Program-made: the position numbers and the translations under genes
In this document: piece after piece, positions 1 through 64,000 of the stretch
Layout: each line of letters opens with the position of its first letter
Position numbering within the stretch: the first letter of the stretch is position 1
The notes under the pieces: model-generated
Database searches by the model: none
Told to the model about the DNA's origin: nothing
Seen by the model: the letters and a program-made list of their open reading frames with translations, nothing else
Sequence record: NC_104190.1
Strand: one strand, 5' to 3'
Length of the DNA: 64,000 nucleotides
Source of the DNA: Escherichia phage IME178

Positions 1-393
1 CCAGATGATTATAAATGGGTTAAGCCTAATGTAATCTTCTTTGGAGAGCATGCCCCTGCATACGCAGAAATGTATAATGTTTTTGATGGTATTACCAGTC
101 AAGATATGATCATTGTGGTTGGTTGCTCTAACCAAGTAATTAACTTCTACTGGGAATTATTTCCTGTTCTTAATAGGACTGCTGCGAAATTTATGGTAGT
201 TAACTACTATGATAGTGCCCTAGCAGCAGAGCCAGGCTATCAAGGTATGACTCGTAGTGAGATGTACCAGTTGGAAGAACGCGGTGTCCCTTACTGGAGT
301 AAAGGTGCGGTAGATGCTTTCAGTGACCCTGATTTTATTGCTCGTGTAGAAGCTCATTTAGAGGGTAGACCTTATGTGTCAGGAAATAAGTAA
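1..393 (+). CDS. Sir2-family NAD-dependent deacetylase-like protein, C-terminal part (5' end lies before the window)
   Basis: Frame is open from base 1; translation PDDYKWVKPNVIFFGEHAPAY...DMIIVVGCSNQV resembles the Sir2 C-terminal region (PNV.FFGE, then hydrophobic stretch + G.S). Confidence 0.55.
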   Translation, partial: PDDYKWVKPNVIFFGEHAPAYAEMYNVFDGITSQDMIIVVGCSNQVINFYWELFPVLNRTAAKFMVVNYYDSALAAEPGYQGMTRSEMYQLEERGVPYWSKGAVDAFSDPDFIARVEAHLEGRPYVSGNK

Positions 394-886
394 TACTCCA
401 ATTATTTTTCTAGATATTGATGGGGTGCTCAATTCGAGCATCTCCCACCATCATGCACCTGATAATGAAAAGATTTTCTTTGGGAGTGACTGGGTTTTCA
501 AACCGCTTCTCAAGGCTTTTCAAGATTTTATTCGTCCTTCCTCGATAATGATTGTTGGGGTATCCTCATGGTTCTCTGTCAGGAATGAGATGGAGAACGT
601 TCAGATTATGACCGGATTAGGTCTTATCGATCGTTTTCTTGGTACAACGGATTTTACTGGGGGTGGGCTATCTAGAGGTAATTCTGTTCTCCGTTTCGTT
701 GAAAAGCATAAGCTCAAACATTGGTGTGTACTTGATGATGCGGGTGCTATGATGTATCAGTACCCAACGGTTATAGTCAACGGTAGGACTGGGATAAATC
801 TTCAGGATTTAAGAGCTGTTAGCTATATGCTAGAATTTAGCCCAGATCTTGAAATGTGTAAATCCTTACAACAATTTAAGGTGTAA
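374..886 (+). CDS. HAD-superfamily phosphatase-like protein
   Basis: 170-aa ORF with N-terminal IIFLDIDGVLN (HAD motif I, DxDG); overlaps the end of the Sir2-like gene. Confidence 0.55.
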   Translation: MCQEISNTPIIFLDIDGVLNSSISHHHAPDNEKIFFGSDWVFKPLLKAFQDFIRPSSIMIVGVSSWFSVRNEMENVQIMTGLGLIDRFLGTTDFTGGGLSRGNSVLRFVEKHKLKHWCVLDDAGAMMYQYPTVIVNGRTGINLQDLRAVSYMLEFSPDLEMCKSLQQFKV

Positions 887-898
887 ATATGTTCAATA

Positions 899-1315
899 AT
901 GTATTCTCTAAAGAAGCTAACCCAGTTTTGGTTAACTTTTGGCGTACTCTCCCAGCTAGTGTATAATGAGGCTATTAACTCTTTGAAAATATGGTGTGAG
1001 AATAACGAAATCTCCTTTGCTTTTAAAGATGATATTGATGAGGCCCCCTGTATTGGTTTAATTGTGCAGGTAGAGGATGGCCTTGAAGAGATTGTGGGCT
1101 GGAAAGAGTTAGACGAAATGGGCTTAGTTTTTGCGTTAAACTATAAGCTGTTTATGCCTGCTAAGCATCGCCTCGTTGTTAACTATAAAAATAGTGAATC
1201 TCCTGGTTTTCAGGTTAATGAACGTTATGGTTGGTCTTACTTACCGGAAGAAGTAAATGAGGGGATTCAGAAACTTCGACGTTTCGGGTATATGATCCCA
1301 GGTTTAACTGCTTAA
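899..1315 (+). CDS. hypothetical protein, tandem paralogue 1
   Basis: 138-aa ORF sharing D(E/D)(A/P)PCIG...W.EL..MGL..ALN...F and C-terminal R(F/V)G..(I/V)PGL with the next ORF. Confidence 0.55.
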   Translation: MYSLKKLTQFWLTFGVLSQLVYNEAINSLKIWCENNEISFAFKDDIDEAPCIGLIVQVEDGLEEIVGWKELDEMGLVFALNYKLFMPAKHRLVVNYKNSESPGFQVNERYGWSYLPEEVNEGIQKLRRFGYMIPGLTA

Positions 1316-1324
1316 GGAGGCAGA

Positions 1325-1714
1325 ATGGAACAAGTATACTGGCGTCAGATTGACCCTAGTTTGGTGAAGCGTGCGGAGAAGCTGCTACAACGTTGGTTGG
1401 GGGTAAGACAAGCCTCCTTCACTTTTCCTGAGCAGCAAACAGATGATCCCTGTATTGGTGTTTTCCTATCCGGCTACGCCGGGGAATGGGAGATGGACTG
1501 GAATGAATTGTCCGCTATGGGTTTAATTGTTGCCCTAAACTTCTCTATATTCCATCCACGTGGTTTGGCCATATGTCGTGTGCCTGATGACGGTTGTTCG
1601 CCCCATCTTTTACAGGTGGAAGATGATACTTGGGAGTATACTCCGGATATTCTTAAAGAAGCTAAAGAACAATTAAACCGTGTTGGGATCTATGTTCCGG
1701 GATTAAATGACTAA
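1325..1714 (+). CDS. hypothetical protein, tandem paralogue 2
   Basis: 129-aa ORF, paralogue of 899..1315; RBS GGAGG immediately upstream. Confidence 0.6.
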   Translation: MEQVYWRQIDPSLVKRAEKLLQRWLGVRQASFTFPEQQTDDPCIGVFLSGYAGEWEMDWNELSAMGLIVALNFSIFHPRGLAICRVPDDGCSPHLLQVEDDTWEYTPDILKEAKEQLNRVGIYVPGLND

Positions 1715-1808
1715 TGATTTTTATTAGCTGAACTATGATTACCGAGTCATTTTGGCTCGGTTTTATCCGTACTCAAGACCAATGATAGCACCATCCGGAA
1801 AATTTTAC

Positions 1809-1837
1809 TTGCAGGATGCCCAAAATCTTGATATAAT
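1809..1837 (+). promoter_or_regulatory. sigma70-type early promoter (TTGCAG, 17-bp spacer, TATAAT) with conserved downstream ATTGAATTGAGAGA
   Basis: Member of a repeated promoter family in this window; sits about 500 bp upstream of the likely start of the 2338..5127 gene. Confidence 0.4.
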
Positions 1838-2337
1838 ATTTATATTGAATTGAGAGACATTAGTAAAAATTGATTTTGCTAATTTTTCTTGTTTACAATC
1901 CGCGATACGGAACAGTTAGGCTGCCCCATTAAGGGTTGTTTTAACTGTTACATGTTAGTTTTTAAACAAATAGTTAATAGAATACTTAGCGATCTGCGCC
2001 CCATAGGAACCCTGGTAAGGCCTCGAAGCAACCTAGTATGAGGTGGTTGTGAAGTGAGATGGGAGGAGTGAAAAACTACCGAGACGTGATTCTGTAAGTT
2101 ATATTGCATCTAGTATGAGCTAGTATATGAAGCATTAGGTGAGCAAATCTGGCTTAGCGGCCATCCTCAAGGATTTGTGCGATATAGCAAAGCAGCAGCG
2201 CAGCGTGAAAGTGGAAGTTGCCACCCCACTTCAGTATTTGCGATTAATTTGTTGAGAAATTGACAGTAACAGTTGTTCTATTCTTTCTGAATAGTCCTAA
2301 AGAAAATTTATTTCATTTCCAACACAGGAGTATTGTT

Positions 2338-5127
2338 GTGTTCTCAATCCTACAAGGTCATGCAGGATTTCATCGCGATTTAGCCACAGGCAATTGGCGA
2401 GAAGTTAAAGCAGAAGATTATCTTTTTGCTAAAAGATTTTCCTCAAAGCATCCTGAAGGTAAACCAGCTTCAATGCCCTTCAAGTTTGATGTAATTGATG
2501 AAGTTGATCCTCAAACCCTAGTAGAAATGCTTCCTCTTATGAGACGTTTAACGTCTGACCCTCATATCGTTGCGGTACGAGGTAGATGTCTTGCACCTAA
2601 AAATAATGTGCGACGTAAGAAGGGCAACTTTAATGTATCTAACCCAAGTCATATAATTGCAATGGACGTGGATGGTATTGTGGATACAGGTGGTTGTAAC
2701 AAGTTTGATCTTGTTGGCATGGCTCGACATATTATTAGAATGTTAAATAGTATTAGTGAGGATATGTTTCCTCTTGATGCAGGGTTTATCGCTCATGCAT
2801 CGTCTTCGGCTGGGCTAAAACCAGGTATCCGAATGCACTTAATACTAGAATCTAATGTTAAAGTAACTCAGGGTCAAATCAAATTCTTATTTACATCTAT
2901 CAATGAAAGTAGTAGACAAAAGTATGGCTTTGATATTGCCGACTTAGCTTATTACTCTTCCGTACAGCTCCATTATTTTGCAGATCCGTTATTTACCGAT
3001 GGTATAGTAGATCCGTTTAAAGCGGAGGGTGCTTCACGTCTGGTATTTGTTAAAGGTTCTAAAGTAAATTTACCAAATAATCTGGTTGACTATGAAACAA
3101 CTAGAGGTGAGTTTAAGGAGGAGTTTTACTCTTTACTCGATCAAATTAAAGGTAAAAAAGCTGCCTCTGATAAAGTAGAGGAAACTATCAGCGAACTAGA
3201 AGAAGCTGAGGATGGGGTGTACTTGCGTATTATCCCCAAACTATACCATAGAGCATTAGAGGATGGTGTTGATTTTGCATGGCTAGAAAAAGAAATCCGT
3301 CCAGCCTTATCAGAATATATCGCAACTAAAGATAACAGTCGTAATATTCAAGATTACTTTAATAACGGTCGTAAACAGGCTCTGAAAGCATTTGTTAATA
3401 ATTCTAAACGCGATATACCTGATGTTTTAAAAGGTATTCCACTTAAAAAGCTAGAAACTAACTCCCTAGAAACTGATAACTTCTTGAAATTAAATACTGT
3501 GCCACCAGAAGGTTATATGACTTTTGTAAAAGCAAGTCTAGGTACAGGTAAAACCACGGCGGTTGTGCGTTGGTTAGATTCAGGAGTTATTAAAGGTAAT
3601 TTCTTAGCAATTACCAATACTAGAGCGCTGGTGTCTTCAAATGCTAAGAAATTCAGTGCAGGACAATATGATAAGTCTGTAGATATGCTTAATTTTAAGC
3701 GTGGTGCTATTGACCGTATGTCCACAACTATTCACTCTTTGCATAAGTTCAAGAGTTTTATTGGTCAAATTGATGCAATCTTTATCGATGAATGTGATGC
3801 TGTAATGAATGACCTGTTATTCGCCCCGGTTGTTAAACAACGTCGTGAGTGTATTCAGGTTCTTCGGGATATTCTTGCAACTGCAAAAATCATTATATTA
3901 TCAGATGGTGATATTAGTGCAGAAACAATTGAAGCATATGGTTCCTTGATTGAGTTTGATAAACCGGTTGCATTTTATAATCACCACCGTAAGATGTTGT
4001 CAAAAGCTCATGCTTATGAGTTCCCTGATGAATCCAGTATTTGGGTTGCACTTCAGACTTCTCTAGAGATGGGTGAGAAATCTATTCTGGTATCTGACTG
4101 TGGCCCTGATGAGCTGAATGAGAAGGGCATGGCATTACGTCGTAATACGGGTGCGTTAGTTAAGGAAATCCACTCAAACTCTACGTCTGATGTAGATATT
4201 CGACGTATTCTGGATTACACAACTAATGAGCTAATTGACCAACAAATTGATTGCTTATTATGTAGTCCATCCGTAACTAGTGGTGTTGACTTCAACTATT
4301 TTGATAACGTATTCGTTATTACTAGAACCAGCAACCAAGCGCCAAACATGCGTTTCCAAGCAATCAGGCGCGACCGTGGTGCTCAGAACATCTATTATTT
4401 TATTGATAAATCTACGAGTGGATTCTCCGCAGGTTCTGAACAATATAACATTGATGAAGGTTGGCTGGAGTTAGCACAGCAATTATACGCACGTCGCAGG
4501 GAGCTGGAATCTAGGAACTATACTAGTACTTTACGTTATTACTTGCTTGATCAGGGTGCAACTATTGATATTTTCAGTGAAAGCTGGGGAACTATCGAAG
4601 GTGCAGGCAAAGAGTATACAGAAGAGCGAATCAAAGCCATTTTGTATTCAACTCCTGATTATTGCGCTCCACGTCATGCGGATGCGTATGAAGCTAAACT
4701 ACTTCTTGTTCGCTACTATCATCTTGAGTCTATTAAAGATGTAACAGTTGAGCATGTTGAACAATATATCAAGGATAAACCGAATGATCGAGCTGCATTC
4801 TTCCATAAAATGCACGAGATGTTCTGGGAAGATATTAAGAAGTGTTCAAACGTCACTATCAAACCATTCATAGAAGCTCTGAAAGGTAAGAAGAAAGATT
4901 TCTTCCTTAAAACAGGTCAGAGTGCTAACCCAAAATATGCGAGAATGTATCTTGGTATGATGGGTATTGGTAAGGATATGAACACTGAAAATATTGTAGA
5001 CTGGTACAGAACCTATTGTAAAATCGAGTGTATGCCAATCCCATATAAGTTTATGACTGATGAGGAGAAACATATGCATGATGAAGCAATGGCAGAGCTA
5101 GGTGCTAGAAATGACAGTGAAGAATAA
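2338..5127 (+). CDS. putative primase-helicase: AEP-like primase domain fused to P-loop NTPase
   Basis: Long ORF (track 2260..5127); likely start GTG 2338 after RBS AGGAG. N-terminal IIAMDVDGI and GIRMHLIL resemble AEP primase motifs I/II; Walker A GTGKT and Walker B IFIDECD follow. Confidence 0.65.
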   Translation: MFSILQGHAGFHRDLATGNWREVKAEDYLFAKRFSSKHPEGKPASMPFKFDVIDEVDPQTLVEMLPLMRRLTSDPHIVAVRGRCLAPKNNVRRKKGNFNVSNPSHIIAMDVDGIVDTGGCNKFDLVGMARHIIRMLNSISEDMFPLDAGFIAHASSSAGLKPGIRMHLILESNVKVTQGQIKFLFTSINESSRQKYGFDIADLAYYSSVQLHYFADPLFTDGIVDPFKAEGASRLVFVKGSKVNLPNNLVDYETTRGEFKEEFYSLLDQIKGKKAASDKVEETISELEEAEDGVYLRIIPKLYHRALEDGVDFAWLEKEIRPALSEYIATKDNSRNIQDYFNNGRKQALKAFVNNSKRDIPDVLKGIPLKKLETNSLETDNFLKLNTVPPEGYMTFVKASLGTGKTTAVVRWLDSGVIKGNFLAITNTRALVSSNAKKFSAGQYDKSVDMLNFKRGAIDRMSTTIHSLHKFKSFIGQIDAIFIDECDAVMNDLLFAPVVKQRRECIQVLRDILATAKIIILSDGDISAETIEAYGSLIEFDKPVAFYNHHRKMLSKAHAYEFPDESSIWVALQTSLEMGEKSILVSDCGPDELNEKGMALRRNTGALVKEIHSNSTSDVDIRRILDYTTNELIDQQIDCLLCSPSVTSGVDFNYFDNVFVITRTSNQAPNMRFQAIRRDRGAQNIYYFIDKSTSGFSAGSEQYNIDEGWLELAQQLYARRRELESRNYTSTLRYYLLDQGATIDIFSESWGTIEGAGKEYTEERIKAILYSTPDYCAPRHADAYEAKLLLVRYYHLESIKDVTVEHVEQYIKDKPNDRAAFFHKMHEMFWEDIKKCSNVTIKPFIEALKGKKKDFFLKTGQSANPKYARMYLGMMGIGKDMNTENIVDWYRTYCKIECMPIPYKFMTDEEKHMHDEAMAELGARNDSEE

Positions 5128-5344
5128 AAAATGGGAAACAAGGAAGTTTCCAGTAAAAGAACGTAAAGTTCCTGTTTACGACACTTCGGAAAAGCTATGT
5201 AGGGTGGTACCGCATAGACTAGCTGGCATCCCTAACATATCCGAGTGGTTACTTAAACAACGGAAAACTAACGTGTCTCTTCGCGTAGGCTTTGAGTTAG
5301 ATAAAGTCTATGCTGAACTTGCTTCTTTGCTCAAGGAATCGTAA
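5111..5344 (+). CDS. hypothetical protein
   Basis: ORF track 5102..5344; ATG at 5111 overlaps the end of the upstream gene. Confidence 0.35.
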   Translation: MTVKNKKWETRKFPVKERKVPVYDTSEKLCRVVPHRLAGIPNISEWLLKQRKTNVSLRVGFELDKVYAELASLLKES

Positions 5345-5352
5345 AAATTTAT

Positions 5353-5381
5353 TTGCATAGTGCAAAAAATTTCTGTATAAT
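5353..5381 (+). promoter_or_regulatory. sigma70-type early promoter (TTGCAT-17-TATAAT) with conserved ATAAATTTGAGAGAGGAG leader
   Basis: Leader/RBS runs directly into the ATG at 5413. Confidence 0.5.
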
Positions 5382-5412
5382 AGATTCATAAATTTGAGAG
5401 AGGAGTTTAAAT

Positions 5413-6117
5413 ATGGCTGGTTCTCGTAGAAAGAAACATATCCATGAAATCCCGGATGAAGTCTTTAAAAAGGTTATAGAGCATCTGGAGAACGGTGGTA
5501 CTAAGAAAGCAGCATGTGAAATGCTCGGCGTATCGTCCAATCCAACTATGGAAAGGATGATTGAAGAATGGCAAGACCGCCAGATTCAGGTTGCCGAAAT
5601 GAAGAAAAAGAAACGTGGCACTCTCATTGAAGGCATTGAGTTAGCCAACGTTATTGAGCAGTATTTATCTGGTGATTCTTTTGAAGAAATTGCCGATCGT
5701 AATTATCGCTCTGTAGCAATGGTTAAATCTGTTCTGGAACGATATGGTGCTCTACTTCGTTTGAACGATATTGTAGATCCATTGAATCCTCCAATTATTC
5801 CTGATGATGCTGTAGCAGAAGAATTTGCAGTTGGTGAGCTTGTTTGGGTTCCTGGATACCAGTGTATCGGTGAAATCAAAAAAGCAATGGATAATCCTGT
5901 TGGTTGTTACCGTGTATGGCTTCTATCAGAAGGCAAACAACAGAACGTTCATTATATGAATTACGAGTTGGCCTCTGTTAAACATCTGGAAAAGTTAGGG
6001 GTTGACGTAAAATCTCTAGGATATAAATGGACTAGTGAAGAAATTATTACGTTGATTAACGAAGCTGTTAAGGCTGCCCTGAAACTTGATAAAGAAAAAG
6101 GAAAACGCCGTGAGTAA
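5413..6117 (+). CDS. helix-turn-helix DNA-binding protein (putative regulator)
   Basis: 234 aa; two HTH-like stretches (GGTKKAACEMLGVSSNPTMERMIEEW and SFEEIADRNYRSVAMVKSVLERYG). Confidence 0.55.
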   Translation: MAGSRRKKHIHEIPDEVFKKVIEHLENGGTKKAACEMLGVSSNPTMERMIEEWQDRQIQVAEMKKKKRGTLIEGIELANVIEQYLSGDSFEEIADRNYRSVAMVKSVLERYGALLRLNDIVDPLNPPIIPDDAVAEEFAVGELVWVPGYQCIGEIKKAMDNPVGCYRVWLLSEGKQQNVHYMNYELASVKHLEKLGVDVKSLGYKWTSEEIITLINEAVKAALKLDKEKGKRRE

Positions 6118-6373
6118 GCTAACAGATTTGCTTAAAGATGGAGATGTAAAATATCTCCAGCGGGATAGCTGGGGTAATTGGGATGCTCGTACTTATTACT
6201 CTACTATTATAAAAGTAGATGTTGATAATAATGATATTATCGAGTTTACCTGGTGGCCCAATGAAGATGGGTATACCAAGTTCGATATAAAAGACGCAAC
6301 ATGGAAGACCACCTCCCTAACCCTAGAAGAAGCTCTGGCGGATGATTGGGAGATCGTTGAGCTAGATGTATAG
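6110..6373 (+). CDS. hypothetical protein
   Basis: ORF track 6086..6373; probable GTG start at 6110 after AAGGA, overlapping the upstream stop. Confidence 0.45.
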   Translation: MSKLTDLLKDGDVKYLQRDSWGNWDARTYYSTIIKVDVDNNDIIEFTWWPNEDGYTKFDIKDATWKTTSLTLEEALADDWEIVELDV

Positions 6374-6393
6374 CAGTTATCGAAAAATTTCAG

Positions 6394-6422
6394 TTGCTTA
6401 ATCCTATAATTCTTGATATAAT
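6394..6422 (+). promoter_or_regulatory. sigma70-type early promoter (TTGCTT-17-TATAAT)
   Basis: Same family; upstream of the gene at 6480. Confidence 0.45.
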
Positions 6423-6479
6423 ATTCTCATAGTTTGAAAGAACTATTCTGTTTAATTCTTAATTAAGGAAATATAAAAT

Positions 6480-6890
6480 ATGACTACTCCAACTCAGTGG
6501 ACTGATGAACTGTTCGAAAAAATGTCTTCCGAATACGTTGCTCGTATGGAACAATTCCCAGAGGATGAACGTCCTGGTGTTAGCATGGAAATTGTTAGCG
6601 AAATTGCCCAGGAAAATGGTGTAACTCCGAACGGTTTTCGTATGAAGCTAACTAAAGCAGGTTTGTATATCAAGAAAGCTGCTGGCTCTGCTTCTAAATC
6701 TAGTGCATCTACTGGAGAAAAAGCTTCTGGTGGTTCTCGCACTTCTAAAGCTCAAGCTCATGCCGACCTTCGTTCAGCATTCTCTGATGCTGGCCTAGCA
6801 CCAGATTTTCTGGATGATGCAATTATCGACAAACTGACCGGTAAAGCGGCTGCTCATCTGGCAGAAGCAATCCGAGCTATCACTAAGTAA
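6480..6890 (+). CDS. A2-like paralogue (small, apparently highly expressed protein)
   Basis: 136 aa with E. coli-optimal codons; shares W(T/N)(D/E)E, EIA(Q/K), KLT(K/S)A and a C-terminal KL(T/E) helix with the 135-aa A2-like ORF at 56311..56718. Confidence 0.6.
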   Translation: MTTPTQWTDELFEKMSSEYVARMEQFPEDERPGVSMEIVSEIAQENGVTPNGFRMKLTKAGLYIKKAAGSASKSSASTGEKASGGSRTSKAQAHADLRSAFSDAGLAPDFLDDAIIDKLTGKAAAHLAEAIRAITK

Positions 6891-6926
6891 TTTTTAGATA
6901 AATCCACCAACAAAAGGAACACAGTT

Positions 6927-7223
6927 ATGACCAAAGCTGAAATTATCGCACAATGTGAAAAATTTGGTGAGTTTTATCTTCATTACGAGAAACTTCGTCA
7001 GAAAGGAACCACATACCTTCAGGGTACGATGGAATTTGATCCAGCCCAAGATAAATATCTAGCTGAGCGTATTAAACGTGAACGTATTCGTAAAGCGAAA
7101 GATGATGAGATCCTTGTCTTCTCTCGTACTAATGATAGTTTCCGTTTTATTCCTGTCGAGAAAGTCCGTCGTGTGACTAGCCTCCAATCAGAGTTAGATC
7201 GTGCTTCTCCAGTAGGCCGATAA
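6927..7223 (+). CDS. hypothetical protein
   Basis: 98-aa ORF followed by a terminator hairpin. Confidence 0.5.
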   Translation: MTKAEIIAQCEKFGEFYLHYEKLRQKGTTYLQGTMEFDPAQDKYLAERIKRERIRKAKDDEILVFSRTNDSFRFIPVEKVRRVTSLQSELDRASPVGR

Positions 7224-7233
7224 GAAACCAATT

Positions 7234-7256
7234 AGCCCCTATATGGGGCTTTTTGT
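7234..7256 (+). terminator. rho-independent terminator (AGCCCCT-ATAT-GGGGCT + T-run)
   Basis: Perfect stem followed by TTTTTG. Confidence 0.6.
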
Positions 7257-7273
7257 GTATTTGGAATATGTAA

Positions 7274-7582
7274 ATGAGCGAACAGGTAAATCAAAACTAT
7301 GAAGGACACGTTGATGACCAGTCCATCATACTTTGGGAGAAGGAGGGAGAACAAGTAAGATTAACAGTATCTGAATTTCGTGGGAATCTATACATGGGTA
7401 TTCGTTACTGGCTTCTTGATATTAATGATGAATGGTTTCCAACGAAATCTGGCTTCTCTTTTCCTTACACCCTAGAAACAACATCACAGCTTTTCTATGC
7501 GTTTACACAGATTCTTAGCGAATCTGAGGTTTTACATGAAGTACAGAAACGAGCTGAAGAACTCAAAGCCAAGAATGCCTAG
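7274..7582 (+). CDS. hypothetical protein
   Basis: 102-aa ORF; stop codon lies inside the terminator stem. Confidence 0.5.
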   Translation: MSEQVNQNYEGHVDDQSIILWEKEGEQVRLTVSEFRGNLYMGIRYWLLDINDEWFPTKSGFSFPYTLETTSQLFYAFTQILSESEVLHEVQKRAEELKAKNA

Positions 7583-7596
7583 TTCTTGGCTTTTTC
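7568..7596 (+). terminator. rho-independent terminator (GCCAAGAA...TTCTTGGC + TTTTT)
   Basis: Inverted repeat followed by T-run. Confidence 0.6.
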
Positions 7597-7609
7597 TTTA
7601 TAAATGTAT

Positions 7610-7638
7610 TTGCTTTCAACTCAGTTTTATTATATAAT
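7610..7638 (+). promoter_or_regulatory. sigma70-type early promoter (TTGCTT-17-TATAAT) with conserved ATAAATTGATGAGAGA leader
   Basis: Upstream of the ligase N-terminal ORF. Confidence 0.5.
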
Positions 7639-7669
7639 ATTTATATAAATTGATGAGAGATATAAATAA

Positions 7670-8640
7670 ATGACTAATGTAAAAGACTTTATTAAACGCT
7701 GTCAAGAAGCATATTATCAAGGTATGTCTTTAATCTCTGACGAAGAATATGATCGTCTGATTAAAAGATTTCCATTAGAAGAAGAGATCGGGCCTAAGGG
7801 TGATATTCCACATCTGTATCGTATGTATTCTTTACAGAAAGTTTATTATAATCGTGGAGATAAACCTCCGTTCAACCCGTTAGGTCAGGTAGAAACTGAT
7901 AAGTTAGATGGTTGTGCGATTTCTCTGTTATATATTAATGGAGAATTTGTTCAAGCACTAACTCGTGGTAATGGTATTCTAGGGAATGATGTCACAAGCA
8001 ACGTAAGATTGCTGAATATCCCTAAAAAGATTTCCCAAAAAGTACCTACTCAAATCACTGGTGAAGTTCTAATTACAAAAGAAGTAGAAAATAAACGTAA
8101 CTTTGCCTCTGGTGCTATTAACCTCAAAGATAGCGATGATTTCGTACAACGTATTGGGGAAGGTGGTTTAATCTTCGTTGCATATGGTATCCAGTGTTCT
8201 GCTGAATCTGTAGGTATTACAGAAGCGTACTTAAAAGATATGCTCTGGCTGGAGAATGAGACTTCTTAACAGTTGTTAATGTGCGTTCCTTCTTTAAGTG
8301 GATTCCGACGGATGGTAAAGTTGTTCGTATTAATGACAACAACAAATTCTTCCGTGAAGGCTGGACTAATAAATTTCCTCGTGGAGCATTCGCTATTAAA
8401 GAAGATGAAGAAGGCGAGATTACAACTCTTACTAAAGTTGAATGGCAGGTAGGGGCTTCTGGTAAAGTAACTCCAGTTGGTTATTTCGAATCGGTAATTA
8501 TTGATGATGCTACAATTGTTAAGGCGACTCTTAATAACGTTGATTATATTAACTCTCTTGATCTAGAGATCGGTTGCCAGATTCGAGTAATTCGTGCTGG
8601 TGGTGTAATCCCGTGCATAGTAGAGCGAGTATACGATTAA
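7670..8640 (+). CDS. NAD-dependent DNA ligase, N-terminal subunit (adenylation + OB domains); frame break near 8260-8269
   Basis: Two track ORFs (7670..8269, 199 aa, KLDG KxDG motif; 8281..8640, 119 aa) in different frames separated by 11 bp; together about 322 codons. Confidence 0.6.
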
Positions 8641-8692
8641 TATATGTAACCCTTTGCTACCCATCTACCATATAGGAATTATAAAGTGGTTA

Positions 8693-8721
8693 TTGACATT
8701 TTCGCCGCTTAGGTATATACT
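8693..8721 (+). promoter_or_regulatory. near-consensus sigma70 promoter (TTGACA-17-TATACT) inside the ligase spacer
   Basis: Followed by a 7-codon mini-ORF (MARVSKVS). Confidence 0.4.
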
Positions 8722-8785
8722 ATTATCATTCAGTTGAGGGATAGAAAGTTATGGCGAGGGTAAGCAAAGTTAGTTAAAATTGTAG

Positions 8786-8814
8786 TTGCTAAATGCTTAA
8801 ATACTTGCTATAAT
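8786..8814 (+). promoter_or_regulatory. sigma70-type early promoter (TTGCTA-17-TATAAT) with conserved leader
   Basis: Same family; leader AAATTGATAAGGAAG precedes ATG 8845. Confidence 0.5.
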
Positions 8815-8844
8815 ATTTATATAAATTGATAAGGAAGAAATTTG

Positions 8845-9615
8845 ATGAAAATCGAAATTCCAACACAATGTCCCTCTTGTGGTTCTAAGCTAGATCTTGT
8901 CAATGGACAATTATTCTGTCGTAATAAGTCCAACTGTCCAGCGCAATCAAGTAAGTTAATTGAGAACTTCTGTACAAAAATGAAGTTAAAGGGCTTTGGT
9001 CCAAAAACTATTGAGAAGCTGGAGCTGACGAAGATTTCAGAACTATTTTACCTAACCGAACAAGATTTGGTTAGAGCCGTGGGTAGCAAGGTTGCCGCTA
9101 AGTTAATTAGCGAATTAAATACTAAAGTTCGCGGAGACATTGACTTTGGTTCAGTTCTCGGTTCTTTAGGAATCCCTCTAATAGGAGAGGTTGCAGCAAA
9201 GAAATTATCCCAAAATTGCAACAGCTTCCATGATGTGAAGGCTGACGGCAAGGCTGGAGAAAACTATAAAGCCTGGCTAAATTCCCCACAAGGCAAGGAT
9301 GTTATCGAACTACCGTGGAAATTCTCAACTGGTGCTAAAGCTAAAACCGTCGTTACTGATGATTTAGTTGCCCAGCCAAATGGAATCGCGGTATGTATTA
9401 CCGGGTCTTTGCAAGACTTTGCAAATAGAACGGATGCAACAAACTATTTAGAAGGTCTAGGATATACGGTTAAGAAATCCGTTACCAAAGACGTCAAATA
9501 CCTGATCTGTGAGGATGAATCAAAACGTTCTTCCTCATCTTATAAGAAAGCCGAAACGAATGGGATAGAAATCCTGTCGATTAAAGAACTATTGGAGAAA
9601 AATAATAATGTCTAA
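8845..9615 (+). CDS. NAD-dependent DNA ligase, C-terminal subunit (Zn-finger, HhH, BRCT-like)
   Basis: CPSCGS...CRNKSNCPAQ zinc-finger motif; ORF track 8842..9615, ATG at 8845. Confidence 0.65.
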   Translation: MKIEIPTQCPSCGSKLDLVNGQLFCRNKSNCPAQSSKLIENFCTKMKLKGFGPKTIEKLELTKISELFYLTEQDLVRAVGSKVAAKLISELNTKVRGDIDFGSVLGSLGIPLIGEVAAKKLSQNCNSFHDVKADGKAGENYKAWLNSPQGKDVIELPWKFSTGAKAKTVVTDDLVAQPNGIAVCITGSLQDFANRTDATNYLEGLGYTVKKSVTKDVKYLICEDESKRSSSSYKKAETNGIEILSIKELLEKNNNV

Positions 9616-10375
9616 ACTGAACTGGAACGTAGAAGGTGTAACCGAGTCTCTGAAAGCAAAAGCCACTGCTCTGGGTGTTTCTGTAATCTCTCAAGAACAA
9701 GTAGCTGCTATCGCTGCTGAACTGGCTGCTGAAACTGGCAAAGATGTTACTGCTCGCTCTGTTGGCTCTAAACTGCGTAAAGAAGGTTTTGAAGTACAGA
9801 AAGCTAACGAAGTACAGAAATCCCCGTGGACTCCTGAGCAGGAAGCTGAACTGGTTGATTTCCTGAACGCTCATGCTGGTCAGTATACCTATGCTGAAAT
9901 CGCTGCTGCTGTAGCTGGTGGTCAGTTCGGTGCTAAGCAGGTACAGGGTAAGATTCTGAGCCTGGAAATGACCGCTTCTGTTAAGCCAACCGAAAAAGCT
10001 GCTGCTGTTCGTTCCTTCACTCCGGATGAAGAAACTGATTTTGTTAATCAGGTTGTTGCTGGTGCTACTATTGAAGCTATCGCTGCTCACTTCGGTCGTA
10101 ATATCAAGCAGATCCGTGGTAAAGCTCTGAGCCTGCTTCGTGAAGGTCGTATCGCTGCTATGCCGGTACAGGAAACTTCAAGTGCTAAAACTCGTGAAGA
10201 TTTGTTAGAAGGTCTGGATCTGGTTAACATGACTGTTGCTGAGATCGCTGAGAAAACTGGTAAGTCTGAGCGCGGTGTTAAATCTATGCTGTCTCGTCGT
10301 GGTCTGGTTGCTAAGGACTATGATGGTGCCGCTAAGCGTGCTAAACTGGATGCAAAAGCTGCGGCTGCTGAATAA
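9608..10375 (+). CDS. D5-like abundant early DNA-binding protein with four internal HTH-like repeats
   Basis: 255 aa, strongly E. coli-optimal codons; repeated module (W/F)TP(E/D)..E...V...(TYAEIAAAV/TIEAIAAHF)G....(Q/R)GK.LSL. Confidence 0.55.
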   Translation: MSKLNWNVEGVTESLKAKATALGVSVISQEQVAAIAAELAAETGKDVTARSVGSKLRKEGFEVQKANEVQKSPWTPEQEAELVDFLNAHAGQYTYAEIAAAVAGGQFGAKQVQGKILSLEMTASVKPTEKAAAVRSFTPDEETDFVNQVVAGATIEAIAAHFGRNIKQIRGKALSLLREGRIAAMPVQETSSAKTREDLLEGLDLVNMTVAEIAEKTGKSERGVKSMLSRRGLVAKDYDGAAKRAKLDAKAAAAE

Positions 10376-10392
10376 TCTGGTAAATTAAACCT

Positions 10393-10425
10393 AAGGGGAG
10401 GGGGCTATGCTCCTTCCCCTTTTTG
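10393..10425 (+). terminator. rho-independent terminator (GGGGAGGG...CCTTCCCC + TTTT)
   Basis: GC-rich hairpin and T-run directly after the D5-like stop. Confidence 0.6.
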
Positions 10426-10457
10426 CATTTAGAAGGCACGAAAGCGTGCAAAGGAGA

Positions 10458-11930
10458 ATGACCTTGTTTAACGTGCAAGCTGTAGTGTTGAAGATGCTTC
10501 TAGCTTCTGAACAGAAGCAAATAGCATTGGAAACATTCTCAAAACTGCATAAAGATCATTTTAATGACGCTTTCTCCTCAATTTACCAAGCCGTCCAGAA
10601 TTATTATAAAAAATATAACACAATGCCGTCCATTGACGCACTGATGCTTGAAGCTAATAGGAACGCCCGCCTTTCTCAAGCTCTAGTCGTCTTAGCTAAC
10701 ACTCAAATTCCAGAAGTGAGCATGGAACAGGCACTTGAAGTCCTAGAGGCTGAATATACACAGGATTTATTCCTGAAGCTTCTAGAAACAGACGTGCTTC
10801 AAGATTTAACAATGCTGGATCAGGGAGAAATTCTCAACCGAGTTGCCTCCCTTCACTTAAAATTAGAAGAGAAAGTAACGAATACTGGAAAAGTATTCAA
10901 CGCAGATAACATGCGTATTTTCCAGAGAGAAGAAGATACCAAACTGAACCTAATCGCTCTTGGTATTTGTAATGAGTTTGACGCTCAAATTGGTTTAGCT
11001 CGCACAGAAACGTTACTGCTTGGTGGTTGGCGTGGTACTGGTAAATCCATTATCTGTTCAAACATACAGGTTCAGCAATATTTGAATGGAGATATTGCTC
11101 CATACTTCTCAATTGAGATGAAAGAACATGAAGTATTTAGACGTAATCTAGCCATGTTAGCTGGTGTATCCGCACTAGCAATGCGTAATAATACTCTAGA
11201 AGGTGCAGCTCTGCTGAGATTAGCCAGAACTAGAGCTAGAATGTTTAATGGCGGTGAAGAGCTTTTCGATAACTTCGTTAAACAGTACACAATGGCTAAG
11301 ATGAGTGATTTCTACGATATGGAGAGTAAACTAATAGAAGGGTATGAACTACATACTCCTATGATTATCGTTTATGACCCTGAACTGTCCATTACAACAG
11401 TTGATGTAGAATTAAATAAATTAGTTGCTAGATATGGTGATAAAGTTACAGTAGCTTTATTGGACTATATTAACCAAACCCGACTTCCAGACTCTAAAAC
11501 CATTGATATGTATGACTGGAAAGAACAGATGGTTGTTAGCTCGTCTTTCAAATCTATCTGCCAGAAACATAACGTGGCTGGCGTAGCTCCTTACCAGATC
11601 GATCAAGATGGTAGAACACGTATGTCAAAGGGTATTCTTGATTCCGCAGACATGGCTGCTAATCTTAATGCTGCAAAAGCTGATAATGGTCAAGGTGCTA
11701 TTATGTTTGACTTCGTTAAGACTCGTTCTTCTGATAGCGTGAAGTTTATGCCTAAAATGAACTGGGAAACCTTGCGGATGGATAACACTACCAACCTAGC
11801 GATGGAAGATATATCTCAAATGGAAGCTGAGTTCGTTATCCCTATTGAGAAGGATAAGCCGGCTCAACCTAAACGTGCTAAGAAAGACAAAACCGAAAAT
11901 TCAACAGGTGAACAGGCCAGCGATATATGA
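10458..11930 (+). CDS. DnaB-like replicative DNA helicase
   Basis: Walker A GGWRGTGKS and FSIEM motif; track ORF starts at 10407 inside the terminator, ATG 10458 follows RBS AAGGAGA. Confidence 0.65.
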   Translation: MTLFNVQAVVLKMLLASEQKQIALETFSKLHKDHFNDAFSSIYQAVQNYYKKYNTMPSIDALMLEANRNARLSQALVVLANTQIPEVSMEQALEVLEAEYTQDLFLKLLETDVLQDLTMLDQGEILNRVASLHLKLEEKVTNTGKVFNADNMRIFQREEDTKLNLIALGICNEFDAQIGLARTETLLLGGWRGTGKSIICSNIQVQQYLNGDIAPYFSIEMKEHEVFRRNLAMLAGVSALAMRNNTLEGAALLRLARTRARMFNGGEELFDNFVKQYTMAKMSDFYDMESKLIEGYELHTPMIIVYDPELSITTVDVELNKLVARYGDKVTVALLDYINQTRLPDSKTIDMYDWKEQMVVSSSFKSICQKHNVAGVAPYQIDQDGRTRMSKGILDSADMAANLNAAKADNGQGAIMFDFVKTRSSDSVKFMPKMNWETLRMDNTTNLAMEDISQMEAEFVIPIEKDKPAQPKRAKKDKTENSTGEQASDI

Positions 11931-12818
11931 GTAGAATAACAGAACTACTTGATCTGAAAGGCATTGAATATAAAGACACAGGTGGGGACATCCTCATCTG
12001 TTGTCTCAATCCAGATCATGACGATAAACACCCAAGTTTGCGTATTGATCCTGAAACAGGTATTATGCACTGCTTGAGTTGTGGCTTCGGTAAAGGTATA
12101 CCGAGCATTTACCATTATTTTAATGAGACTCAGTACCGACAGTCCCCAAGGCTATCGCAAGTACGTAAAAAGATTTCAGAGATTAGGAATGGGTCAACGA
12201 ATCTTGCAATTCCTGAATCTGCTTACCTTTTCGAAGGTGATTTCCGAGGTATAAGTTCTAAGACCTTGAAGAAATATTTTGCTTTCCAACACCAAGCAGA
12301 CTGGGAAGGCAGAATTGTATTCCCAATCACAGATGCTGTTGGACGCAATATCCTATTTTTGGGTCGTTCTATAAACAGTTCTGCCCCTCCTAAATACTTA
12401 GTAAAACCAAAACAAGTTTCACCACCAATTTTTCCTGTACGATATAATACCCCAATTCTTATTCTAGTTGAAGGTATCTTTGATATGCTGAATCTAGAGG
12501 ATAATGGTATAGACTATGCTTCTTGTTGCTTCGGTACACATCAGTTTACTTCAGATAACATTGCAGATAAGTTTAGTCCGTATATTATTGCTGGTGTTAA
12601 AGTTGTTGTTATCTTACTAGATAATGATGCTTCTGGTAATAAAGCTGCACAAGCACTGGCTAAGCTAATTCGTACAAAAAACGCGTTTAACACCTGTAGT
12701 TGCTAACTTTCTTCTGCCTGAAGGTAAAGACCCAGGTGACTTAAGTAAAGAAGAAATTGATATGTTAGCAAAACGTATTGAAATTTTAGTTGCTGAATCG
12801 CTTAAAGATTTGGTATAA
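11927..12818 (+). CDS. DnaG-like DNA primase (zinc-binding + TOPRIM); frame break at A6 run near 12676-12681
   Basis: CCLNPDHDDKHPSLRIDPETGIMHCLSCGFGKG zinc motif; track ORF ends 12706 but the +1 frame continues with LPEGKDPGDL (TOPRIM-like) to stop at 12818. Confidence 0.65.
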
Positions 12819-12867
12819 TAGTCCTAAATAACTGAGGAGCTACTATGGAATATGTATATATATTTAT

Positions 12868-13176
12868 GTGGATGTTCCAGTGTATGATAGTATAACACAC
12901 AAAGAGGTTAAACTAGAGCGGTTTACAACACTGGAGTCCCTTAATAAACGAAAGAATTTCCATTTATTTGGTGATCCTAAATTACCTGCATCTTATATTT
13001 ACTTTAAAGTAAAAGATACAGGTCAAGAGGTATACCTAACATATGATTGGGCTGTTGTAGAAAATACTGAGCAATCTATGAAAGCGCTAGATGCTTTTCT
13101 GCGTATAGATGAAGAATTTCGGGTACTAGAAAAGCAGCGCAATGAAATGCGTAAATTACTTCACACCTATAAATAG
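12868..13176 (+). CDS. hypothetical protein
   Basis: 102-aa ORF with alternative start; an RBS-preceded ATG at 12845 is in another frame, so the start is uncertain. Confidence 0.4.
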   Translation: MDVPVYDSITHKEVKLERFTTLESLNKRKNFHLFGDPKLPASYIYFKVKDTGQEVYLTYDWAVVENTEQSMKALDAFLRIDEEFRVLEKQRNEMRKLLHTYK

Positions 13177-13179
13177 TAT

Positions 13180-13208
13180 TTGCTATTATCCCAATATTTT
13201 GATATAAT
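13180..13208 (+). promoter_or_regulatory. sigma70-type early promoter (TTGCTA-17-TATAAT)
   Basis: Upstream of the polymerase gene; leader carries GAGGAG. Confidence 0.5.
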
Positions 13209-13269
13209 ATATTGGTAAGTTAGAGAAGAAACACTGAAGTTATACTTACTTACCAAGAGGAGATTAAAT

Positions 13270-15837
13270 TTGAAAATCGCAGTAGTTGATAAAGCTCTAA
13301 ATAACACTCGTTATGATAAACATTTCCAGCTATACGGCGAGGAAGTTGATGTATTCCATATGTGTAACGAGAAGTTATCTGGTCGTTTGCTTAAAAAGCA
13401 CATTACTATTGGAACACCAGAAAACCCATTTGATCCGAATGATTATGATTTTGTTATACTAGTAGGTGCTGAACCTTTCCTGTATTTCGCAGGTAAGAAA
13501 GGCATTGGTGACTATACTGGTAAACGTGTAGAGTATAATGGATATGCTAACTGGATTGCGAGTATCAGCCCAGCCCAGTTACACTTTAAACCTGAAATGA
13601 AACCAGTTTTCGATGCAACAGTAGAAAATATCCACGATATTATCAATGGTCGTGAGAAGGTTGCAAAAGCTGGTGATTATCGTCCTATTACTGACCCTGA
13701 GGAGGCAGAAGAATATATCAAGATGGTGTATAATATGGTTATCGGACCTGTCGCATTCGACTCCGAAACCTCAGCACTATACTGTCGAGATGGTTATCTG
13801 CTTGGTGTTTCTATGTCTCACCAAGAGTATCAGGGTGTGTATATCGATTCTGATTGTCTCACAGAGGTTGCAGTATATTATCTCCAGAAAATTCTGGACA
13901 GTGAAAACCACACTATTGTTTTTCACAACTTGAAGTTCGATATGCACTTTTATAAGTACCATCTGGGGCTTACTTTTGATAAAGCGCATAAAGAACGCAG
14001 GCTCCATGATACCATGTTGCAGCACTATGTTCTAGATGAGCGTCGTGGTACTCATGGCTTAAAATCTCTAGCTATGAAGTACACCGATATGGGTGACTAT
14101 GACTTCGAACTAGATAAGTTTAAAGATGATTACTGCAAAGCACATAAAATTAAGAAAGAAGATTTCAGCTATGATCTGATTCCTTTTGATATTATGTGGC
14201 CATATGCTGCAAAAGATACAGATGCTACTCTACGTCTTCATAACTTCTTCTTACCAAAAATTGAGAAGAATGAAAAACTTTGCAGTCTGTATTATGATGT
14301 TCTAATGCCTGGTTGTGTATTTCTCCAGCGTGTTGAGGATCGTGGTGTACCTATTTCTATTGATCGTTTAAAAGAAGCTCAGTACCAGTTAACCCATAAT
14401 CTGAATAAAGCTCGTGAAAAGCTGTATACTTATCCAGAAGTCGTTCAGCTAGAGAAAGATCAGAACGAAGCATTTAATCCTAACTCTGTTAAGCAGCTAC
14501 GTGTTCTTCTGTTTGACTATGTTGGCTTAACTCCAACAGGTAAACTGACGGATACTGGAGCAGACTCTACAGATGCAGAAGCTCTGAACGAATTGTCTAC
14601 GCAGCATCCAATTGCTAAGACTCTACTAGAGATTCGTAAGCTGACTAAGCTGATCTCTACTTATGTTGAGAAAATTCTTCTGAGCATTGATGCAGATGGT
14701 TGCATTCGTACTGGCTTCCACGAACACATGACTACTTCTGGTCGTCTGAGTTCTTCTGGTAAACTGAACCTGCAACAGTTACCTCGTGATGAATCTATTA
14801 TCAAGGGTTGTGTAGTAGCTCCTCCGGGGTACCGTGTAATCGCGTGGGACTTAACAACTGCGGAAGTTTATTATGCTGCTGTTCTATCTGGTGATAGAAA
14901 TATGCAACAGGTATTTATCAACATGAGAAATGAACCTGATAAATACCCGGACTTCCACTCTAACATCGCACACATGGTATTTAAGCTCCAATGCGAACCC
15001 CGTGATGTTAAAAAGCTGTTCCCAGCTTTGCGTCAAGCAGCTAAAGCAATCACCTTTGGTATTCTGTATGGTTCTGGCCCAGCTAAAGTAGCTCATTCTG
15101 TTAACGAAGCTCTTCTGGAACAGGCTGCTAAGACAGGCGAACCGTTTGTAGAATGTACGGTTGCAGATGCTAAAGAGTATATCGAAACTTACTTCGGTCA
15201 GTTCCCACAGCTTAAGCGTTGGATTGATAAGTGCCACGATCAGATCAAGAATCATGGATTTATCTATAGTCACTTTGGTCGTAAGCGTCGTCTGCACAAT
15301 ATCCACTCCGAAGACCGTGGTGTTCAGGGTGAGGAAATCCGTTCTGGATTTAACGCAATCATTCAGTCTGCTTCTTCTGATAGTCTCCTTTTAGGTGCTG
15401 TAGATGCAGATAATGAGATCATTTCTCTTGGCCTAGAACAAGAGATGAAGATTGTTATGCTAGTTCACGACTCCGTAGTTGCTATTGTTCGTGAGGATTT
15501 GATCGACCAATACAATGAAATCTTGATTCGTAATATTCAGAAAGACCGCGGTATTAGTATTCCTGGCTGTCCGATTGGTATTGATTCAGATTCTGAAGCT
15601 GGAGGTTCTCGCGACTACTCTTGTGGTAAGATGAAGAAACAGCACCCATCAATCGCTTGTATTGATGATGATGAATATACTCGTTATGTCAAGGGTGTAT
15701 TACTTGACGCAGAATTCGAGTATAAGAAACTAGCTGCAATGGATAAAGAGCATCCAGATCATAGCAAATACAAGGATGATAAGTTTATTGCTGTATGTAA
15801 AGATTTGGATAACGTGAGAAGGATTCTCGGTGCTTGA
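13270..15837 (+). CDS. family A DNA polymerase with 3'-5' exonuclease domain
   Basis: 855-aa ORF, the length known for T5 DNA polymerase; TTG start 8 nt after GAGGAG. Confidence 0.85.
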   Translation: MKIAVVDKALNNTRYDKHFQLYGEEVDVFHMCNEKLSGRLLKKHITIGTPENPFDPNDYDFVILVGAEPFLYFAGKKGIGDYTGKRVEYNGYANWIASISPAQLHFKPEMKPVFDATVENIHDIINGREKVAKAGDYRPITDPEEAEEYIKMVYNMVIGPVAFDSETSALYCRDGYLLGVSMSHQEYQGVYIDSDCLTEVAVYYLQKILDSENHTIVFHNLKFDMHFYKYHLGLTFDKAHKERRLHDTMLQHYVLDERRGTHGLKSLAMKYTDMGDYDFELDKFKDDYCKAHKIKKEDFSYDLIPFDIMWPYAAKDTDATLRLHNFFLPKIEKNEKLCSLYYDVLMPGCVFLQRVEDRGVPISIDRLKEAQYQLTHNLNKAREKLYTYPEVVQLEKDQNEAFNPNSVKQLRVLLFDYVGLTPTGKLTDTGADSTDAEALNELSTQHPIAKTLLEIRKLTKLISTYVEKILLSIDADGCIRTGFHEHMTTSGRLSSSGKLNLQQLPRDESIIKGCVVAPPGYRVIAWDLTTAEVYYAAVLSGDRNMQQVFINMRNEPDKYPDFHSNIAHMVFKLQCEPRDVKKLFPALRQAAKAITFGILYGSGPAKVAHSVNEALLEQAAKTGEPFVECTVADAKEYIETYFGQFPQLKRWIDKCHDQIKNHGFIYSHFGRKRRLHNIHSEDRGVQGEEIRSGFNAIIQSASSDSLLLGAVDADNEIISLGLEQEMKIVMLVHDSVVAIVREDLIDQYNEILIRNIQKDRGISIPGCPIGIDSDSEAGGSRDYSCGKMKKQHPSIACIDDDEYTRYVKGVLLDAEFEYKKLAAMDKEHPDHSKYKDDKFIAVCKDLDNVRRILGA

Positions 15838-16327
15838 TTTCAAATTGCCCGTATATGCTTTACGGGCTTTTGTATCAATTGAGCAAGAAGGTGATTATTC
15901 CGTAATTACAACAAGATATAATAAATATGTGCTAGATAACAGGAAGTTGCCTGGCACTTTTTCTCAACGTAGGCTTATTCTATTTGAGAAACGGAAAGAA
16001 TTACCATATAAGCTCTATCCTATTAGAGGTAGAATATCAATGTTGTCTCAATTAGTTGGGTCAAAGCGTAGCCAATTTATAGATTCTGATGGAAATCTTA
16101 TTAACTGGAAGAAAACTACGTTCTATGATGTTGTCACCTCTAAAGTTTTGCATTCAGCTAGAATTTATAACGGAAAATACCAATGCTATGTAGCTAAAGT
16201 TCCGTATCCATTTGTATTATCCTATGTTCCAGCTTATATAAGCTATATTCTGGTAAATAATAGCCCTGTTATTTATCAAGTCCATCAAGAGGAGCCTGAA
16301 ATTCCTAGACTTAGAATAAAATTATGA
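15830..16327 (+). CDS. hypothetical protein (start uncertain, possibly ATG 16039)
   Basis: 165-aa track ORF begins inside the polymerase terminator; a shorter ATG-initiated version is more plausible. Confidence 0.35.
   Translation: MLDFKLPVYALRAFVSIEQEGDYSVITTRYNKYVLDNRKLPGTFSQRRLILFEKRKELPYKLYPIRGRISMLSQLVGSKRSQFIDSDGNLINWKKTTFYDVVTSKVLHSARIYNGKYQCYVAKVPYPFVLSYVPAYISYILVNNSPVIYQVHQEEPEIPRLRIKL
15847..15872 (+). terminator. rho-independent terminator (GCCCGTA-TATGCTT-TACGGGC + TTTTG)
   Basis: Perfect 7-bp stem directly after the polymerase stop. Confidence 0.55.
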
Positions 16328-17676
16328 AGGTTGTTATATCTAATAAAGCCTATTTCAAGCCCGATGATGAACTTTGGGATTATTGTAGTAAGCAAACCAC
16401 TTATCACATAGAGACAATGACTAGTAAATACCCTATTATGTATAAGAATAGTGGTGTTGTTGCCAAAGAGATTAAGTGGATTCCTATTACACGTCTGGAC
16501 TTACTAGATGCTAAAGGAGTAAAATACGAATTAGTAGATAAACGTACATTAGCTCCGGTAGATATACCAAAACCTAAGTTCAAGCTGCGTGAAGAAGACC
16601 AGCTCCCAATATATGAAGAGTGCGATGATACCTGTATTATTAATGGTAAGCCTGGGTTTGGTAAAACTATCCTAGCCCTTGCACTTGCGTATAAATTTGG
16701 CCAGAAAACTTTGGTAATCTGTACGAATACATCCATTCGTGAAATGTGGGCGGCAGAAGTTCGTAAATGGTTTGGGTTTGAACCGGGCATTATAGGTTCT
16801 GGGAAATACAATATTGATCCACCAATTGTGGTCAGTAATATTCAAACAGTGAATAAACATGCGAATAATCTTTCTAAAGTATTCGGTACTGTTATAGTTG
16901 ATGAAGTTCACCATTGTGTGGCTACAACTTTCACTAACTTCCTAGAAATATCATGTGCTCGCTATAAAATTGGACTATCCGGCACATTAAAACGGAAAGA
17001 TGGTCTACAAGTTATGTTCAAAGATTTCTTTGGATATAAGATCTTTAGCCCCCCGGTTAATAATACTGTTGCACCTACAATCCATAGGTACTCCGTACCT
17101 GTTGAGTTATCAGGAAACCAAAACGTACCATGGGCATTACGTGCTAACGATGTGTATAATCATCCTAAATATCGAGAGACTATTATAAACCTGGCACATT
17201 TATACGTGAATATGGGGCATAAAGTACTCATTGTAAGTGATAGAACAGAGTTAATCCAAACAGTATTAGAAGCTCTTGCACAGCGTGGTGTTACAACATA
17301 TGAAATTATAGGGGCAACCCACTTAGATGACCGATTAAAAATTCAGGAAGATATAGCAAAAGGTGGACCTTGTGTACTTGCAGCAGCTCAAAGCATCTTC
17401 TCTGAAGGTATTTCTCTTAATGAGTTGTCTTGTTTAATAATGGGAAGTCTCATTAATAATGAGTCTCTCATTGAACAGCTTGCAGGTCGTGTTCAACGTA
17501 TTGTCGATGGTAAACTCGACCCTATTGTTGTAGATCTAATTATGAAAGGTGGCACTGGACTAAGACAGGCTTCTGGACGTATGGCAGTATATCGTAACAA
17601 CGGGTGGAAAACTATTACCATGACTCCTGAGAAAGCAGTTCAATTAGCTAAAATTGCATTTGGCAACAGCTCATAA
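16324..17676 (+). CDS. SF2 ATP-dependent DNA helicase (D10-like)
   Basis: 450 aa; Walker A GKPGFGKT, DEVH box (VIVDEVHHC); ATGA start/stop overlap with the upstream ORF. Confidence 0.7.
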   Translation: MKVVISNKAYFKPDDELWDYCSKQTTYHIETMTSKYPIMYKNSGVVAKEIKWIPITRLDLLDAKGVKYELVDKRTLAPVDIPKPKFKLREEDQLPIYEECDDTCIINGKPGFGKTILALALAYKFGQKTLVICTNTSIREMWAAEVRKWFGFEPGIIGSGKYNIDPPIVVSNIQTVNKHANNLSKVFGTVIVDEVHHCVATTFTNFLEISCARYKIGLSGTLKRKDGLQVMFKDFFGYKIFSPPVNNTVAPTIHRYSVPVELSGNQNVPWALRANDVYNHPKYRETIINLAHLYVNMGHKVLIVSDRTELIQTVLEALAQRGVTTYEIIGATHLDDRLKIQEDIAKGGPCVLAAAQSIFSEGISLNELSCLIMGSLINNESLIEQLAGRVQRIVDGKLDPIVVDLIMKGGTGLRQASGRMAVYRNNGWKTITMTPEKAVQLAKIAFGNSS

Positions 17677-17760
17677 ATGATGTATAATATACACATAAAT
17701 TTGAGAGAGAAAGTTTCGGATTGATAAGAAAGTCCGAAGCAGAAAAATAAAAAATTTTAG

Positions 17761-17790
17761 TTGCTAAATTCTCTCGAAATCTAGTATAAT
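17761..17790 (+). promoter_or_regulatory. sigma70-type early promoter (TTGCTA-18-TATAAT) with conserved ATAAATTCGAGGAG leader
   Basis: Second of two tandem promoter-like elements; the first has TATAAT at 17683-17688. Confidence 0.45.
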
Positions 17791-17897
17791 ATATACATAA
17801 ATTCGAGGAGAAAATAAAAATTAAATTCTTCGATTATGAAAAGCTATACTTACTAGCTAGAGGAAATTCCGACCTAATTATTAAGCTATTCAAAAGA

Positions 17898-18182
17898 ATG
17901 CTTACAGAGCCTGATGCTCACCAATTATTGGTCGGTTCCTCATTCATTTTGAATGAATCAACAATAGTTGATAATCCAAATAAATTGTCTAATAGACAAC
18001 TGGCAGAATATCTAGGAATTTTAAGTCTACGAAATTATGCCGAATACAAGTTTACAAACGATCCTAGTTTGGACATACAATATGTTCCAGTATGGATACC
18101 ACGTTTAGTAATCGACACTAACCCACTAATCGCAATTAACAAATCGAAATTAATCTTTAAAGAGGAAATAAAATATGGCTAA
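17898..18182 (+). CDS. hypothetical protein
   Basis: 94-aa ORF between the promoters and the SSB-like gene; weak RBS. Confidence 0.35.
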   Translation: MLTEPDAHQLLVGSSFILNESTIVDNPNKLSNRQLAEYLGILSLRNYAEYKFTNDPSLDIQYVPVWIPRLVIDTNPLIAINKSKLIFKEEIKYG

Positions 18183-18948
18183 GTCTTGGGGCGAAACTAC
18201 TGGCGGTTCTAACGATAAAATCGAATTCCTGAAGTTCAACAACGGTATCACTCGTGTTCGTATCGTTTCTGGTGTTCTTCCACGTTATGTCTATTGGCTG
18301 ACTAATAAAGAGGGTAATGTAGCTCCTTTCGAATGTCTCCGTTTTAACCGTGACAAAGAGAGCTTTGTTCGTGGTAAAGCTGATCCGGTTCATGAGATGG
18401 GCTTTTTCGAGAAAGAGCTGGATAAAGACGGTAATCGTGTTCCGCTGAAACCGAAGAAAAACTATATCGCTTTTGTTATCGACCGTTCTGATAACAAACT
18501 GAAAGTAATGGAAGTCAAGGCTACTATTCTGAAAGGCATCCAGTCTATCATGAAGCAGTTGAATCTGGCAACTCCGTTTGATATTGATATTTCTATCGAG
18601 AAAAAAGGTAAAGGTTTCGATACTGAGTATGATGTACAGCAGATTGCTGCTATGCAGTTCCAGATTAAGCTGCAAGATCCCAACAGTGCAGAATCTAAGC
18701 AATACGCTGCAGATGTAGATCTGATCGGTGAAGCTATGTGTGATGGAGATGGCGACATCATTAAGTTCGAAAAAGTTCCTTCTCTGGAACAAACTTATCC
18801 GGTTCCTACCTATGAAGAGCAGAAAGAAGCAATTCAAGCCTTCATGGAGGGTCGTGAGAATAAAGATGATGATGCCAAATCTGGTAATAGCAATGCAGGC
18901 TCCCAGAAAGGTATTGACACAGAAGCTGCAAGCGATCTGGACGACTAA
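18175..18948 (+). CDS. putative single-stranded DNA-binding protein (acidic C-terminal tail)
   Basis: 257 aa with optimal codons; C-terminus DTEAASDLDD is acidic as in phage SSBs; strong terminator follows. Confidence 0.5.
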   Translation: MAKSWGETTGGSNDKIEFLKFNNGITRVRIVSGVLPRYVYWLTNKEGNVAPFECLRFNRDKESFVRGKADPVHEMGFFEKELDKDGNRVPLKPKKNYIAFVIDRSDNKLKVMEVKATILKGIQSIMKQLNLATPFDIDISIEKKGKGFDTEYDVQQIAAMQFQIKLQDPNSAESKQYAADVDLIGEAMCDGDGDIIKFEKVPSLEQTYPVPTYEEQKEAIQAFMEGRENKDDDAKSGNSNAGSQKGIDTEAASDLDD

Positions 18949-18954
18949 TAAATA

Positions 18955-18979
18955 GAGGGGCTTCGGCCCCTTTCTTTTT
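18955..18979 (+). terminator. rho-independent terminator (GGGGC-TTCG-GCCCC + TTTCTTTTT)
   Basis: GC stem with tetraloop and T-run. Confidence 0.65.
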
Positions 18980-18984
18980 AACCA

Positions 18985-19962
18985 ATGAGAATATTATTTA
19001 GTGCTGATCATCATATCAAACTAGGACAAGATAAAGTTCCAAAGGAATGGCAGAAGCGTCGCTTCCTGATGCTGGGAGAACGGTTAAATGATATATTCCA
19101 TAATCATAACTGTGATCTTCATATTGCTGGTGGTGATATACTTGATGTTGCCGATCCGTCGTCAGAAGAAATAGAACTGCTTGAACAGTTCATGTCAAGA
19201 CTTGACCATCCAGGCAAAATCTTTACTGGAAATCATGAAATGTTAACGAAAACTATTTCATGCCTATATCATTATGCGGGGGTTATTAATAAAGTAACGA
19301 GTGGGAAGTGGGAAGTAGTTACCAAACCATATCGTTCCCCTGAATTTGATATTGTTCCGTATGATGAAATCCATAAGTCTAAGTGGAAACCATCTGAATC
19401 AAAACTATGTTTCACGCATGTTCGTGGTGAAATCCCTCCACATGTAAAACCAGAAATTGATCTAACTAAGTACAACTGTTATGATACTGTAATTGCTGGC
19501 GATTTACATTCTTATACTAATAGCCAGACTATCGGGTCTACTAGACTCCTCTACCCAGGGTCCCCATTAACTACATCGTTCCATAGAGAACGCACAAAAG
19601 GTACAAATGGTTGCTTTATCGTTGATACCGACACATTAAAAGTAGAATGGATTGAACTCGGTGATTTACCACAACTGATTCGTAAAACAATCGGAGCTGG
19701 TGAAGAGATGGAACCTAGTGATTATGATCGTGTAGTCTATGAAGTTACTGGTGACGTTGTTCAACTAAAGTCTATCAAAGACTCTGATTTATTAGATAAG
19801 AAGATTAACCATCGAGTTACTAAAGATGCTAAGTTAAATCTTGTTGATCTTGATATGTTGGGCGAACTTGAACTTTACTTCCGTGAAGTCGAGAAGCTAT
19901 CTCAAGGCGACATTGATAGAATCTTGGCTAGAGCTGCGAAATATGTCAAAGATTACAATTAA
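18985..19962 (+). CDS. SbcD/Mre11-like nuclease (D12-like)
   Basis: Calcineurin-like phosphoesterase motifs (SADHH, GGDILD, GNHE). Confidence 0.7.
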   Translation: MRILFSADHHIKLGQDKVPKEWQKRRFLMLGERLNDIFHNHNCDLHIAGGDILDVADPSSEEIELLEQFMSRLDHPGKIFTGNHEMLTKTISCLYHYAGVINKVTSGKWEVVTKPYRSPEFDIVPYDEIHKSKWKPSESKLCFTHVRGEIPPHVKPEIDLTKYNCYDTVIAGDLHSYTNSQTIGSTRLLYPGSPLTTSFHRERTKGTNGCFIVDTDTLKVEWIELGDLPQLIRKTIGAGEEMEPSDYDRVVYEVTGDVVQLKSIKDSDLLDKKINHRVTKDAKLNLVDLDMLGELELYFREVEKLSQGDIDRILARAAKYVKDYN

Positions 19963-21781
19963 GACACTAAAATTTAGTAACGTTATGTCTTACGGTAAGG
20001 ACATCGTAATTCATTTCGATAAGAATCCAGTTACCCAACTAATTGGTGGCAATGGGTTAGGGAAATCCACTATTGCTACTGTTATTGAAGAACTATTTTA
20101 TAATAAGAACTCTCGAGGTATCAAGAAGGATGCTCTGTTCTCTTGGTCTTCTCAGAAAAAAGAGTATGATATGCACGCTTACTTCTCGAAAGATGAAGAT
20201 GAGTATGAACTACACAAAGTAGTTAAATCAACTGCTAAAGTAACTCTTATTAAGAATGGAGAAGATATTAGTGGACACACGGCAACCCAAACATACAAGA
20301 TGATTGAAGAGATTATGGGTGGTGACTTCCAAACATTCACCAAACTAATTTATCAATCAGTGGGTTCCAATCTAGACTTTCTAAAAGCAACAGATGCAAC
20401 ACGTAAGGCTTTCCTTGTTAACTTGTTTAATCAAGAACAGTACAAAGAAATGTCAGAAACTATTAAGGCTGACCGTAAAGAAATAGCAAATACCTTAAAT
20501 AATTTGCAGGGCCAAATGGCTGTAATTACGAAAATCCTTAATGGAAAGAATAACTTGGGAACCTTACAAGAACCAGTCGAAGTGCCTGAGTTTGATGAAG
20601 AGCCATTAGCACAAGAACTTACTGAATCGAAAATTAAGGCGGCATTAGCCAAGTCTCAAGAGGCTAATATTACTAAATTGCGTAATTTGGACAAAGCTGT
20701 ACAAGTTGCCGAACAATCTTTCGAGCCTTTCAAAAATTTACCCGCGCCCACTGACCAAAATGAAGAGATCTCGAGTGTTACGCGTGACCTAACGATTGTG
20801 ACCTCACGTGCGGGCGAAGTCAAGAAACGTTATCAGAAGTTCAAGCAAGAAGCTTCAAATACTGAATGTCCTACTTGTGGTACTCATCTGGATACAACTG
20901 CTGCTCAAAAAGCAATGGATATGGCCAGAATAGAATATGACCCCCTGTTCAAAGAGAAGCAATCTCTTGAAGCTAAGCTAGAACAGTTGAAGAAAGAACA
21001 ACTTGAGTACGTTGCGTATACTAGAGCAAAGGATGCTTTGGATAAAGCAGTAGCAGCTAGAGACGAATTCAAAAATTCAATGAGTGATACTTCTTTTGAA
21101 GAACTCAATGTGCAAAACCTACAGGTGCAAATCCGACAATTAGAACAGGAAATAGCTGATGGCCGTTCTAAGGTTGCAATTGCCAAAGAGCATAATGCAA
21201 ATATTGAACTAGCCAATGCAAAATATAAAGCGAAACTAGAACAGATTGAGAAAGCTGAGGCAGAAATGTCTGAGATTACTTCCAAACTGGATGGAGTATC
21301 AGAAGCTGTTGCTGATCTCGATATTCTGATCGCCGCATTGAAAAATCTGGTAGGGTATAAACTAGAACATAGTGTGAAAGTATTTGAAGAACTAATTAAT
21401 AAATATCTTTCTATTATGACTGGTGGTAAGTTCGCACTTGGATTTGAACTTGATGAAACGAAATTACAAGTAGTAATCTTCAATGATGGAAACCGTACTA
21501 GTATGGAGAACTGCTCTACTGGTCAGCAAAGTCGAATCAACCTAGCAACTCTGTTAGCTATTCGAATGCTACTAACATCTATTAGTAAAGTTAATATTAA
21601 TCTTCTATTCCTTGATGAAGTAATTAGCTTTATTGATACGAAAGGACTTGACACTCTTGTTGAATTATTAAATGAGGAAGAAAGTCTAAATTCTATCATT
21701 GTTTCTCATGGGCATACGCATCCATTAGCCCATAAGATTACTGTCAAAAAAGATGCAGAAGGATTTTCCTACTTAGAATAA
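19943..21781 (+). CDS. SbcC/Rad50-like ATPase (D13-like)
   Basis: Walker A GGNGLGKST, long coiled-coil, CPTCG zinc-hook, Walker B LLFLDEV; track 19841..21781, ATG 19943 in the same frame. Confidence 0.7.
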   Translation: MSKITIKTLKFSNVMSYGKDIVIHFDKNPVTQLIGGNGLGKSTIATVIEELFYNKNSRGIKKDALFSWSSQKKEYDMHAYFSKDEDEYELHKVVKSTAKVTLIKNGEDISGHTATQTYKMIEEIMGGDFQTFTKLIYQSVGSNLDFLKATDATRKAFLVNLFNQEQYKEMSETIKADRKEIANTLNNLQGQMAVITKILNGKNNLGTLQEPVEVPEFDEEPLAQELTESKIKAALAKSQEANITKLRNLDKAVQVAEQSFEPFKNLPAPTDQNEEISSVTRDLTIVTSRAGEVKKRYQKFKQEASNTECPTCGTHLDTTAAQKAMDMARIEYDPLFKEKQSLEAKLEQLKKEQLEYVAYTRAKDALDKAVAARDEFKNSMSDTSFEELNVQNLQVQIRQLEQEIADGRSKVAIAKEHNANIELANAKYKAKLEQIEKAEAEMSEITSKLDGVSEAVADLDILIAALKNLVGYKLEHSVKVFEELINKYLSIMTGGKFALGFELDETKLQVVIFNDGNRTSMENCSTGQQSRINLATLLAIRMLLTSISKVNINLLFLDEVISFIDTKGLDTLVELLNEEESLNSIIVSHGHTHPLAHKITVKKDAEGFSYLE

Positions 21782-21784
21782 AAC

Positions 21785-22267
21785 ATGGCTGTAGATAGTA
21801 GAGAGAAAGGCAAACGTGGTGAATATCAAGTAAGAGATATTTTACGTGAACGTACAGGTCTTGAGTGGGAACGTGTTCCTGGCTCTGGTGCTTTTGGCCA
21901 GAGCCATGGACTGAAGGGTGACATCTACCTTCCACCACAAAGCGGACACATTAGTAAATACTGCTTCGAAGTTAAGTGGTATAAAGATGATGCATTATCA
22001 AGTAATTTATTTAATGTTGGTGAATCTACTCTAGAGAAGTGGTGGCAGCAGTGCTCACGTGAAGGTGAGCAGATGAACTCCAAACCTGCATTAATATTCA
22101 AAAAAGACAGAGGACAGTGGTTAATAGCTTTGGATAGTTCAGACCCGATGGTTGACAACTTAATGAGTCGTACCCATATGGTGTTAAATAAGAAAGACAT
22201 GGAGATCGTAATTGGTTTATTTGAGCCGTGGCTACATCATGCATCTGTTGAGGACTTAATTAAATAA
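21785..22267 (+). CDS. Hjc-like Holliday-junction resolvase / PD-(D/E)xK nuclease
   Basis: KGKRGEYQVRDILRERTG...ERVPGSGA...GDIY...FEVKWYK matches the Hjc-type resolvase pattern. Confidence 0.5.
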   Translation: MAVDSREKGKRGEYQVRDILRERTGLEWERVPGSGAFGQSHGLKGDIYLPPQSGHISKYCFEVKWYKDDALSSNLFNVGESTLEKWWQQCSREGEQMNSKPALIFKKDRGQWLIALDSSDPMVDNLMSRTHMVLNKKDMEIVIGLFEPWLHHASVEDLIK

Positions 22268-23142
22268 TGAGTAAATCCTGGGGAAAATTTATTGAAGAAG
22301 AGGAAGCTGAAATGGCTTCCCGTCGTAATCTAATGATTGTTGATGGAACTAACTTAGGCTTTCGCTTCAAGCATAACAATAGTAAAAAACCATTTGCCTC
22401 AAGTTATGTTTCTACGATTCAATCTCTAGCAAAATCTTATTCTGCTAGAACTACAATAGTTTTAGGAGATAAAGGGAAGTCTGCATTCCGCTTAGAGCAT
22501 CTTCCAGAGTATAAAGGGAATCGAGATGAGAAATACTCTCAGCGTACGGAAGAGGAGAAAGCGTTAGATGAGCAGTTCTTCGAGTATTTGAAAGATGCTT
22601 TCGAACTATGTGAAACTACATTTCCAACCTTCACTATTCGTGGCGTAGAAGCAGATGATATGGCAGCTTATATTGTTAAGCTGATTGGGCATCTTTATGA
22701 TCATATTTGGCTAATTTCTACCGATGGTGACTGGGATACTTTATTAACTGATAAAGTATCTCGCTTCTCTTTCACAACACGTCGTGAATACCATCTTCGT
22801 GATATGTATGAGCATCATAATGTTGACGATGTAGAGCAGTTTATCTCTCTGAAAGCAATTATGGGTGATTTAGGAGATAATATCCGTGGTGTTGAGGGTA
22901 TTGGGGCAAAACGCGGGTATAACATTATTCGTGAATTTGGTAACGTTCTGGATATTATTGATCAGCTTCCACTGCCTGGAAAACAGAAATATATACAGAA
23001 TTTAAATGCTTCGGAAGAGTTGCTTTACCGAAACCTAATTCTGGTTGATTTACCTACCTACTGTGTGGATGCTATTGCTGCTGTAGGTCAAGATGTACTA
23101 GATAAGTTTACAAAAGATATTTTGGAGATTGCAAGACAATGA
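22267..23142 (+). CDS. flap endonuclease / 5'-3' exonuclease (D15-like)
   Basis: 291 aa, the length known for T5 D15; acidic metal-binding clusters and H3TH-like region. Confidence 0.8.
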   Translation: MSKSWGKFIEEEEAEMASRRNLMIVDGTNLGFRFKHNNSKKPFASSYVSTIQSLAKSYSARTTIVLGDKGKSAFRLEHLPEYKGNRDEKYSQRTEEEKALDEQFFEYLKDAFELCETTFPTFTIRGVEADDMAAYIVKLIGHLYDHIWLISTDGDWDTLLTDKVSRFSFTTRREYHLRDMYEHHNVDDVEQFISLKAIMGDLGDNIRGVEGIGAKRGYNIIREFGNVLDIIDQLPLPGKQKYIQNLNASEELLYRNLILVDLPTYCVDAIAAVGQDVLDKFTKDILEIARQ

Positions 23143-23585
23143 TTAAAATTAAGTTAACCCATCCAGATTGTATGCCTAAGATTGGTTCCGAAGATGCCGC
23201 AGGTATGGATCTACGAGCATTCTTTGGTACTAACCCTGCTGCAGATTTACGTGCTATTGCACCAGGCAAATCCTTAATGATTGACACCGGTGTCGCGGTA
23301 GAAATTCCGCGAGGTTGGTTCGGTTTGGTAGTTCCTCGCAGCTCTTTAGGTAAACGCCATCTGATGATTGCAAATACCGCAGGAGTGATCGACTCAGACT
23401 ATCGTGGAACTATTAAGATGAACCTTTATAACTATGGTTCTGAAATGCAAACTCTGGAGAATTTTGAAAGACTTTGTCAACTAGTAGTAGTACCACACTA
23501 CTCAACGCATAATTTTGAAATAGTTGATAAACTAGGGGAGACTGATCGTGGAGAAGGCGGATTTGGAAGCTCAGGAAGTAAATAA
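23139..23585 (+). CDS. dut: dUTP diphosphatase (dUTPase)
   Basis: 148 aa with conserved dUTPase motifs (AAGMDL, PRSS, IDSDYRG, RGEGGFGSSG). Confidence 0.85.
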   Translation: MIKIKLTHPDCMPKIGSEDAAGMDLRAFFGTNPAADLRAIAPGKSLMIDTGVAVEIPRGWFGLVVPRSSLGKRHLMIANTAGVIDSDYRGTIKMNLYNYGSEMQTLENFERLCQLVVVPHYSTHNFEIVDKLGETDRGEGGFGSSGSK

Positions 23586-23605
23586 TTTACATATCAAATA
23601 AATAA

Positions 23606-23641
23606 TAAACCCCAATGGACAAAATCCATTGGGGTTTTTAT
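23606..23641. terminator. bidirectional terminator hairpin between convergent early (+) and late (-) blocks
   Basis: AACCCCAATGG-ACAAAAT-CCATTGGGGTT flanked by T-runs on both strands. Confidence 0.65.
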
Positions 23642-25789
23642 TTACTTACTTGCCTTTAATTCCGCAATCTCAGCTTCCATCGCTTCGATCCTCTGCATTA
23701 ATACCTGCACAACGTGCATGGTATCCAGAAGCATCGGCGTGGTGTCCAGCTCCTTCTGCTCCACAACCTCTCCTGGATTATTGCCAACATATTTGCGCGT
23801 CTTAACATATAAAGGCTCAACAACCTCTGCTTGCTGTGCAATCACGCCATGCCGAACTCGATTTTGTTCGTCATTGTCATAAATGAACTCTACAAATTCC
23901 AGCCCTTTAATATTAGAGTATGATTTGTCAACTCCAACAGGGGCGATGCCGTGTTTTACACGTGAGTCAGAAGTACCATTTTTTGTATAACTAAAGTTCC
24001 CGTAATCAGTCGAACCATATATTTGACCATCAATATCAAAAAAGTAACGACAGAATTTTCCATTATCTCCACCGACCACCATGCAAGCTGTACCGAAGGC
24101 ATTATTACCTGGTATGTACATATGGAGCCCTATCTTGGTGGGATATCCGTTGGGGCGATATCCACCAATAGAATAACCACGAACTAGTGTGTCTGAACCG
24201 CTAGCAATGGCTACCCGATCCATGCCGTTGGTAGTCAGGTTGTCTATTCCAGCATCCGTAATGCCATTCCATGTGCCCATAGGCGTATTCATACGGAAGG
24301 TATTAATCTTACCCGATTGGCGGAAGTCTGCCGTACCATCTTCGTAAAACTTATAAGAGTGCTTAGCGGAGCCCTCAGCCTCAATAATCGCAGCCCCCGA
24401 GGAGCCCCAGATAGTATCAGAGTATAGACGAGCAAACCGCTTACCTGCTGGGTTGGAATATTCAGATACTACTTCACCACCACGAACGGAGGTATTCTGC
24501 GGAGGTGCGCTACTATCTGCATTCTTAACACTCCATGATGTATTTGCTGCAACGAAACCACCCGACGCACGGATTACCCACACACCGACAAAGTTTCGTG
24601 TAAGAATTTCATCATTTGATGTTCCGTAAATTGGACTTGAACGTGAGGCGTCAAAATTTAGTGTATTATAGCGCCCAGATAATGCAATATTTCCTGTACT
24701 TGGAATCGCATCCCCATCACCATTAGGAAAAATCGCATTATCAACAAAGAATGCACCACTAGCAGTAGAGCCAAATACCTGGGCGTAGCTAGTACTTGAG
24801 TAGCTAGGAACAGCAGCAGTAATATTAGGTGCAGCAGATTCAAATAGCTGGCCATTTGCACCACTATTTCCACCATCTCCACGACCATAAAGAGCGCGTA
24901 TTGATCCCTCCTGCACCCCATTCTTATCTGGAACACGAAAAGTTGTTGTCCCATTTCCTGATGAGTACTTACCGCGCTGAAATTTATCAGCCAGCCATTT
25001 AGAATCATCTATAGCACCCACCATTTGAGCGTAAGCCCAAAGCTCCGGCCAGTCAGCCCTGTTAAGAAGCTGCCCATCAGAAACTACCTCATAAGGTTGA
25101 ATATACGCACGACTATCGCGAAGGTGAAAATCACCTACACCATAGTTCATGACACCATTCATTGTGGGTCCTACTGTGCCAGTATTAATTTTGTTCTCCA
25201 CCCAACGCTTAGTTACAGCATCATAATCATTAACGGGGTCTCCCGCAAGGGGAGTAGATCCAATAGGTCGCACATTTAGCCACGCAGCTGCGCGATCTGC
25301 TAAATCTGATAAATTATTTTCAGTCAATAGGCTTTCGTCTTTTGTTGGCACATTATAACTTTGTCTAAAAGCTTCTTTTGATACTACTCCAGTACCTCCT
25401 TGTTCTATAGAAAGTGCAGTGGTTAAACCTGTTAAAGATTTAATAGTTGAGTTGGCACCATCCATGTCTATACTAGCAAATCTTGACCATGCAGTCCATG
25501 AATTGTAAAAAGATCTACTATATATCTCATTACGATTATAAGGTAAGTAAATTTGAGTACAAGAAGTCGCTAAATTGCTTGCATTATTTTTTAAAACTAG
25601 TAATGTACCTGCAGCCGCAACAGGATAGTTAAGAGAAGTAGGAGAGTTAGCATTTTCAGATTGCCAATACTTTCCATACACACTCCCATCAAGTGTATTT
25701 AAATTTGTTCCTGTAGTAATTAAACCATATACAGGTAAAGCGGCTACATCAGTAGCCTTTAAGTTAATTTTATCAATTCTAAGAGCCAT
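23642..25789 (-). CDS. L-shaped tail fiber protein (LtfB-like) with C-terminal intramolecular chaperone domain
   Basis: 715 aa; C-terminal ~130 aa resembles the self-cleaving chaperone of T5 pb1-type fibers. Confidence 0.65.
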   Translation of the reverse strand: MALRIDKINLKATDVAALPVYGLITTGTNLNTLDGSVYGKYWQSENANSPTSLNYPVAAAGTLLVLKNNASNLATSCTQIYLPYNRNEIYSRSFYNSWTAWSRFASIDMDGANSTIKSLTGLTTALSIEQGGTGVVSKEAFRQSYNVPTKDESLLTENNLSDLADRAAAWLNVRPIGSTPLAGDPVNDYDAVTKRWVENKINTGTVGPTMNGVMNYGVGDFHLRDSRAYIQPYEVVSDGQLLNRADWPELWAYAQMVGAIDDSKWLADKFQRGKYSSGNGTTTFRVPDKNGVQEGSIRALYGRGDGGNSGANGQLFESAAPNITAAVPSYSSTSYAQVFGSTASGAFFVDNAIFPNGDGDAIPSTGNIALSGRYNTLNFDASRSSPIYGTSNDEILTRNFVGVWVIRASGGFVAANTSWSVKNADSSAPPQNTSVRGGEVVSEYSNPAGKRFARLYSDTIWGSSGAAIIEAEGSAKHSYKFYEDGTADFRQSGKINTFRMNTPMGTWNGITDAGIDNLTTNGMDRVAIASGSDTLVRGYSIGGYRPNGYPTKIGLHMYIPGNNAFGTACMVVGGDNGKFCRYFFDIDGQIYGSTDYGNFSYTKNGTSDSRVKHGIAPVGVDKSYSNIKGLEFVEFIYDNDEQNRVRHGVIAQQAEVVEPLYVKTRKYVGNNPGEVVEQKELDTTPMLLDTMHVVQVLMQRIEAMEAEIAELKASK

Positions 25790-25798
25790 TTTAATTCC

Positions 25799-26104
25799 TC
25801 ATGCCCACATGCGAACAGGTGTTTCTGGGTTTACTATAAATTTATCTAGTATAGAGAGATCAAAATCATCAATATTCATAATACGCAGATTAACGTGATA
25901 TCCTTCTTGCACTACATACTCAATATCCTCTATATTTTGGTACTCTGTTAAGGGTTTTACAGGCTGACTAATAGTACCTATAAAATCAATACTGACATTT
26001 TCACAGTATAAACTACCTGTTTCTTCATCTAAACTAAAGCCAAATTTTATCAAATTAATTTTCATTTCATCAGCATTAGTAAATTTTAGATATAAATCTT
26101 TCAT
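25799..26104 (-). CDS. hypothetical protein between the two fiber genes
   Basis: 101-aa ORF. Confidence 0.45.
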   Translation of the reverse strand: MKDLYLKFTNADEMKINLIKFGFSLDEETGSLYCENVSIDFIGTISQPVKPLTEYQNIEDIEYVVQEGYHVNLRIMNIDDFDLSILDKFIVNPETPVRMWA

Positions 26105-26150
26105 TATAGAATCCTTAATTTTATGGGAGCATTATATAATGCTCCTGTAC

Positions 26151-28340
26151 TTACCGTAAGCCATTAATCTGATCATTATTTAAGGCCCTATACCATACTC
26201 GGAAATTCTTAATATGATATACAAATTTAGAAGGGGTAGGAGATGGTGATGCACCTAACCTAGACGGAATACCTGTCAAACTCACGGGAGTACTAGTAGA
26301 TTTAGCAGTTTTACCATTAAAATAGTTGCTTATTTCATTTCCAACTATTTTTTGAGCATAGGTCATAGGAGGTAGACTTTCTATATCTGGAATAGCTAAG
26401 GTTGGCCCTGTACTAGATCTATATGTTCTTATAGTGGCATTATCATCGCTATCACAGCGGCAGATAATGTCATACCTAGAACCTCTTACTTGCATAACTT
26501 CTACATAACTAGTATAAGGTCGTACTTTACAATTAAATTCAAAAGATACTGTGCGCTCAAAGTAGTCTGCTAGGGTTCTATAGCCGGCATTATCTGGTAT
26601 ACACCACCATTCATCTGCTGTTCTAGTAGTAGTGGTATTAGTACTATTACGGATGTAAGAAGTTGGAGCTATGCCTTCCTCAACCTGTATACCCCAAATG
26701 TAGAAACCAGAAACACCATCCCCCTCATAGACAGCAGTAGTAGTAGTTTTAGCCATCTGGAGTCTAAATATAGTGCTTTGACTTGCAGTGGCTGCAAAAG
26801 AAATCCAAATTCTATATATACCTCCAGTTAATCTCTCATACCCCCCTCTAATATTACTAGCAGAACCAGTTGTTACAACAGTTTCATTTTTAATATCAAA
26901 AAACATACCAGCAGTTGTACCAGAAGCTACACGTAGATATACTAAACGATTTGCAGTATCATCTTTAACGTAGGCAGAGTAACAATAAAAAGTATCAGCA
27001 GTCAAAGATATTCCTTTATCGTTGCAGTAGTGCTCGCTGTTACTGGTACTCTCGGTAAATTTAGTCATCAACATTTCGCCGGTAGGACAAGCCGAAGCAT
27101 TAGGGGTTGTAATAACTAGATTACCACCAGTAATTGCTTCTGAATTAGTATATAAATTAGTACACTGAGACTCCATTAATAAACCTTGCTTTTCAAATCT
27201 AGGTTCATTAATATCTGCAAAACACATTTTACCACTTTTATCTATATAACTGGCGGTAGTTGAGCGAGTAAAATTTGCAGATTTTGTTGGCAATTCCAGA
27301 GTTACATCATTAATTGTTGCTAAATCGTAAGGGGCCATACCAGATAATAATCTCATATCATCAGTTAAAGGTACCCAAACATCCGGATAGGGGACAGGTT
27401 CATATATAATAATACTAGCAGCAGAAGCAGCGGCGGCAGCTTCAGAAGCTTTAGCATTAATTTCAGAAGCTTTAGCATTAGTTTCAGATGTTTTAGCATT
27501 AGTTTCTGATGTTTTAGCATTAGTTTCTGATGTTTTAGCAGCATTTTTACTTGCTAAAGCATCTGCGGCACTTCCAGCAGCTGCATTTTTACTTGCTAAT
27601 GCGTTAGTTTCGCTAGTAGCAGCATTCGTCTCAGATGTTTTAGCATTAGTTTCAGAAGTTTTTGCTGCTGTTTGTGATTTAGCAGCAGCATTTTTACTTG
27701 CTAATGCATTAGTTTCGCTAGCAGCAGCATTCGTAGCCGAATTAGCTGCAGCTAATTCGGAAGCTTTAGCATTAGTTTCAGAAGTCTTAGCGTTAGTTTC
27801 AGAAATTTTTGCTGCTGTTTGTGAAGCTGCTGCTGCAGTTTTACTTGCTAATGCATTAGCTTCACTAGTAGCAGCATTCGTCTCGGAGGCTTTAGCTTTG
27901 GTTTCACTAGTCTTTGCATTAGTCTCAGAGGTTTTTGCATTAGTCTCAGAGGTTTTAGCCTTGGTTTCACTAGTCTTTGCATTAGTCTCAGAGGTTTTAG
28001 CTGCAGCTGCTGATTCTGCAGATTTAGTAGCTGATGCAGCAGACTTAGTAGCGGACGTAGCAGATTGAGTAGCAGAAGCTTCAGAAGCTTCAGCAGAAAT
28101 AGCAGCTTCCTGTTCAGAGTTCTTAGCATTAAGCTCTGAAGTCTTAGCAGCTATTTCGGAGTCTTTTGCAGCTGCAGCAGACTTAGCTGCAGCCTCAATA
28201 GATGATACTAACTCACTTGCAGTAATAGAGCTAATAGAGTTACCAAGAGTTACTGTATATCTAGGAAATTTACTAGCAGTAGCTTTAGTATCATCAATAT
28301 TTAATATCTGTTGTACAATAATCTTAGTAATTACTGCCAT
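26151..28340 (-). CDS. L-shaped tail fiber protein (LtfA-like): Ala/Ser/Thr-rich repeat shaft plus C-terminal lectin-like domain
   Basis: 729 aa; long (AKTSETN)n-type repeat tract then a globular C-terminal domain. Confidence 0.65.
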   Translation of the reverse strand: MAVITKIIVQQILNIDDTKATASKFPRYTVTLGNSISSITASELVSSIEAAAKSAAAAKDSEIAAKTSELNAKNSEQEAAISAEASEASATQSATSATKSAASATKSAESAAAAKTSETNAKTSETKAKTSETNAKTSETNAKTSETKAKASETNAATSEANALASKTAAAASQTAAKISETNAKTSETNAKASELAAANSATNAAASETNALASKNAAAKSQTAAKTSETNAKTSETNAATSETNALASKNAAAGSAADALASKNAAKTSETNAKTSETNAKTSETNAKASEINAKASEAAAAASAASIIIYEPVPYPDVWVPLTDDMRLLSGMAPYDLATINDVTLELPTKSANFTRSTTASYIDKSGKMCFADINEPRFEKQGLLMESQCTNLYTNSEAITGGNLVITTPNASACPTGEMLMTKFTESTSNSEHYCNDKGISLTADTFYCYSAYVKDDTANRLVYLRVASGTTAGMFFDIKNETVVTTGSASNIRGGYERLTGGIYRIWISFAATASQSTIFRLQMAKTTTTAVYEGDGVSGFYIWGIQVEEGIAPTSYIRNSTNTTTTRTADEWWCIPDNAGYRTLADYFERTVSFEFNCKVRPYTSYVEVMQVRGSRYDIICRCDSDDNATIRTYRSSTGPTLAIPDIESLPPMTYAQKIVGNEISNYFNGKTAKSTSTPVSLTGIPSRLGASPSPTPSKFVYHIKNFRVWYRALNNDQINGLR
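27420..28200 (-). repeat. in-frame tandem repeat tract of about 21 bp (7-aa) units inside the LtfA-like gene
   Basis: Repeated gtttcagatgttttagcatta-type units on the + strand encoding SETNAKT-like heptads. Confidence 0.6.
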
Positions 28341-28762
28341 TATTTAGTTACCCCATCACTGATAAATACTTTACCCTCCATTATACGAAAGGAGCTAATT
28401 GCGGATCCTATAACATCTCTAGTCATAATTATATCATAGTATCCTGCGAATCGCTGACGGGGGTTATATTTATCTCTATCTTTAGATGCTTTAGCTCCTA
28501 TATTTTCTACAGATTCTACCGGTAAACTTATAGCTACAGCCCCTTGAGCAGCATCAATAATACTAGTAGTAAAGGATGCTAATATCTCCGCATTCTCATC
28601 TAGGCTATTTTTTATTGTACCCCTTAGAGAATATCCGGTTAAATTAACAGGAGTATTTGTAGGCGGATAAGTAGTATCATCAACATCTAAGAATTGCATC
28701 ATTAGACCATAGGGTACTTTCTCATCTATCACTAAGTCTATAACTCTATTTTCAGTACTCAT
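28340..28762 (-). CDS. collar/fiber-attachment protein (p132-like)
   Basis: 140 aa, same length and position as T5 p132 between the pb4-like and fiber genes. Confidence 0.5.
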
Positions 28763-28766
28763 TATT

Positions 28767-30840
28767 TTACCTTATGTGAATATATCCATTTACTAGATCT
28801 ATCTTCATTTTGTACGCAGCTTCTGGATTTCCTGATAATGCTGCATTTCTATCATAAATAGTGTTAACCCCTATCTGGGATAAGAAAGCATTACCTGCCA
28901 CTATTTTATCCGCAGTAATAGTGCCATTAACTACCATATTACCATGCAGTACCATGGCCGGGTTGATCCAACCATAGCCATTCCATTGTCTAGTAAATGC
29001 TGTCTGCGGAGCACCACTATTAAATTGAGTTAGCACATCATATTTAACAGGAGGGGAGCCAAAGTTACTTTGGAAGAATGCATTAGCTTGGTTATCATCC
29101 CACCCGCCTAGCCCAGCTATTCCAACGGAATACATGCCAGGACCCCTTTGACCATCTGCACCAATCGTACCTTCAGTACCGCTCCATTGAACTACATCAG
29201 ACCAGCTAGTACCTTCTAATAGCTTATTAGTAACAGGATCTAGAGTACCAGTAGTAGCGTAGATATTCTGAGTCATATCAGTACGATTAGGAGGTGTTTT
29301 AGACCAACCAGGGGGTGGATAATCCTGTTCTAAGGGCTTAGCAGGTAGATTCTTACCTAGTTTGTAAACAAATACTGTTTGCTTACCCTGCATCCCAGTA
29401 CCAATATCTACGTCTCCATTAGGAGTACCAATAACAACTCCACTAGAAATACGAAGAGTATCGCCATCATAGCGTATCCACTGAGTAGCATTACCTATAT
29501 CTAACTTTGGCTTAGCAGAAGTGTTATCCATTCCCATCCAGATACCAGATTTTGTATCCCCCCAAGTTTTACCCTGAGTATATATTGCAGGGTTATCTTG
29601 GCCAGTTAGATTGGTCATTACAAAGTTAGCAGCATTGATAGTTTTAGTTATAACACTACCATCAACGTTAACTATCTTTTTAACCGGATCAAAAGATATT
29701 GGTGCTTTTCCTTCAGCATCTAGAAGACCTATATTAATAGCACCGGTAGCGGCATCAATTAAAAAATGTTTGTTTCCAAGTAGATCCATCTTTGATCTTA
29801 CCCTTAATATACGCATAGTTTACTTCAATACCCGTTTCATTAACAAAACTATTGTCAAGAGGAGTATCCTCATTTAGTGTAAAAGTCTGTACTGCAGAAT
29901 CTGTAACATCTTGAGCATCTGGTCCCCATGCTATAGAAGAGACTTTAAATTTATGCTCAATTTTCCACGGAAACGATATAATAGTTGCCGCTTGTGCAGC
30001 ACCTACGTTAATTTTTTGAGCTTTAGTCCATCCAGTTTTTTTGAATTCTACTGAATCTATATAAGAAACAACAAATTCGCGAACGTTAGCGCCAGCTCCT
30101 CTATACCATTCCCATTGTACACGGAGATCATATCTTTCTTTACCATCAGCAATCCTTGCAGCTTTGAAAGTAATGTTGTTAGGAGCAGTAGGAGGTACAA
30201 AGTTATACTCTACAGTAAGAACTTTGGAAAATTCAAAGTATCCAGAAGAGTCTACAGTTACACCATCTGGCATGGTAACTTGCCCAGATATGCGTACTTT
30301 GTAATCCCCAACAGGAACACCCCCAAATCTAATAGTGGGAGATAGTGGACCTATATAATACTTTACCCACGGGCTATTTGAAGGTTGAGTACTTTTTAAC
30401 TCAATAGTACAATAACTAGCTTCTCCTGTAGTCTCTATAACTACTATAGGGGCACCTACACCCACATCTACTGGATCAGCCTCTGATCTAGCGGCAGTAA
30501 TAGTAGGTTTTCTCTTAGTACTAAAGGTAGTTTTATTGGATAAGTTTATGCCAATTTTAGCCTCTAATAGCTCAGAGTCTATAATAGAGTCATAGAAAGC
30601 CCCTTGAACCTCATAAGAAGTTGAAGGGGTTAGATTATTAATCATTACAAAGAAAGTATCTATACCGGTATAGTCACGTCTATCAATACTTTCTCCTAAC
30701 TTTAACCAAAAGGATCTACCAATAACGTCATAATCAGTATATATAGAGTGCTGGACATACGCCATTGTATATCCAGTCATTATACTATTTAAGACCATTT
30801 TGGCTGGTGCATTATTCGAAATCATTAAATGGATGCCCAC
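28767..30840 (-). CDS. baseplate/tail-tip protein pb4-like; frame break near 29755-29816
   Basis: Two overlapping track ORFs (30840..29755, 361 aa; 29816..28767, 349 aa) in different frames; total span about 690 codons, close to T5 pb4. Confidence 0.5.
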
Positions 30841-33674
30841 TCCACAGACTGTTCCCCCTCATCTCCTTCTGCTCTAATACGAAAATATAGTTTTCTATTG
30901 ATCCCTAGAGCATCACTGTTATGGAGAGCAAAATCTGCCTTATTATACATTAATAAATAGTCATAAGTATACTGATTTTCAATACGTACACTTCTTAGCA
31001 TTCTATTCTGGGAGTCATAGATTTCCAGAGTATAGAATATACTTTCTATTATATCTTCTTCTGGTATCCTATCCCAAGCTAGTTTTACATCTGGGCCTAC
31101 AAATTCAGTTACATCCCTGGAAGCCGTATTAGTTACCCTAAAATTAGATACTACACTTAGGTTTTTAGCAGAGTTAAGTTCTATAGATAATGTTACTGGA
31201 GAACTTCTTCTACCATTTATATCCACAGCCCTTATTTCAAATATCGCTAAGCCTGCAGGCTCTCCAATTATCTCTTGGATCATGCGTTCATTGGGATTTG
31301 TTTCTAGTTGCTGCACAATATAAGGTTCAGCATGACCGGAATGCACGATAGAGTAATAAACTACGTTATTAGTTAAGCTTGGAAGCCAAGATAACTCACC
31401 ATTTTTTCCTATAGAACCAACTAAACCACCAGGTGTAGGGGTATATTTAAAATCCCTAGGAGGAAGAACGTTGTTACTAATATCTGGTATATCATTACCA
31501 CTATTATCTACTTGATCAGAGTTGATAAATACATCTTCCCCATACTCCTGTAGGGTAACATTTATCTTTCCTTCCCTAGAGTTTTCGACTTCATCTACTA
31601 AAAAGTACTTCTTATCCCATCCGTAACGGTCGTAGGTAAATGCAATAGCATCGTTAGGCTCAATACCAATGAATTGATATGGTAAAGAAAATGAGAGGGT
31701 TCTAGAATACCTAGATTTCTTAAGTTCTCTGTCTGCAAAACTTCTAGCAGTATAGTAGTTAGTTATATTTGCAAAAGATAACTGTAATTTTTGTCTAAAT
31801 TTTTATCTTGCTCTTTATATTTAGAGTTGTAAAAGGTAATAGAGTTAGTTTTCCAGCTAAGAGCTGGGTCTACGATGGATGCTTGAACTGAGTTGAATTT
31901 ATTTCTACCAGTAGTATCTGATAGCTCTAAATCACCATAAGTATCCAGAAAATTAATCTCTAATGGAGTATTAGAATATTTTTCTACAGTAATCCTATAT
32001 TGACCAGATAAGTTGTTAATAGCCCCACCGTAGGACTCTAGCAAACCTTGCACGTTTTTTAAATACTGATTCAGATGTGTCTAGAATAGTATTCATTTGT
32101 ACTATTTGTCTATTTTCTGCTAATGGATCAGTCCACCCAACATATCTCCAGTATGGCTGCCAGGATACTTGGTAAGATTCATCTATAATATCTAAGATAG
32201 CAGCTTCTTGTACCAATTGTTGGAGAGGGAACTGATCAATAGCAATGTTTGCACCATACCTATCTGAAGTTAAGTAGTCAAGTGTTTGCCAAATACCATT
32301 TAAACTAGTACTATTAGCAGTTACTCTACCATCAGAATGATAGATTTTTATCTTCTTACCCTGAATCTCAGCACTAACTTCTGGAATCTCAGTTCTATTT
32401 TCATTAATAGTAAAGCGTACTACCGCGTATGCAGTATCTAATAGTTTATATCTAGCATCCCAGTACTCAGGTCCATTGCCGTTCATATTTTGGAGATAGA
32501 ACCCACGTTCCTTCGCTATATTTACTAATACTTCAGAAGCCGTTTGATCAGCTTTTCCATGATAAGTCCAAATCCTTATATCACCATTACCATCGTTATA
32601 CTTATATTCCTGGCCATGCACAGAAGGACTACTAGAAGATATTCCTGATGCTATTCTTTGCATGGTGTCTCCGGCTACTTTTTTAACACCGAAACAGGTT
32701 CTAGCAGAACTATCATTAGAGTCCATACAAATCATGGGGTTATCCCCAAAGGAAAAGTCAAGAAAACCGTCTATCTCTCCTTCAGCAAAAGCATATACTA
32801 CATAAACTATATTAGGATTGTGTAATTCCGTATCCGCAAAAATAGGTATTCCCGGTATTTTCTGTACACCATAAACTACTGGTATATACTTAGCAGCAAG
32901 GTTAAAATCTATATCTACTTCTTTAGTAACAGTCTCATAATACTTTTTAAGACTATAACTTCTAGATAGTCCAAATAGCTTTTTCTTAGACTTTAGCTTG
33001 TATCTTTCTTCCTGTACCTGATACTTTGCTAGAATAGAGATACTTTTATTGGCGTGAAAGAAACCGTAGTCTTCTTGGTACTCAAGTCTTTTAGCCCCGT
33101 TAGATGGAACTAATTGTCCTGCTACAACCTCAAGCCCTCTATGAGAAGCATCATCAGTAAATCTACCGTTAACCCTATCAAAATCATAGAATTGGTTAGA
33201 ACAATTCCAAGTAATTGTAGAGGTTCCAACCCCAGAAATACTAATGTTGTCCTTAATACCTCCACCAGTAATTCTCCCTCTAAAGTATAATAAAGGGCCA
33301 TTTGTGTCTGGGTCTACAGGTAAAATAGAACCATCCTCTGTAATAATTGCTTGGTGGATTGATACTAGTCTATCTAAAAAGGACACCCCATTCTGCACTA
33401 GTTTCAGTACTTCATCCTGCGCTGTACCTGTAATAGTAAAAGATAGACTGCCAATAGATAAATCTCTGTTTTGTTTATGTGTGCTAATAGACTTAACTTT
33501 ACCGGCCTGGTACAAAATACCATTATATAGTACATCTCTAAAATAGTCAGTTAAGTAAATAAAAGCAGTACTAGTACCAGTAGAGCCGGGTAATTCTAGA
33601 GAAATTAGACTAGCAGTTTTTATTCTGCTATTATTTTTTAAGTAGTTTCTAGCACTATCTAATATTTTTTTCAT
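30825..33674 (-). CDS. baseplate hub protein pb3-like; two compensating frame breaks
   Basis: Span is exactly 950 codons (T5 pb3 is 949 aa). Frame holds 33674..32016, shifts for 32053..31763, then returns to the original frame from about 31802 to 30825 (hand translation is open and coding-like). Confidence 0.6.
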
Positions 33675-34284
33675 AGACTTTCCCGTAAATTTAATGAGAT
33701 GTTGGAGTATGTTCCGTTATTATTTAGTGTAGATCCAAAAGCATCACCATTCATGAGTTTTGTTCTAAATAGTATTCCATTAAATACTGGCTTCTCCGCT
33801 CCAGTAGTAGTTATAAATAAATCAGGGTATAAGTTTATGGACCATGTATTACCTGATTTGTTAAATGATGTTATTTTATATACTTTTGGGTGGTTAGATA
33901 GCTTAAATAGATCCCCTGGTTTTGGAGTACCTGTAAGAAGCCCTTTTGTATCCATAGTTATATTAGAACCCTTCTGTCCAGCAGGTATACTTACTAGACT
34001 AGTATTACCTCTAACTCTAAAAGCTTCGTATTGGGGTAATATAACGTCTATATAACCACCAGTCCTTTTGTATTCTAGAATAAAAGCATCTAGAACACTA
34101 TATTCATCTGGAAATAATTCTGGATAAGAAATATTTATACCCCAGTATTGAGCAGATACCTTACTTCGTTAACTTTACCATTTGGTAACTCATCACGAAT
34201 TACTGGGTCATTGTCAATCAGGTTAACACTTTCGAATCCTAAGCCTGAAAGTTCTGGATTCGTGTATGGGTCTGGTAATCTCAT
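33671..34284 (-). CDS. distal tail protein pb9-like; frame break
   Basis: ATG 34284 after AGGAG opens a frame that stops near 34090; C-terminal part is track ORF 33955..33671 in another frame; span about 204 codons as in T5 pb9. Confidence 0.5.
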
Positions 34285-34393
34285 AGTTAATTTCTCCTCT
34301 TTAATAACAATATTATAATAGTATTAGAAAATTTTATCAAGAAATTTTTATTTTTCCATAAAGAAAAGGAGGACTCAAAGTCCTCCTCCAGTT

Positions 34394-37300
34394 TTAAGAA
34401 TTTCCTAATGTTTTCAGACTAGCACCGTTCTCATTCAGAGCTAATTCTACTGCGTCTCTTAGAGCACTACTATTACTAGAAGCAAATTCTCTGAAACTTG
34501 CAGCATCCATAGCACTAATATTCAGGATGATAGGTCTTCCTGAAGTTGAGTTAGATGAAGTTTTTAGCTCATCATTAGGTGTAGCTTTCATAGGAACCAT
34601 AGGGGTAACTACTTCTGTACCATGCTCACCCATTTGATAGCTAACCCCAGGGTACATATTACCACCCTCAGCACGAGGAACGAAGGAGTTAGCACCGCCT
34701 ATACCTTTATCGCCTCGAATATAAGATAATTCACCTGCGTTAGCAGACATAGACACATCTATATTCTTTTGACGCTCTCCTAAGGTTAAGTAACTAGTTG
34801 TATCCGCTCCAGAATCTGCAATACTTGACATACCAGATGCAGAAGATGCTTGAGCAAGAGCTAAGGCACCTGCCAAACCTGCCGCCACCATCAAAGGAAT
34901 AGAGAACGGGTACGGTACAGCTGTCGCCGCTTGCATTACAGCTACTGCAGTTTGGATGATGATCTGCTTCTTAGCTGCGTCTTGTTGAATCTTCAACTTT
35001 TCAGCTTCTAGTTTCTTCAACTTAGCTTTAGATGCTTCTGATTTACCATCACGTTTCTGCTCTGCTGCAATAGCCTGATCAATTGCACTAACCTGTTGAC
35101 TAGTACTATATTGAATCATAGAGGCCACAGTCTGCATACCTGCTGCGATCGTGGAAGTAGTGTCTAAAGACCCCATAGAGAACTGAATCATAGCATTGGT
35201 TAAATTACCCATGCTTTGAGCTACAGCAGTTGCTTCGGAATTTAACTCAGATAGTTTAGAAATTGCCTGATCATAAGAAGCCATTCTATTTCCCATATCA
35301 GCAAAATCTTTATCTTCTCCAGATAGTCCAGTTGTAGGAGTGTACACAGCACCTAAAGAAGATCCAACAGAAGCTTGCATCTCCGCATTTCTCTGTGCCC
35401 TTAAACCTGCTAGTTGTGCCCTAGTTTCAGCTATCTTTTTATTATATTCCGCTTGTGCCGCAGCATTACCTAATGTTTTCTGCTTTAAGTCTTCATATAA
35501 TTTTAGCTGTTCCTGTAAGCGCTCCGCATTTCCCATTAATGGTTTAGCAGTAAATTGTCTTTGCTGTTCTTCCTCTCTACCAGCAGCCATTGAAGCAATC
35601 TGATCTTGGCGGAATTTCCAGATTTCACGTTCAATTTGGGCTTGAGCACGTCTAGACTGTTCCGCCTCTTTCTGTTTATCAGCTTGTTTTGTGTACCATT
35701 CGTACTTCTCTTTTTCAACGGTCAATTCAAGATTTAACTGTGCTAGACGATACTGAGTATCTGTCATAGTACGGTTATTTAAGAGGGCTATCTCACGATC
35801 TACACCCAGAATTTTATCTGTGTAATCCTTAACCTTCTTCTGAGCCTCCATACCCTGATTGGTAAGTTTAAGTTTCTCCAGCTGAATTTTTTCAATTTCT
35901 TTCTCAACAGCTTTATTTCCCTGATTAGTTTGAAGTACACGGCGTAAAGCAGCTTCTTGCTCTTCTAACTGTTGGAGTTCTAAACGCCTACCGGCTTCCT
36001 GTGCCTTTTCTTTATCTTTAGTTTGATTGTATACGTCAGCTATCTTCTGTTGAACTGCTAACTGGTTCTTAGTCTCATTACCAGTTAGTTTAACGTACTC
36101 AGATAAGGCCTGAGACGCAGTTTTCATTTCAGACAGAGTATTGTAGCCTAGGTTAAGATTTTTAACATATTCATCAGCACTCTTACCAGTACCTAGAGAT
36201 AGAGATTCTATGTTTTTTATAGCATCTGCTAAAGTAGCACTAGTTTTAGCAGCAGTATCTGTATTCTGAGCAACGTTCTGTATATCATTAGCTAAGTCAC
36301 TAGCAGTTTTCTTAGTCTGATTGTACGCTTTCTGCTGCTCAGTTAGTCCTTTTAATACAGTAGAGTTAAAATCGTATACAGCGCCAGGATCTGTAGAATC
36401 TCTCTGTAGATTAATCTGTTTCTGAAACTGTGGATTAGCTTTTGCAGCAGCAGCTCCAGCAGCTTGATACGCTGATTTCCAAGCATTGAGGTTCTCTGTA
36501 GAATCCTCTACTTCCTTACCAAGTCTAGTTACTTGTAGACCCATAGCTGCAGTTTCTGCTACAAATTGCTTATTGGCCTCCGAAGCACCTGCTGCTGCAA
36601 GACCAATAGGAATACCTTCGCCAACTTGACGTATAGCTAGTTTTGTATAGAAATCTGCTTGTTCCATTCGTTTATCGAACTCAGATTTTAGCTTATTACG
36701 CTTATCAAGAGATTCCTTATACATATCTAGAGCTTTATTATAGCCTTCTTCAGAAGCAGCTAAACTTAAAGCAACAGCACCAACGTTGGTAGGGTCTATC
36801 TGTCTATTAGTTTTTTCTTGAGCTCTAGCTGCCTCCGCAGATATAGAAGCCTGAGATGTATAAAATACTGTATTGATAGCATCAATTACCGGCCCTAAAT
36901 ACTTAGCAGCAGCTTGTTGTATTTTTCTTAGTGCAGCATCTGCATTAGCAGCAAATTGCTCCCATGGAGTTGCACGTAGTACTTCATCTAGGTAGCCAAA
37001 CCGCTTAGTAGATTCAGCAATTACCGCGTTAGCGTATGCTTGTTGTTTCTGGAAAGTGGTAAGACTATTAACATTATATGTTATACCTGTGTTTGCAGCA
37101 TTTAACTGTTTAACATAATCAGCATATGCGTCATTAAGACGGATGGTGACACCAAGTTCATCCAGAAGTTCGATTTCTTGTTTAGATACGCCCTTAATTA
37201 CACGGTTAAGTGCATCAGTCATATCAACACCAAGAACAGCAGCAGCACGACGAGCTACTAAACCAAATTTATTAAGTTGTTCGGCATCAAATCCATAAGC

Positions 37301-38074
37301 AGATGCTGAAGATGCCTGTCTCATTGCTTCCTCAAAAGAAATAGCATATCCAGCAGCTTCTTGTAGTGATCTAGCAAGGGTCTGAACAGGAGTACCTGTC
37401 TGAGTACCTACTATAACACCAAATTTTTCTAGACGATTTAGCTGATCACCTAGTTTAAGTTGTTCAAATGCTGATTGCAAAACGAAGATGTTGGAAGCAA
37501 GAGCTGCGTACATAATAGGTAAACTACCACCGATCTTAGCCATTGCCGCAAAATCACGAGTTGCACCACGTGCTGAACCAGAAGTATTACCAATAGCTCT
37601 AGAAGCTCTACCAGCGGCACCAGCAGTATCATTAAAACCCCTAGCTGTGCCACCTAATGCTCTATTAGTATCATATAATCTATCCTGGACTTTTTCTGTT
37701 GCAGCTGCAACATCATTACCCATTGTTTTAACAGATCTAGAAACTCCATCGAATCCAATTTCTAGTTTATCTGTTACTTCAATAAGCTGGATAGCCAGGT
37801 AGTCTAGCTTATCACCAATACCATCAATGGATTTAGTGATACCAGCCATACCCCTACTAGCTTGCATTTTAGTAAGACTTTTCGCTGCTCTGTCTGCTGC
37901 CCTCTCAATGGAATAAAGAGTTCTGGGCATTTTACCTAACTGCTCATTTGTCAGTTCGGAAGCAGCAGCAGCATTTTCCAACGCATCAGATACGTTTTCA
38001 ATAGACTTTGCAGTACGAGTTGCCCCCTTCTGTTTAACGTCTATTAGTAATTCTCGTATTAGCTTATCAGTCAT
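34394..38074 (-). CDS. tail tape-measure protein (pb2-like)
   Basis: 1226-aa ORF, coiled-coil rich with hydrophobic segments and Gly-rich C-terminal region; sits between chaperone and tip genes. Confidence 0.8.
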   Translation of the reverse strand: MTDKLIRELLIDVKQKGATRTAKSIENVSDALENAAAASELTNEQLGKMPRTLYSIERAADRAAKSLTKMQASRGMAGITKSIDGIGDKLDYLAIQLIEVTDKLEIGFDGVSRSVKTMGNDVAAATEKVQDRLYDTNRALGGTARGFNDTAGAAGRASRAIGNTSGSARGATRDFAAMAKIGGSLPIMYAALASNIFVLQSAFEQLKLGDQLNRLEKFGVIVGTQTGTPVQTLARSLQEAAGYAISFEEAMRQASSASAYGFDAEQLNKFGLVARRAAAVLGVDMTDALNRVIKGVSKQEIELLDELGVTIRLNDAYADYVKQLNAANTGITYNVNSLTTFQKQQAYANAVIAESTKRFGYLDEVLRATPWEQFAANADAALRKIQQAAAKYLGPVIDAINTVFYTSQASISAEAARAQEKTNRQIDPTNVGAVALSLAASEEGYNKALDMYKESLDKRNKLKSEFDKRMEQADFYTKLAIRQVGEGIPIGLAAAGASEANKQFVAETAAMGLQVTRLGKEVEDSTENLNAWKSAYQAAGAAAAKANPQFQKQINLQRDSTDPGAVYDFNSTVLKGLTEQQKAYNQTKKTASDLANDIQNVAQNTDTAAKTSATLADAIKNIESLSLGTGKSADEYVKNLNLGYNTLSEMKTASQALSEYVKLTGNETKNQLAVQQKIADVYNQTKDKEKAQEAGRRLELQQLEEQEAALRRVLQTNQGNKAVEKEIEKIQLEKLKLTNQGMEAQKKVKDYTDKILGVDREIALLNNRTMTDTQYRLAQLNLELTVEKEKYEWYTKQADKQKEAEQSRRAQAQIEREIWKFRQDQIASMAAGREEEQQRQFTAKPLMGNAERLQEQLKLYEDLKQKTLGNAAAQAEYNKKIAETRAQLAGLRAQRNAEMQASVGSSLGAVYTPTTGLSGEDKDFADMGNRMASYDQAISKLSELNSEATAVAQSMGNLTNAMIQFSMGSLDTTSTIAAGMQTVASMIQYSTSQQVSAIDQAIAAEQKRDGKSEASKAKLKKLEAEKLKIQQDAAKKQIIIQTAVAVMQAATAVPYPFSIPLMVAAGLAGALALAQASSASGMSSIADSGADTTSYLTLGERQKNIDVSMSANAGELSYIRGDKGIGGANSFVPRAEGGNMYPGVSYQMGEHGTEVVTPMVPMKATPNDELKTSSNSTSGRPIILNISAMDAASFREFASSNSSALRDAVELALNENGASLKTLGNS

Positions 38075-38156
38075 GTTTTATTTTTCCCAATAAAAAGGCT
38101 CTGGGCAAATCACCCAGAGCCAAGCCTCATCGTGGAACGCCCATTGGAGGAAAATT

Positions 38157-38525
38157 TTACCGTGCACGAGATCTAGCATGTGGCTTAACGTTAGGAATCC
38201 TCCCGTTTTGCGGTTTATGCTTCTCAGCACGTTTACGTGCAGCATCTACAGCTTTAGCATCAAATATATTGATAATGTGTAGAACAAATTCTTTTTCTAT
38301 GGGATCAGTAATCCCATAAATATCAAATAAAACACCTAGAGCAGCTTTGTCTTTACCTATAAAGATAGGAAAGTCACCCGGTATGAAACAGTCAATCAGA
38401 CTGTTATAAATATTCATACTAATAGATACAATAGGTGGAAAATCCTCAAGTTCAACGGGCATAGCCTTTGGATCAGGTTCTATACCCATTGACTCGCAAA
38501 GTATTAAATATTGTTGTTTAGTCAT
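38157..38525 (-). CDS. tail assembly chaperone, downstream frame (possible G-T fusion segment)
   Basis: 122-aa frame is open upstream to about 38600 and overlaps the end of the 134-aa ORF by about 23 nt in a +1 offset. Confidence 0.5.
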   Translation of the reverse strand: MTKQQYLILCESMGIEPDPKAMPVELEDFPPIVSISMNIYNSLIDCFIPGDFPIFIGKDKAALGVLFDIYGITDPIEKEFVLHIINIFDAKAVDAARKRAEKHKPQNGRIPNVKPHARSRAR

Positions 38526-38586
38526 TTTAGATGCTGAGCTTTTAATACATTTGTCTGCAAAATCAGCAACAGCATCTAGAAGTTCT

Positions 38587-38991
38587 TTACGCTTTTGAGC
38601 TACGAAAAGTGTCTAAGTGGAACACTGTCTGGTTGATCCAAGAATCAAACGCAGCAGAGTTCTGCATGAGCATTACAGCATTGTCGCGGCTAAAAGGAAC
38701 TTCAGTAGCAGGATCAGCATCTGTTTCAATCAGCATCAGTTTTTCAACGTCACCTACAGTCAAACCAGTCCAACCTTTAATAGCTGCGTCAACAAATGCT
38801 TCAATGAACTTATCATCATCCTGGACTTGCATCAGCGTACCATTAACCCATTCATCACGTTTAGCAGAAGAAATAACACGTTTAGAGGTAGCACGAGACA
38901 TATAGTTAAGTTCTAGTTTAAAGTTCGGCATACCTGGGTAGGAAAGAGTAATAGTACGAGTATCAAGAGTAATATCTTTTAAATTAATCAT
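38587..38991 (-). CDS. tail assembly chaperone (G-like)
   Basis: 134-aa ORF immediately upstream of the tape-measure operon position. Confidence 0.55.
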   Translation of the reverse strand: MINLKDITLDTRTITLSYPGMPNFKLELNYMSRATSKRVISSAKRDEWVNGTLMQVQDDDKFIEAFVDAAIKGWTGLTVGDVEKLMLIETDADPATEVPFSRDNAVMLMQNSAAFDSWINQTVFHLDTFRSSKA

Positions 38992-39888
38992 TTTTTAATT
39001 TCTCCAAAGAAATCTATTCTCACTGGGTCTGAAGAAGCAGTAGGTATAATATCCCACTCAACTCTATACACATCTGAGAGATCTAGGCGTTTTGTAATAC
39101 GTGCTGAAGGAAAATCTATAGAAATATTATTATTTCTTATATTTAAAGGTACATCTGTCTCCGGTTCGATATTGTAAACCATATCTCCTGCAAAACGTTT
39201 TTAAGTAATATAGAGAAATGGTTGCCGAAGCATTCATTTCATTTACATAAGCTCTTTTATTATTATAAATTTTATTTATATCAAAAACACTCTTATCTTC
39301 TCTCCAAGAGCACTGCTGCTGGAAAGATAAGGAGGCAGAGATAAGACCGGGTAAGATGCTACCATTAGTAGAAGCTATTACTGGGCTATAAGACATTACT
39401 TCACCCTGTATAATAGAAGCTGCTTCTCTATAGGTAGATACTTCTGAGAATTTCCCAGACTCAATACCAACATTAAGAATTGGTATGTTCTTATCTAAAG
39501 AAAAATCTACCGTAGATACATAACAGTTTTCAAAATATACACAGTTACTATCTTTGTTTACTATATAGATATTGAATATAATAGGTTCAATATTACTACT
39601 ATATAGTGGGAGTAAGAAAGTATTACCTTTTCTATCAAAACCTAACCATTCAAAGAAGTTAGCCTCTGTAAGAGTATTACTGAAATTTACGGCTAGAGAG
39701 ATAGAAGAGGGGGTTTGAGCATTTATAATAGAGTCTGCATAGTTAGTTCTACGATGAACAGTCCTACGAAGAGTCTTGAATTCCTCGTAGGAAGTCTGTA
39801 TATCATAGTTTGATAGGGCATCAAAATGAAATGCCCTACCATCATACTCAACTATAACTTTTGACTCTCTCATTAGAGAGTAGTACAT
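38988..39888 (-). CDS. tail protein p140-like; frame break near 39130-39182
   Basis: Track ORFs 39888..39130 (252 aa) and 39182..38988 (64 aa) overlap in different frames; span about 300 codons (T5 p140 is 298 aa). Confidence 0.5.
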
Positions 39889-39892
39889 TTAA

Positions 39893-41287
39893 TTAACCAC
39901 CTGTTGTTACAGTAATCTGTTTAGTACCTTTAACTCCAGAACCATCCTTAGCTGTAGCTTCAACAGTTACCGCACCTGTTTTACTAGCATGGGCTGTTAA
40001 TAGTCCTGCTGCATTGATAGTAGCTGCATCACCAGCAGTGATAGCCCAAGTAACTTCTTTATTCTTTGCGGAAGAAGGAGTAATTTCAACACTCATCTGA
40101 AGAGTAGCCGAGTTGTTTACTGTAGTAGCATCACCAGCAGATTTAACAGTAATTGCGGTTACAGCATTAGTAGCACCATCACCATTAACAATCAAGTTAT
40201 TAATAGTTGTTTTGGTATATTTACTAGAGAAGCCTAAGTAACCTTCATCACCAGCATCCAGATCAGATGGAATAGCTTTAAACTCTACTGAAGTACCAAG
40301 TACATCATCAGTTTCAATAGTAGGAATATTAACGTGTGCTTGTTTAGCTACCAAAATAGCCGCAGGACGTTCTTCATCGTATTCACCACCAAGTACTAGA
40401 GCAATTTCGAAGCGGTTAACTACCTTCAGAGTTTTGATAAGATCTTTATACAGCTCCATAGAACCAAGAGATTTATCATTCAGATAGGCAGTTAATGAAC
40501 CAGTTAGTTCAAATGCGCCAGTAAATGAACCGATCGGAATATTTACACGGGACATAATATTCGGGGTTAGATACGTGATGTTATTATTAATGGTGAAAGT
40601 ACCACCAGTAATAGGTATGTCATAAGACTTATTGGTATCCATATCCTTGATCTTCAAGATCGTTAGTTTGTTCTTAATATAAGAACCCTGGATAGTCATA
40701 TAAGTTTCATCATCAATACCTAACTCATCTGGGTCAAATGGTTGCTCATCCAGAGGAATAAGCTGATTACCATTACCGGACCAAGTTACACGGCCAATAT
40801 CTTCGATATCAACGTTAACTTCTGCCTGATTAATCTGACAGGAATCGATATAACTCCATGCTTTATCAGTCAGAATATAAATATGTAACATTGCTAACTC
40901 ATGATAGGAGTTATCTTTGAAGTTAACCATGAAGTTAGCCTCGTTATTGTGTGCCCCTGTATTACCTTCTAAGTTAATAGCTTTACCACTAGAAAGTGCA
41001 TGCCATAACATATAGTCAGGAACGATTTGCTTCTGATCATCTTTATTGATATAGGGCAGGATGTAAGTAGAGAAACTCCACTCAGCCGCGTTTAAAGAGT
41101 CGTTAAAACGTTTAGAACCACGAGTTGGACGCGGACCAGCTTCATTAACAGTAATATCTGTTGAGTTACTGTCCTGACCCCAAGAAATATCATCCTGAAC
41201 TAGAATCTCTTGCGTGTTGGTCTTATTATGACCAGTCTTAACCGTAGACACGAAGATTCGAGTATTACGTAATAGTTGTAAAGACAT
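39893..41287 (-). CDS. major tail tube protein (pb6-like) with C-terminal Ig-like domain
   Basis: 464 aa, the length of T5 pb6; C-terminal Ig-like segment (TWAITAGDAATINAAGLLTAH...). Confidence 0.8.
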   Translation of the reverse strand: MSLQLLRNTRIFVSTVKTGHNKTNTQEILVQDDISWGQDSNSTDITVNEAGPRPTRGSKRFNDSLNAAEWSFSTYILPYINKDDQKQIVPDYMLWHALSSGKAINLEGNTGAHNNEANFMVNFKDNSYHELAMLHIYILTDKAWSYIDSCQINQAEVNVDIEDIGRVTWSGNGNQLIPLDEQPFDPDELGIDDETYMTIQGSYIKNKLTILKIKDMDTNKSYDIPITGGTFTINNNITYLTPNIMSRVNIPIGSFTGAFELTGSLTAYLNDKSLGSMELYKDLIKTLKVVNRFEIALVLGGEYDEERPAAILVAKQAHVNIPTIETDDVLGTSVEFKAIPSDLDAGDEGYLGFSSKYTKTTINNLIVNGDGATNAVTAITVKSAGDATTVNNSATLQMSVEITPSSAKNKEVTWAITAGDAATINAAGLLTAHASKTGAVTVEATAKDGSGVKGTKQITVTTGG

Positions 41288-41313
41288 TTAATTATTTTCT
41301 CCTAATCTGTAAC

Positions 41314-41799
41314 TTATCTGCGAAGTGACCTACGTGGAGGCTGATACCTCACTGTTACATTTATTTCTGCTAAACCATATGGGGCCAGTAGACCCTCATC
41401 TGTACTAACTGATGTAATGATCATATCAGTTGCCTCACATGGGAAGGTCGATCCATTAGGTTTACTAACAGTATATTCTAAATTTCCACCTGTGTCAATA
41501 ACGGTTTTTATATCCGCTACGAGTTTTTCAAGTTGCTCTTGAATGTCTGTTTTCTCTTTATCGTACACCAGGATTGGAAGTTCTAAAAACATCCACTGTT
41601 GGCCCGAAGGAAGATACTGCCCAGTTTCAGTTCCGATATGAACTGCCACATAAGGAAACTCTCGTATTTCCTCAAATTTATAAGTTTGACGAGAAACGTT
41701 TCCATATAGGTTATTAAAATATTCGTCAGGTTGAGAACCATCCAACTGTTTAGATATACGGTCAACCAGAGCTTGTGCAATACTTGTTCTATGATCCAT
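41314..41799 (-). CDS. tail completion protein (p142-like)
   Basis: 161 aa, same length and position as T5 p142. Confidence 0.55.
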   Translation of the reverse strand: MDHRTSIAQALVDRISKQLDGSQPDEYFNNLYGNVSRQTYKFEEIREFPYVAVHIGTETGQYLPSGQQWMFLELPILVYDKEKTDIQEQLEKLVADIKTVIDTGGNLEYTVSKPNGSTFPCEATDMIITSVSTDEGLLAPYGLAEINVTVRYQPPRRSLRR

Positions 41800-41802
41800 T
41801 TA

Positions 41803-42571
41803 TTAGGTTCCTTGATTAACCTTGATTTTATATCTAGAGTGAATCAGGTCTCTTGCAGCTTTTGCTATAGCCTCACCAATAAGTTTTTGGGGGTTTCTAG
41901 CGCCTGGGTAAGGTCGTAGAGATAATCTTTGATATGTAGATACTGCTGGATTAAATACAGAATATGGACGTACCATATAATTATACGTCACGTTTAATTC
42001 AGGAGCACCTTTACTAGTCTCTGCATCTCTAAGCATAACATCCTTAATTTTCAGAGAATTTGCAAACCTGCCAGTTCTAAATTTTAATGGCGCTCCTGTC
42101 TTTTTCATATCCTTTATTAAGTACTCTTTAGCAACTATCTCTAATATAACCTTCATATTGCTATTTGATACAAAACGTCCGGAAGCACCTGTTACTGCAC
42201 CTGAGTATCCATCCTCTACGTCTCTAGGATCCCCAAAGTTTACCTGTACTCTGCCTGTAGAACGTTTTTTTACCTACAGAGGATTTTTTACCCGCGGTTG
42301 CTTGTATTAAGTTCTCTAGAGCACCTAAATCCCCCGAAAGATCTAAACTAGAGGATACTGCTTTTAGTATAGAGGCTGTTCTAACATCAAGAAGATCTTG
42401 TGATACGGGTTTTGAAAACTTAAAAGATACTTGAGCAACAGTACCATCTCTGGTAGGATCTTTTAACCCTGTCTCAACAGAATACACAACAGTATTCTTA
42501 TTATTTTCAGATCGTCCTGCAGTATCTAGCTGCTCTTTAATAATTTGTTTAGCTAGATCGGAAAGAGACAT
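41803..42571 (-). CDS. head-tail joining protein (p143-like); frame break near 42156-42224
   Basis: Track ORFs 42571..42224 (115 aa) and 42156..41803 (117 aa) in different frames; T-runs in the gap; span about 256 codons. Confidence 0.45.
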
Positions 42572-43083
42572 TATACTCTCCTATACACTTCAATAATAGT
42601 ACGAATATGCTCTGGGATACCAGACTTAGTGCTATTGAAGGTTACTGTTTCACCACCAATTGTTTTAGCTTGGCGGTAATCTTGTTTGTGCCAATGATCT
42701 ACTAACATACATGCTGCAAGTTTGAGATCTTCAGGTATTGGATTGAATCCACCTTGTGTATATGCTACATCCATATAACCTTCTGGAGGATTAAATTTGA
42801 GAAGGATAATACCATCAGAGTATAGCTTATACTGCTCTGGGTCAATCTCATTATCGTTAATCGTCACTTTAGTTACGGAGGTAGCAGATGGTGAGCTCAG
42901 AAAATATTTCCTACGTGTAGGTTTTGTATTGATTAACTGGTCTACCGCATCAGCATCATCCATGCCTAGAAGGCTCGTAATCAGCGCATTGGCAGCAGTA
43001 ATCATCATTTCTACACCAGATTCTAATTCAGGTCGTTTTAAACCACCATATAATCTATAATCTTCGGCTGTGATGATTTGCAT
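42571..43083 (-). CDS. head completion / adaptor protein (p144-like)
   Basis: 170-aa ORF between capsid and tail-joining genes; ATGA overlap with the downstream gene. Confidence 0.55.
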   Translation of the reverse strand: MQIITAEDYRLYGGLKRPELESGVEMMITAANALITSLLGMDDADAVDQLINTKPTRRKYFLSSPSATSVTKVTINDNEIDPEQYKLYSDGIILLKFNPPEGYMDVAYTQGGFNPIPEDLKLAACMLVDHWHKQDYRQAKTIGGETVTFNSTKSGIPEHIRTIIEVYRRV

Positions 43084-43142
43084 TTATTTTTCCCAATAAA
43101 AAAGGAGAGCCGAAGCTCTCCTTATCGGCTGAAAAGCCTGTA

Positions 43143-44519
43143 TTAAGATGCAGCGTAAGTACCGGATACAACGCCGTTATTAAAGTAACGTTGCAGGTTA
43201 ACACGCTGGGTAACGTAGTACGCGTCACGCTGTTTACCAGCTTGGCGCTCACGTTCAACAGTAACAGCACGCTGACGCGGCATTACAAAGTTATCTTTAT
43301 AAACGATAACTGCGAATTCTGCGGAAGCAGCTTTAGCAGGGAAGTATTCAGAAACTACAACTGGCAGACCATAAATACGACCAACCTGACCTTGCAGTTT
43401 AACAGCATCGTTACCAACCTGTGCAACATCCTGCCATTCTTCATCTTCCAGCAGATCGTAATAAGCATCCATAGATACGATCAGTACTAGTTTGCTAAGT
43501 TTCAGACCATGACGGCCCAGTTTACGACGCAGTTTAGAAATAGTTTTAGCAGTTACTAATACAGAACCATCAGCTTTAGCCTCGGTAACAACCTTAGCAC
43601 TATCTTCGCTAGCAAGGGTCAGCAGACCTTTCGGCTTACCAGAACCATCACCAGTCATGAAAGCTTCTTCGATAGAAACAGCGTGTGCTTCAATCAGGCG
43701 TTTACGCAGCAGAGGCAGCAGAGAGAAGATTGCATCTTCTTCAGTTTCATCAGTAATGAAGGACTTAGCAGCTAATTTGTAAGTACTGAAATGAATTTCA
43801 GTCAGAGCACCTTTAACTTCTTCACCAGTAGTTGCATCAGTACCATAAGTAGAAGCAGCAACCCAAGTAGCTTTACCAGCATCTGGTTCAACTAGCATAG
43901 TAAGAATCTTACTAGACATCGGCAATTCTTCGAACAGTGCACCAACTACCAGCTCTTTCTGCAGATCACGAATGATACGCTGGGAGAAAATAGTTTCATA
44001 GTTTTCACTAGAAACCTGAACTGAAGAAGAGGTGTTTACAGCTTTAAGGTGATTCTGACCATGTTCAGTTTCGAATACGCCTTTTTCCATTACATAAGAT
44101 AGCAGAACTAGTTTTTCAACTTCATCTTCGAAAGCTTCCTGAGTACCATACAGTGCTTTAGCTACGCTATCACCGACGAAGGAACGTCCTTCACGAGCTG
44201 CCAGTAGAGATTTGATTTCGTCCTGAAGACCAACAATAGTTTCCTGTTGTTTTTCTACAGTCTGTGCAAACAGTTCTGCGCTCTTTTTAGATTTTTCATC
44301 CAGGGATTTAACCAGTTCCAGAGCTTCTTCTAGCTTCTGACGATCTTCGCCAACTGCTTTAGAAACCAGATCATTCATACGAGCCAGTTCTTTTTCTTCC
44401 TGCTCTTTACGCATACGTTCAGCTTCAGCAGCTTTCTGAGCAGCGGTCAGACCTTCCAGAGATTTAGCCAGATCACCCAGACCAAGTTCTTCTTTCAGCT
44501 TATTAATATCAATAGTCAT
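43143..44519 (-). CDS. major capsid protein (pb8-like) with N-terminal scaffolding delta domain
   Basis: 458 aa (the length of T5 pb8); coiled-coil N-terminal ~150 aa, HK97-fold-like remainder; strongly optimal codons. Confidence 0.85.
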   Translation of the reverse strand: MTIDINKLKEELGLGDLAKSLEGLTAAQKAAEAERMRKEQEEKELARMNDLVSKAVGEDRQKLEEALELVKSLDEKSKKSAELFAQTVEKQQETIVGLQDEIKSLLAAREGRSFVGDSVAKALYGTQEAFEDEVEKLVLLSYVMEKGVFETEHGQNHLKAVNTSSSVQVSSENYETIFSQRIIRDLQKELVVGALFEELPMSSKILTMLVEPDAGKATWVAASTYGTDATTGEEVKGALTEIHFSTYKLAAKSFITDETEEDAIFSLLPLLRKRLIEAHAVSIEEAFMTGDGSGKPKGLLTLASEDSAKVVTEAKADGSVLVTAKTISKLRRKLGRHGLKLSKLVLIVSMDAYYDLLEDEEWQDVAQVGNDAVKLQGQVGRIYGLPVVVSEYFPAKAASAEFAVIVYKDNFVMPRQRAVTVERERQAGKQRDAYYVTQRVNLQRYFNNGVVSGTYAAS

Positions 44520-44536
44520 TTTTAAATAATTCTCCG

Positions 44537-45168
44537 TTATTCTTTAACGTAGCCTAAAGCTATCGCAAGTTTTTCTAGTTCAGAAAGATTACGTTCTTGA
44601 GCTGGGACAGCTTTAGAACTTATTGCAGTAAAAGATTTACGCCATTCAGTGTAATCATGACCATTCATGCTCTTAGCGAGATTGAATGTTGAGTCCTGAT
44701 TACAAGGTACAGAAACTACCGAACTTCGTATAGTTCTAAATCTTTAATAATAAATATATCAGTAGCTTCATCCCACTCTGCATCTAGGCAGCGGAATCCG
44801 ATACTAAAAGTTTTCAGTACACCGTTTCTAATTAGTGAAAAGATAGCCGGATCAGAACTTTCATAGATCTCGCATTCGATTTCGAGACCCATTTCAGTAG
44901 GGTTAAGATCAATACACTTGCCGATTGGACGACGATGGTCGTGTCCGAAAAGAATAATCGGGTTTTTCATATAGTTAGCAAGTGCATTAGATGTTTTCCA
45001 TGCCGAAGCAGGAATTACATCACCAGCACGATCTTTACTAATTGTATTAGCGAATCCACGGATCTTTACAACACCTTCTTTGGATTCGCTATCAATAGAT
45101 TTAATATAAGCATCTAAATGAACCGGTGCTGATTTTAACTTGTTATAGTCAATAGCAGCTTGTGTCAT
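44537..45168 (-). CDS. prohead protease (pb11-like); frame break near 44716-44730
   Basis: Track ORF 45168..44716 (150 aa, GHDH motif); coding continues in another frame to a stop at 44537; span 210 codons + stop less one base. Confidence 0.55.
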
Positions 45169-45171
45169 TTA

Positions 45172-45657
45172 TTAGCCTCCAGGAACAGTAGGATTAACTG
45201 TTACAGCACATGCAGTAGAATCCTTACTTACTTGCTTACTATCTGTTACAGTTACTTTATAAGAGCCGGCATCCTCAGCTGCTGCTGTAGGCTTAGTATA
45301 GGTAGCTCCTGAAGCATCCGGAATCGGAGAACCATCTTTAGTCCATGCGTAAGTATATGGACCAGTACCACCAGCTGCAGTAACAGAAAGTGTTAATGCT
45401 GCTCCCTCTTCAACGGACGTGCTAGCAGTTAAATCTTTAGAAAGAGTTAATGGGGGAGCAGGAGGAACTGCTTTACCATATGCCTCTACAAATTTCTTCC
45501 ATACTTTGCGGTTAGTATGCGCAGATGAAAGTCCTAGTTCTCTACGCAGAAAAGCATAGCTAGGAACATATTTATGCGCAGCAACCGTAGCAAAGAAGAT
45601 ATGAGATTCTGGTAGTTTTTCACCAAAAATGGTCTTTAGACCACTATAATCAATCAT
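45172..45657 (-). CDS. capsid decoration protein with Ig-like domain (pb10-like)
   Basis: 161 aa; C-terminal Ig-like segment (LTLSVTAAGGTGPYTYAWTKDGSPI...SYKVTVTD). Confidence 0.6.
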   Translation of the reverse strand: MIDYSGLKTIFGEKLPESHIFFATVAAHKYVPSYAFLRRELGLSSAHTNRKVWKKFVEAYGKAVPPAPPLTLSKDLTASTSVEEGAALTLSVTAAGGTGPYTYAWTKDGSPIPDASGATYTKPTAAAEDAGSYKVTVTDSKQVSKDSTACAVTVNPTVPGG

Positions 45658-46871
45658 TCTTTATCTCCCTCGGTGGAACCTTGAGGTCTACCACCTTCTT
45701 GACCGGATACGCCTGTTGCAGAACCAGCGACGTTAGCAGGAATACGAATCTTATTCATCTGCTCATCATCTAAAGGCTCAAGGTTCAGCTCTAAACGAGC
45801 TTCGTTACCAGTTATAATACCATTATTAACCAATGAGGTTAAATGTTTAGCCTCAGATTCTTTATCTGGTGTTAATGCAGCTACTTCCTTAGTATTAGGA
45901 GTAATCTTATAACCAAAAAAGAAAGTAAGAGAACTAGTCAGCTTGTTCAGCATAGGGATGATAGTCATGTAATAGAACAGTTCGATGTTTGGTCGAATGT
46001 TCGCGTTATTACCACCATCAAGTAGCACTTGCGGAACACCAAAGGCTAGACAGATAGATTTATTAAATCCTTCGATGTCTTCCTTAAAGTCTAGATCTTT
46101 AAAAGAGGATATTTGGGAGTACGGTTTAGCTTTCATACCACCATCTAGAATCAGGACAGAAGACTGACCCGTACTAGGATTATAATCGAGTTGTAATTCT
46201 TCTTGTTTACGCTCACGCAATTTCTTGTTCAGAATTTCATCCGTCTCAAGAATAAGACCAATCACGGTTCCGTTATCGAGAAACTTCTCTTTAAAGTTAA
46301 GCATCTTGGAACGCTTCTCAAGAGAATCAATAACAGTAGCAACACGAGATTGTCCAGAAATTTGAGAATTTGTGCCACACACGTAACTGTTATCCTTTAT
46401 AAAGATAATCTCATCTACGCGATAGTCTATCTGGTTATTAAATATAAATTTTTTGATAAACTTATTGGCATCTGCCTCTACTTGCATTAGTGCAGCAGGG
46501 ACATGATAAAGTGCTGTGCCATCCCAATAGATGTATGCACAACCTTCAAAAAGTAGGTCAGTGACTACAAGTCTACGGAATGTGCTTATATCCATGAATG
46601 GATTAGGTCGTACATTTAAGAGAGTGTCTAGAGTCTTTGCCTTGATGCCATTGGCATACGTGACAATATTATATTTATCTCCGACAGTATAAGAACACTC
46701 CGCCGCACTATCTATAACCATATTAGCAGTTCTATTGAGAATCTCAATTTTACTGTAGGCTTGTCCAGTGGTAAAAGGCTTACGGTTAGTGCGATGACTA
46801 ACTGGTTCCATGTCTCTTATAATACGTTGACCCGGATTTAGCTTTTCAGTAATCCAGCTTTTAAAACCCAT
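45654..46871 (-). CDS. portal protein
   Basis: 405-aa ORF between terminase and protease genes; acidic C-terminus. Confidence 0.75.
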   Translation of the reverse strand: MGFKSWITEKLNPGQRIIRDMEPVSHRTNRKPFTTGQAYSKIEILNRTANMVIDSAAECSYTVGDKYNIVTYANGIKAKTLDTLLNVRPNPFMDISTFRRLVVTDLLFEGCAYIYWDGTALYHVPAALMQVEADANKFIKKFIFNNQIDYRVDEIIFIKDNSYVCGTNSQISGQSRVATVIDSLEKRSKMLNFKEKFLDNGTVIGLILETDEILNKKLRERKQEELQLDYNPSTGQSSVLILDGGMKAKPYSQISSFKDLDFKEDIEGFNKSICLAFGVPQVLLDGGNNANIRPNIELFYYMTIIPMLNKLTSSLTFFFGYKITPNTKEVAALTPDKESEAKHLTSLVNNGIITGNEARLELNLEPLDDEQMNKIRIPANVAGSATGVSGQEGGRPQGSTEGDKE

Positions 46872-47308
46872 TATAAGAACCTTGCGAATCCTGATTTTGT
46901 TTCAGTCTTGACTTGTGTCTTTTCTTGAGGATTCTGTAATTTGTCTTTCTGCTTTTGAACCCACACTTTTTGCTTATTAGCAGAAAATAAAGGAGGTTCT
47001 TTTGTGTAAACCTTATGTAATAATTGGTGATGGTGTACACAAAGGGTAACAGTGTCTTCTACTAGCTCATGCCTATATCGATCATAGAATGCCGTCCTAT
47101 TTGAAAGGACTATTTCTTCGTCAGTGAAATCCAATTGGAGTTCTTTAGCAAATTTTTTAACTAGTAGAGACACCGTATGGTAATGATGAAGCTCTAATTC
47201 TTCAGCACAACCGCAGATAGCACATTGAGAGTCTTTTTTATATTGACTTTTTATTCCGTCTCTCATAAGGGATATAGCATCGCGTTTATATTTTATATTG
47301 CTTGCCAT
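46871..47308 (-). CDS. HNH endonuclease-like zinc-binding protein
   Basis: CAICGC...HHYH...CVHHHQLLH motifs; ATG at 47308 follows RBS GAGGAG (track ORF 46871..47395). Confidence 0.6.
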   Translation of the reverse strand: MASNIKYKRDAISLMRDGIKSQYKKDSQCAICGCAEELELHHYHTVSLLVKKFAKELQLDFTDEEIVLSNRTAFYDRYRHELVEDTVTLCVHHHQLLHKVYTKEPPLFSANKQKVWVQKQKDKLQNPQEKTQVKTETKSGFARFL

Positions 47309-47422
47309 AGTGTTCTCCTCAACTGTATGAATATAGTATACATAATCGTATCGAATTTGTAAAGGGGATTTTAAAATGCAGGAATGGGATACCAACTGAG
47401 TAGTATCCCTTCCTATACTTAT

Positions 47423-48739
47423 TTATTTACCACGGGAAATAGAGTAAATTCCATAGCGCAGAGCATCACAGAGGTGAGAGTTAGCATCATGACGTGGTTT
47501 TTCACGTGATAATTTTTCTTCACCTTCTTGGAAATCCCACTTGTAATTCTGCAATGCGTGAATTAATGAGGAACATGAAGCATCCACAATAATCTTGCCT
47601 TGTTGGAATAGTGCTTGCAAGCATGCTAGACCATCTAGGACAGATTTTTTAGCTGGAGCTGATGCAATTTCATGTTCATAAGCTAAGTCCTGACGGAACT
47701 GAGCTGCTGCAGAGTCAACAAAAATACGATCAACTTTATAACGATCTATACAGTGCTGAATATACGCAGCATGTTGCGCTGTAGTTTTCTCCGCCTGCTG
47801 GTACTCTTCTAATACATAGTAAGTATCTGTATCATAGTGGTACTTAATAGTAAGAACTGCTGTAGGATCACGATAACCAACGTCAATACCAAGCAACGTT
47901 TCGAATGCTTCATCATCTTTAAAGAAGTGACGCATACCTTTGAGATCTTTAACATGGTCGATGGCATTAAAGGTATCGAAGATCTGACCTTCGAATACAG
48001 AAAAGTCAGCCTCATATTCCTGGCGGAAGTAGTTTTTACTAACTGTGCGACGTGCTTCTTCGATATCATTCAGATCAGCACGTGGGTTATCACGATATGT
48101 ACCATGAATAGATACCCAGTTAGGTAATGTATCATCAAATCCATAGGCGTAAAACTCTTTAAACCAGTTACCCCCACGAGGAGTGGAAATAAATAGAGCC
48201 TTAGAATTAGGCTTATCTAGAGTAGGACGCAACTGAACTCTAAAGGCATCACCACCCACATCTGAAATTGCCGCCTCATCGAATATGATAAAGTCATATG
48301 AACGTCCAACTGCGGAGTCAGCCTGCGCCGCAGAAGCTAGTTTAAACAGAGAACCATTAGCCAACTCTATTTCTTTATCTTTAGCGTTTTCACGTTCAGT
48401 TTGTAGGCCATACTTCTTAATAAGACCACGAATCTGAGACCATCCAATGTTGGCCAGTGAGTAGTTAGGAGCAACTACTAGCACCTTTACGTTAGGCTCC
48501 AGCAATTTTAGGAATCCAAGTGTATATGCTATAAAGGATTTGCCTACACGGCGTGACACACACGCCGTTACAAAACGATGTCTAGGGTCCTCTAAAGCAT
48601 TGATGATTGCTATTTGAGGACCATTAGGTGTAATACCTTCTTGTGCTAGTATTCCTGAAACAGGTAGACGAAAGAAACGTTTATCTATCCCGAAATCAAT
48701 AACATCTACTGTGTTAACGTAGGGTCTTGATACTTCCAT
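47423..48739 (-). CDS. terminase large subunit
   Basis: 438 aa (the length of T5 TerL); Walker A-like VSRRVGKS, Walker B IIFDEAA, C-terminal nuclease-like region. Confidence 0.85.
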   Translation of the reverse strand: MEVSRPYVNTVDVIDFGIDKRFFRLPVSGILAQEGITPNGPQIAIINALEDPRHRFVTACVSRRVGKSFIAYTLGFLKLLEPNVKVLVVAPNYSLANIGWSQIRGLIKKYGLQTERENAKDKEIELANGSLFKLASAAQADSAVGRSYDFIIFDEAAISDVGGDAFRVQLRPTLDKPNSKALFISTPRGGNWFKEFYAYGFDDTLPNWVSIHGTYRDNPRADLNDIEEARRTVSKNYFRQEYEADFSVFEGQIFDTFNAIDHVKDLKGMRHFFKDDEAFETLLGIDVGYRDPTAVLTIKYHYDTDTYYVLEEYQQAEKTTAQHAAYIQHCIDRYKVDRIFVDSAAAQFRQDLAYEHEIASAPAKKSVLDGLACLQALFQQGKIIVDASCSSLIHALQNYKWDFQEGEEKLSREKPRHDANSHLCDALRYGIYSISRGK

Positions 48740-49221
48740 TACTTCTTACCTCCAGTAGCTAGGGAAGTAATTAAGTCCATGTAGTTTTGATCCCCAGCTC
48801 CAGCAATAATATTATTCTGGATATTGGTCTGGTTAGCTGGAGTACGGGCTGCTGCCTTCACTTTCTCCAATTCTACCATCATTTTCATTTCTTCCATCTT
48901 CATCTTGTGTGCCTTCCAGAGAATGTCCATAATATCCTGGTCAGAACCCATGCCGGTTTCTTCTAGTTCCTCTAGTTTACGCTTAATAACTTCATCTAGA
49001 ACACCAAACAAACGATCTCTGTTACGGAATCCACTTTCCATAAAAATATCGTTTAAGTAGTTCTTAACTTCGCTACGATTCATAATATCTCGGAAAGCAA
49101 TTTCGGACATTCCAAGACTACGTGCGGCAGAAGGCACATCACTCCCGCACTGTAAATAAGCTTCAATCACATCCATCCCTTCAGGGGACATAAGATCTGG
49201 TACTAATACATCATTTGCCAT
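48739..49221 (-). CDS. putative terminase small subunit / DNA-binding protein
   Basis: 160 aa with N-terminal HTH-like segment ([22 protein letters not shown]); directly upstream of TerL with start/stop overlap. Confidence 0.45.
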
Positions 49222-49231
49222 ATTTCCTCCT

Positions 49232-50989
49232 TTAGGTAAGGCGTTGAACTGTTACTCTTAATCTAGGTAGGAAAACTGCACTACCTAAACTTACGTGCAT
49301 AACTACCCCTAACTCTACATTTCCGTTCCCCAGATTTTTAGCAGTGTATATAAAACTATTTCTACTTAGGGCATTGTTAGGTGTGTATCTAAAAGCAGAT
49401 GTAGTATGAAAAGGTACTAAATACCCTACTGGTAGTGTTAAAATCTGGTGGAATATCGCGTCTCCATTGCTATAACTATATGCTCTTCTTCCTTGCACTT
49501 GAAACACACCGTTATTCCATGTATTAGCAGGAACACCTGCACAGTTAAGATTACCTGATATAACTTCAGTGGTAAGAATTACTGTAGCATTGCCACCCGG
49601 TATACCTAGCCCAATAGTTGATAAACCAACGTATCTATCTCCTGTTCCCGGGTAGCTAGGAGTAATATCATCTCCCATATAAGAACTACCTACATTTCCA
49701 CCAAAAAGTCGTAATGGAACTGCTGAAGGCCCCCAAACAACCCCGTGTTCATTACCGATAGTATTATCATTAGAGTTTACGTACCATTGCTTACCAGCTC
49801 CGAATTTGTAAATACTAATTTGAGACTTAGCCCCTCCATAGTCTACAGGAGACCATAAACTCCCGTTACTAGAACCTACAAGTTCACACCTTGCAGTGGT
49901 ATCCCCAAAGGCCCCAGTGTACGCTGCATTATTTCCAATATATTCCATATCTGGTCTATAACCTAAGTTACCGAAAGCGTTCTGGTTAATAAACTTGTAT
50001 CCAGTATTGGGAAGACTAACCCCTTTAATTATGAAATTAGAAGGAGATATAAGAATATCTGAACCAGTAAAAGGATTACCAGAGATACTCATACCACCAT
50101 TTGAGTATCTTAAATTCAAAACGTACCAAATAACTTTAGTAGGGGTTATGTTATACCAATCCTGTAATATTGTAGCGTTACCAGATTGGTTAGCTAAATT
50201 AGTTGTAGAACCCCTACAAACAAATCTGTTACCTCCATCATGATACATAGTATTTACATTACCAGGAAGACCTTGTCTTACCCCACCATACCCACGTATG
50301 TTAGAGTTACAAACATAAAACCAATCGTGCCCTCTGTGTGCTGATCCTAAAGGAGACATCCATCCTGGGTCCCAGTAATATTGGTTATTACCATCTATAG
50401 GTACTGTACTACTATTAGTAGGGAATCCTAACTGTGCAAAAGCTTCTGCAACAGTAATACCTACTGGAGCTCCTGCACCTGGCCTAACTATACCATGATA
50501 CGTACTATGTAAGGTAGTACCCCCTGTACCATTCCTAGAAATAGATTCTTCATGTCCTATAGATGGATTATAGTTATATGTACCAGATGCCAGGCTATTA
50601 CCAAATGCAAATCCACTAGTCTGGGAAACACTAGCAAAAGATCTAAAAGGATCTGCTTGAGTGGCAACTATAGTTTGACCCACCTTACTCTGAGTACCAT
50701 TAAGAAAAGCCCTATGAGTACCATTTATCTCAATAGCAGTTAGTATAACTCTACCAGGATCGTTAGATTTAATATTTATTATGTCAGCGGGCATTTGACA
50801 TACAAAAAACCCATTACCGGCATCACCTAACCCAGACTCATAAGTACCATCAACTAGGACAAATGGCATGTCACTATGAAAAATACTATTGGCATTTGGA
50901 CTATAGTGACGATTAATGTCACCACCAGATTCAGTATTTAAAGATAGTACGGTCTTACCATCGCTATATTTTCCAGCGAAAAAACCCAT
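49232..50989 (-). CDS. receptor-binding tail protein (pb5-like)
   Basis: 585-aa Gly/Asn/Ser/Thr-rich protein encoded divergently from a lipoprotein gene, the arrangement known for T5 oad(pb5)/llp. Confidence 0.6.
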
Positions 50990-51014
50990 ATAATCTCCTA
51001 TTATAAAAATGTAT

Positions 51015-51043
51015 TTGCTTTCATCCCTCTATTTTGCTATAAT
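51015..51043 (+). promoter_or_regulatory. sigma70-type early promoter (TTGCTT-17-TATAAT) with conserved ATAAATTAGAAATGGAGAGA leader, driving llp
   Basis: Same promoter family as the replication genes, in the divergent pb5/llp intergenic region. Confidence 0.5.
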
Positions 51044-51074
51044 AGATTCATAAATTAGAAATGGAGAGATAAAT

Positions 51075-51341
51075 ATGAAAAAGTTTGTGATTGCACTAGT
51101 TGCCGCAGTTATGTTATCTGGTTGTGCACCTGCTCCCAAACCATTTTGTACTGGATTTGTAAAATCTTTTGGGGGTGCGGGAGAAGAACATTATGGCCTC
51201 AAGGTTCAAAAAGTTCGTATTAAGGGAGATCGCTTCCCAGTAGTACAACTCCGTACTAAATTTGGGTGGTGGGATCTCAGTCAGTTTGACCTTAAATATG
51301 GTGATTGTAAATTTAAACTAGAGCAATCTAACTACCTGTAA
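51075..51341 (+). CDS. llp: Llp-like lytic-conversion lipoprotein
   Basis: 88 aa with signal peptide and lipobox LSGC; divergent from the receptor-binding gene. Confidence 0.65.
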   Translation: MKKFVIALVAAVMLSGCAPAPKPFCTGFVKSFGGAGEEHYGLKVQKVRIKGDRFPVVQLRTKFGWWDLSQFDLKYGDCKFKLEQSNYL

Positions 51342-51518
51342 TTAGTATAAAGCAAAAAGACATCTAAGTAAACTAAATTTTTTATTTTTTGGACGGTATA
51401 TTGGCAGAAACCACTATGTAAGAAAAGTAGAAGTCCTTCTAGGAAGTCACAAGCATGGTTGGTTGTGCACAAATTATAAAATAATTTAAAATACCACATT
51501 TATTGGAGCATGAAAGAT

Positions 51519-51647
51519 ATGTCAAATAAAAGAAAGAACAGGCGTGGAGAAGTTTACGAAGCGTGGATTAATATTTACGGATTTGGTTTTGTATTATTCC
51601 TAATCTTCGTAGGTTTTTGGTTAGCAGCTATGGCGGGGTGGATCTAA
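51519..51647 (+). CDS. small single-pass membrane protein (42 aa)
   Basis: MSNKRKNRRGEVYEAW then hydrophobic helix; below the ORF-track length cutoff. Confidence 0.4.
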   Translation: MSNKRKNRRGEVYEAWINIYGFGFVLFLIFVGFWLAAMAGWI

Positions 51648-51802
51648 TGGAATGGGTAATTATTGGCATATTCGTCTTATTGATACTTATCTTTGTAGGC
51701 TTACGTGTAATAGATACCTCTATAACCCAAACAGAGATTAAATTAATGCAGTTGAGCAATAGATTATCTAGAATTGAGACTTTATTAGAGGAGCGTAAAT
51801 AA
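51647..51802 (+). CDS. small membrane protein, MEWVII family member 1
   Basis: MEWVIIGIFVLLILIFVG...RIETLLEERK; ATG overlaps previous stop. Confidence 0.5.
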   Translation: MEWVIIGIFVLLILIFVGLRVIDTSITQTEIKLMQLSNRLSRIETLLEERK

Positions 51803-51909
51803 TGGAATGGGTAATTATTGCACTACTAGGGATTGTGATTATCGGGCAGTGTATTTTAGATAATCATCTAGCTAGAATTGAAACCTTATTATTGGAGAAA
51901 CGTAAATGA
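51802..51909 (+). CDS. small membrane protein, MEWVII family member 2 (35 aa)
   Basis: MEWVIIALLGIVIIGQ...RIETLLLEKRK; paralogue of the preceding ORF. Confidence 0.45.
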   Translation: MEWVIIALLGIVIIGQCILDNHLARIETLLLEKRK

Positions 51910-52100
51910 TGGAAGCGGCAATTACACTAATGGTAATATTAGTTTGGATAATCTTTATTGCCTCTCGTATTGTGTACGTTCGCCTAAAAACTCTAGAAGC
52001 CCAGGTAAAACAACAACAAGTTGCTCTAGAAAAGCTAGTATTACTCCAACGTTGTGATAGCACCCGTATTCTGCAAATTGAGAGGGAATTAGATGTTTAG
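51906..52100 (+). CDS. small membrane protein (64 aa)
   Basis: N-terminal TM helix then coiled charged tail; ATGA overlap. Confidence 0.5.
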   Translation: MMEAAITLMVILVWIIFIASRIVYVRLKTLEAQVKQQQVALEKLVLLQRCDSTRILQIERELDV

Positions 52101-52338
52101 TATTGTAATTGCTTTTATTATCGGGATACTCGCGGGAGTTTTCGGAACAACTGCGGCAATTAACAAGCATCGGGAATATATTGCGGGAGTGACGCGGGAG
52201 ATTGCGGAAAGGGAGCGGAAGTTTGACGAGAAACGTGCGGAGTTTGAACGAGAATGGTCGGATGGTTCTCGGGCGTCGCGGAAGAGATTTCGCATGTCAG
52301 AATCAGGAGACAAGCCGGTAGACAGGAGAAGCTCATGA
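52093..52338 (+). CDS. small membrane protein with charged C-terminal tail (81 aa)
   Basis: TM helix MFSIVIAFIIGILAGVFG then Arg/Glu-rich tail. Confidence 0.5.
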   Translation: MFSIVIAFIIGILAGVFGTTAAINKHREYIAGVTREIAERERKFDEKRAEFEREWSDGSRASRKRFRMSESGDKPVDRRSS

Positions 52339-52538
52339 AAGAATTCGGGCAGTTTAAAATAACCCAAGAAAAACTAGAAAAGATGGGTATCACCCAAAAG
52401 ATGCTACAGGTTTTTCCTAAGTCTTCGGAAATTCCAGAAGGATTTATGAGGTTTTATGAAGCTATAGAGTACATTAATAATCTTGTTAAAACGGACCCTA
52501 CGTGGCAATCAGTTCTCAAGCAGTTAGCCCATAAATAG
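52335..52538 (+). CDS. hypothetical protein (67 aa)
   Basis: ATG 52335 six nt after AGGAG (track 52254..52538). Confidence 0.45.
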   Translation: MKEFGQFKITQEKLEKMGITQKMLQVFPKSSEIPEGFMRFYEAIEYINNLVKTDPTWQSVLKQLAHK

Positions 52539-52695
52539 CGCTAATTACCAATCCTCCAAATTTCATAAGATTACACATGGAGGTGTGTCCAGTGGCCCCC
52601 CAGATGAGAATGAGTCTCATTACCGCCCGGTACTTAGCAGGCTAATAGTCACGGCATGTTACCATTACACACCGTGACTATTTCAACTTTAATTA

Positions 52696-53430
52696 TTACG
52701 CAACTTTTAATTTCTCAATATATTGTTGCGGGCTGCAACTATATTCTGCGCGTTCTTCCTCGGTCATACCTTCCCAGCATAATTTCAAACGATCAGCTAG
52801 GAACTGATAATCATTATCATCGTCGAGAGATTCATCAATAAAGGTTTCACCTATCAATGCCACGCCGATTGATAGAATATCATTAACGGCTTGTGCGTCC
52901 AGCGTTTTAAATCCGTATGACGCTGCCGCTGATAACACGCCTTTATGATCATCAATCATTGTAAATTCAGCGTTCGGATATAACTGTTTAAATAACTCAA
53001 AATAATAAGATTTATATACTGCGTCTTTACTATGGTAAATTTCGCTAACCTTATCAGCTTTAAAATATTTATGCAGTGTATCACGGGAAAATACGCGAAT
53101 ATTGCTTTTATCACGACCGCGTAAACCTTGTTTGCGCAGGAAGTAATAATCTGATTTGCTCATTAGTCGAGCGGTACAAATAATGTTTAAAGTATTTGCG
53201 TCATTCATGCACTGGCGCATGTATTCAACTAATGGTAATAATGTATCTTGCATTATTAAATGATGTTTGCAGGCTTCATTTTTATATTTATTTAAATCTA
53301 AATTGCCCTCATTATCAAAGCAAGGCGCTACACGATGGAAAGAATTAACGATAGTGCCGTCTAAATCCCAAATCATAACGCGGGAAATATGCGGGAAGCT
53401 GCGGGAAATGTTCATAATAGCTTTATTCAT
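52696..53430 (-). CDS. dmp: 5'-deoxyribonucleotidase (dmp-like, HAD family)
   Basis: 244 aa with HAD motif I WDLDGT; same length as T5 Dmp; lies in the pre-early block. Confidence 0.7.
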   Translation of the reverse strand: MNKAIMNISRSFPHISRVMIWDLDGTIVNSFHRVAPCFDNEGNLDLNKYKNEACKHHLIMQDTLLPLVEYMRQCMNDANTLNIICTARLMSKSDYYFLRKQGLRGRDKSNIRVFSRDTLHKYFKADKVSEIYHSKDAVYKSYYFELFKQLYPNAEFTMIDDHKGVLSAAASYGFKTLDAQAVNDILSIGVALIGETFIDESLDDDNDYQFLADRLKLCWEGMTEEERAEYSCSPQQYIEKLKVA

Positions 53431-53516
53431 TTGTTACGTTCTCCATTTAAGGGATTAGATTAATTCAATCTAGCCCACTAATTATATTTTATTAGTGGGC
53501 TATGTTCAATTAACTA

Positions 53517-53915
53517 TTAGAACGCCAGACCAAAAGCAAGAGCATCAGCGATAAAACTAACATCCTCACCTGATACATGGGAACGAATACCCGCGCAGGT
53601 ATATACTTTTGCGCTGATCAATTGATCATCGAGGCAAGCGAGGCAAGGCGCGACAACTGCAAAGGCTAGACCGGATTTTACGGCGTCAATGATAATCGTT
53701 TCTTGTTTCACTGTGTCAACATAAACACCTGCGGCCTTAATGTAGCTACTTGCGCGGCCTTGCGCATAGGCAAAGGTAGTAACCTGCAAAGCGTCATTGA
53801 AATCTAACAGATCATCAATAACGTGCCCCGCCTCGACGTGGTAACGTTCACCATTAGAATAAACCAGAACAATGGAAGACTGAGCGCGGTCAAATGGAAT
53901 ATTTTGCTTTTTCAT
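53517..53915 (-). CDS. hypothetical pre-early protein
   Basis: 132-aa ORF flanked by intergenic stem-loops. Confidence 0.45.
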   Translation of the reverse strand: MKKQNIPFDRAQSSIVLVYSNGERYHVEAGHVIDDLLDFNDALQVTTFAYAQGRASSYIKAAGVYVDTVKQETIIIDAVKSGLAFAVVAPCLACLDDQLISAKVYTCAGIRSHVSGEDVSFIADALAFGLAF

Positions 53916-53953
53916 GTTTATAAAACTCCAATTAGTTTAATAATGGATTTAAT

Positions 53954-54211
53954 TTATTTGATAATAATCTGCATCTGGTACGGCGTTAATTCACCGTTTA
54001 CGGGTAAATTATTATCGCTTAGCCACTCATAAAAAGCGCTATCGTCATCAAAAGGAACAACATCATTATCACGGGAATCGACGGAAATAATGCCATCAGT
54101 ATTAGTTTTGGCGGCTAGGATAGGCCCGAAGCTGTAAACTTTATCGGATTCCATTTCATCCGGTGAAATGAATACTTTTTCGTCCAATGTTTTGGGTAAT
54201 GTAACTTTCAT
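53954..54211 (-). CDS. hypothetical pre-early protein (acidic)
   Basis: 85-aa ORF. Confidence 0.45.
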   Translation of the reverse strand: MKVTLPKTLDEKVFISPDEMESDKVYSFGPILAAKTNTDGIISVDSRDNDVVPFDDDSAFYEWLSDNNLPVNGELTPYQMQIIIK

Positions 54212-54267
54212 TTTTTGTGACTCCTGTAATAGCGGCTGTATTTCAAGCCGCTAGGGAAATAATTTAA

Positions 54268-55932
54268 TTACGCAAAGAATTTACCATTCTTAAAGTCAAT
54301 CAAAGTGCGTTGACCGTTTGCATAGGTAATTAAATGCGTTTGCGTCCAGCTTGACGCGCCAACGTTGTAACCCATATCCAGACTACCCGCTACGCCAGCG
54401 GTATATACGCCACCGTAAATGCTGGCGGTATGGGTGTGCCCCGTGTTCAATTTACCCAATTTCTTAAATTGTTTCGGGTTGCCACGGCTGCCGTTAATGC
54501 CGTTGTGACCGTGTACGCCGCATTCAATACCTGCAATCTTGAAAGATTGGTCAGTGGTTAGGAAAATGGCGTTAAACTCACAACCTGCAACCTTGCGCAA
54601 CGCATAATCTAGCACGTTGAAGGTATCGTCATGCTCACCGATTGCCGCATAGATTGCAGCATTCAGGCGGTGATACAGTTCCGCGTTCGCGGGATCGTCT
54701 TTGATGTTAGCATTACGATCATCAAGCCAACGGGATAACGCTAGATCGTGATTTGATTCAACAATGATTGTTTGACTAAAATCACGTTCCATTGACTCCA
54801 GCACGCGACCGGTATCGATAAGGTCATCCAGAACTTTATCACGTCCGGCGGCATACTGTTTCGCTAGGAATACACCCGAAGCGCGGTTATGATGATTGCG
54901 CGATGTAAAATCGTGAACGTCATGGATAAACTGATATTTTGGTTTAAGAATATCAAGCAAGCTATTTTCGCCAGCCCAAGATGCGGCGGCGCACTCTTCA
55001 TCTAATTTTTCGGCGTGAATATCACCATACTGCAAGCCTAAAACATGCCCCGATGTCTCATAGCATCCGGCAGGAGTAGCGCACACATTCAGATCATAAA
55101 ATACCCCGCTTTCGTCCATCGTTTCGAGCTGGCGTACAAAAAATTCCCCGTCCTCGTCGAACTCAACAATCAGCGCACCGAAGTTATGCAGTGCTTCCGC
55201 TTTTTGTCCTGCTTTCTGCTGAATGTAGTTTTTGAGCGTTGCCGTTCCGGTTGAGTACATACGGCGCACTACTTCACCTTTTAAAGCTGGTACGCTTTCA
55301 GCGGTAATTTTAGCGTGACCAATTGCCAGACCTTCAATATTTAAAGCCGTTGCAGTTTCTGCGAATCCAGAAAGCGGATAATCTGCGGTAGGCAAAACAT
55401 TAATTTCAGCCATGAAAGCAAAACGGCGGTTATTTAAAAACACGTTTTTGCTGCAAATATATTTATCAAACGCAGAATCATATTTGATTCCGTCTGCACC
55501 TTCTCCATTTTGGAAGCCGTTTTTATTATAAATATACTTAGAAACAAGCAAATCGGCACCGATATATTCAGCGAATTTTTCCAGACTTGCTAAAAAGTTT
55601 TTATGCGGGAAAGTATTATTCTGAATCGACGTAATAATAAAACGTTTACCCTGTTTTACTTCCCATTGCTCAACCGTACTAGAAACAATCCCAGCCGCTT
55701 CGGGGCGCTCGTCGTTTTTAATGGCTTTTGCTACTTTTGCCGCTTTCGGTTTAGCTGGTTTGTTTGCTTCCAGCCAATCACAAATGGCGGTGGAATGTTT
55801 CGTTGTATCGTAGACTGCTTTTGATATATCGTCGCAGACCTCCAGTTTAGTAGCGCGCAGACGTTTACCATAGAAATTAAAGTCAGCGGCCATTTTCAGA
55901 ATAACGGTTTGTTTTTCTGCGGAAATAATCAT
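54268..55932 (-). CDS. A1: A1-like pre-early protein (metallophosphoesterase-type nuclease)
   Basis: 554 aa (T5 A1 is 556 aa); metallophosphatase motifs GDIHAE, GVHGHNG, GHTHT. Confidence 0.7.
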   Translation of the reverse strand: MIISAEKQTVILKMAADFNFYGKRLRATKLEVCDDISKAVYDTTKHSTAICDWLEANKPAKPKAAKVAKAIKNDERPEAAGIVSSTVEQWEVKQGKRFIITSIQNNTFPHKNFLASLEKFAEYIGADLLVSKYIYNKNGFQNGEGADGIKYDSAFDKYICSKNVFLNNRRFAFMAEINVLPTADYPLSGFAETATALNIEGLAIGHAKITAESVPALKGEVVRRMYSTGTATLKNYIQQKAGQKAEALHNFGALIVEFDEDGEFFVRQLETMDESGVFYDLNVCATPAGCYETSGHVLGLQYGDIHAEKLDEECAAASWAGENSLLDILKPKYQFIHDVHDFTSRNHHNRASGVFLAKQYAAGRDKVLDDLIDTGRVLESMERDFSQTIIVESNHDLALSRWLDDRNANIKDDPANAELYHRLNAAIYAAIGEHDDTFNVLDYALRKVAGCEFNAIFLTTDQSFKIAGIECGVHGHNGINGSRGNPKQFKKLGKLNTGHTHTASIYGGVYTAGVAGSLDMGYNVGASSWTQTHLITYANGQRTLIDFKNGKFFA

Positions 55933-56022
55933 AGTAATAAAACTCCATTAAAGGGATTAGATTAATAATGGCAATATTGCCAAATATAACGCCTCAAATA
56001 ATAGGCGTTATAATTTGCAACA

Positions 56023-56220
56023 TTAATTTAAAGGCACTAGGCTAGAACTAACACCACAAGCAACGGCAGCGATAAAACAAAGCAGACCTAAACGTTTTGC
56101 TAACTTAGATTTACGTTTAAAATAATACGAATCTAAATCATTTTGAAAATAAGCGAACAATAATGAGGCCGCCATAATAAACAAGCCTAGAATCAAAGAT
56201 TCAGTAGGGAAGAAAACCAT
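56023..56220 (-). CDS. small two-helix membrane protein
   Basis: 65 aa, two hydrophobic segments. Confidence 0.45.
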   Translation of the reverse strand: MVFFPTESLILGLFIMAASLLFAYFQNDLDSYYFKRKSKLAKRLGLLCFIAAVACGVSSSLVPLN

Positions 56221-56310
56221 TTTTAAAACTCCTGATTTAAGGGAAGAAAATAACTATCGCTAAACAGTTATATTATTGCCCCCTCACTAGAAGGGGGCAA
56301 GGTATAACTA

Positions 56311-56718
56311 TTATTCGCCTGCGGCTTGTTTTACTTCATCAGCAACGCCTAACAATTGCGCTACTGCGTCCAGCGTTTCAAGTTTTGCACTTTCAAGGCT
56401 TGCCAGATCATCGGCGTCTTTGATAATACCGGAATCGATAGCGTGTTTTGCAATTACTCGCACATAGTGAGCTTTACGCACAGAGCTACCGCCGCCAACT
56501 TTACGCGGCTTATCGCTTTTTTGATAGGCTTTTGCACTGGTCAATTTTGAGCGAACGGATACAGGGGAAGCCGCGCCTACTGCTTTTGCAATCTCTTTCA
56601 GGCCGTCGCTATTTGCGAAATCTAAACCGTTTTCATTGATTAACTGCTGGTACATAGAAACAGCTTTCTGAGTGTTTTCTTCGTTCCATGCGAATTTTGC
56701 GGTTTTAGCGTTAGTCAT
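56311..56718 (-). CDS. A2: A2-like pre-early DNA-binding protein
   Basis: 135 aa, adjacent to A1 as in T5; paralogous to the ORF at 6480..6890. Confidence 0.55.
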   Translation of the reverse strand: MTNAKTAKFAWNEENTQKAVSMYQQLINENGLDFANSDGLKEIAKAVGAASPVSVRSKLTSAKAYQKSDKPRKVGGGSSVRKAHYVRVIAKHAIDSGIIKDADDLASLESAKLETLDAVAQLLGVADEVKQAAGE

Positions 56719-56816
56719 GATAAAAACTCCTATTAGTTTAATTTAAGGGATTAGATTAACTTAATGTTAATCGTTATATCCCCCTGAAATAAGGGGGATA
56801 TAAAGTTAACACTAAA

Positions 56817-57068
56817 TTACAACACAGCTTCCCATTTTTCGTTGCGTTGAACAACCTTTACAACATCGCCGGATTTAACGCGAACGCTAAAAACGGGCTT
56901 GCCGTTGTTACTGCGTTCATTTTCAGCATATACCGCGTCGATTGTATCGAATGGCATAAGCGCCGCACCTTTAATACGTTCGGCCTTTCCGGTTAATTCA
57001 TCCGTTTTAGTAACGAAAGGAATAAAGACGGATTGACCAATTTTAGGCGCGGTAATAACGTTTTGCAT
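56817..57068 (-). CDS. hypothetical pre-early protein
   Basis: 83-aa ORF followed by stem-loop and leader motif. Confidence 0.45.
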   Translation of the reverse strand: MQNVITAPKIGQSVFIPFVTKTDELTGKAERIKGAALMPFDTIDAVYAENERSNNGKPVFSVRVKSGDVVKVVQRNEKWEAVL

Positions 57069-57829
57069 AATATAGACTCCAGTTATTTGATGGATTGTTC
57101 CGCATTACCTGCTAGAAGGTAGCAGGTAATAAGTAACAATCCGCTCGCCAGTTTAATCAATTTAAAGAACTCCACGTAGGCCGCTATATCCCGTTAGGGG
57201 GCGGGGCGCATTATGGTAAGCACCGACCGTCAAATTTTATCAAGTTATCGCTCTTATCGAACTGGGTACATCTTAAAACCTATCGGCTAGGTTGTCAAAT
57301 AATTTTTTGCAGTTTTTTATGATTTTCTTTCAAGTCAATCATAATGTTTCGCCAGATCATTTCCAGACCTTGCTGGCGACCTTTCTTGTACTGCGTGAAT
57401 CTATATTTTACTGATCTTTGAGCTACTGTCAACAAATTTTTTTGTTTTGCTATCTAGTGCCTTAATAGGCTTGCCAGTGATCAAAAGCGTTTGTTTCATA
57501 TCGTCGATTCCTTATAATGAATAAGTTTACCGCCGATAGGCTTTAAGATATACCCAATTTTTTAAAGAGCGCGGCGGTAAACTTTCCGCCGTGTAGTTCG
57601 TCATTGCCGCCCTACGAGATAAATAATAACAAACAACGAAAAAAGGCGCAACCTTATTTTTGTAAAGAAATGTAAAGACACGATCCACCGAACGGCGTGC
57701 GGCGACGGCCTAAAATTAAAAGAAACGGGCGCGCGAATACCACAAAACAGAGCAAATAGGCAAGTAATTTTTTCATTTATATTTGCTTTGCCCTACTTGA
57801 CAAAATCTAAAAAGCTCGTGGCAGCGATA

Positions 57830-58320
57830 AACGGCTTATCCCCTTATGATGGGATGGCTAAAAACTTTATTGCGTTCTGGAGCGTTTTAGACGCATTCTA
57901 GCCCTGTTGATAACTTATCCCCAAAAGCAAAAATGAAATTTTCCTAGTTATCCACTTGACTTTTATTTTCCAGTGGATAACTACTTATTTTATGAAATAA
58001 ATTAATTGACTTTTGTTTGCTAGTATGTATCGGAAAGATAGCAGACTAATAATTGCTAGAATGATAATCATGCTGGTGGATTGTAACAGCGTAAACTATT
58101 AGCAGACTATTAATCACGGAAAATCTCATTAGCTAACTAACTATTTCATGTTATATAATATACATATAAATTAATGAGAAATAATAACTACAAGAAATCA
58201 TCTAGCTAAGTGAGAACCACTATCATTTAAGTTATCCACAACGTTATCTACAGCACAAAATAACTTGACACGATAGGCGGCGATATAAGGACTTTTGCAC
58301 AGACTTATCCACAGGTTATT
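57830..58320. promoter_or_regulatory. non-coding region with DnaA-box cluster and inverted repeats
   Basis: Exact TTATCCACA at 58232-58240 and 58305-58313; inverted TTATCCACT pair at 57948-57956/57972-57980; TTATCCCC half-boxes nearby. Confidence 0.55.
58131..58159 (+). promoter_or_regulatory. early-family promoter-like element (TATAAT at 58154-58159, conserved ATAAATTAATGAGAAA leader)
   Basis: Matches the conserved -10/leader motif; weak -35; about 450 bp upstream of 58608. Confidence 0.35.
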
Positions 58321-58607
58321 CCACTGTATAAATATACAGGGTAAAAAGGTAGTGTTAACAACTGCAATCAATTTTAAGCGGCCTAAATCGCATTCTAACG
58401 AGCTAAACGCTGCAAGGTAATAGTAAAGTAAAGCCTCAATGTTGCGGCCTGGTGGCTTCACCGTGTTTTGCTCTTTACTACACCGCTGCGCGGTTATCAT
58501 AAAAGTAGGCGCTAGGCAAGGAATAAAAAACATTTTCTTTTTTCTTGCCCCTAGTGAACAAATATCTATATCATTCACCTACCGATTAACGAGGGGGACA
58601 AAATAAA

Positions 58608-59612
58608 ATGTCTACTGTAAGAATTGCAGTACCAGCAAACGCCACTATTATTAAAGGCAGTTTGCGCAATCTGTTAGATGGTAGTAGCGTGGCAAGCGTA
58701 CAGCATACCGCTACTATTATCGAAAAGATTCATGATAGAATTTTAGACGATGAGGATACTCATTATTCAGTTGAAGATTTCACACAATTACTAGACCAGA
58801 AAAGGGCGCTAGTAATTTTCAACCGTGATTATCACATTTTCCGCAATCAACGTGGAAGTGATATTGATTTTATCATTGTTGGTTATAGTGAGTCTAATAG
58901 TGGTTACATTGCGCGATTATATAACGTGCGAGAAAAAGAGCAAGTAACAGCAACAAAAGTAAGTAATATCAGGACTGATAGTGTCGGATCGTTATTAACT
59001 AGCATTTGGCGTGAACTATCAGCTAATTACAAAAGTGCTGATAGTGATGTAATTTCTACAACTGGCGTGTTATGTTTTGAACGCGCTAGTGGCAACATGT
59101 TGATCCCTAGTGATTATTTAGAGTATGGGAATGAATCAAACGTTGCAAATGCTGGATTTACACTAAAACCAGTTGACAATATTGAAAAACATGCTGTAAA
59201 TTCTAACACTCAAAGCGTTAATACTCAAACTACTGAAAACAAAGGAAAAAACACCATGACCAAGATTGCTAACATCGTTGCCGCTAATAAATCCGCTGTT
59301 GTAAATGCTGCAAAACTGGAAGCGGGTAAAATTGCATTAACTCAAATCACGAAAGTAGCGGCTAAAAAAGCACCGTTCATGATCAAAGGTTATATCGATA
59401 CGCCTATTGGTCGGGTAGTGATTGCTAACCTGCTGAGTGTAGCGGTTGACCAGTACGCACCGACTAACCAAAAAGCGAAAGCGGTAGCAGGGGCGGCTAT
59501 GGAAGCGGCAATGCTGGAAATGGTGCAAAGTTTTAACATCGCTGAAATGATTGATGAAATGGTGAAAGGTATTGATATTTCTACTTTTACCACTAGCACC
59601 GAAATCGAGTAA
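58608..59612 (+). CDS. hypothetical protein
   Basis: 334-aa ORF with RBS GAGGGGGA; no recognisable motif. Confidence 0.55.
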   Translation: MSTVRIAVPANATIIKGSLRNLLDGSSVASVQHTATIIEKIHDRILDDEDTHYSVEDFTQLLDQKRALVIFNRDYHIFRNQRGSDIDFIIVGYSESNSGYIARLYNVREKEQVTATKVSNIRTDSVGSLLTSIWRELSANYKSADSDVISTTGVLCFERASGNMLIPSDYLEYGNESNVANAGFTLKPVDNIEKHAVNSNTQSVNTQTTENKGKNTMTKIANIVAANKSAVVNAAKLEAGKIALTQITKVAAKKAPFMIKGYIDTPIGRVVIANLLSVAVDQYAPTNQKAKAVAGAAMEAAMLEMVQSFNIAEMIDEMVKGIDISTFTTSTEIE

Positions 59613-59677
59613 TAATATTTAGTGGGGATTATTTCCCCACTTTACTATTCCCTTGTTAATTAATAGGAGGCTAATAA

Positions 59678-60172
59678 ATGGCTGAGGAAAAATACGGCTT
59701 CTCGCTAGGAGAAGTGAGCACGGCTAAACATGATATGATCATTTTAGTCGATTGTCATACTGGCTATTGCGGGGAAGGGAATACCGAGGAATATTTTGTT
59801 CCTGCTGGTACGGATCTAGACGCTTTAGCTCACGAAATGGCTATTGATAATGCTTCTCGTTTTGGTAGCGATGGATATGAGGATGAGGAAACGGGCGAAT
59901 GGTATGAGAATGAAAACGTATATGCAAGCCTTTATCATTATCAGTTAAGTAAATCCGGCACATATGTAAACGGCGGCGATCCTATTAATTCCGTCATGAA
60001 ATTAATTATTAAATATGGCGGCGTCGAGATAGTTGGTAACAAAGCGGTAATATACGCAAATCGACTAAAACAGCTTGTTTATATTCCTGATAGTACCCGA
60101 TGGGAGGAATACGCTGTTTTGCATGACGAATTGAAACGATGTTTCAATGTTGAATCCTTACAAGTAGTCTAA
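59678..60172 (+). CDS. hypothetical protein
   Basis: 164-aa ORF, RBS TAGGAGG. Confidence 0.55.
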   Translation: MAEEKYGFSLGEVSTAKHDMIILVDCHTGYCGEGNTEEYFVPAGTDLDALAHEMAIDNASRFGSDGYEDEETGEWYENENVYASLYHYQLSKSGTYVNGGDPINSVMKLIIKYGGVEIVGNKAVIYANRLKQLVYIPDSTRWEEYAVLHDELKRCFNVESLQVV

Positions 60173-60276
60173 TGTAAAGTTTTGTAAAGGTCGCCTTTTA
60201 TGGCGGCCTTTTTTGTTATAATGCCTTTACACCAAAACGGTGGATTGAAAATTTCCCAAAAATTTGGAGGCTTAAA

Positions 60277-60507
60277 ATGGTTGCTTATTCTTCTGCTAGT
60301 CATCTGTTCACCGCTCAAGGTTGGGTGTCCAATCGCGTTGTTATCCATGAGATGGTGCAGGAGTTCGGTATTGCTAAAACTTATAATACCATTCAGGAGC
60401 TTTATAACGCCGATAAAATCGATCAGCAAACGGCTGGCTTTTTACTGGATACCCTGAAAGCGGAACACTGTACCAAAAAACAAGCTGCAAAAATTGTTTT
60501 AATGTAA
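60277..60507 (+). CDS. hypothetical protein
   Basis: 76-aa ORF, RBS GGAGG. Confidence 0.5.
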   Translation: MVAYSSASHLFTAQGWVSNRVVIHEMVQEFGIAKTYNTIQELYNADKIDQQTAGFLLDTLKAEHCTKKQAAKIVLM

Positions 60508-60553
60508 TTAGTAACGGGGGATATTATATCCCCCACTGACTAGGAGAATAAAA

Positions 60554-60703
60554 ATGATTATTTTTCGAGCTATTCTGGCGGGTATCTTGGGCGCTATTTT
60601 ATCGTTGTTTGCAATAGCTTTCGGTGTTCACGCCGTTATTATCGGCGCTGGCATTGCTGCGTTTTCTTATCTGCTGGGCTGCATGACTAGTAAAGGAGAA
60701 TAA
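60554..60703 (+). CDS. small hydrophobic membrane protein (49 aa)
   Basis: MIIFRAILAGILGAILSLFAIAFGVHAVIIGAGIAAFSYLLGCMTSKGE; RBS TAGGAGAA; below the ORF-track cutoff. Confidence 0.45.
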   Translation: MIIFRAILAGILGAILSLFAIAFGVHAVIIGAGIAAFSYLLGCMTSKGE

Positions 60704-60705
60704 AA

Positions 60706-60918
60706 ATGATTCGTAACGTTTCCCTTGCGCGTTCGAAAGGTTTTAAGCTGGTGGATGTTAACACGTTCGAGCGGGAAGATTGTAAAATCGAATATGTAGC
60801 ACGTAACAAAAATGCCTTTCGTGTTACTGAGAAAAAATTCGACAAGCGCGGCAACGTGATAGCTGAAACAGTTAAACACTTTGCCACCTTTTACGCTGCG
60901 TTTCGTGGGGTATTATAA
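60706..60918 (+). CDS. hypothetical protein
   Basis: 70-aa ORF, RBS AAAGGAGAA. Confidence 0.5.
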   Translation: MIRNVSLARSKGFKLVDVNTFEREDCKIEYVARNKNAFRVTEKKFDKRGNVIAETVKHFATFYAAFRGVL

Positions 60919-60919
60919 A

Positions 60920-61264
60920 ATGGTTATTTATGAGGGCAATCGTTTTGTTGCTAATTGCCGTCCGGCATTATTAGCAAACTACTTAAACCAGCTTTCACCA
61001 GCTTATAAGGGCGTTATTAATATTTATGAGGGCAAGGCGCATTATAAAGTCAATGCGGTTGTTGCCCGTGAACTAGCGTTTCAATTTTTGACCTTTGCAT
61101 CTTGCGACGTTCAGGTTATGGGTGAAGCATTAATTGCAGAAAATGATGATGATTTTATTAATATTTTCCGCAAGGTATGTACCGAGCGCCTGATAATGAA
61201 AGGCGCGTATATTCAATCCACTGCGGATAGTATTGAAACAGCGTTTCGAAAGGTGGCGCAATGA
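60920..61264 (+). CDS. hypothetical protein
   Basis: ATG 60920 in frame with track ORF 60881..61264. Confidence 0.5.
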   Translation: MVIYEGNRFVANCRPALLANYLNQLSPAYKGVINIYEGKAHYKVNAVVARELAFQFLTFASCDVQVMGEALIAENDDDFINIFRKVCTERLIMKGAYIQSTADSIETAFRKVAQ

Positions 61265-61476
61265 GCGAAATTACTTGGGGTACACTGCTGAAGGTTAAAC
61301 GGGTAAAATTAACACAAGATTTATGGGGAGTAGGTAAAACAGGGGATGTATTCAATGTGTTTAAAGACTCACATCATAGGTTTATAAGAAGAAATAACAA
61401 TATGGGCACAGCGTTTTATTTAATTGATTTAATCAAGTTATATGGTGAGGATATTTTCGAGCTAGAATATGAATAA
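61261..61476 (+). CDS. hypothetical protein
   Basis: 71-aa ORF with ATGA overlap. Confidence 0.45.
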   Translation: MSEITWGTLLKVKRVKLTQDLWGVGKTGDVFNVFKDSHHRFIRRNNNMGTAFYLIDLIKLYGEDIFELEYE

Positions 61477-61609
61477 CTATATAATTTTTTTGAGGTATTG
61501 CAATGAGATTATATATTTTCGTTGGTAATGTTGAGGCAGCTAATGATTCCGCTGGTGGCGATAACGTTCGCCGCTATTGACAAAAATATATTTACTAGGA
61601 GTTATTATT

Positions 61610-61804
61610 ATGGTTACGCTGATTTGCATTAAAGCCGATGGCGACACGATAGCACGGAAAGGGCAAAAGTATAAAGCCCAAAAAGATCGACTACTCAAAA
61701 CAGTTGAGCGTTACACAGTGCCCGATCTCAAATATTCAGTAGTTGGGCGCGAGGGGATTCTAAGGGCGACACTTGAGAACGCTATTTTTGAGATAGTCAA
61801 CTAA
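61610..61804 (+). CDS. hypothetical protein
   Basis: ATG 61610 after AGGAG (track 61577..61804). Confidence 0.45.
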   Translation: MVTLICIKADGDTIARKGQKYKAQKDRLLKTVERYTVPDLKYSVVGREGILRATLENAIFEIVN

Positions 61805-61819
61805 TAACGGGGCGTTACT

Positions 61820-62014
61820 ATGAGCAATAAAATTGTTGTAACCAAAATCAGTACAATGGTTGATGTTTTTTACGTGCCCGATACGCCGGAAAACCGACAA
61901 GCGGTCGAGCGTGGTGAGTATGATAAGGTGATTTATGATCACGATGGTTATTATCAGCATTTAGTGGATTCCTACGGGGAGGAGGAGAAGATCACGCATC
62001 GACTACCCGACTAA
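61820..62014 (+). CDS. hypothetical protein
   Basis: 64-aa ORF. Confidence 0.45.
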   Translation: MSNKIVVTKISTMVDVFYVPDTPENRQAVERGEYDKVIYDHDGYYQHLVDSYGEEEKITHRLPD

Positions 62015-62291
62015 TAATCACGGGGCGCAACTATCAGGAAGTGCCCCCAATTGTCAAATGAGAATGCTTCTCATTTGACCGCGCCCGCGATGGTTAGCCT
62101 GCTAATGGTTAGGGTGTTACGTGTCGCCTTGTGTGATCGTTAGCGAGCTAACTAATTTCTAAGCCTCCTCCAATTTTGCCCCTGTTTTAGTATCCCCAAC
62201 AAAATTAAACGCGTTAGAATGCGATCTAGGACGTTTTAGCGGTATATTAGAATTATTCACTGCGTAGGAATACTGTATATTTGTACAGTAG

Positions 62292-62381
62292 GATAAGCTG
62301 TTGATAAGTCTGTTGATAACGCTTCAAAATGGCTAGGATTTTGTCAAGTCAAATCGTGCTGTTGATAAGTCTGTGGATAAC
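62292..62381. promoter_or_regulatory. duplicated GCTGTTGATAAGTCTGT(T/G)GATAAC element with exact DnaA box on the reverse strand
   Basis: Two copies about 60 bp apart; TGTGGATAA at 62372-62380. Confidence 0.5.
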
Positions 62382-62614
62382 TTAAATAATAGTGTTTCTC
62401 ACTTCCATTCTTGAATGATTCTCATTATCATTCGCATTTCACTATCTAACTAATAATCATTTCACTTTTTAAATGAGAATCGTTTCACTTCCTGAATAAT
62501 TTTTATTTCACTTTCTAAATACAAATCATTATCATTCGCATTCCGCTTTTTAAATGAGAATGATTCTCATTTTTATTCGCATTCAGGCGAGCAGGGCAAT
62601 TGCCCTGCGCTTTT

Positions 62615-63264
62615 GTGCAAAACCGACATTTGCCCCCATGGATTACGCGTGGGCGTGTATGTGCGAATCCGACAATTTTTGGTAGTGTGCAAATCCGACC
62701 CGAAAAATTTTCATAGTGTGCGAATCCGACAATGAATTTTCCTAAAAACTCCAGCAATCCGATGCTGCGCATCAATCCTGTGGAATTAGCTAGAATATGT
62801 GCAAATCCGACATGGGTTTATTTGTGCGAATCCGACAAGATTTTTGTGACTTCGATGAGAGGGTGTGTGATTGTGTGGGTTTGGGGAGAAGTTGAGAGAG
62901 CGAGAGAAAATTAGGGGAACTGCGAGAGGGGCGCATGTTTGGTGCGGAGCACCCGATTTGCGGGGGTTTTGGAGAAGAGTTGAGAAGATTTGGGTTAATT
63001 TGAGATAAGTGCAGATAAAGTAAAATTTTATTAGCTAAATTGGGTTAATTTGAGATAAGTGCAGATAAAGTAAAATTTTATTAGCTAAATGGGGCAAAAT
63101 AGCTTGACAAGTGAAAATTTCTGTGGCTCTAAAAACTCAGGCAATCATGGGCCTTCGGCCCGAAATAATGCTGCCATTTTCAGGAGATTATATATTCCTA
63201 AAAACTTAGGCAATTGTGCAAATCCGACCATAAATTTCTAGAAACACAATGTGCAAATCCGACA
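62615..63264. repeat. array of eight irregularly spaced copies of GTGC(A/G)AA(T/A)CCGAC(A/C)
   Basis: Copies at 62615, 62661, 62687, 62718, 62799, 62824, 63216, 63251; an 18-bp perfect palindrome GCAGGGCAATTGCCCTGC at 62591-62608. Confidence 0.6.
62991..63090. repeat. perfect 50-bp tandem duplication
   Basis: TGGGTTAATTTGAGATAAGTGCAGATAAAGTAAAATTTTATTAGCTAAAT occurs twice back to back. Confidence 0.7.
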
Positions 63265-63728
63265 GTAATTTCTGGAAATGTGTTTTCAAAAAATGTCTCC
63301 TAGAAATAACCGCCCTCCCTATAACCGCCCTGTATTAAACCGCCTAGTATATGTTCCTAGAAACTTAGGAGAACCGCCCACTAGAAGTGTGATATCTCGT
63401 GAGAACTCTGGAGTTTCTAGGAAAGTGTTGTGCCATCCTAGCAGATGAGCGGCAACAGGTGTATCATCTTGAACACAGATATTGCCTTTAAATATTATAA
63501 AATAAATTAAAAGTAAAGTAGCCCCCATTACATGTGTGCTTACTCGTGGGGCGCGTGATTAATTACGTAAGTCCTCGACTGTCATACCTCTGTTGCTCGG
63601 TCGCAAAGAGTTAACGAAGTCTCGTGTAATAATCATCGCCCCTAGAGTTCAAAACAAGAGTTGTTTTTAATCTATGTGATTATTATAACATGTGCCGCAA
63701 TGAGTTGTCAAGAAGATTTTGTTAACGT

Positions 63729-64000
63729 TTATACATCCCCTTCGAGATTGGTATTGGGATCGTAAATCTTCTTGGCTCCTGTATTTAATAGGAATCGCTC
63801 TGCAAGTTGTGGGTGAATATCAAAGAACTCTGTGCATCCTTCGAATCCCTTTAAATTACAGCGGTATTTCTTAAAGTAGATATGAGCAGCGGCTTCTAGA
63901 TCTCTAGGATTATGGGTTTCATAGATCCCATACACGTATAAATCATCAAAACCACGATAGACTATCTTATCTAAGTTTAGTGTTTGAATCCTATTATGTG
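63729..64000 (-). CDS. hypothetical protein (5' end beyond window)
   Basis: Minus-strand frame is open from the window edge to stop at 63729; track ORF 63729..63935. Confidence 0.4.
   Translation of the reverse strand, partial: HNRIQTLNLDKIVYRGFDDLYVYGIYETHNPRDLEAAAHIYFKKYRCNLKGFEGCTEFFDIHPQLAERFLLNTGAKKIYDPNTNLEGDV

What the first reader, a model, noticed from the sequence alone, without database searches (positions are those of the whole stretch)
52560..62575. Diverged direct repeats with AATGAGAAT/ATTCTCATT palindromes about 9.5 kb apart flank the pre-early genes
An ~85-bp segment at 52590-52680 (GTGGCCCCCCAGATGAGAATGAGTCTCATTACCGCCCGG...AGCAGGCTAAT) has a recognisable diverged counterpart at 62030-62120 (GTGCCCCCAATTGTCAAATGAGAATGCTTCTCATTTGACCGCGCCCGCG...AGCCTGCTAAT), and a third perfect 21-bp palindrome lies at 62552-62572. 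The spacing is close to the ~10.1 kb T5 terminal repeat. They could be protein-binding sites, recombination scars or boundary elements of the first-step-transfer DNA.
Basis: seen in the sequence. Interest (0 to 1): 0.55.

Follow-up and report, generated by a model that had tools for sequence, protein, structure and literature searches.

The report
Fur-box-like palindromes in T5-like first-step DNA
Three copies of a short inverted repeat in the terminal repeat of this T5-like phage are real and conserved: one lies 18 bp from the genome's left end, two lie at the known 'injection stop' repeat region, and their sequence matches the operator of the host iron repressor Fur, which gives a testable lead on how T5-type phages pause DNA injection.

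Summary
ATGAGAAT-N3-TCTCAT occurs three times in 64 kb (52604, 62058, 62554; 0.01 expected). The first two copies also share, in the same order, a GC block and a second palindrome, TTAGC-NN-GCTAA.

The window is a T5-like phage assembled with one collapsed terminal repeat (DTR), 52586-63129. The copies are not the DTR ends. Copy 1 starts 18 nt inside the left physical terminus. Copies 2 and 3 lie 1.05 and 0.56 kb inside the right end, in the non-coding 'injection stop' (iss) region. Copy 3 is the homologue of T5 palindrome I.

T5 itself lacks copies 1 and 2, but Vibrio phages with about 40% Dmp identity keep them.

A Fur weight matrix built from published iron boxes scores the three copies at 16, 12 and 18 bits. 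It finds 11 sites of at least 12 bits in the DTR (0.24 expected) and none in the other 52.6 kb. Twenty relatives show the same pattern.

Best reading: these are operator-type sites, most likely for host Fur, next to the known DnaA boxes. The main rival is the phage A2 protein. Binding is untested.

The parts
52586..52587 (.). Left physical terminus of the genome, which is the left end of the single collapsed DTR copy
   Evidence: T5 AY587007 starts TGTCCACTGCC, matching window TGTCCAGTGGCC at 52586. Sw2, whose ends were set by PhageTerm, starts one base later. Seven terminus-anchored records agree.
52602..52622 (.). pal1-L: AGATGAGAATGAGTCTCATTA. Arms ATGAGA and TCTCAT, centre at 52612. It starts 17-18 nt from the terminus.
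   Evidence: Fur matrix score 16.0 bits at 52606. The core RATGAGAA-NN-AGTCTCATTACCGCCC is conserved in Vibrio phages VF16 and Bennett.
52623..52630 (.). GC block CCGCCCGG following pal1-L
   Evidence: Read directly from the sequence. ACCGCCC is invariant in 24 of 24 left-end copies, including the Vibrio phages.
52634..52645 (.). pal2-L: TTAGCAGGCTAA
   Evidence: One of only 3 TTAGCNNGCTAA sites in the window.
52647..52679 (-). Terminator hairpin of dmp (AGTCACGG...CCGTGACT); not part of the repeat
   Evidence: Read directly from the sequence. It corresponds in position to the T5 terminator annotated at 69-105.
52696..53430 (-). dmp, the first gene of the DTR. It contains a conserved internal Fur-box-like pair at 52800 and 52806, including the perfect 7-1-7 motif TGATAATCATTATCA.
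58180..58339 (.). IRC-spacer-IRD with DnaA boxes, the inverted partner of 62273-62432
   Evidence: Inverted repeat I1. It corresponds in position and content (DnaA boxes) to the inverted repeats annotated in T5.
62022..62047 (+). Hairpin GGGGCGC...GTGCCCC after the last pre-early ORF (61820-62014). It lacks a T-run in this phage.
   Evidence: Phages without the cassette have a canonical terminator at this position.
62048..62162 (.). Pre-iss cassette of about 115 bp, present or absent among relatives. It contains pal1-R1, the GC block and two pal2 copies.
   Evidence: It is present in most T5-like loci examined and absent from T5, L011, L013, L021, L027, L036 and L037.
62054..62078 (.). pal1-R1: TCAAATGAGAATGCTTCTCATTTGA, with 11-bp arms and centre at 62066
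   Evidence: Fur matrix score 12.1 bits. It shares AATGCTTCTCATTT (14 nt) with the 17.0-bit site in the fepB-entC intergenic region (known to be Fur-regulated; my own knowledge) of E. coli K-12.
62079..62089 (.). GC block CCGCGCCCGCG
   Evidence: The same kind of block follows the homologous palindrome in Vibrio VF16 (CGGCGCGCCCG) and a pal1-like site at 5241 in Aeromonas TS3 (GGCCGCGCC).
62094..62105 (.). pal2-R1: TTAGCCTGCTAA
62140..62151 (.). pal2-R2: TTAGCGAGCTAA. The arms are fixed and the central dinucleotide varies freely among relatives.
62273..62432 (.). IRD'-spacer-IRC' with paired DnaA boxes (62297-62320 and 62358-62381)
   Evidence: I1, D20. Described for T5.
62411..62580 (.). Array of about 23-bp units, equivalent to T5 direct repeat C. 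It carries Fur-box-like sites at 62411/62417, 62515/62521 and 62550/62556.
   Evidence: (D1). T5 annotation.
62552..62572 (.). pal1-R2: AAATGAGAATGATTCTCATTT, a perfect 21-bp palindrome and the homologue of T5 palindrome I (9612-9631)
   Evidence: Fur matrix score 18.1 bits.
62591..62610 (.). Palindrome J equivalent plus the CTGCGC motif of the T5 7.9% major nick
62613..63269 (+). TGTGCAAATCCGAC repeats (T5 direct repeat D), which run across the DTR right end
   Evidence: (D2, D3).
63129..63129 (.). Right end of the DTR (...GAAAATTTCTGTGGCTC)
   Evidence: Eight complete T5-like genomes end with this sequence. The T5 left terminal repeat ends at the homologous base.

Best explanation
The three elements are copies of one conserved operator-type inverted repeat, AATGAGA-N5-TCTCATT (called pal1 here). 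It belongs to the non-coding architecture of the first-step-transfer (FST) DNA of T5-family phages.

Shown:
- Copy 1 lies at a fixed 17-18 nt from the left genome end, the end that enters the cell first.
- Copy 2 lies between the last pre-early ORF and the DnaA-box inverted repeat.
- Copy 3 is the last unit of the repeat array homologous to T5 direct repeat C and palindrome I. In T5, the computed FST shear point (9618) falls inside that palindrome.
- By sequence these are Fur boxes, and Fur-box-like sequences are strongly and specifically concentrated in the terminal repeat.

Inferred mechanism: when the FST DNA enters, pre-existing host Fur-Fe2+ dimers occupy these sites. No phage protein synthesis is needed. 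Fur acts together with DnaA on the adjoining DnaA boxes. The result is a nucleoprotein complex at the right edge of the FST DNA, with a smaller one at its left end. This complex contributes to holding, organising or insulating the DNA during the injection pause, until A1 and A2 allow second-step transfer.

The left copy is probably also embedded in a terminus-specific element (AGTCTCATTACCGCCC) whose function relates to the DNA end.
For: Reality and position.

Protein site rather than hairpin:
- Among 19 distinct cassettes, the arms change without compensation (GATAAT/ATTCTC, GAGAAT/ATTATC, GAGAGT/ATTCTC).
- The centre flips between G and C.
- The pal2 centres vary freely.

Fur match:
- pal1-R2 differs from the 19-bp Vibrio Fur consensus AATGATAATAATTATCATT at one symmetric arm position (T6 to G, A14 to C) and at the central base (A10 to G).
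- Both arm variants occur in published iron boxes, GATAATGAGAATCATTATT and TGTAATGATAACCATTCTC.
- A matrix built from 10 of those boxes scores the copies at 16.0, 12.1 and 18.1 bits. The 11 listed boxes themselves score 8-26.
- The top-scoring sites of the whole window are all in the DTR. There are 11 sites of at least 12 bits, against 0.24 expected (0 of 300 dinucleotide shuffles reach this). The other 52.6 kb has none, at equal G+C content.
- None of 1000 column-permuted palindromic matrices reaches 11; the maximum is 7.
- In 80 kb of E. coli K-12, the same threshold finds only 4 sites. All four are in the fepD-entS and fepB-entC intergenic regions, which are known Fur-regulated promoter regions (my own knowledge). 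The best-scoring pair upstream of fhuA scores only 10.8.
- Sites come in pairs offset by 6 nt, as described for true Fur clusters.
- In 20 of 21 relatives, each DTR has 6-12 such sites. The flanking late DNA, available for 19 of them, has none. Several sites are canonical, such as GTAAATGATAATCATTATC at 22.6 bits.

Support for a host factor in general:
- In Providencia phage PSTCR5 and Vibrio phage VF16, the same slot after the DnaA boxes holds 9 and 5 tandem octamers matching the MetJ met-box consensus AGACGTCT.
- The putative recognition helix of A2 (xVRSKL) is conserved across genera whose arrays differ.
- FST arrest is known not to need phage protein synthesis.
Against: - No binding data exist, and nothing here tests binding.
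- The left-end copy is conserved in Vibrio phages in a form that scores poorly as a Fur box (9.0 and 9.7 bits). What is conserved there is AGTCTCATTACCGCCC and the distance to the terminus, which suggests a terminus-related protein.
- The GC block beside copies 1 and 2 is not a Fur feature.
- T5 itself lacks copies 1 and 2, so they are not essential to two-step injection.
- The repeats of Klebsiella phage GZ8 (AAATGCGAATCATTCTCATTCG) score below 11 bits.
- The sites are not at evident promoters.
- A cytoplasmic repressor bound to DNA that has already entered has no obvious way of stopping the DNA behind it.
- The matrix rests on 10 boxes taken from a secondary list.
- The strongest conserved site, in dmp, may be a by-product of the coded peptide DDDNDY.
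Confidence: 0.45

Rival explanations
1. The palindromes are binding sites for a phage-encoded dimeric DNA-binding protein. The obvious candidate is the essential pre-early protein A2, which is needed for second-step transfer. A2 would bind next to the stop region, and at the left end, to release or guide the DNA. On this view the likeness to Fur boxes is coincidental.
For: - A2 is a purified DNA-binding dimer whose target and mechanism are unknown.
- A2 and its putative recognition helix are conserved from E. coli to Vibrio phages. So are pal1-L and pal1-R1.
- A GC block accompanies both copies, which Fur would not need.
Against: - A phage protein would have to share the specificity of Fur. 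That includes the canonical GATAAT boxes scattered through non-homologous ORFs of different phages.
- Where the Fur-like array is absent, it is replaced by met-box arrays although the A2 helix is unchanged.
- T5, whose A2 is 99% identical, lacks copies 1 and 2.
Confidence: 0.28
2. The left copy only (52602-52630) is part of the recognition or positioning site for the terminase, or for another end-processing or end-holding protein, that makes or holds the left genome end. Copy 2 would then be an old duplicate of that element.
For: - The distance from the terminus is fixed at 17-18 nt in 7 terminus-anchored genomes, two of which had their ends set by PhageTerm.
- The 16-nt block AGTCTCATTACCGCCC is identical between enterobacterial and Vibrio phages that share only about 40% Dmp identity.
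- T5 keeps a diverged form of it, AGTCTGCTAACCGCC.
Against: - The palindromic left arm is absent from T5 and about 11 other genomes that keep the same cut-site sequence.
- No comparable element lies at the right terminus.
- This reading does not explain copies 2 and 3.
Confidence: 0.2
3. They act as nucleic-acid structures: transcription terminators, RNA hairpins or DNA cruciforms.
For: As single-stranded DNA the three palindromes can fold, at -3.9, -10.8 and -6.2 kcal/mol with z-scores of -3.9 to -6.9. Copy 2 sits where relatives without the cassette have the terminator of the rightward pre-early operon.
Against: - None is followed by a T-run, and the terminator scan does not call them.
- Arm changes among relatives are not compensated.
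- Copy 1 lies beyond the dmp terminator, next to the DNA end.
- There is no Rfam match.
Confidence: 0.05
4. They are boundary markers or recombination scars of the terminal repeat.
For: The spacing is of the same order as the repeat length. Both modules are gained or lost among relatives, and one hybrid left end exists (L034/L035).
Against: - The repeat ends are at 52586 and 63129. The right copies lie 1,051 and 557 bp inside.
- Presence of copy 1 and of copy 2 is uncorrelated. My tally gives about 10, 3, 7 and 4 genomes in the four classes.
- Both modules are older than the split between enterobacterial and Vibrio phages.
Confidence: 0.03

Closest known systems
T5 'Repeat Region 3' / injection stop signal repeats (palindromes E-J and direct repeat C; Heusterspreute 1987, Wang 2005, Davison 2015 and the 2020 preprint 10.1101/866236)
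   Same: Copy 3 is the homologue of T5 palindrome I. The order of elements is the same as annotated in T5: IRD'-spacer-IRC' with DnaA boxes, then the repeat-C array, palindrome J, the nick motif and the D repeats.
   Different: T5 lacks copies 1 and 2; its palindrome C is a plain GC terminator. Neither the T5 annotation nor the Davison preprint describes a copy at the left terminus or its fixed distance to the end. The preprint does not mention Fur.
Fur box (E. coli GATAATGATAATCATTATC; 7-1-7 TGATAAT-N-ATTATCA; Vibrio AATGATAATAATTATCATT)
   Same: The inverted-repeat geometry is the same, as are the outer AATGA/TCATT and inner AAT/ATT bases. Scores fall within the range of known boxes, sites pair at 6-nt offsets, and stretches of 14-15 nt are shared with the high-scoring fepB-entC site and with a published iron box.
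   Different: There is a symmetric T-to-G change (GAGAAT/ATTCTC). The sites lie in a phage non-coding array and beside a DNA end, not over a promoter. A GC block is attached. Binding is untested.
DnaA-box cluster of the T5 iss (Davison model: host DnaA holds the FST DNA)
   Same: This too is a cluster of operator sequences for an abundant host DNA-binding protein. It lies 30 bp from the Fur-like array and is conserved across the family.
   Different: It involves a different protein and motif. The DnaA model has not been tested experimentally.
Terminase recognition sites beside genome ends (lambda cosB, T7 pac; recalled from memory)
   Same: Copy 1 is a conserved sequence at a fixed short distance from the cut.
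   Different: The palindromic half can be lost, as in T5. No terminase binding data exist for any T5-like phage as far as I could find.

Membership tests
Fur box | Match to the 19-bp consensus or weight matrix within the range of known operators | tested here: met
   Scores are 16.0, 12.1 and 18.1 bits, against 8-26 for the 11 published boxes. The best-scoring pair upstream of fhuA reaches 10.8 and the sites in the fep/ent intergenic regions reach 15-17.
Fur box | 7-1-7 inverted heptamers TGATAAT-N-ATTATCA | tested here: met
   pal1-R2 is TGAGAAT-G-ATTCTCA, matching 12 of 14 arm bases. pal1-R1 and pal1-L match less well in the inner bases.
Fur box | Clusters of overlapping sites offset by 6 bp | tested here: met
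   Pairs occur at 52800/52806, 62411/62417, 62515/62521 and 62550/62556.
Fur box | Overlaps the promoter of a regulated gene | tested here: not met
   The consensus scan places only weak promoter-like matches in the region, and none is centred on the three copies. Copy 1 abuts the DNA end.
Fur box | Bound by Fur with Fe2+ or Mn2+ | not testable with these tools
   This needs gel-shift, footprinting, Fur titration or ChIP experiments.
T5 iss Repeat Region 3 repeats | Lies in the non-coding stretch between the last pre-early ORF and the DTR right end, in the T5 order of elements | tested here: met
   Copies 2 and 3 meet this; copy 1 does not.
T5 iss Repeat Region 3 repeats | Sequence homology to an annotated T5 palindrome | tested here: met
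   Copy 3 against T5 9613 ATGAGATTGATTCTCAT shows 1 mismatch in the same flanking context. Copy 2 has no T5 counterpart.
Terminal-repeat boundary element | Coincides with both ends of the DTR | tested here: not met
   The DTR spans 52586-63129. The copies lie 17 nt inside the left end and 1,051 and 557 bp inside the right end.
Terminase (cos/pac-type) recognition site | Fixed distance from the cut and conserved in all relatives that share the cut site | tested here: inconclusive
   The distance is fixed at 17-18 nt in 7 genomes. The left arm is missing from T5-type left ends, which keep only AGTCTGCTAACCGCC.
Rho-independent terminator | GC-rich hairpin followed by a T-run | tested here: not met
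   The stems are AT-rich, no T-run follows, and the scan does not call them.

The most novel reading that the evidence does not exclude
The injection-stop region of T5-family phages may be a platform of operator arrays for abundant, cofactor-loaded host repressors. It would combine DnaA boxes with a genus-specific second array: Fur boxes in the enterobacterial T5-like phages and the one Aeromonas phage examined, and MetJ met boxes in the Providencia and Vibrio phages examined. On this reading it is these pre-existing host proteins, not phage proteins, that hold or organise the first 8% of the genome during the pause. The pal1 copies at the left end and before the array would be outposts of the same system.
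Probability: 0.3. Interest if true: 0.85.

Novelty: new variant of a known kind. Interest (0 to 1): 0.6.

Why it matters
Why T5 DNA transfer halts after 8% has been open since the 1960s. Papers from 2023 and 2026 still describe the stop region only as 'rich in repeats and palindromes', with no functional tests.

Identifying the repeats as Fur-type operators, and as MetJ-type operators in other genera, next to DnaA boxes turns the problem into simple experiments: Fur and MetJ gel shifts, infection of fur or metJ hosts, and site mutants.

The fixed-distance element at the left terminus, conserved across the family, is also a concrete candidate for the unknown end-recognition signal of these phages.

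If Fur does not bind, the result remains a better map of a known repeat region.

Tried and rejected
- **Window-wide scan with the flank alone.** The right flank of copy 1 finds 58.04-58.12 kb rather than 62.09 kb as its best partner. Only the local, order-preserving test is significant.
- **Known RNA families.** Rfam at E up to 1 across 52.3-63.5 kb gives only three sub-threshold matches elsewhere.
- **Terminator or hairpin reading.** Rejected.
- **DTR-boundary reading.** Rejected by the mapped ends.
- **pork29 annotation.** Its annotated repeat starts 16 nt before dmp and would leave copy 1 outside the repeat. I judged this annotation imprecise, because T5, Sw2 and five other records start at the TGTCCAG site.
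- **Pfam on ten pre-early ORFs.** No DNA-binding domain was found and A2 has no hit in the local copy. A PDB sequence search with an A2 profile found nothing.
- **Zur box.** Compared by eye; it fits worse than the Fur box.
- **Literature not reachable.** Davison 2015 and Rabsch 2007 could not be retrieved. The supplement of Chen 2007 with footprinted Fur sites is not held, so the matrix uses a secondary list of boxes.
- **Literature link between Fur and T5.** None found.

Full report
**What the window is.** The stretch 52-63 kb matches the terminal-repeat (pre-early) region of several hundred T5-like phages at 85-94% identity. The genes are dmp (52696-53430, minus strand), A1 (54268-55932) and A2 (56311-56718).

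T5 (AY587007) begins TGTCCACTGCC, and the window has TGTCCAGTGGCC at 52586. Phage Sw2, whose repeat was set with PhageTerm, starts one base later. Five further records start at the same site.

Eight complete genomes end with ...GAAAATTTCTGTGGCTC, which is window 63113-63129, and the T5 repeat ends at the homologous base.

The window therefore holds one collapsed copy of a 10,544-bp direct terminal repeat (DTR), 52586-63129. Late genes lie to its left and early genes to its right.

**Check of the observation.** ATGAGAATNNNTCTCAT occurs at 52604, 62058 and 62554 and nowhere else (0.01 expected). The third copy is a perfect 21-bp palindrome.

The first two copies share more than the palindrome:
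- a C-run before it;
- a GC block after it (CCGCCCGG and CCGCGCCCGCG);
- a second palindrome, TTAGC-NN-GCTAA, 4-5 nt further on.

That second motif has only three sites in 64 kb, and all three are at these two places (0.13 expected).

The module as a whole aligns far better than shuffles do (35 against a mean of 13.9; 0 of 2000 reach it). The flanks alone give p of about 0.005. The similarity covers about 55-65 bp rather than 85 bp, and a window-wide search with the flank alone does not find the partner.

The spacings are 9,454 and 9,950 bp, not the repeat length.

**Anatomy.**
- Copy 1 (pal1-L, 52602-52622) starts 17-18 nt inside the left physical end. It is followed by the GC block, pal2, the dmp terminator hairpin and dmp.
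- Copy 2 (pal1-R1, 62054-62078) lies in a cassette of about 115 bp, directly after the hairpin that follows the last pre-early ORF. It is about 200 bp before the inverted repeat IRD'-spacer-IRC' with its DnaA boxes (62273-62432, partner at 58180-58339).
- Copy 3 (pal1-R2, 62552-62572) is the last unit of an array with a period of about 23 bp (D1). It corresponds to T5 direct repeat C and palindrome I.

To the right of copy 3 follow the palindrome J and CTGCGC nick motif, then the TGTGCAAATCCGAC repeats, then the repeat end.

In T5, the calculated shear point of the first-step-transfer (FST) DNA is 9618. That falls inside palindrome I (9612-9631).

This region is the long-described, functionally untested 'injection stop signal' (iss) region.

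**Relatives.** I compared about 25 distinct T5-like genomes.

The left end comes in two forms:
- a form like this window, with pal1-L;
- a T5 form that keeps only AGTCTGCTAACCGCC;
- plus one hybrid of the two (L034/L035).

The pre-iss cassette is a clean presence-or-absence difference. T5 and six others have a plain terminator there instead. The two polymorphisms are not correlated, and T5 has neither copy.

Both modules are nevertheless old. Vibrio phage VF16 (ends set by PhageTerm; Dmp about 40% identical) starts GTGTACCCCCATAGTCAAATGAGAACTAGTCTCATTACCGCCCCC. It also has, after its last pre-early terminator, AGCAAATGATAATGAGTCTCATTTCGGCGCGCCCG, followed by the palindrome D equivalent and DnaA boxes. 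Vibrio phage Bennett has the left copy too.

In seven terminus-anchored genomes the left palindrome starts at nt 17-18.

**Protein site or structure.** Several facts are typical of dimer-binding sites:
- Among 19 distinct cassettes the arms change without compensation (GATAAT opposite ATTCTC, GAGAAT opposite ATTATC).
- The central base flips between G and C.
- The two central bases of pal2 vary freely while its arms stay fixed.

The hairpins are weak and lack T-runs, and nothing matches Rfam.

**Which protein.** pal1-R2 (AATGAGAATGATTCTCATT) differs from the palindromic Fur consensus AATGATAATAATTATCATT at one symmetric arm position (T6 to G, A14 to C) and at the central base (A10 to G). Both arm variants, GAGAAT and ATTCTC, occur in published iron boxes.

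I built a weight matrix from ten of those boxes, leaving out the one that contains GAGAAT. The results were:
- The three copies score 16.0, 12.1 and 18.1 bits. The 11 listed boxes score 8-26.
- The DTR holds 11 sites of at least 12 bits, against 0.24 expected (0 of 300 dinucleotide shuffles reach this).
- The other 52.6 kb holds none, at the same G+C content.
- None of 1000 column-permuted palindromic versions of the matrix reaches 11; the maximum is 7.

As a control I scanned 80 kb of E. coli K-12. It gives four sites of at least 12 bits, all in the fepD-entS and fepB-entC intergenic regions, which are known Fur-regulated promoter regions (my own knowledge). The best-scoring pair upstream of fhuA scores 10.8. 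The 17.0-bit fepB-entC site shares 14 consecutive bases (AATGCTTCTCATTT) with pal1-R1.

The phage sites pair at 6-nt offsets, as reported for real Fur clusters.

In 20 of 21 related loci, each DTR has 6-12 such sites, and the 9.9 kb of flanking late DNA available for 19 of them has none. Some sites are canonical (22.6 bits), and some lie in ORFs not shared between phages.

I found no paper that links Fur with the T5 stop region.

**Support from other genera.** In Providencia phage PSTCR5, the slot between the DnaA boxes and the nick motif holds nine tandem octamers. Eight of the nine match AGACGTCT, the MetJ met-box consensus, at 7 of 8 positions. There are none elsewhere in 22.7 kb. Vibrio phage VF16 has five such octamers in the same slot.

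Aeromonas phage TS3 again has Fur-like sites there.

Two unrelated motifs in the same slot, each matching the operator of a well-known host repressor in that repressor's typical arrangement, argue for recruitment of host factors.

**The main rival.** A2 is an essential pre-early DNA-binding dimer with no known target. Its model has a helical N-terminal domain with weak matches to the GcrA and MogR DNA-binding domains and to Myb-like domains. It could therefore bind AT-rich palindromes.

Its putative recognition helix (VRSKL) is conserved between genera whose arrays differ.

**Caveats for copy 1.** In the Vibrio phages it scores only 9-10 bits as a Fur box. What is conserved there is AGTCTCATTACCGCCC and the distance to the end. 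Copy 1 is therefore likely to serve, alone or in addition, a function at the DNA end, such as terminase positioning or holding the end.

**Verdict.**
- The finding is real.
- Its position is best described as 'both edges of the first-step DNA', not 'the ends of the repeat'.
- One copy is already known from T5, and the region is a known riddle.
- New here are the terminus-proximal copy at a fixed distance, its conservation across the family, and the Fur-operator identity of the whole motif family.
- The binding protein is inferred, not shown. I put host Fur at about 0.45, a phage protein such as A2 at about 0.3, and a terminus-specific role for copy 1 at about 0.2, which could hold alongside either.

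Noticed in passing
L050 (Providencia phage PSTCR5) 2016-2087; L047 (Vibrio phage VF16) 6990-7029: Nine and five tandem octamers matching the MetJ met-box consensus AGACGTCT (mostly 7 of 8 positions in PSTCR5; 4-7 of 8 in VF16). They lie between the DnaA boxes and the CTGCGC nick motif, which is the slot that holds the Fur-like array in T5-like phages. There are none elsewhere in these loci.
   Followed up: partly
window 52800-52824 (inside dmp): A perfect Fur 7-1-7 motif, TGATAATCATTATCA, with 19.6- and 17.6-bit sites offset by 6 nt, in the part of dmp that codes DDDNDYQ. It is conserved in every relative down to 61% Dmp identity. It could be a by-product of the peptide or a real site.
   Followed up: partly
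window 62990-63089: A perfect 50-bp tandem duplication (TTGGGTTAATTTGAGATAAGTGCAGATAAAGTAAAATTTTATTAGCTAAA, two copies) 40 bp inside the DTR right end. T5 and the other genomes examined have one copy. It may be a recent duplication or an assembly effect at the collapsed repeat.
   Followed up: no
window 52634, 62094, 62140: The palindrome TTAGC-NN-GCTAA has fixed arms and a free centre. It resembles the KorB operator TTTAGC(G/C)GCTAAA of IncP plasmids (recalled from memory), but its centre is one base longer. No candidate binding protein was identified.
   Followed up: no
window 53445-53469, 55947-55971, 56741-56765 (minus strand): A conserved leader, TTAATCTAATCCCTTAAAT, lies just upstream of the Shine-Dalgarno sequences of dmp, A1 and A2, with a partial copy before the 65-aa ORF. 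It could be a shared translational or RNA-processing signal of the leftward pre-early genes.
   Followed up: partly
window 52540-52700 compared with L005-L041: Two alternative left-end cassettes exist among T5-like phages: with pal1, or the T5 type without it. One hybrid (L034/L035) is joined at CCGCCCG. The sequence just outside the terminus (CATAAGATTACACATGGAGGTG) is conserved in both types.
   Followed up: partly
window 62613-63269; L046, L047, L050: The TGTGCAAATCCGAC repeats (T5 direct repeat D) straddle the DTR right end. They are recognisable in Klebsiella, Providencia and Vibrio relatives (GTGCAAATCCGAT and similar), so they are at least as conserved as the DnaA boxes. Their function is unknown.
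   Followed up: no
[not shown]
   Followed up: partly
window 60114-60220: A sub-threshold Rfam match to the Pseudomonas rnk leader (34.6 bits against a gathering score of 55; E = 0.008). It spans the end of the 164-aa ORF and the intergenic space; probably chance.
   Followed up: no

What the first reader, a model, noticed from the sequence alone, without database searches (positions are those of the whole stretch)
53440..56760. Conserved leader motif TTAATCTAATCCCTTAAAT upstream of dmp, A1 and A2, each preceded by a stem-loop
In mRNA sense the ATGs of dmp, A1 and A2 are each preceded by near-identical TTAATCTAATCCCTT(T)AA(A/T)T then GGAG (plus strand 53440-53457, 55948-55965, 56742-56759), with a partial copy upstream of the 65-aa gene. 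Each motif follows a GC-rich stem-loop lacking a U-run. It does not fit a sigma70 -35/-10 spacing, so it may be a processing site, translational operator or non-canonical promoter element for pre-early expression.
Basis: seen in the sequence. Interest (0 to 1): 0.55.

Follow-up and report, generated by a model that had tools for sequence, protein, structure and literature searches.

The report
Shared leader motif of T5 pre-early genes
The repeated sequence is real and belongs to a leader signature (hairpin, short run of C in a G-free A/U stretch, ribosome-binding site) that marks only the first-injected "pre-early" genes of T5-like phages; it most likely boosts or controls their translation and is not a promoter.

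Summary
The window is a T5-like phage (Tequintavirus). The region is the leftward pre-early operon: T5.007 homologue, A2, T5.005 homologue, A1, two small ORFs, dmp. The 19-mer TTAATCTAATCCCTT(A/T)AAT occurs three times exactly, where shuffles give none. Each copy lies 0-10 nt upstream of GGAG and an ATG, and each follows a hairpin without a U-run. Degenerate copies precede the other four cistrons.

In relatives the 5' half (TTAATCTAA) varies. The conserved part is a C-run in an A/U context, then a G-free spacer, then the Shine-Dalgarno (SD) sequence. This signature occurs in pre-early operons of seven Demerecviridae lineages, on the coding strand of both divergent operons. It is almost absent elsewhere: all 5 strict hits in the 64-kb window are pre-early, and the Proteus phage has 4 in its pre-early locus and 0 in 49 kb of early/late genes.

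The motifs lie inside a polycistronic unit downstream of the mapped promoters P_H22 and P_D/E20, and they do not fit sigma70 geometry. My best reading is an upstream element of the translation initiation region, of the S1/standby enhancer type, for internal cistrons. RNA processing, or an operator for class-wide control, is not excluded. The mechanism is inferred, not shown.

The parts
53445..53463 (-). Motif copy 1 (TTAATCTAATCCCTTAAAT), directly 5' of the dmp SD (GGAG 53441-53444; ATG 53428-53430)
55947..55965 (-). Motif copy 2 (TTAATCTAATCCCTTTAAT), directly 5' of the A1 SD (GGAG 55943-55946; ATG 55930-55932)
   Evidence: ATCCCTTTAATGGAG is identical in 23 of the 27 aligned T5-like sequences; the whole alignment has only five single-base changes in these 15 columns
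56741..56759 (-). Motif copy 3 (TTAATCTAATCCCTTAAAT), followed by TAAACTAATA and then the A2 SD (GGAG 56727-56730; ATG 56716-56718)
   Evidence: ATCCCTTAAATTAA is invariant in 23 sequences
56235..56253 (-). Partial copy (TTATTTTCTTCCCTTAAAT) 5' of the SD of the 65-aa membrane-protein gene (T5.005 homologue; GGAG 56229-56232)
54251..54265 (-). Degenerate copy (AATTATTTCCCTAG) just after the A1 stop codon. Here the hairpin 54230-54253 lies between the C-run and the SD of the 85-aa ORF
53930..53953 (-). Degenerate copy (ATTAAATCCATTATTAAACTAATT) 5' of the SD of the 132-aa ORF. The C-run is reduced to CC here; it is CCC in T5 and most relatives
   Evidence: It shares ATTAAACTAAT(A/T)GGAGTTTT with the A2 leader (D13)
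57081..57099 (-). Degenerate copy (AACAATCCATCAAATAACT) 5' of the SD of the 83-aa DUF7177 gene (T5.007 homologue). T5 has AATCCCCCTT at this place
53456..53516 (-). Extended intercistronic hairpin (23 pairs in the MFE fold) from the stop codon of the 132-aa ORF. Its 3' arm includes the motif's first 8 nt
   Evidence: In one search, 7 pairs carry compensatory changes
55972..56025 (-). Intercistronic hairpin upstream of A1 (10-bp apical stem; 21 pairs in the extended MFE fold). It includes the palindrome TTGGCAATATTGCCA
56757..56819 (-). Extended intercistronic hairpin upstream of A2 (27 pairs in the MFE fold; 20 kept in the consensus fold)
   Evidence: (one pair shows four pair types: CG, GC, AU, UA)
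56263..56312 (-). Intercistronic hairpin upstream of the 65-aa gene (10 + 10 pairs)
59648..59680 (+). Same signature in the rightward pre-early operon: TTCCCTTGTTAATTAATAGGAGG..ATG (164-aa ORF), preceded by hairpin 59621-59641
60253..60279 (+). Same signature in the rightward pre-early operon: TTCCCAAAAATTTGGAGG..ATG (76-aa ORF), preceded by the terminator-like hairpin 60186-60211
60528..60556 (+). Looser instance in the rightward operon: ATCCCCCACTGACTAGGAG..ATG (49-aa ORF). The spacer contains one G

Best explanation
The motif is the local, homogenised form of a leader element that is specific to the pre-early gene class and acts in RNA.

The intercistronic gaps of the two pre-early polycistronic mRNAs mostly share one plan: stop codon, conserved hairpin without a U-run, then an unpaired G-free A/U-rich stretch with a C-run at about -24..-20, then the SD, then AUG. 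In T5-likes the C-run reads AAUCCCUU and the SD is usually GGAG, in several cistrons with no complementarity beyond those four bases.

I propose that the C-run and its A/U flanks are an upstream part of the translation initiation region. It would act as a single-stranded landing or standby site, most plausibly for ribosomal protein S1 on the 30S subunit. This would let internal cistrons that follow a stable hairpin recruit ribosomes very efficiently.

That need would be peculiar to pre-early genes. They must be translated in competition with the full pool of host mRNA before host shut-off, which would explain why early and late genes lack the element.

The hairpins probably insulate or stabilise the cistrons, as 3'-end protection or processing sites.

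Shown: the anatomy, strand dependence, class specificity and cross-genus conservation. Inferred: the S1/standby-enhancer mechanism and the competition rationale.
For: 1. The repeat is real and non-random: 3 exact 19-mers against 0 in shuffles.

2. It lies within an operon, not at a promoter. The mapped promoters P_H22 and P_D/E20 are upstream of T5.007, and there is no sigma70 geometry at the motif.

3. The core is conserved where the flanks are not. Upstream of A1, TTATTAATCTAA is replaced by AACAAACGTTTTT in T5 and many relatives, while ATCCCTTTAATGGAG is nearly invariant (identical in 23 of 27 sequences).

4. In Sugarland, My1, Proteus M4H10_20, Vibrio phi3 and Cody, and Aeromonas TS3 (A1 protein 32-73% identical), many independently initiated pre-early cistrons again show a hairpin, then WHCCCWW or a close variant, an A/U spacer and the SD. 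By the strict test each locus has between 1 of 5 and 5 of 7 such cistrons; several more carry looser AACC-type variants.

5. Enrichment is strong. The strict core is present upstream of 24 of 47 pre-early starts against 3 of 84 early/late starts (Fisher p = 2e-10).

6. A stricter composite was also counted: core, G-free spacer, SD and the ATG of an ORF of at least 40 aa.
   - Window: 5 hits in 64 kb, all pre-early.
   - Proteus phage: 4 in the pre-early locus, 0 in 49 kb of early/late genes.
   - Other Demerecviridae pre-early loci: 1-6 each.
   - 26 non-Demerecviridae A1-homologue loci (about 250 kb): 2 in all.

7. The position profile is distinct. C frequency is 0.33-0.43 at -24..-20 against 0.14-0.19 in controls, and G is depleted from -31 to -15.

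8. Orientation follows transcription in both divergent operons, which argues for action in RNA.

9. The core is unpaired in the MFE folds and lies next to the SD.

10. At the 85-aa ORF the hairpin lies between the C-run and the SD. Folding would bring the two to within about 8 nt.

11. From memory, not tested here: S1 binds single-stranded pyrimidine-rich RNA, and one of its sites prefers poly(C) (Draper and von Hippel, 1970s). A/U-rich S1-dependent enhancers upstream of the SD are established (Boni; Komarova).
Against: There is no expression, toeprint or 5'-end data for these leaders in any paper I could search.

Known S1-type enhancers are A/U- or U-rich, and a conserved C-run is not a described feature of them.

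The spacing from C-run to SD varies from 5 to 16 nt.

The flanks of the C-run are uniform within a genus but differ between genera: AAUCCCUU in T5-likes, UUUCCCU in the Proteus phage, AACCC or UAACC in the Sugarland and Vibrio phages. That pattern fits a co-evolving phage factor, or gene conversion, as well as it fits a host factor.

Some independent cistrons lack the element (My1 at 3931, Proteus at 6249, and the first cistrons after the promoters). In the window two cistrons have only CC.

The split between independent and translationally coupled cistrons is only a trend: 22 of 39 against 2 of 8 (my tabulation).
Confidence: 0.42

Rival explanations
1. RNA processing or stability module. The extended hairpins would be cleavage or 3'-protection signals (RNase III, as in the T7 early region, or RNase E in the A/U stretch just 3' of the stem). 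The conserved element would define the 5' leader of the processed monocistronic mRNAs.
For: The MFE stems are 21-27 bp with internal loops and start exactly at the upstream stop codon. Compensatory changes show the stems are selected. There is no U-run, so they are not classical terminators. The motif begins at, or overlaps, the 3' base of the stem at dmp and A2. The layout, strong host-RNAP promoters feeding a polycistronic early RNA with a hairpin in nearly every gap, parallels the T7 class I transcripts (established knowledge).
Against: Only the apical 10-12 bp of the stems is firmly supported by covariation. The lower stem at A1 is not recovered in the consensus fold. Stems in other genera are often only 8-12 bp, which is short for RNase III. 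The conserved C-run keeps its register with the SD, not with the stem base, and at the 85-aa ORF it lies 5' of the hairpin. No RNase E-type consensus is shared by the copies (inspection).
Confidence: 0.2
2. Class-wide operator. The element would be bound by a dedicated trans-acting factor, either a pre-early or early phage protein or a host RNA-binding protein. That factor would co-ordinately repress, activate or destroy all pre-early mRNAs, as a post-transcriptional arm of the A1-dependent shut-off of pre-early expression. This would be analogous to the T4 RegA or RegB regulons.
For: Class specificity is strict: 5 of 5 hits in the window and 4 against 0 in the Proteus phage. The flanks of the C-run are uniform within a genus and differ between genera, as expected if a phage-encoded partner co-evolves. 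The element is close to the SD, where a bound protein would block initiation. Shut-off of pre-early expression is known to need A1 by an unknown mechanism.
Against: No candidate RNA-binding protein was identified. The leftward pre-early proteins gave no Pfam domain except DUF7177. The literature I could read attributes shut-off to transcription (A1-RNAP interaction). No complementary anti-motif RNA was found in the window: the only exact matches to the reverse-complement probe TTAAGGGATT are two of the motif copies themselves, a third copy matches with one mismatch, and the remaining one-mismatch hits number no more than in shuffles. Uniformity within a genus can also arise by gene conversion.
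Confidence: 0.17
3. Recombination linker. The shared sequence would be mainly a by-product, or a facilitator, of module shuffling and gene conversion between pre-early cistrons. It would serve as a boundary sequence at which cassettes are exchanged, with no direct role in expression beyond carrying an SD.
For: Upstream of the 132-aa ORF, four unrelated upstream contexts join the conserved block exactly at the C-run. At least four hairpin types are joined to one motif-plus-SD block at dmp. The A1 copy has acquired the TTAATCTAA extension only in some lineages. Other leader pieces are also duplicated between cistrons (D13 and D18). One genome carries TAATC three times (L011).
Against: A passive relic would not be kept in genera whose intergenic DNA is otherwise unalignable. 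It would also not be restricted to -24..-20 on the coding strand with G depletion around it. Junctions at the 5' edge of an initiation region are expected in any case if that region is part of the functional gene module.
Confidence: 0.12
4. Non-canonical promoter or other DNA-level site, for example a binding site for A2 or RNAP, upstream of each gene.
For: The motif contains -10-like hexamers (TTTAAT, TTAAAT). A2 is annotated as DNA-binding.
Against: There is no conserved -35 at 16-18 bp (and inspection). A start 7 nt after these hexamers would fall in or after the SD. Only P_H22, P_D/E20 and P11 are mapped in the pre-early region, and no promoter at A1, A2 or dmp is mentioned in the passages I read. 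Strict co-orientation with the mRNA, and register with the SD in both operons, favour RNA.
Confidence: 0.04

Closest known systems
A/U-rich, S1-dependent translational enhancers upstream of the SD (for example the T7 gene 10 leader 'epsilon' and the atpE leader)
   Same: A single-stranded element a few to about 15 nt 5' of the SD, in phage or highly expressed mRNAs, that acts in cis on ribosome recruitment. The T5 core CCCUUUAAU resembles the CUUUAA stretch of the gene 10 leader (comparison from memory).
   Different: It is defined by a conserved C-run in a G-free context, not by U/A-richness alone. It is restricted to one temporal gene class and conserved across a whole phage family. There is no complementarity to 16S nt 458-466; the best runs are to 785-793 and 240-247 and involve non-conserved positions. 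Function is untested.
RNase III processing hairpins between T7 early (class I) genes
   Same: Strong host-RNAP promoters drive a polycistronic first-expressed transcript with a conserved hairpin lacking a U-run in nearly every intercistronic gap, directly followed by the next initiation region.
   Different: The covariation-supported stems here are only 10-20 bp. No cleavage data exist. T7 sites are not followed by a conserved C-run element.
T4 RegA (translational repressor) and RegB (GGAG-specific endoribonuclease) regulons
   Same: A loosely conserved short sequence at or near the initiation regions of many first-expressed phage mRNAs allows class-wide post-transcriptional control. T5-like pre-early SDs are nearly always GGAG.
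   Different: RegA sites overlap the AUG and RegB cuts within GGAG. Here the conserved element is 5-16 nt upstream of the SD. No RegA or RegB homologue or other factor was identified. GGAG is also common in non-pre-early genes.
T4-type PeSL mobile regulatory cassettes and lambdoid 'boundary sequences'
   Same: Repeated short regulatory modules (a stem-loop plus a conserved signal) sit between small early genes in a plastic region. Mosaic junctions coincide with them.
   Different: PeSLs carry an early promoter followed by a stem-loop. Here the order is stem-loop and then a translation leader, with no promoter.
boxA (NusB/NusE antitermination signal)
   Same: CCCUUUAA differs from the boxA core CUCUUUAA by one base.
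   Different: Variants in other genera (CCCAUAAA, CCCUAAU) lose the resemblance. A much better boxA (GCTCTTTAAAAA at 57559-57570; CGCTCTTTAACAA in My1 and the Proteus phage) exists separately at the head of the operon.

Membership tests
sigma70 promoter | -35 and -10 hexamers with a 16-18 bp spacer, placed so that the transcript includes the SD | tested here: not met
   The scan lists no site at 53445-63, 55947-65 or 56741-59. -10-like TTTAAT or TTAAAT would start transcription in or after GGAG.
sigma70 promoter | Experimentally mapped transcription start | not testable with these tools
   The literature reports only P_H22, P_D/E20 and P11 in the pre-early region.
Intrinsic (Rho-independent) terminator | G+C-rich hairpin immediately followed by a U-run | tested here: not met
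   The hairpins are present but their tails are AACGAUUAAC, AGAUUGAAUU and AUAUUUGGCA. Only the small palindrome 55969-55982 was flagged, weakly.
Epsilon-type enhancer (pairing of mRNA with 16S rRNA 458-466) | Complementarity of the conserved element to 16S nt 458-466 | tested here: not met
   The best Watson-Crick runs are to nt 785-793 (9 nt; 11 of 300 shuffles do as well) and to 240-247. Both use positions that are not conserved across phages.
S1-dependent A/U-rich upstream enhancer or standby site | Unpaired, G-poor, pyrimidine/A-U-rich tract just 5' of the SD | tested here: met
   The core is unpaired in the folds. G frequency is 0.00-0.10 at -31..-15 against 0.08-0.25 in controls.
S1-dependent A/U-rich upstream enhancer or standby site | S1 or 30S binding, and loss of translation on mutation | not testable with these tools
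   Needs toeprinting, EMSA and reporter fusions.
RNase III processing site | About 20 bp or more of mostly continuous double-stranded RNA | tested here: inconclusive
   MFE stems are 21-27 pairs. The consensus folds keep 17-20 pairs at dmp and A2 but only 10 + 6 at A1. Stems are shorter in other genera.
boxA antitermination element | Match to GCUCUUUAACA | tested here: not met
   The motif has UCCCUUUAAU, which is 7 of 12 (inspection). A true boxA-like site lies elsewhere.
Any curated RNA family (Rfam 15) | Covariance-model match | tested here: not met
   There is no family match over the motif copies. One sub-threshold chance hit (MIR5291, 25.3 bits against a gathering score of 54, plus strand, 53458-53516) overlaps the dmp-upstream hairpin and six bases of copy 1. 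The only other hits are likewise sub-threshold chance matches elsewhere in 51000-64000.

The most novel reading that the evidence does not exclude
The C-run leader would be a class-specific 'address label' read by a dedicated factor: a pre-early or early phage protein, or a host RNA-binding protein exploited by the phage. That factor would switch translation or decay of all pre-early mRNAs on and off together. This would give T5-like phages a post-transcriptional regulon that contributes to the long-unexplained A1-dependent shut-off of pre-early expression.
Probability: 0.17. Interest if true: 0.8.

Novelty: new variant of a known kind. Interest (0 to 1): 0.55.

Why it matters
How T5 switches its pre-early class on so strongly, and off again after a few minutes, is still unexplained. 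Only promoters and the A1 requirement are known.

A cis element that marks only pre-early cistrons, and is conserved across Demerecviridae phages of Escherichia, Salmonella, Klebsiella, Pectobacterium, Proteus, Vibrio and Aeromonas, gives a concrete and mutable handle on the post-transcriptional side of that programme.

If it is a strong portable ribosome-recruitment element for internal cistrons that follow hairpins, it is also of practical use for operon design. It would complement the T5 promoters that are already standard tools.

It also gives a simple sequence signature for recognising pre-early (first-step-transfer) operons in new Demerecviridae genomes.

Tried and rejected
- Promoter reading: no fit in the sigma70 scan. 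Manual -35/-10 trials give no shared -35, and the starts would fall after the SD.
- sigma54 reading of TTGGCAATATTGCCA: the GG-to-GC spacing is 7 nt, not 10, so I rejected it on inspection.
- Pairing with 16S rRNA: the 9-nt complement to the 790 loop (785-793) is real but marginal (11 of 300 shuffles) and uses the non-conserved half. The 7-8-nt complements to 238-247 lie in a region that, from memory, is paired in helix 11. There is no match to 458-466. I recalled possible pairing with helix 45 or the 3' tail but dismissed it on geometry.
- SD sequestration by the C-run: RNAalifold draws UCCC pairing with GG(A)GA at dmp, but this is 3-4 bp with a bulge, is absent from the single-sequence MFE folds, and the pairing is not kept in other genera.
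- A trans-acting anti-motif RNA: the only exact matches to the reverse-complement probe TTAAGGGATT are two of the motif copies themselves, a third copy matches with one mismatch, and the remaining one-mismatch hits number no more than in shuffles.
- Rfam: no family over the motif copies; one sub-threshold microRNA-model hit overlaps the dmp hairpin.
- Literature: full-text search for the sequence strings returned only unrelated papers. The T5 and BF23 papers I could read do not mention leaders, RBS motifs or intercistronic hairpins. Davison 2015 is not held, so prior description there, or in Wang et al. 2005, cannot be excluded.
- Exact-pattern scan of IMG/VR with AATCCCTTWAATGGAG: 76 stretches. 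All leader-context hits are T5-like, and the rest are unrelated sequence contexts with no start codon at the leader distance.
- GGAG enrichment as a RegB-like hint: GGAG is present at 11 of 12 pre-early starts but also at 20 of 38 control starts, so it is weak. The Fisher line printed used mistyped counts and should be ignored.
- Vaccinia-type topoisomerase IB site (CCCTT) and T5 nick sites: considered from memory only. E. coli has no TopIB, and the one nick annotated in the T5 terminal repeat lies elsewhere. I did not pursue this.
- Pfam on the seven leftward proteins, looking for an RNA-binding candidate: only DUF7177.

Full report
**Identity of the region.**
- The 4-kb stretch around the finding is 95% identical to Escherichia phage EC100. 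It matches 449 phage records, mostly Escherichia and Salmonella T5-like phages, including T5 itself.
- On the minus strand the ORFs are, in order:
  - an 83-aa DUF7177 protein (T5.007 homologue, ATG 57068);
  - A2 (ATG 56718);
  - a 65-aa protein (T5.005 homologue, ATG 56220);
  - A1 (ATG 55932);
  - an 85-aa ORF (ATG 54211);
  - a 132-aa ORF (ATG 53915);
  - dmp (ATG 53430).
- In the annotated T5 record this is the leftward pre-early operon of the terminal repeat. Its promoters P_H22 and P_D/E20 lie upstream of T5.007.
- Recent papers name only three experimentally characterised pre-early promoters: P_H22, P_D/E20 and the one before gene 011.

**Check of the observation.**
- TTAATCTAATCCCTT(A/T)AAT is present three times exactly, at 53445-53463, 55947-55965 and 56741-56759, all on the minus strand. 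None of 100 shuffles gave a match.
- It is the top direct-repeat family of the region.
- GGAG follows directly at dmp and A1, and after TAAACTAATA at A2.
- The 65-aa gene has TTATTTTCTTCCCTTAAAT followed by CA and GGAG.
- Weaker versions precede the remaining three cistrons.
- Each copy follows a hairpin without a U-run. Folding the whole intercistronic RNAs gives extended stems of 21-27 pairs that begin at the upstream stop codon, with z-scores from -3.6 to -5.8.
- Alignments of 23-27 distinct T5-like sequences show compensatory changes in the apical stems. One A2 pair occurs as CG, GC, AU and UA, and 7 pairs at dmp carry double changes.

**What is conserved.**
- Within T5-like phages the 5' half of the 19-mer is not constant.
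  - Upstream of A1, T5 and many relatives have AACAAACGTTTTT where the window has TTATTAATCTAA.
  - ATCCCTTTAATGGAG, by contrast, is identical in 23 of the 27 aligned sequences.
  - Upstream of dmp there are at least four unrelated hairpin types. They are joined to (A/C)ATCCCT(T/C)(A/T)A(A/T) plus GGAGAACGTAACAAA.
  - Upstream of the 132-aa ORF, four unrelated upstream contexts join the conserved block exactly at the C-run.
- I then looked at other Demerecviridae lineages whose A1 protein is 32-73% identical: Klebsiella phage Sugarland, Pectobacterium phage My1, Proteus phage M4H10_20, Vibrio phages phi3 and Cody, and Aeromonas phage TS3.
  - Their intergenic DNA does not align with the window.
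  - Even so, many independently initiated pre-early cistrons show the same plan: hairpin, A/U, a C-run (ATATCCCATTAA, ATTTCCCAATTAA, ATTTCCCTAATAAA, TTAACCCTGAGA, AAACCCATAAA and so on), an A/U spacer and the SD.
  - By the strict test the number of such cistrons per locus ranges from 1 of 5 to 5 of 7, and several more carry looser AACC-type variants.

**Statistics.**
- The strict core, [AT][ATC]CCC+[AT][AT] placed within -45..-9 of the start (in practice at about -24..-20), is present upstream of 24 of 47 pre-early starts in seven lineages. It is present upstream of only 3 of 84 early/late starts in the window and the Proteus phage (Fisher p = 2e-10).
- Position profiles show C at 0.33-0.43 for -24..-20 against 0.14-0.19 in controls. 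G is almost absent from -31 to -15.
- A stricter composite (core, G-free spacer of 3-20 nt, SD, 4-11 nt, ATG of an ORF of at least 40 aa) gave the following counts:

| Sequence set | Composite hits |
|---|---|
| Window, 64 kb | 5, all in the pre-early region (4 leftward, 1 rightward) |
| Proteus phage, pre-early locus | 4 |
| Proteus phage, 49 kb of early/late genes | 0 |
| T5, two My1-group phages, Sugarland, phi3, Cody and TS3 pre-early loci | 1-6 each, including both divergent operons of Cody |
| 26 metagenomic loci with non-Demerecviridae A1 homologues, about 250 kb | 2 in total |

- The element always lies on the coding strand, also in the rightward operon of the window (59648, 60253, 60528).
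- It is therefore a class-specific, strand-specific and family-wide signature.

**What it is not.**
- It is not a sigma70 promoter. It lies inside an operon with mapped promoters, and a -10 reading would start the RNA after the SD.
- It is not an intrinsic terminator, because there is no U-run.
- It matches no Rfam family.
- It is not boxA. A separate and much better boxA-like site sits at 57559-57570, and exact CGCTCTTTAACAA occurs in My1 and the Proteus phage.
- Complementarity to 16S rRNA does not explain it.
  - The window's AUCUAAUCC is a perfect 9-mer complement of the 790 loop, but 11 of 300 shuffles do as well, and that half of the motif is not conserved.
  - The conserved core has no Watson-Crick run of 7 or more.
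- Pairing of the C-run with the SD is at most 3-4 bp.
- No anti-motif RNA is encoded nearby.

**Most likely mechanism (inferred).**
- The position just 5' of a short SD, the unpaired G-free context, the dependence on orientation and the restriction to pre-early cistrons that mostly follow a stable hairpin all fit an upstream element of the translation initiation region.
- The element would act as a landing or standby site, most plausibly for ribosomal protein S1. This rests on my recollection that S1 prefers pyrimidine-rich single strands and that one of its sites favours poly(C). I did not test it.
- Class specificity then has a simple rationale. Pre-early mRNAs are the only phage mRNAs that must compete with the full host mRNA pool, before host DNA and transcripts are destroyed.
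- The hairpins probably protect 3' ends or act as processing signals, as in the T7 early region.
- I give this reading about 0.4.

**Alternatives.**
- Processing or 5'-end definition: about 0.2.
- An operator for a class-wide regulator, which would bear on the unexplained A1-dependent shut-off: about 0.17.
- A recombination linker homogenised by gene conversion: about 0.12. Junctions at the motif and duplicated leader pieces support it, but cross-genus positional conservation argues against a mere relic.
- A promoter or other DNA site: about 0.04.

**Novelty.**
- I found no description of this element in the searchable literature.
- Two key older sources, Wang et al. 2005 and Davison 2015, are not held, so prior mention cannot be ruled out.
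- It resembles upstream translational enhancers in placement. It differs in its conserved C-run, its strict class specificity and its family-wide conservation.
- I rate it a new variant of a known kind, of moderate interest, with clear and inexpensive experiments that would decide between the models.

Noticed in passing
window 57559-57570 (minus); L069 (My1) upstream of 993 and 1300; L070 (Proteus) upstream of 2522; L068 (Sugarland) upstream of 2316: A boxA-like sequence sits at the head of the leftward pre-early operon: GCTCTTTAAAAA in the window and T5, and exact rrn/lambda-type CGCTCTTTAACAA twice in My1 and once in the Proteus phage. It may load NusB/NusE antitermination factors, so that RNA polymerase reads through the many intercistronic hairpins. 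A single 12-mer is not significant in the window alone. Its recurrence at the same place in several genera is what makes it notable.
   Followed up: partly
window 53481-53509 (minus): A good sigma70-like site, TTGAAC-17-TATAAT, lies inside the dmp-upstream hairpin. It exists only in phages with this hairpin type and not in T5. It could be a lineage-specific internal dmp promoter, or chance.
   Followed up: no
window 55968-55983 (minus): The near-perfect palindrome TTGGCAATATTGCCA between the A1-upstream hairpin and the motif is conserved in all T5-likes and recognisable in Sugarland. It can form its own small hairpin or extend the main stem. It could also be a DNA site for a dimeric protein.
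   Followed up: partly
window 53449-53457, 55951-55959 and 56745-56753 (minus): AUCUAAUCC in the motif's 5' half is a perfect 9-nt complement of E. coli 16S rRNA 785-793 (the 790 loop). 11 of 300 shuffles do as well, and this half of the motif is not conserved in other phages.
   Followed up: yes
L011 4115-4220 (A2 leader of an IMG/VR T5-like genome): The pentamer TAATC is present three times (TTAATCTAATCTAATCCC) where the window has two. This suggests slippage, and that the 5' half of the motif is a short tandem repeat.
   Followed up: no
window 60542-60559 and 60694-60711 (plus); 53922-53941 and 56723-56742: Other leader pieces are duplicated between pre-early cistrons. AGGAGAATAAAAATGATT is identical at two rightward genes, and ATTAAACTAAT(A/T)GGAGTTTT is shared by the A2 and 132-aa ORF leaders (D18 and D13). 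Initiation regions seem to be copied or converged as units.
   Followed up: no
window 5413, 8845 and 51075 (plus-strand gene starts): Several non-pre-early genes carry the classical T5 early-promoter-plus-leader block: TATAATAGATTCATAAATT(T/A)GAGAGAGGAG or TATAATATTTATATAAATTGATAAGGA. This is the N25/P25-type arrangement (my recollection). It shows that other temporal classes use a different stereotyped leader.
   Followed up: no
window 52538-52696: dmp is the last gene of the terminal-repeat unit. Sequence below about 52.6 kb belongs to a different region, with plus-strand small ORFs and then late genes. The window therefore spans a repeat/unique junction, or a circularly permuted assembly with one repeat copy.
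   Followed up: no

What the first reader, a model, noticed from the sequence alone, without database searches (positions are those of the whole stretch)
57100..63700. Repeat-dense non-coding regions with DnaA boxes bracket the second half of the pre-early block
Two non-coding stretches (57.1-58.6 kb and 62.0-63.7 kb) carry exact DnaA boxes (58232-58240, 58305-58313, 62372-62380), an inverted box pair (57948-57980), eight copies of a 14-bp motif, a perfect 50-bp tandem duplication, an 18-bp palindrome and four AACCGCC(C) copies at 63310-63380. In T5 the injection-stop signal at the inner edge of the terminal repeat is described as rich in repeats, palindromes and DnaA boxes, so one of these regions is a candidate for that signal and for the terminal-repeat boundary. 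The exact boundary cannot be set from a single copy.
Basis: partly seen in the sequence, partly recalled or inferred. Interest (0 to 1): 0.65.

Follow-up and report, generated by a model that had tools for sequence, protein, structure and literature searches.

The report
T5-type injection-stop and terminal-repeat regions
These two repeat-rich stretches are the well-described untranslated control regions of a T5-like phage's long terminal repeat (pre-early promoters on the left, the "injection stop signal" and the repeat's right end on the right), so the finding is real but already known, apart from near-perfect host LexA sites that the T5 papers I could read do not mention.

Summary
The window is a T5-like phage (Tequintavirus) with one collapsed copy of the terminal repeat. 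By homology the repeat spans 52586/7-63129.

Region 62.0-63.7 kb is the homologue of T5's annotated injection stop signal (Davison's Repeat Region 3) and contains the right repeat boundary at 63129|63130. Region 57.1-58.6 kb is Repeat Regions 1+2. It holds the pre-early promoters P_D/E20 and P_H22, two small frameshifted genes (hdi, 009), and an inverted copy of the stop-signal core.

The two cores form a 160-nt inverted repeat, each with two DnaA-box pairs 61 bp apart, as published for 25 T5-like phages.

Additions from this work:
- Each core also has a near-consensus LexA (SOS) box at a fixed distance, in all 31 relatives compared.
- The 14-bp repeats sit at fixed offsets from the genome end.
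- The 18-bp palindrome carries the T5 major-nick consensus.
- The 50-bp duplication is private to this genome.

How transfer stops remains unproven.

The parts
52586..63129 (.). Single (collapsed) copy of the long direct terminal repeat, about 10.54 kb. It corresponds to the first-step-transfer / pre-early block.
   Evidence: Left end: the genomes that carry both repeats start (T)GTCCAGTGG..., which is window 52586/7. Right end: 8 such genomes end at the equivalent of 63129. Set by homology; not confirmed with reads.
57244..57441 (-). Homologues of the strong T5 pre-early promoters P_D/E20 (57244-57318) and P_H22 (57380-57441). Consensus hexamers lie at 57298-57270 and 57432-57405.
   Evidence: blastn of the annotated T5 promoter features; promoter scan scores 10/12 and 11/12; the promoters were characterised experimentally in T5.
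57295..57604 (-). Homologues of T5.008 (hdi, host division inhibitor) at 57295-57499 and T5.009 at 57496-57604. Each is split over two reading frames; for hdi the split lies at an A run (the 009 split was not localised by a tool).
   Evidence: Translations and tblastn.
57905..57980 (.). Accessory DnaA-like boxes in two inverted pairs: TGTTGATAA-C-TTATCCCCA at 57905-57923, and TTATCCACT...AGTGGATAA at 57948-57980.
   Evidence: Present in only 13 of the 31 related loci and absent from T5, so lineage-specific.
58180..58341 (+). Left arm of the large inverted repeat (IRC-spacer-IRD). DnaA-box pairs at 58232-58252 (TTATCCACA-acg-TTATCTACA) and 58293-58313 (TTTTGCACA-gac-TTATCCACA); conserved TTGACA at 58265-58270; LexA-like box CACTGTATAAATATACAGGG at 58322-58341.
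58545..58595 (+). Promoter of the rightward pre-early operon (homologue of the T5 6411-6489 promoter upstream of gene 011).
58608..62014 (+). Rightward pre-early gene cassette bracketed by the two regions. It is mosaic between phages.
   Evidence: ORF list. Conservation tiles show parts present in only 1-12 of 31 loci. Pfam finds only DUF7566.
62057..62075 (.). Palindrome AATGAGAATGCTTCTCATT. The same family occurs at 62553-62571 and, with 2 mismatches, at 52603-52621, 17 bp inside the left terminus.
   Evidence: (I6).
62271..62432 (-). Right arm of the inverted repeat (IRD'-spacer-IRC', the core of the iss). LexA-like box TACTGTATATTTGTACAGTA at 62271-62290 (18/20 to the SOS consensus); DnaA-box pairs at 62299-62319 and 62360-62380 on the - strand.
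62422..62575 (+). DRE region: a 23-bp periodic array (62435-62530) flanked by TCATTATCATTCGCATT copies. It is made of GAGAAT/GATAAT-type hexamers. The estimated T5 shear point (end of first-step DNA) falls near 62.56 kb.
   Evidence: (D1). The shear point comes from Davison's preprint and was converted to window coordinates by my own arithmetic.
62591..62611 (-). 18-bp palindrome (62591-62608) followed by a T-run, so terminator-like for rightward transcription. It overlaps the T5 major-nick consensus A/GCGCAGG on the - strand (62604-62611).
   Evidence: The palindrome is exactly conserved, 472 bp from the right terminus in the loci that reach it.
62614..62836 (+). Six DRD repeats (TGTGCRAAWCCGAC) inside the terminal repeat.
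   Evidence: Their offsets from the terminus are the same, to within about 10 bp, in nearly all of the related loci where the terminus motif was found.
62800..63100 (+). Tract rich in G and poor in C (GC skew +0.56 to +0.70) just inside the right terminus.
62990..63089 (+). Perfect 2 x 50-bp tandem duplication, private to this genome.
   Evidence: All compared relatives have one copy at -89 from the terminus.
63104..63129 (+). Conserved terminal 26-mer TTGACAAGTGAAAATTTCTGTGGCTC. The right end of the terminal repeat is predicted at 63129|63130.
63215..63263 (+). Two further DRD repeats outside the repeat, 86 and 121 bp beyond the terminus.
63308..63379 (+). Four AACCGCC(C) repeats in the unique untranslated DNA just outside the repeat.
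63682..63711 (-). Leftward-facing consensus sigma-70 promoter: TTGACA, 18 nt, TATAAT, with TG before the -10 hexamer. It points into the untranslated region.
   Evidence: The -35 and -10 are kept in at least 16 of the 25 related loci where the terminus motif was found, across three spacer families.

Best explanation
These are the conserved cis-acting untranslated regions of the long terminal repeat of a T5-like (Tequintavirus) phage.

Shown by homology:
- Region 62.0-63.7 kb is T5's 'injection stop signal' region (Repeat Region 3). The right end of the terminal repeat lies inside it, at 63129|63130.
- Region 57.1-58.6 kb is Repeat Regions 1+2. It contains the strong leftward pre-early promoters with the small genes hdi and 009, the rightward operon promoter, and a second, inverted copy of the stop-signal core.
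- Each core is a fixed module. In order: a 23-nt conserved element; a pair of DnaA boxes (9-N3-9); a 40-bp spacer with TTGACA; a second pair of DnaA boxes; then a near-consensus LexA box 8 bp further on, on the side facing the gene cassette.

Inferred mechanism. After the left end enters the cell, transfer pauses with the right-hand core just inside the cytoplasm. The DRE array and the hairpin/nick site would then still be in the envelope channel or the tail. The core most likely works by binding abundant host DNA-binding proteins. DnaA was proposed by Davison; LexA is added here. The resulting nucleoprotein complex would hold or block the DNA until the pre-early proteins A1 and A2 act.

The outer part of the region comprises the DRD array at fixed offsets on both sides of the terminus, the G-rich tract and the terminal 26-mer. 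It more probably serves terminus generation and packaging than the stop.

The identity of the regions is near certain. The arrest mechanism is unproven; I give host-factor binding at the core a real role in the pause at roughly 0.3-0.4.
For: Identity:
- 471 phage records match, nearly all T5-like, at up to 93.5% identity over 90% of the region.
- The window is colinear with T5, K37 and MM-1, including dmp-A1-A2.
- The T5 iss, LTR end and nick map onto window 62006-63059, 63129 and 62611.
- The termini are confirmed with the database genomes that carry both repeats.

Architecture:
- Most of the 44 related loci have exactly four 9-N3-9 box pairs and no others. They lie two on each strand, 61 bp apart within each region.
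- This is as published for 25 phages (bioRxiv 10.1101/866236).
- The untranslated regions are present in 25-31 of 31 loci, while parts of the gene cassette between them are present in only 1-12.

LexA boxes:
- CTGT-N8-ACAG occurs 4 times in the window (0.75 expected; 0 of 100 shuffles reach 4), and two of these lie in the cores.
- All 31 loci have an 18-19/20 match to TACTGTATATATATACAGTA in Repeat Region 3, 28 bp before its first box pair in the 30 where that pair was detected. They also have a 16-19/20 match in Repeat Region 2, 29 bp after its second pair in 30 of 31.
- The LexA-box-plus-DnaA-pair pattern is found only on T5-like DNA: 36 stretches in 2.9 million viral contigs, nearly all on contigs of T5-like size (104-123 kb). 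The single hit in 185,579 bacterial and archaeal genomes is a T5-like fragment.
- Comparing the two arms within each of 26 genomes, 85% of box columns agree against 60% of the other columns.

Outer part:
- DRD offsets of about -465, -419, -393, -362, -282, -257, +86 and +121 from the terminus recur in nearly all loci.

Hairpin and nick:
-.
Against: - No experiment shows that DnaA, LexA or any host protein binds here, or that the sequence causes the stop. T5's 'iss' feature is defined by position near the shear point, not by mutation.
- Proteins binding DNA that is already in the cytoplasm would be expected to favour entry rather than block it. Davison needs membrane-bound DnaA to get round this.
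- The left copy is dispensable. Some T5-like types lack it. A T5 mutant deleted from hegG to gene 017 is viable with smaller plaques; that deletion probably removes the left copy, but the endpoints were not readable.
- Between phages the whole core (62191-62420) is at least 90% conserved in most columns, so the boxes are not isolated conserved islands.
- Only 4 of the 8 paired boxes in this window fit the strict TTWTNCACA consensus.
- Neither LexA box overlaps a convincing promoter.
Confidence: 0.8

Rival explanations
1. Transcription barrier rather than a DNA brake. In this view the LexA box, the four DnaA boxes, the hexamer array and the hairpin with its T-run form a roadblock and terminator at the end of the rightward pre-early operon. 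The barrier stops host RNA polymerase from running into, and reeling in, DNA that is still threaded through the envelope. Phage T7 uses such transcription to pull its genome in. The left copy would insulate the rightward operon on the side facing the strong leftward promoters.
For: - The core lies about 260 bp downstream of the last rightward ORF, which ends at 62014.
- The 18-bp palindrome scores as an intrinsic terminator for the + strand only.
- The T5 terminator annotated at 9275-9296 is absent here, so another stop for transcription is needed.
- The modules are mirror-symmetric about the cassette, and the cassette is found in either orientation in different lineages.
- From my own knowledge: DnaA bound to its box can block elongating RNA polymerase (Schaefer and Messer, 1988), and T7 entry is driven by transcription.
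Against: - From my own knowledge of the classical work: the first step stops at about 8% even when protein synthesis is blocked, so something other than transcription control sets the pause.
- No data here show termination or roadblocking at these sites.
- The strong leftward promoters lie to the left of the left copy and point away from it, so they never meet it.
Confidence: 0.15
2. Mostly a packaging and terminus-generation signal. The repeats around 62.6-63.4 kb, and possibly the whole right-hand region, would be recognised by the terminase machinery that cuts concatemers at 63129 and duplicates the terminal repeat. The pause in injection would then have another cause, such as capsid or tail mechanics or the nick.
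For: - DRD copies lie on both sides of the cut at fixed offsets in nearly all relatives, all in one orientation.
- The terminal 26-mer is conserved.
- The G-rich tract lies in the last 300 bp.
- AACCGCC-type motifs occur just outside the right end, and an ACCGCC motif occurs about 35 bp inside the left end.
- The AATGAGAAT..ATTCTCATT palindrome family occurs 17 bp from the left terminus and on either side of the core and DRE region, at 62057 and 62553.
- Inference: the left end is injected first, so it is packaged last, which would make the right-end cut the initiating cut. Repeat arrays flanking the cut site are typical of P1 and SPP1 pac sites (from my own knowledge).
Against: - It does not explain the second, inverted copy of the core 4 kb away, nor the near-consensus host-factor sites.
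- Most loci carry an extra DRD copy 1.8-2.4 kb beyond the terminus, and some carry others.
- The private 50-bp duplication shifts six DRDs relative to the cut without obvious harm, if the assembly is right.
- Terminase binding sites in T5 are not known to me.
Confidence: 0.35
3. The two 130-160-bp inverted repeats are mainly recombination substrates: conserved homology arms that allow inversion and exchange of the dispensable gene cassette between them. The DnaA-like and LexA-like sequences would be incidental.
For: - The cassette is highly mosaic between two conserved arms.
- In the most distant loci (L042, L043) the cassette is in the opposite orientation relative to A2.
- The distance between the arms varies from about 1.7 to 4.2 kb.
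Against: - Homology arms do not need matches to three different host-factor consensus sequences.
- The two arms have diverged to 72% identity yet keep the boxes (85% column agreement in boxes against 60% outside). This argues for selection on the boxes rather than on homology.
- 29 of 31 loci have the same cassette orientation.
Confidence: 0.1
4. A DnaA-dependent replication origin, or a DnaA-titrating site of the datA/DARS kind.
For: Clustered head-to-tail high-affinity R-type boxes with fixed spacing.
Against: - There is no GATC in either module and no 13-mer unwinding-element match next to them.
- T5 origins map near the genome centre, and replication genes are not expressed during the first step (Davison's preprint).
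- The boxes lie in terminal DNA of a virulent phage that degrades the host chromosome within minutes.
Confidence: 0.03

Closest known systems
Phage T5 injection stop signal region / Repeat Region 3 (NC_005859 misc_feature 9140-10149; Heusterspreute 1987, Wang 2005, Davison 2015 and 2020)
   Same: - Homologous sequence (83.5% identity over 1.3 kb).
- Same order of elements: IRD'-spacer-IRC' with two DnaA-box pairs, DRE repeats, 18-bp palindrome with the major nick site, DRD repeats, LTR end, then two more DRDs and AACCGCC repeats.
   Different: - A private 50-bp tandem duplication 40 bp inside the terminus.
- The T5 terminator hairpin at 9275-9296 is replaced by other sequence.
- 8 DRD copies here against 9 reported for T5.
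- This window has all 8 paired boxes where T5 has 7.
T5 Repeat Regions 1 and 2 (pre-early promoter region with P_D/E20 and P_H22; IRC-spacer-IRD)
   Same: Homologous promoters, hdi and 009, the 28-nt inverted repeat around them, and the inverted copy of the iss core.
   Different: - There is no hegG homing-endonuclease insert, so Regions 1 and 2 are contiguous, as in most T5-like phages.
- An extra block of about 100 bp carries four DnaA-like boxes (57905-57980); it is found in only 13 of the 31 related loci.
- hdi and 009 are frameshifted.
Bacterial DnaA-box clusters (oriC, datA, DARS)
   Same: Several R-type 9-mers (TTATCCACA and one-mismatch variants), closely spaced and in a fixed orientation.
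   Different: No GATC cluster, no unwinding element and no link to replication. The 9-N3-9 pairs 61 bp apart are a T5-specific layout.
LexA (SOS) operators of Enterobacteria, such as those of dinD, umuDC, sulA and the colicin genes (recalled from memory)
   Same: A 20-bp palindrome TACTGTATAwwTATACAGTA matching the consensus TACTG(TA)5CAGTA at 18-19 of 20 positions. That is as good as or better than most chromosomal SOS boxes.
   Different: It does not sit over a recognisable promoter. It lies in a virulent phage, paired with DnaA boxes, and is duplicated in inverted orientation. LexA binding is untested.
pac sites with repeat arrays flanking the cut (P1, SPP1) and the T7 concatemer junction (recalled from memory)
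   Same: Short direct repeats at fixed positions on both sides of a defined terminase cut, at the boundary of a terminal repeat.
   Different: No terminase-binding data exist for T5. The motif is unrelated in sequence, and further copies lie about 2 kb away.

Membership tests
T5-type terminal-repeat untranslated regions (iss / Repeat Regions 1-3) | Lies in a roughly 8-10.5 kb direct terminal repeat that carries the leftward dmp-A1-A2 pre-early operon | tested here: met
   Colinear with the T5, K37 and MM-1 LTRs. Termini mapped to 52586/7 and 63129. Only one copy is visible in the window.
T5-type terminal-repeat untranslated regions (iss / Repeat Regions 1-3) | Large untranslated region at the inner (right) end of the repeat, homologous to T5 9140-10149 | tested here: met
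   83.5% identity over T5 9321-10608, which corresponds to window 62183-63473.
T5-type terminal-repeat untranslated regions (iss / Repeat Regions 1-3) | IRD'-spacer-IRC' and its inverted partner IRC-spacer-IRD, with eight DnaA/DnaA* boxes in four pairs separated by 3 bp | tested here: met
   Pairs at 58232, 58293, 62299 and 62360, each set 61 bp apart. Inverted repeat I1.
T5-type terminal-repeat untranslated regions (iss / Repeat Regions 1-3) | DRE and DRD direct repeats to the right of the core | tested here: met
T5-type terminal-repeat untranslated regions (iss / Repeat Regions 1-3) | DNA transfer actually pauses here until A1 and A2 are made | not testable with these tools
   Needs blender/shear or time-resolved entry experiments.
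T5-type terminal-repeat untranslated regions (iss / Repeat Regions 1-3) | The sequence 52586-63129 is physically present at both genome ends | not testable with these tools
   Needs reads (coverage step, end pile-ups) or restriction mapping.
DnaA binding sites | 9-mer matching TTWTNCACA | tested here: met
   58232, 58293, 58305 and 62372 fit. The other four paired boxes are one-mismatch variants (TTATCTACA, and TTATCAACA three times).
DnaA binding sites | Binding of DnaA protein | not testable with these tools
LexA (SOS) box | CTGT-N8-ACAG palindrome with an AT-rich spacer, close to TACTGTATATATATACAGTA | tested here: met
   62271-62290 scores 18/20 and 58322-58341 scores 16/20. Conserved at fixed distances in 31 of 31 loci.
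LexA (SOS) box | Overlaps or adjoins a promoter that it represses | tested here: inconclusive
   Only weak leftward promoter-like sites overlap the boxes: 58358-58331 (10/12) and 62279-62252 (9/12).
LexA (SOS) box | Binding of LexA and SOS-dependent behaviour | not testable with these tools
No paper in the searchable library links LexA to T5-like phages.
Fur box | Match to GATAATGATAATCATTATC or to the 7-1-7 form TGATAATnATTATCA | tested here: inconclusive
   The terminal repeat has 14 positions scoring at least 14/19, against 0.72 in shuffles. In this window, however, the iss sites reach only 15/19. The one perfect 7-1-7 box (52805) lies inside dmp coding sequence (the - strand translates to DDNDY by my own reading). 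Other phages have perfect boxes in the DRE region.
oriC-like replication origin | DnaA boxes with an adjacent AT-rich 13-mer unwinding element and a GATC cluster | tested here: not met
   No GATC in either module, and no 13-mer match beside them.
T5 major nick site | 5'-R/GCGCRGG-3' on the nicked (-) strand | tested here: met
   AGCGCAGG at 62604-62611 (-). Consensus taken from PMC3517423. It maps to T5's annotated 9748/9749 interruption. The nick itself is not testable here.
Intrinsic terminator | GC-rich hairpin followed by a T-run | tested here: met
   62591-62608: 7-bp stem with 6 GC pairs, then GCTTTTGTG, on the + strand only. Function is untested.

The most novel reading that the evidence does not exclude
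The T5 injection stop signal is a landing pad for several host DNA-binding proteins, not for DnaA alone. Every T5-like phage examined keeps a near-perfect LexA operator at a fixed 8-bp distance from the DnaA-box array, in both inverted copies. Many also keep Fur-type boxes in the adjacent DRE array. If LexA binds, the pause or its release could be coupled to the host SOS state. A1-driven degradation of host DNA would activate RecA and destroy LexA, which could act as a timer for second-step transfer or for shut-off of pre-early transcription. As far as I could check, this LexA element is treated only as an unnamed palindrome (probably 'palD') in the T5 literature. I could not read Heusterspreute 1987, Wang 2005 or Davison 2015.
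Probability: 0.2. Interest if true: 0.75.

Novelty: already known. Interest (0 to 1): 0.35.

Why it matters
Two-step DNA injection by T5 has been known since the 1960s, and nobody knows why the DNA stops at 8%. This window adds no new kind of element. It is one more T5-like phage with the published architecture.

Three practical results follow:
- The terminal repeat of this collapsed assembly can be placed at 52586/7-63129. That fixes the genome ends and the pre-early gene set for annotation.
- The comparison shows which parts of the 'signal' keep a fixed register with the genome end (the DRD repeats, the palindrome with the nick site, the 26-mer) and which keep a fixed register with each other (LexA box and DnaA pairs). 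This separates a likely packaging part from a likely stop part.
- The conserved LexA operator gives a cheap, direct genetic test of the host-factor model (lexA, dnaA and fur host mutants; box mutations). The DnaA-only proposal has not yet received such a test.

Tried and rejected
- **Rfam scan of 56.8-64 kb:** only two sub-threshold chance hits.
- **Pfam on A2, 007 and eight cassette proteins:** two DUFs and no DNA-binding domain that could explain the palindromes.
- **Replication origin:** rejected, with no GATC or unwinding element.
- **Promoter in the spacer:** the conserved TTGACA between the box pairs has no usable -10 at 16-18 bp in either copy (read by eye; not reported by the scan).
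- **Boxes as isolated conserved islands between phages:** not so. The whole core is conserved in 21 unique sequences. Only the comparison of the two arms within genomes separates boxes from spacers.
- **Fur boxes in this window's iss:** weak (15/19), and the perfect box is in coding sequence. Kept only as a side note.
- **Host origin of the LexA+DnaA module:** a scan of 185,579 bacterial and archaeal genomes gave one hit, a T5-like fragment in a MAG.
- **Tandem duplication in other phages:** none found in the 31 loci or the listed top records of 421 matching GenBank phage records.
- **DRD-like pair at 21109/21124:** it lies inside a 646-aa ORF and was treated as probable chance.
- **Literature gaps:** Davison 2015 (PMC4743489) was looked up by DOI and PMC id and is not held; I did not read Heusterspreute 1987 or Wang 2005. 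I therefore cannot exclude that the LexA box was noted there.
- **T5 hegG-017 deletion mutant:** its exact endpoints were in figures that are not held.

Full report
**What the window is.** The 7-kb stretch matches 471 phage records, almost all T5-like Salmonella and Escherichia phages; the best is 93.5% identical over 90% of the query. It is colinear with the left terminal repeats of Kenya-K37, MM-1 and T5, including the leftward dmp-A1-A2 operon. DNA upstream of about 52.6 kb is unique-region DNA, so the window holds one collapsed copy of the repeat.

**Repeat boundaries.**
- Several genomes that carry both repeats start (T)GTCCAGTGG, which is window 52586/7.
- Eight such genomes end with ...TTGACAAGTGAAAATTTCTGTGGCTC or a close variant, which is window 63104-63129.
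- The annotated LTR ends of T5 (10219) and MM-1 (10407) both fall on window 63129; K37's annotated end falls 29 bp earlier.
- By homology the repeat is therefore 52586/7-63129, about 10.54 kb. No reads were available to confirm this for this phage.

**The observation.**
- The three exact TTATCCACA boxes are the only ones in 64 kb.
- Allowing one mismatch, 11 of the window's 30 boxes fall in 491 bp of the two regions (P about 1e-10 and 1e-8).
- The 14-bp motif occurs 8 times, all on one strand, against 0 expected.
- The 50-bp duplication is perfect.
- The 18-bp palindrome is at 62591-62608.
- The four AACCGCC(C) copies are at 63308-63379.
- Two corrections apply. The left stretch contains homologues of the small genes hdi (T5.008) and T5.009, both frameshifted. 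The two stretches are also partly inverted copies of each other: 160 nt, 72% complementary.

**What it corresponds to in the literature.** T5's record annotates 9140-10149 as 'injection stop signal (iss)' and 9748/9749 as the major single-chain interruption. These map to window 62006-63059 and 62611.

Davison's comparison of 25 T5-like phages (bioRxiv 10.1101/866236) describes three untranslated repeat regions.
- Regions 1 and 2 are contiguous in most phages and split by the hegG insert in T5. Region 2 contains IRC-spacer-IRD.
- Region 3 is mostly inside the LTR and overruns it by about 270 bp. It contains IRD'-spacer-IRC', the DRE repeats, many palindromes and nine DRD repeats.
- Eight DnaA or DnaA-like boxes lie in pairs separated by 3 bp.

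The window fits this description element by element.

**Anatomy, left region.**
- The homologues of P_D/E20 (57244-57318) and P_H22 (57380-57441) overlap hdi and 009.
- The left arm of the inverted repeat is at 58180-58341.
- The rightward operon promoter is at about 58545-58595.

**Anatomy, right region.** From left to right:
- a palindrome at 62057-62075;
- the right arm at 62271-62432;
- the DRE array with 23-bp periodicity at 62422-62575;
- the palindrome/hairpin at 62591-62608;
- six DRDs at 62614-62836;
- a G-rich, C-poor tract at 62800-63100, which includes the private 50-bp duplication;
- the terminus at 63129;
- two more DRDs, then four AACCGCC(C) copies;
- a leftward consensus promoter at 63711-63682.

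**Comparative tests.**
- In 44 related loci, most have exactly four 9-N3-9 box pairs and no others. They lie two on each strand, always 61 bp apart, while the distance between the two sets varies from about 1.7 to 4.2 kb.
- The untranslated regions are found in 25-31 of 31 non-redundant loci, like A1 and A2. Parts of the cassette between them occur in only 1-12 loci.
- DRD copies keep nearly the same offsets from the terminus (about -465 to -257, then +86 and +121) in nearly all of the loci where the terminus motif was found.
- The 18-bp palindrome is exactly conserved, 472 bp from the right end in the loci that reach it.
- The palindrome carries the published T5 major-nick consensus R/GCGCRGG on the - strand.
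- All relatives have a single copy of the 50-bp unit.

**A point the T5 papers I could read do not make: LexA boxes.**
- Each arm ends, on its cassette side, in a CTGT-N8-ACAG palindrome. Four occur in the window against 0.75 expected, and two are in the arms.
- The right-hand one, TACTGTATATTTGTACAGTA, matches the enterobacterial LexA operator consensus at 18 of 20 positions.
- All 31 related loci have an 18-19/20 match in Region 3, 28 bp before its first box pair in the 30 where that pair was detected. They also have a 16-19/20 match in Region 2, 29 bp after its second pair in 30 of 31. This includes the most distant phages, whose A2 is 66% identical.
- The combined LexA-box-plus-box-pair pattern occurs only on T5-like DNA: 36 stretches in IMG/VR. 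The single hit among 185,579 bacterial and archaeal genomes is a T5-like fragment.
- Comparing the two arms within each of 26 genomes, agreement is 85% in box columns and 60% elsewhere. Besides the boxes, a 23-nt element and the TTGACA are shared.
- Davison's preprint has no mention of LexA or SOS, and four literature searches found no link. I could not read Heusterspreute 1987, Wang 2005 or Davison 2015.
- Binding is inferred from sequence only.

**Fur-like sequences.** The repeat has 14 positions with at least 14/19 matches to the Fur box, against 0.72 in shuffles. A perfect 7-1-7 box at 52805 is conserved about 100-230 bp from the start of the loci that begin at or near the left terminus, and other phages have perfect boxes in the DRE array. 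In this window, however, the DRE sites reach only 15/19, and the perfect box lies in dmp coding sequence rich in Asp, Asn and Tyr codons. I leave this as an unexplained side observation.

**How it most likely works.**

*Shown:* identity, position, architecture and conservation.

*Inferred:* transfer pauses with the right-hand core just inside the cell. The estimated T5 shear point maps near 62.56 kb, 50 bp from the nick site. The core most likely acts through host proteins. Davison proposes membrane-bound DnaA; the LexA operator suggests that more than one host factor is involved.

I think the outer elements, which keep register with the terminus, more likely serve terminase cutting and repeat duplication. 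The left end enters first, so it should be packaged last, which would make the right-end cut the initiating cut.

*Arguments against a simple brake:*
- Cytoplasmic binding should help entry rather than block it.
- The left copy is missing in some lineages.
- The left copy is probably deleted in a viable T5 mutant.
- No binding or mutational data exist.

*Rivals:* a transcription roadblock/terminator that stops RNA polymerase from reeling in DNA; a purely packaging role; recombination arms; and a replication origin. For recombination arms, the cassette is inverted in the most distant loci. The origin reading is rejected: there is no GATC and no unwinding element.

**Verdict.** The finding is real and was correctly interpreted, but it is an instance of a structure described since 1987 and compared across 25 phages in 2020. 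Its value lies in annotation, namely the repeat ends at 52586/7 and 63129. It also gives a sharper, testable version of the host-factor hypothesis for a long-standing open question.

Noticed in passing
window 62271-62290 and 58322-58341: Near-consensus LexA (SOS) operators (18/20 and 16/20). They are conserved in all 31 T5-like loci compared, at a fixed distance from the DnaA-box pairs in 30 of them, and are not mentioned in the T5 papers I could read.
   Followed up: yes
window 57295-57604 (- strand): The homologues of hdi (T5.008) and T5.009 are each split over two reading frames; for hdi the split lies at an A run. These are either sequencing indels in this assembly or real pseudogenes of two small pre-early genes.
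   Followed up: partly
window 52805-52819, and the whole repeat 52586-63129: A perfect Fur-type 7-1-7 box TGATAATCATTATCA lies inside the 3' coding end of dmp. It is conserved in nearly all relatives, about 100-230 bp from the start of the loci that begin at or near the left terminus. The repeat has 14 Fur-like positions (at least 14/19) against 0.7 expected, while the other 52.6 kb have 5.
   Followed up: partly
window 63682-63711 (- strand): A perfect extended -10 sigma-70 promoter (TTGACA, 18 nt, TATAAT, with TG before the -10) faces left into the untranslated DNA about 580 bp outside the repeat. The -35 and -10 are kept in at least 16 of the 25 related loci where the terminus motif was found, across three different spacer families. 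The downstream RNA folds better than shuffles (z = -3.6). No annotated gene lies there.
   Followed up: partly
window 62990-63089: The 50-bp tandem duplication is private to this genome. All 31 related loci and the best GenBank matches have a single copy, 89 bp before the terminus. It moves the six inner DRDs and the nick site 50 bp further from the end.
   Followed up: yes
window 20741, 33416, 48322 and 62604 (all - strand): All four matches to the T5 major-nick consensus RGCGCRGG are on the - strand and none on the + strand, in line with T5's strand-specific nicks. By my own arithmetic, the 20.7-kb site is near where T5's 64.8% nick (position recalled from memory) would fall.
   Followed up: no
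loci L042 and L043 (contigs of 111 and 123 kb; A2 66% identical): The gene cassette between the two inverted-repeat modules lies in the opposite orientation relative to A2. A homologue of window 59274-59583 aligns on the other strand. This suggests that inversion between the repeats has occurred during evolution.
   Followed up: partly
window 62800-63100: Strong G-over-C skew (+0.56 to +0.70), with several GGGG runs on the strand whose 3' end is the right terminus.
   Followed up: no
window 52603-52621, 62057-62075 and 62553-62571: One palindrome family (AATGAGAAT-NN-TTCTCATT) occurs 17 bp inside the left terminus and on either side of the core and DRE region, at 62057 and 62553. It may be a site for an unknown dimeric protein.
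   Followed up: partly
window 58205-58231 and 62381-62407: A 23-nt element, AAGTGAGAAaCACTaTcATTTAAG, lies next to the outer DnaA-box pair. It is as well kept between the two arms as the boxes themselves, and 62391-62406 is invariant in 21 unique sequences. No known factor is assigned to it.
   Followed up: no
window 21109-21137: Two DRD-like 14-mers (2 mismatches and 1 mismatch), 15 bp apart, lie inside a 646-aa ORF far from the repeat. Most related loci also have one extra DRD copy 1.8-2.4 kb beyond the terminus, which would be off this window.
   Followed up: no
locus L081 (RZZU01000077.1, 3 kb): A contig binned in a 'Clostridia bacterium' MAG is a fragment of a T5-like first-step-transfer region, so it is probably a binning contaminant.
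   Followed up: yes
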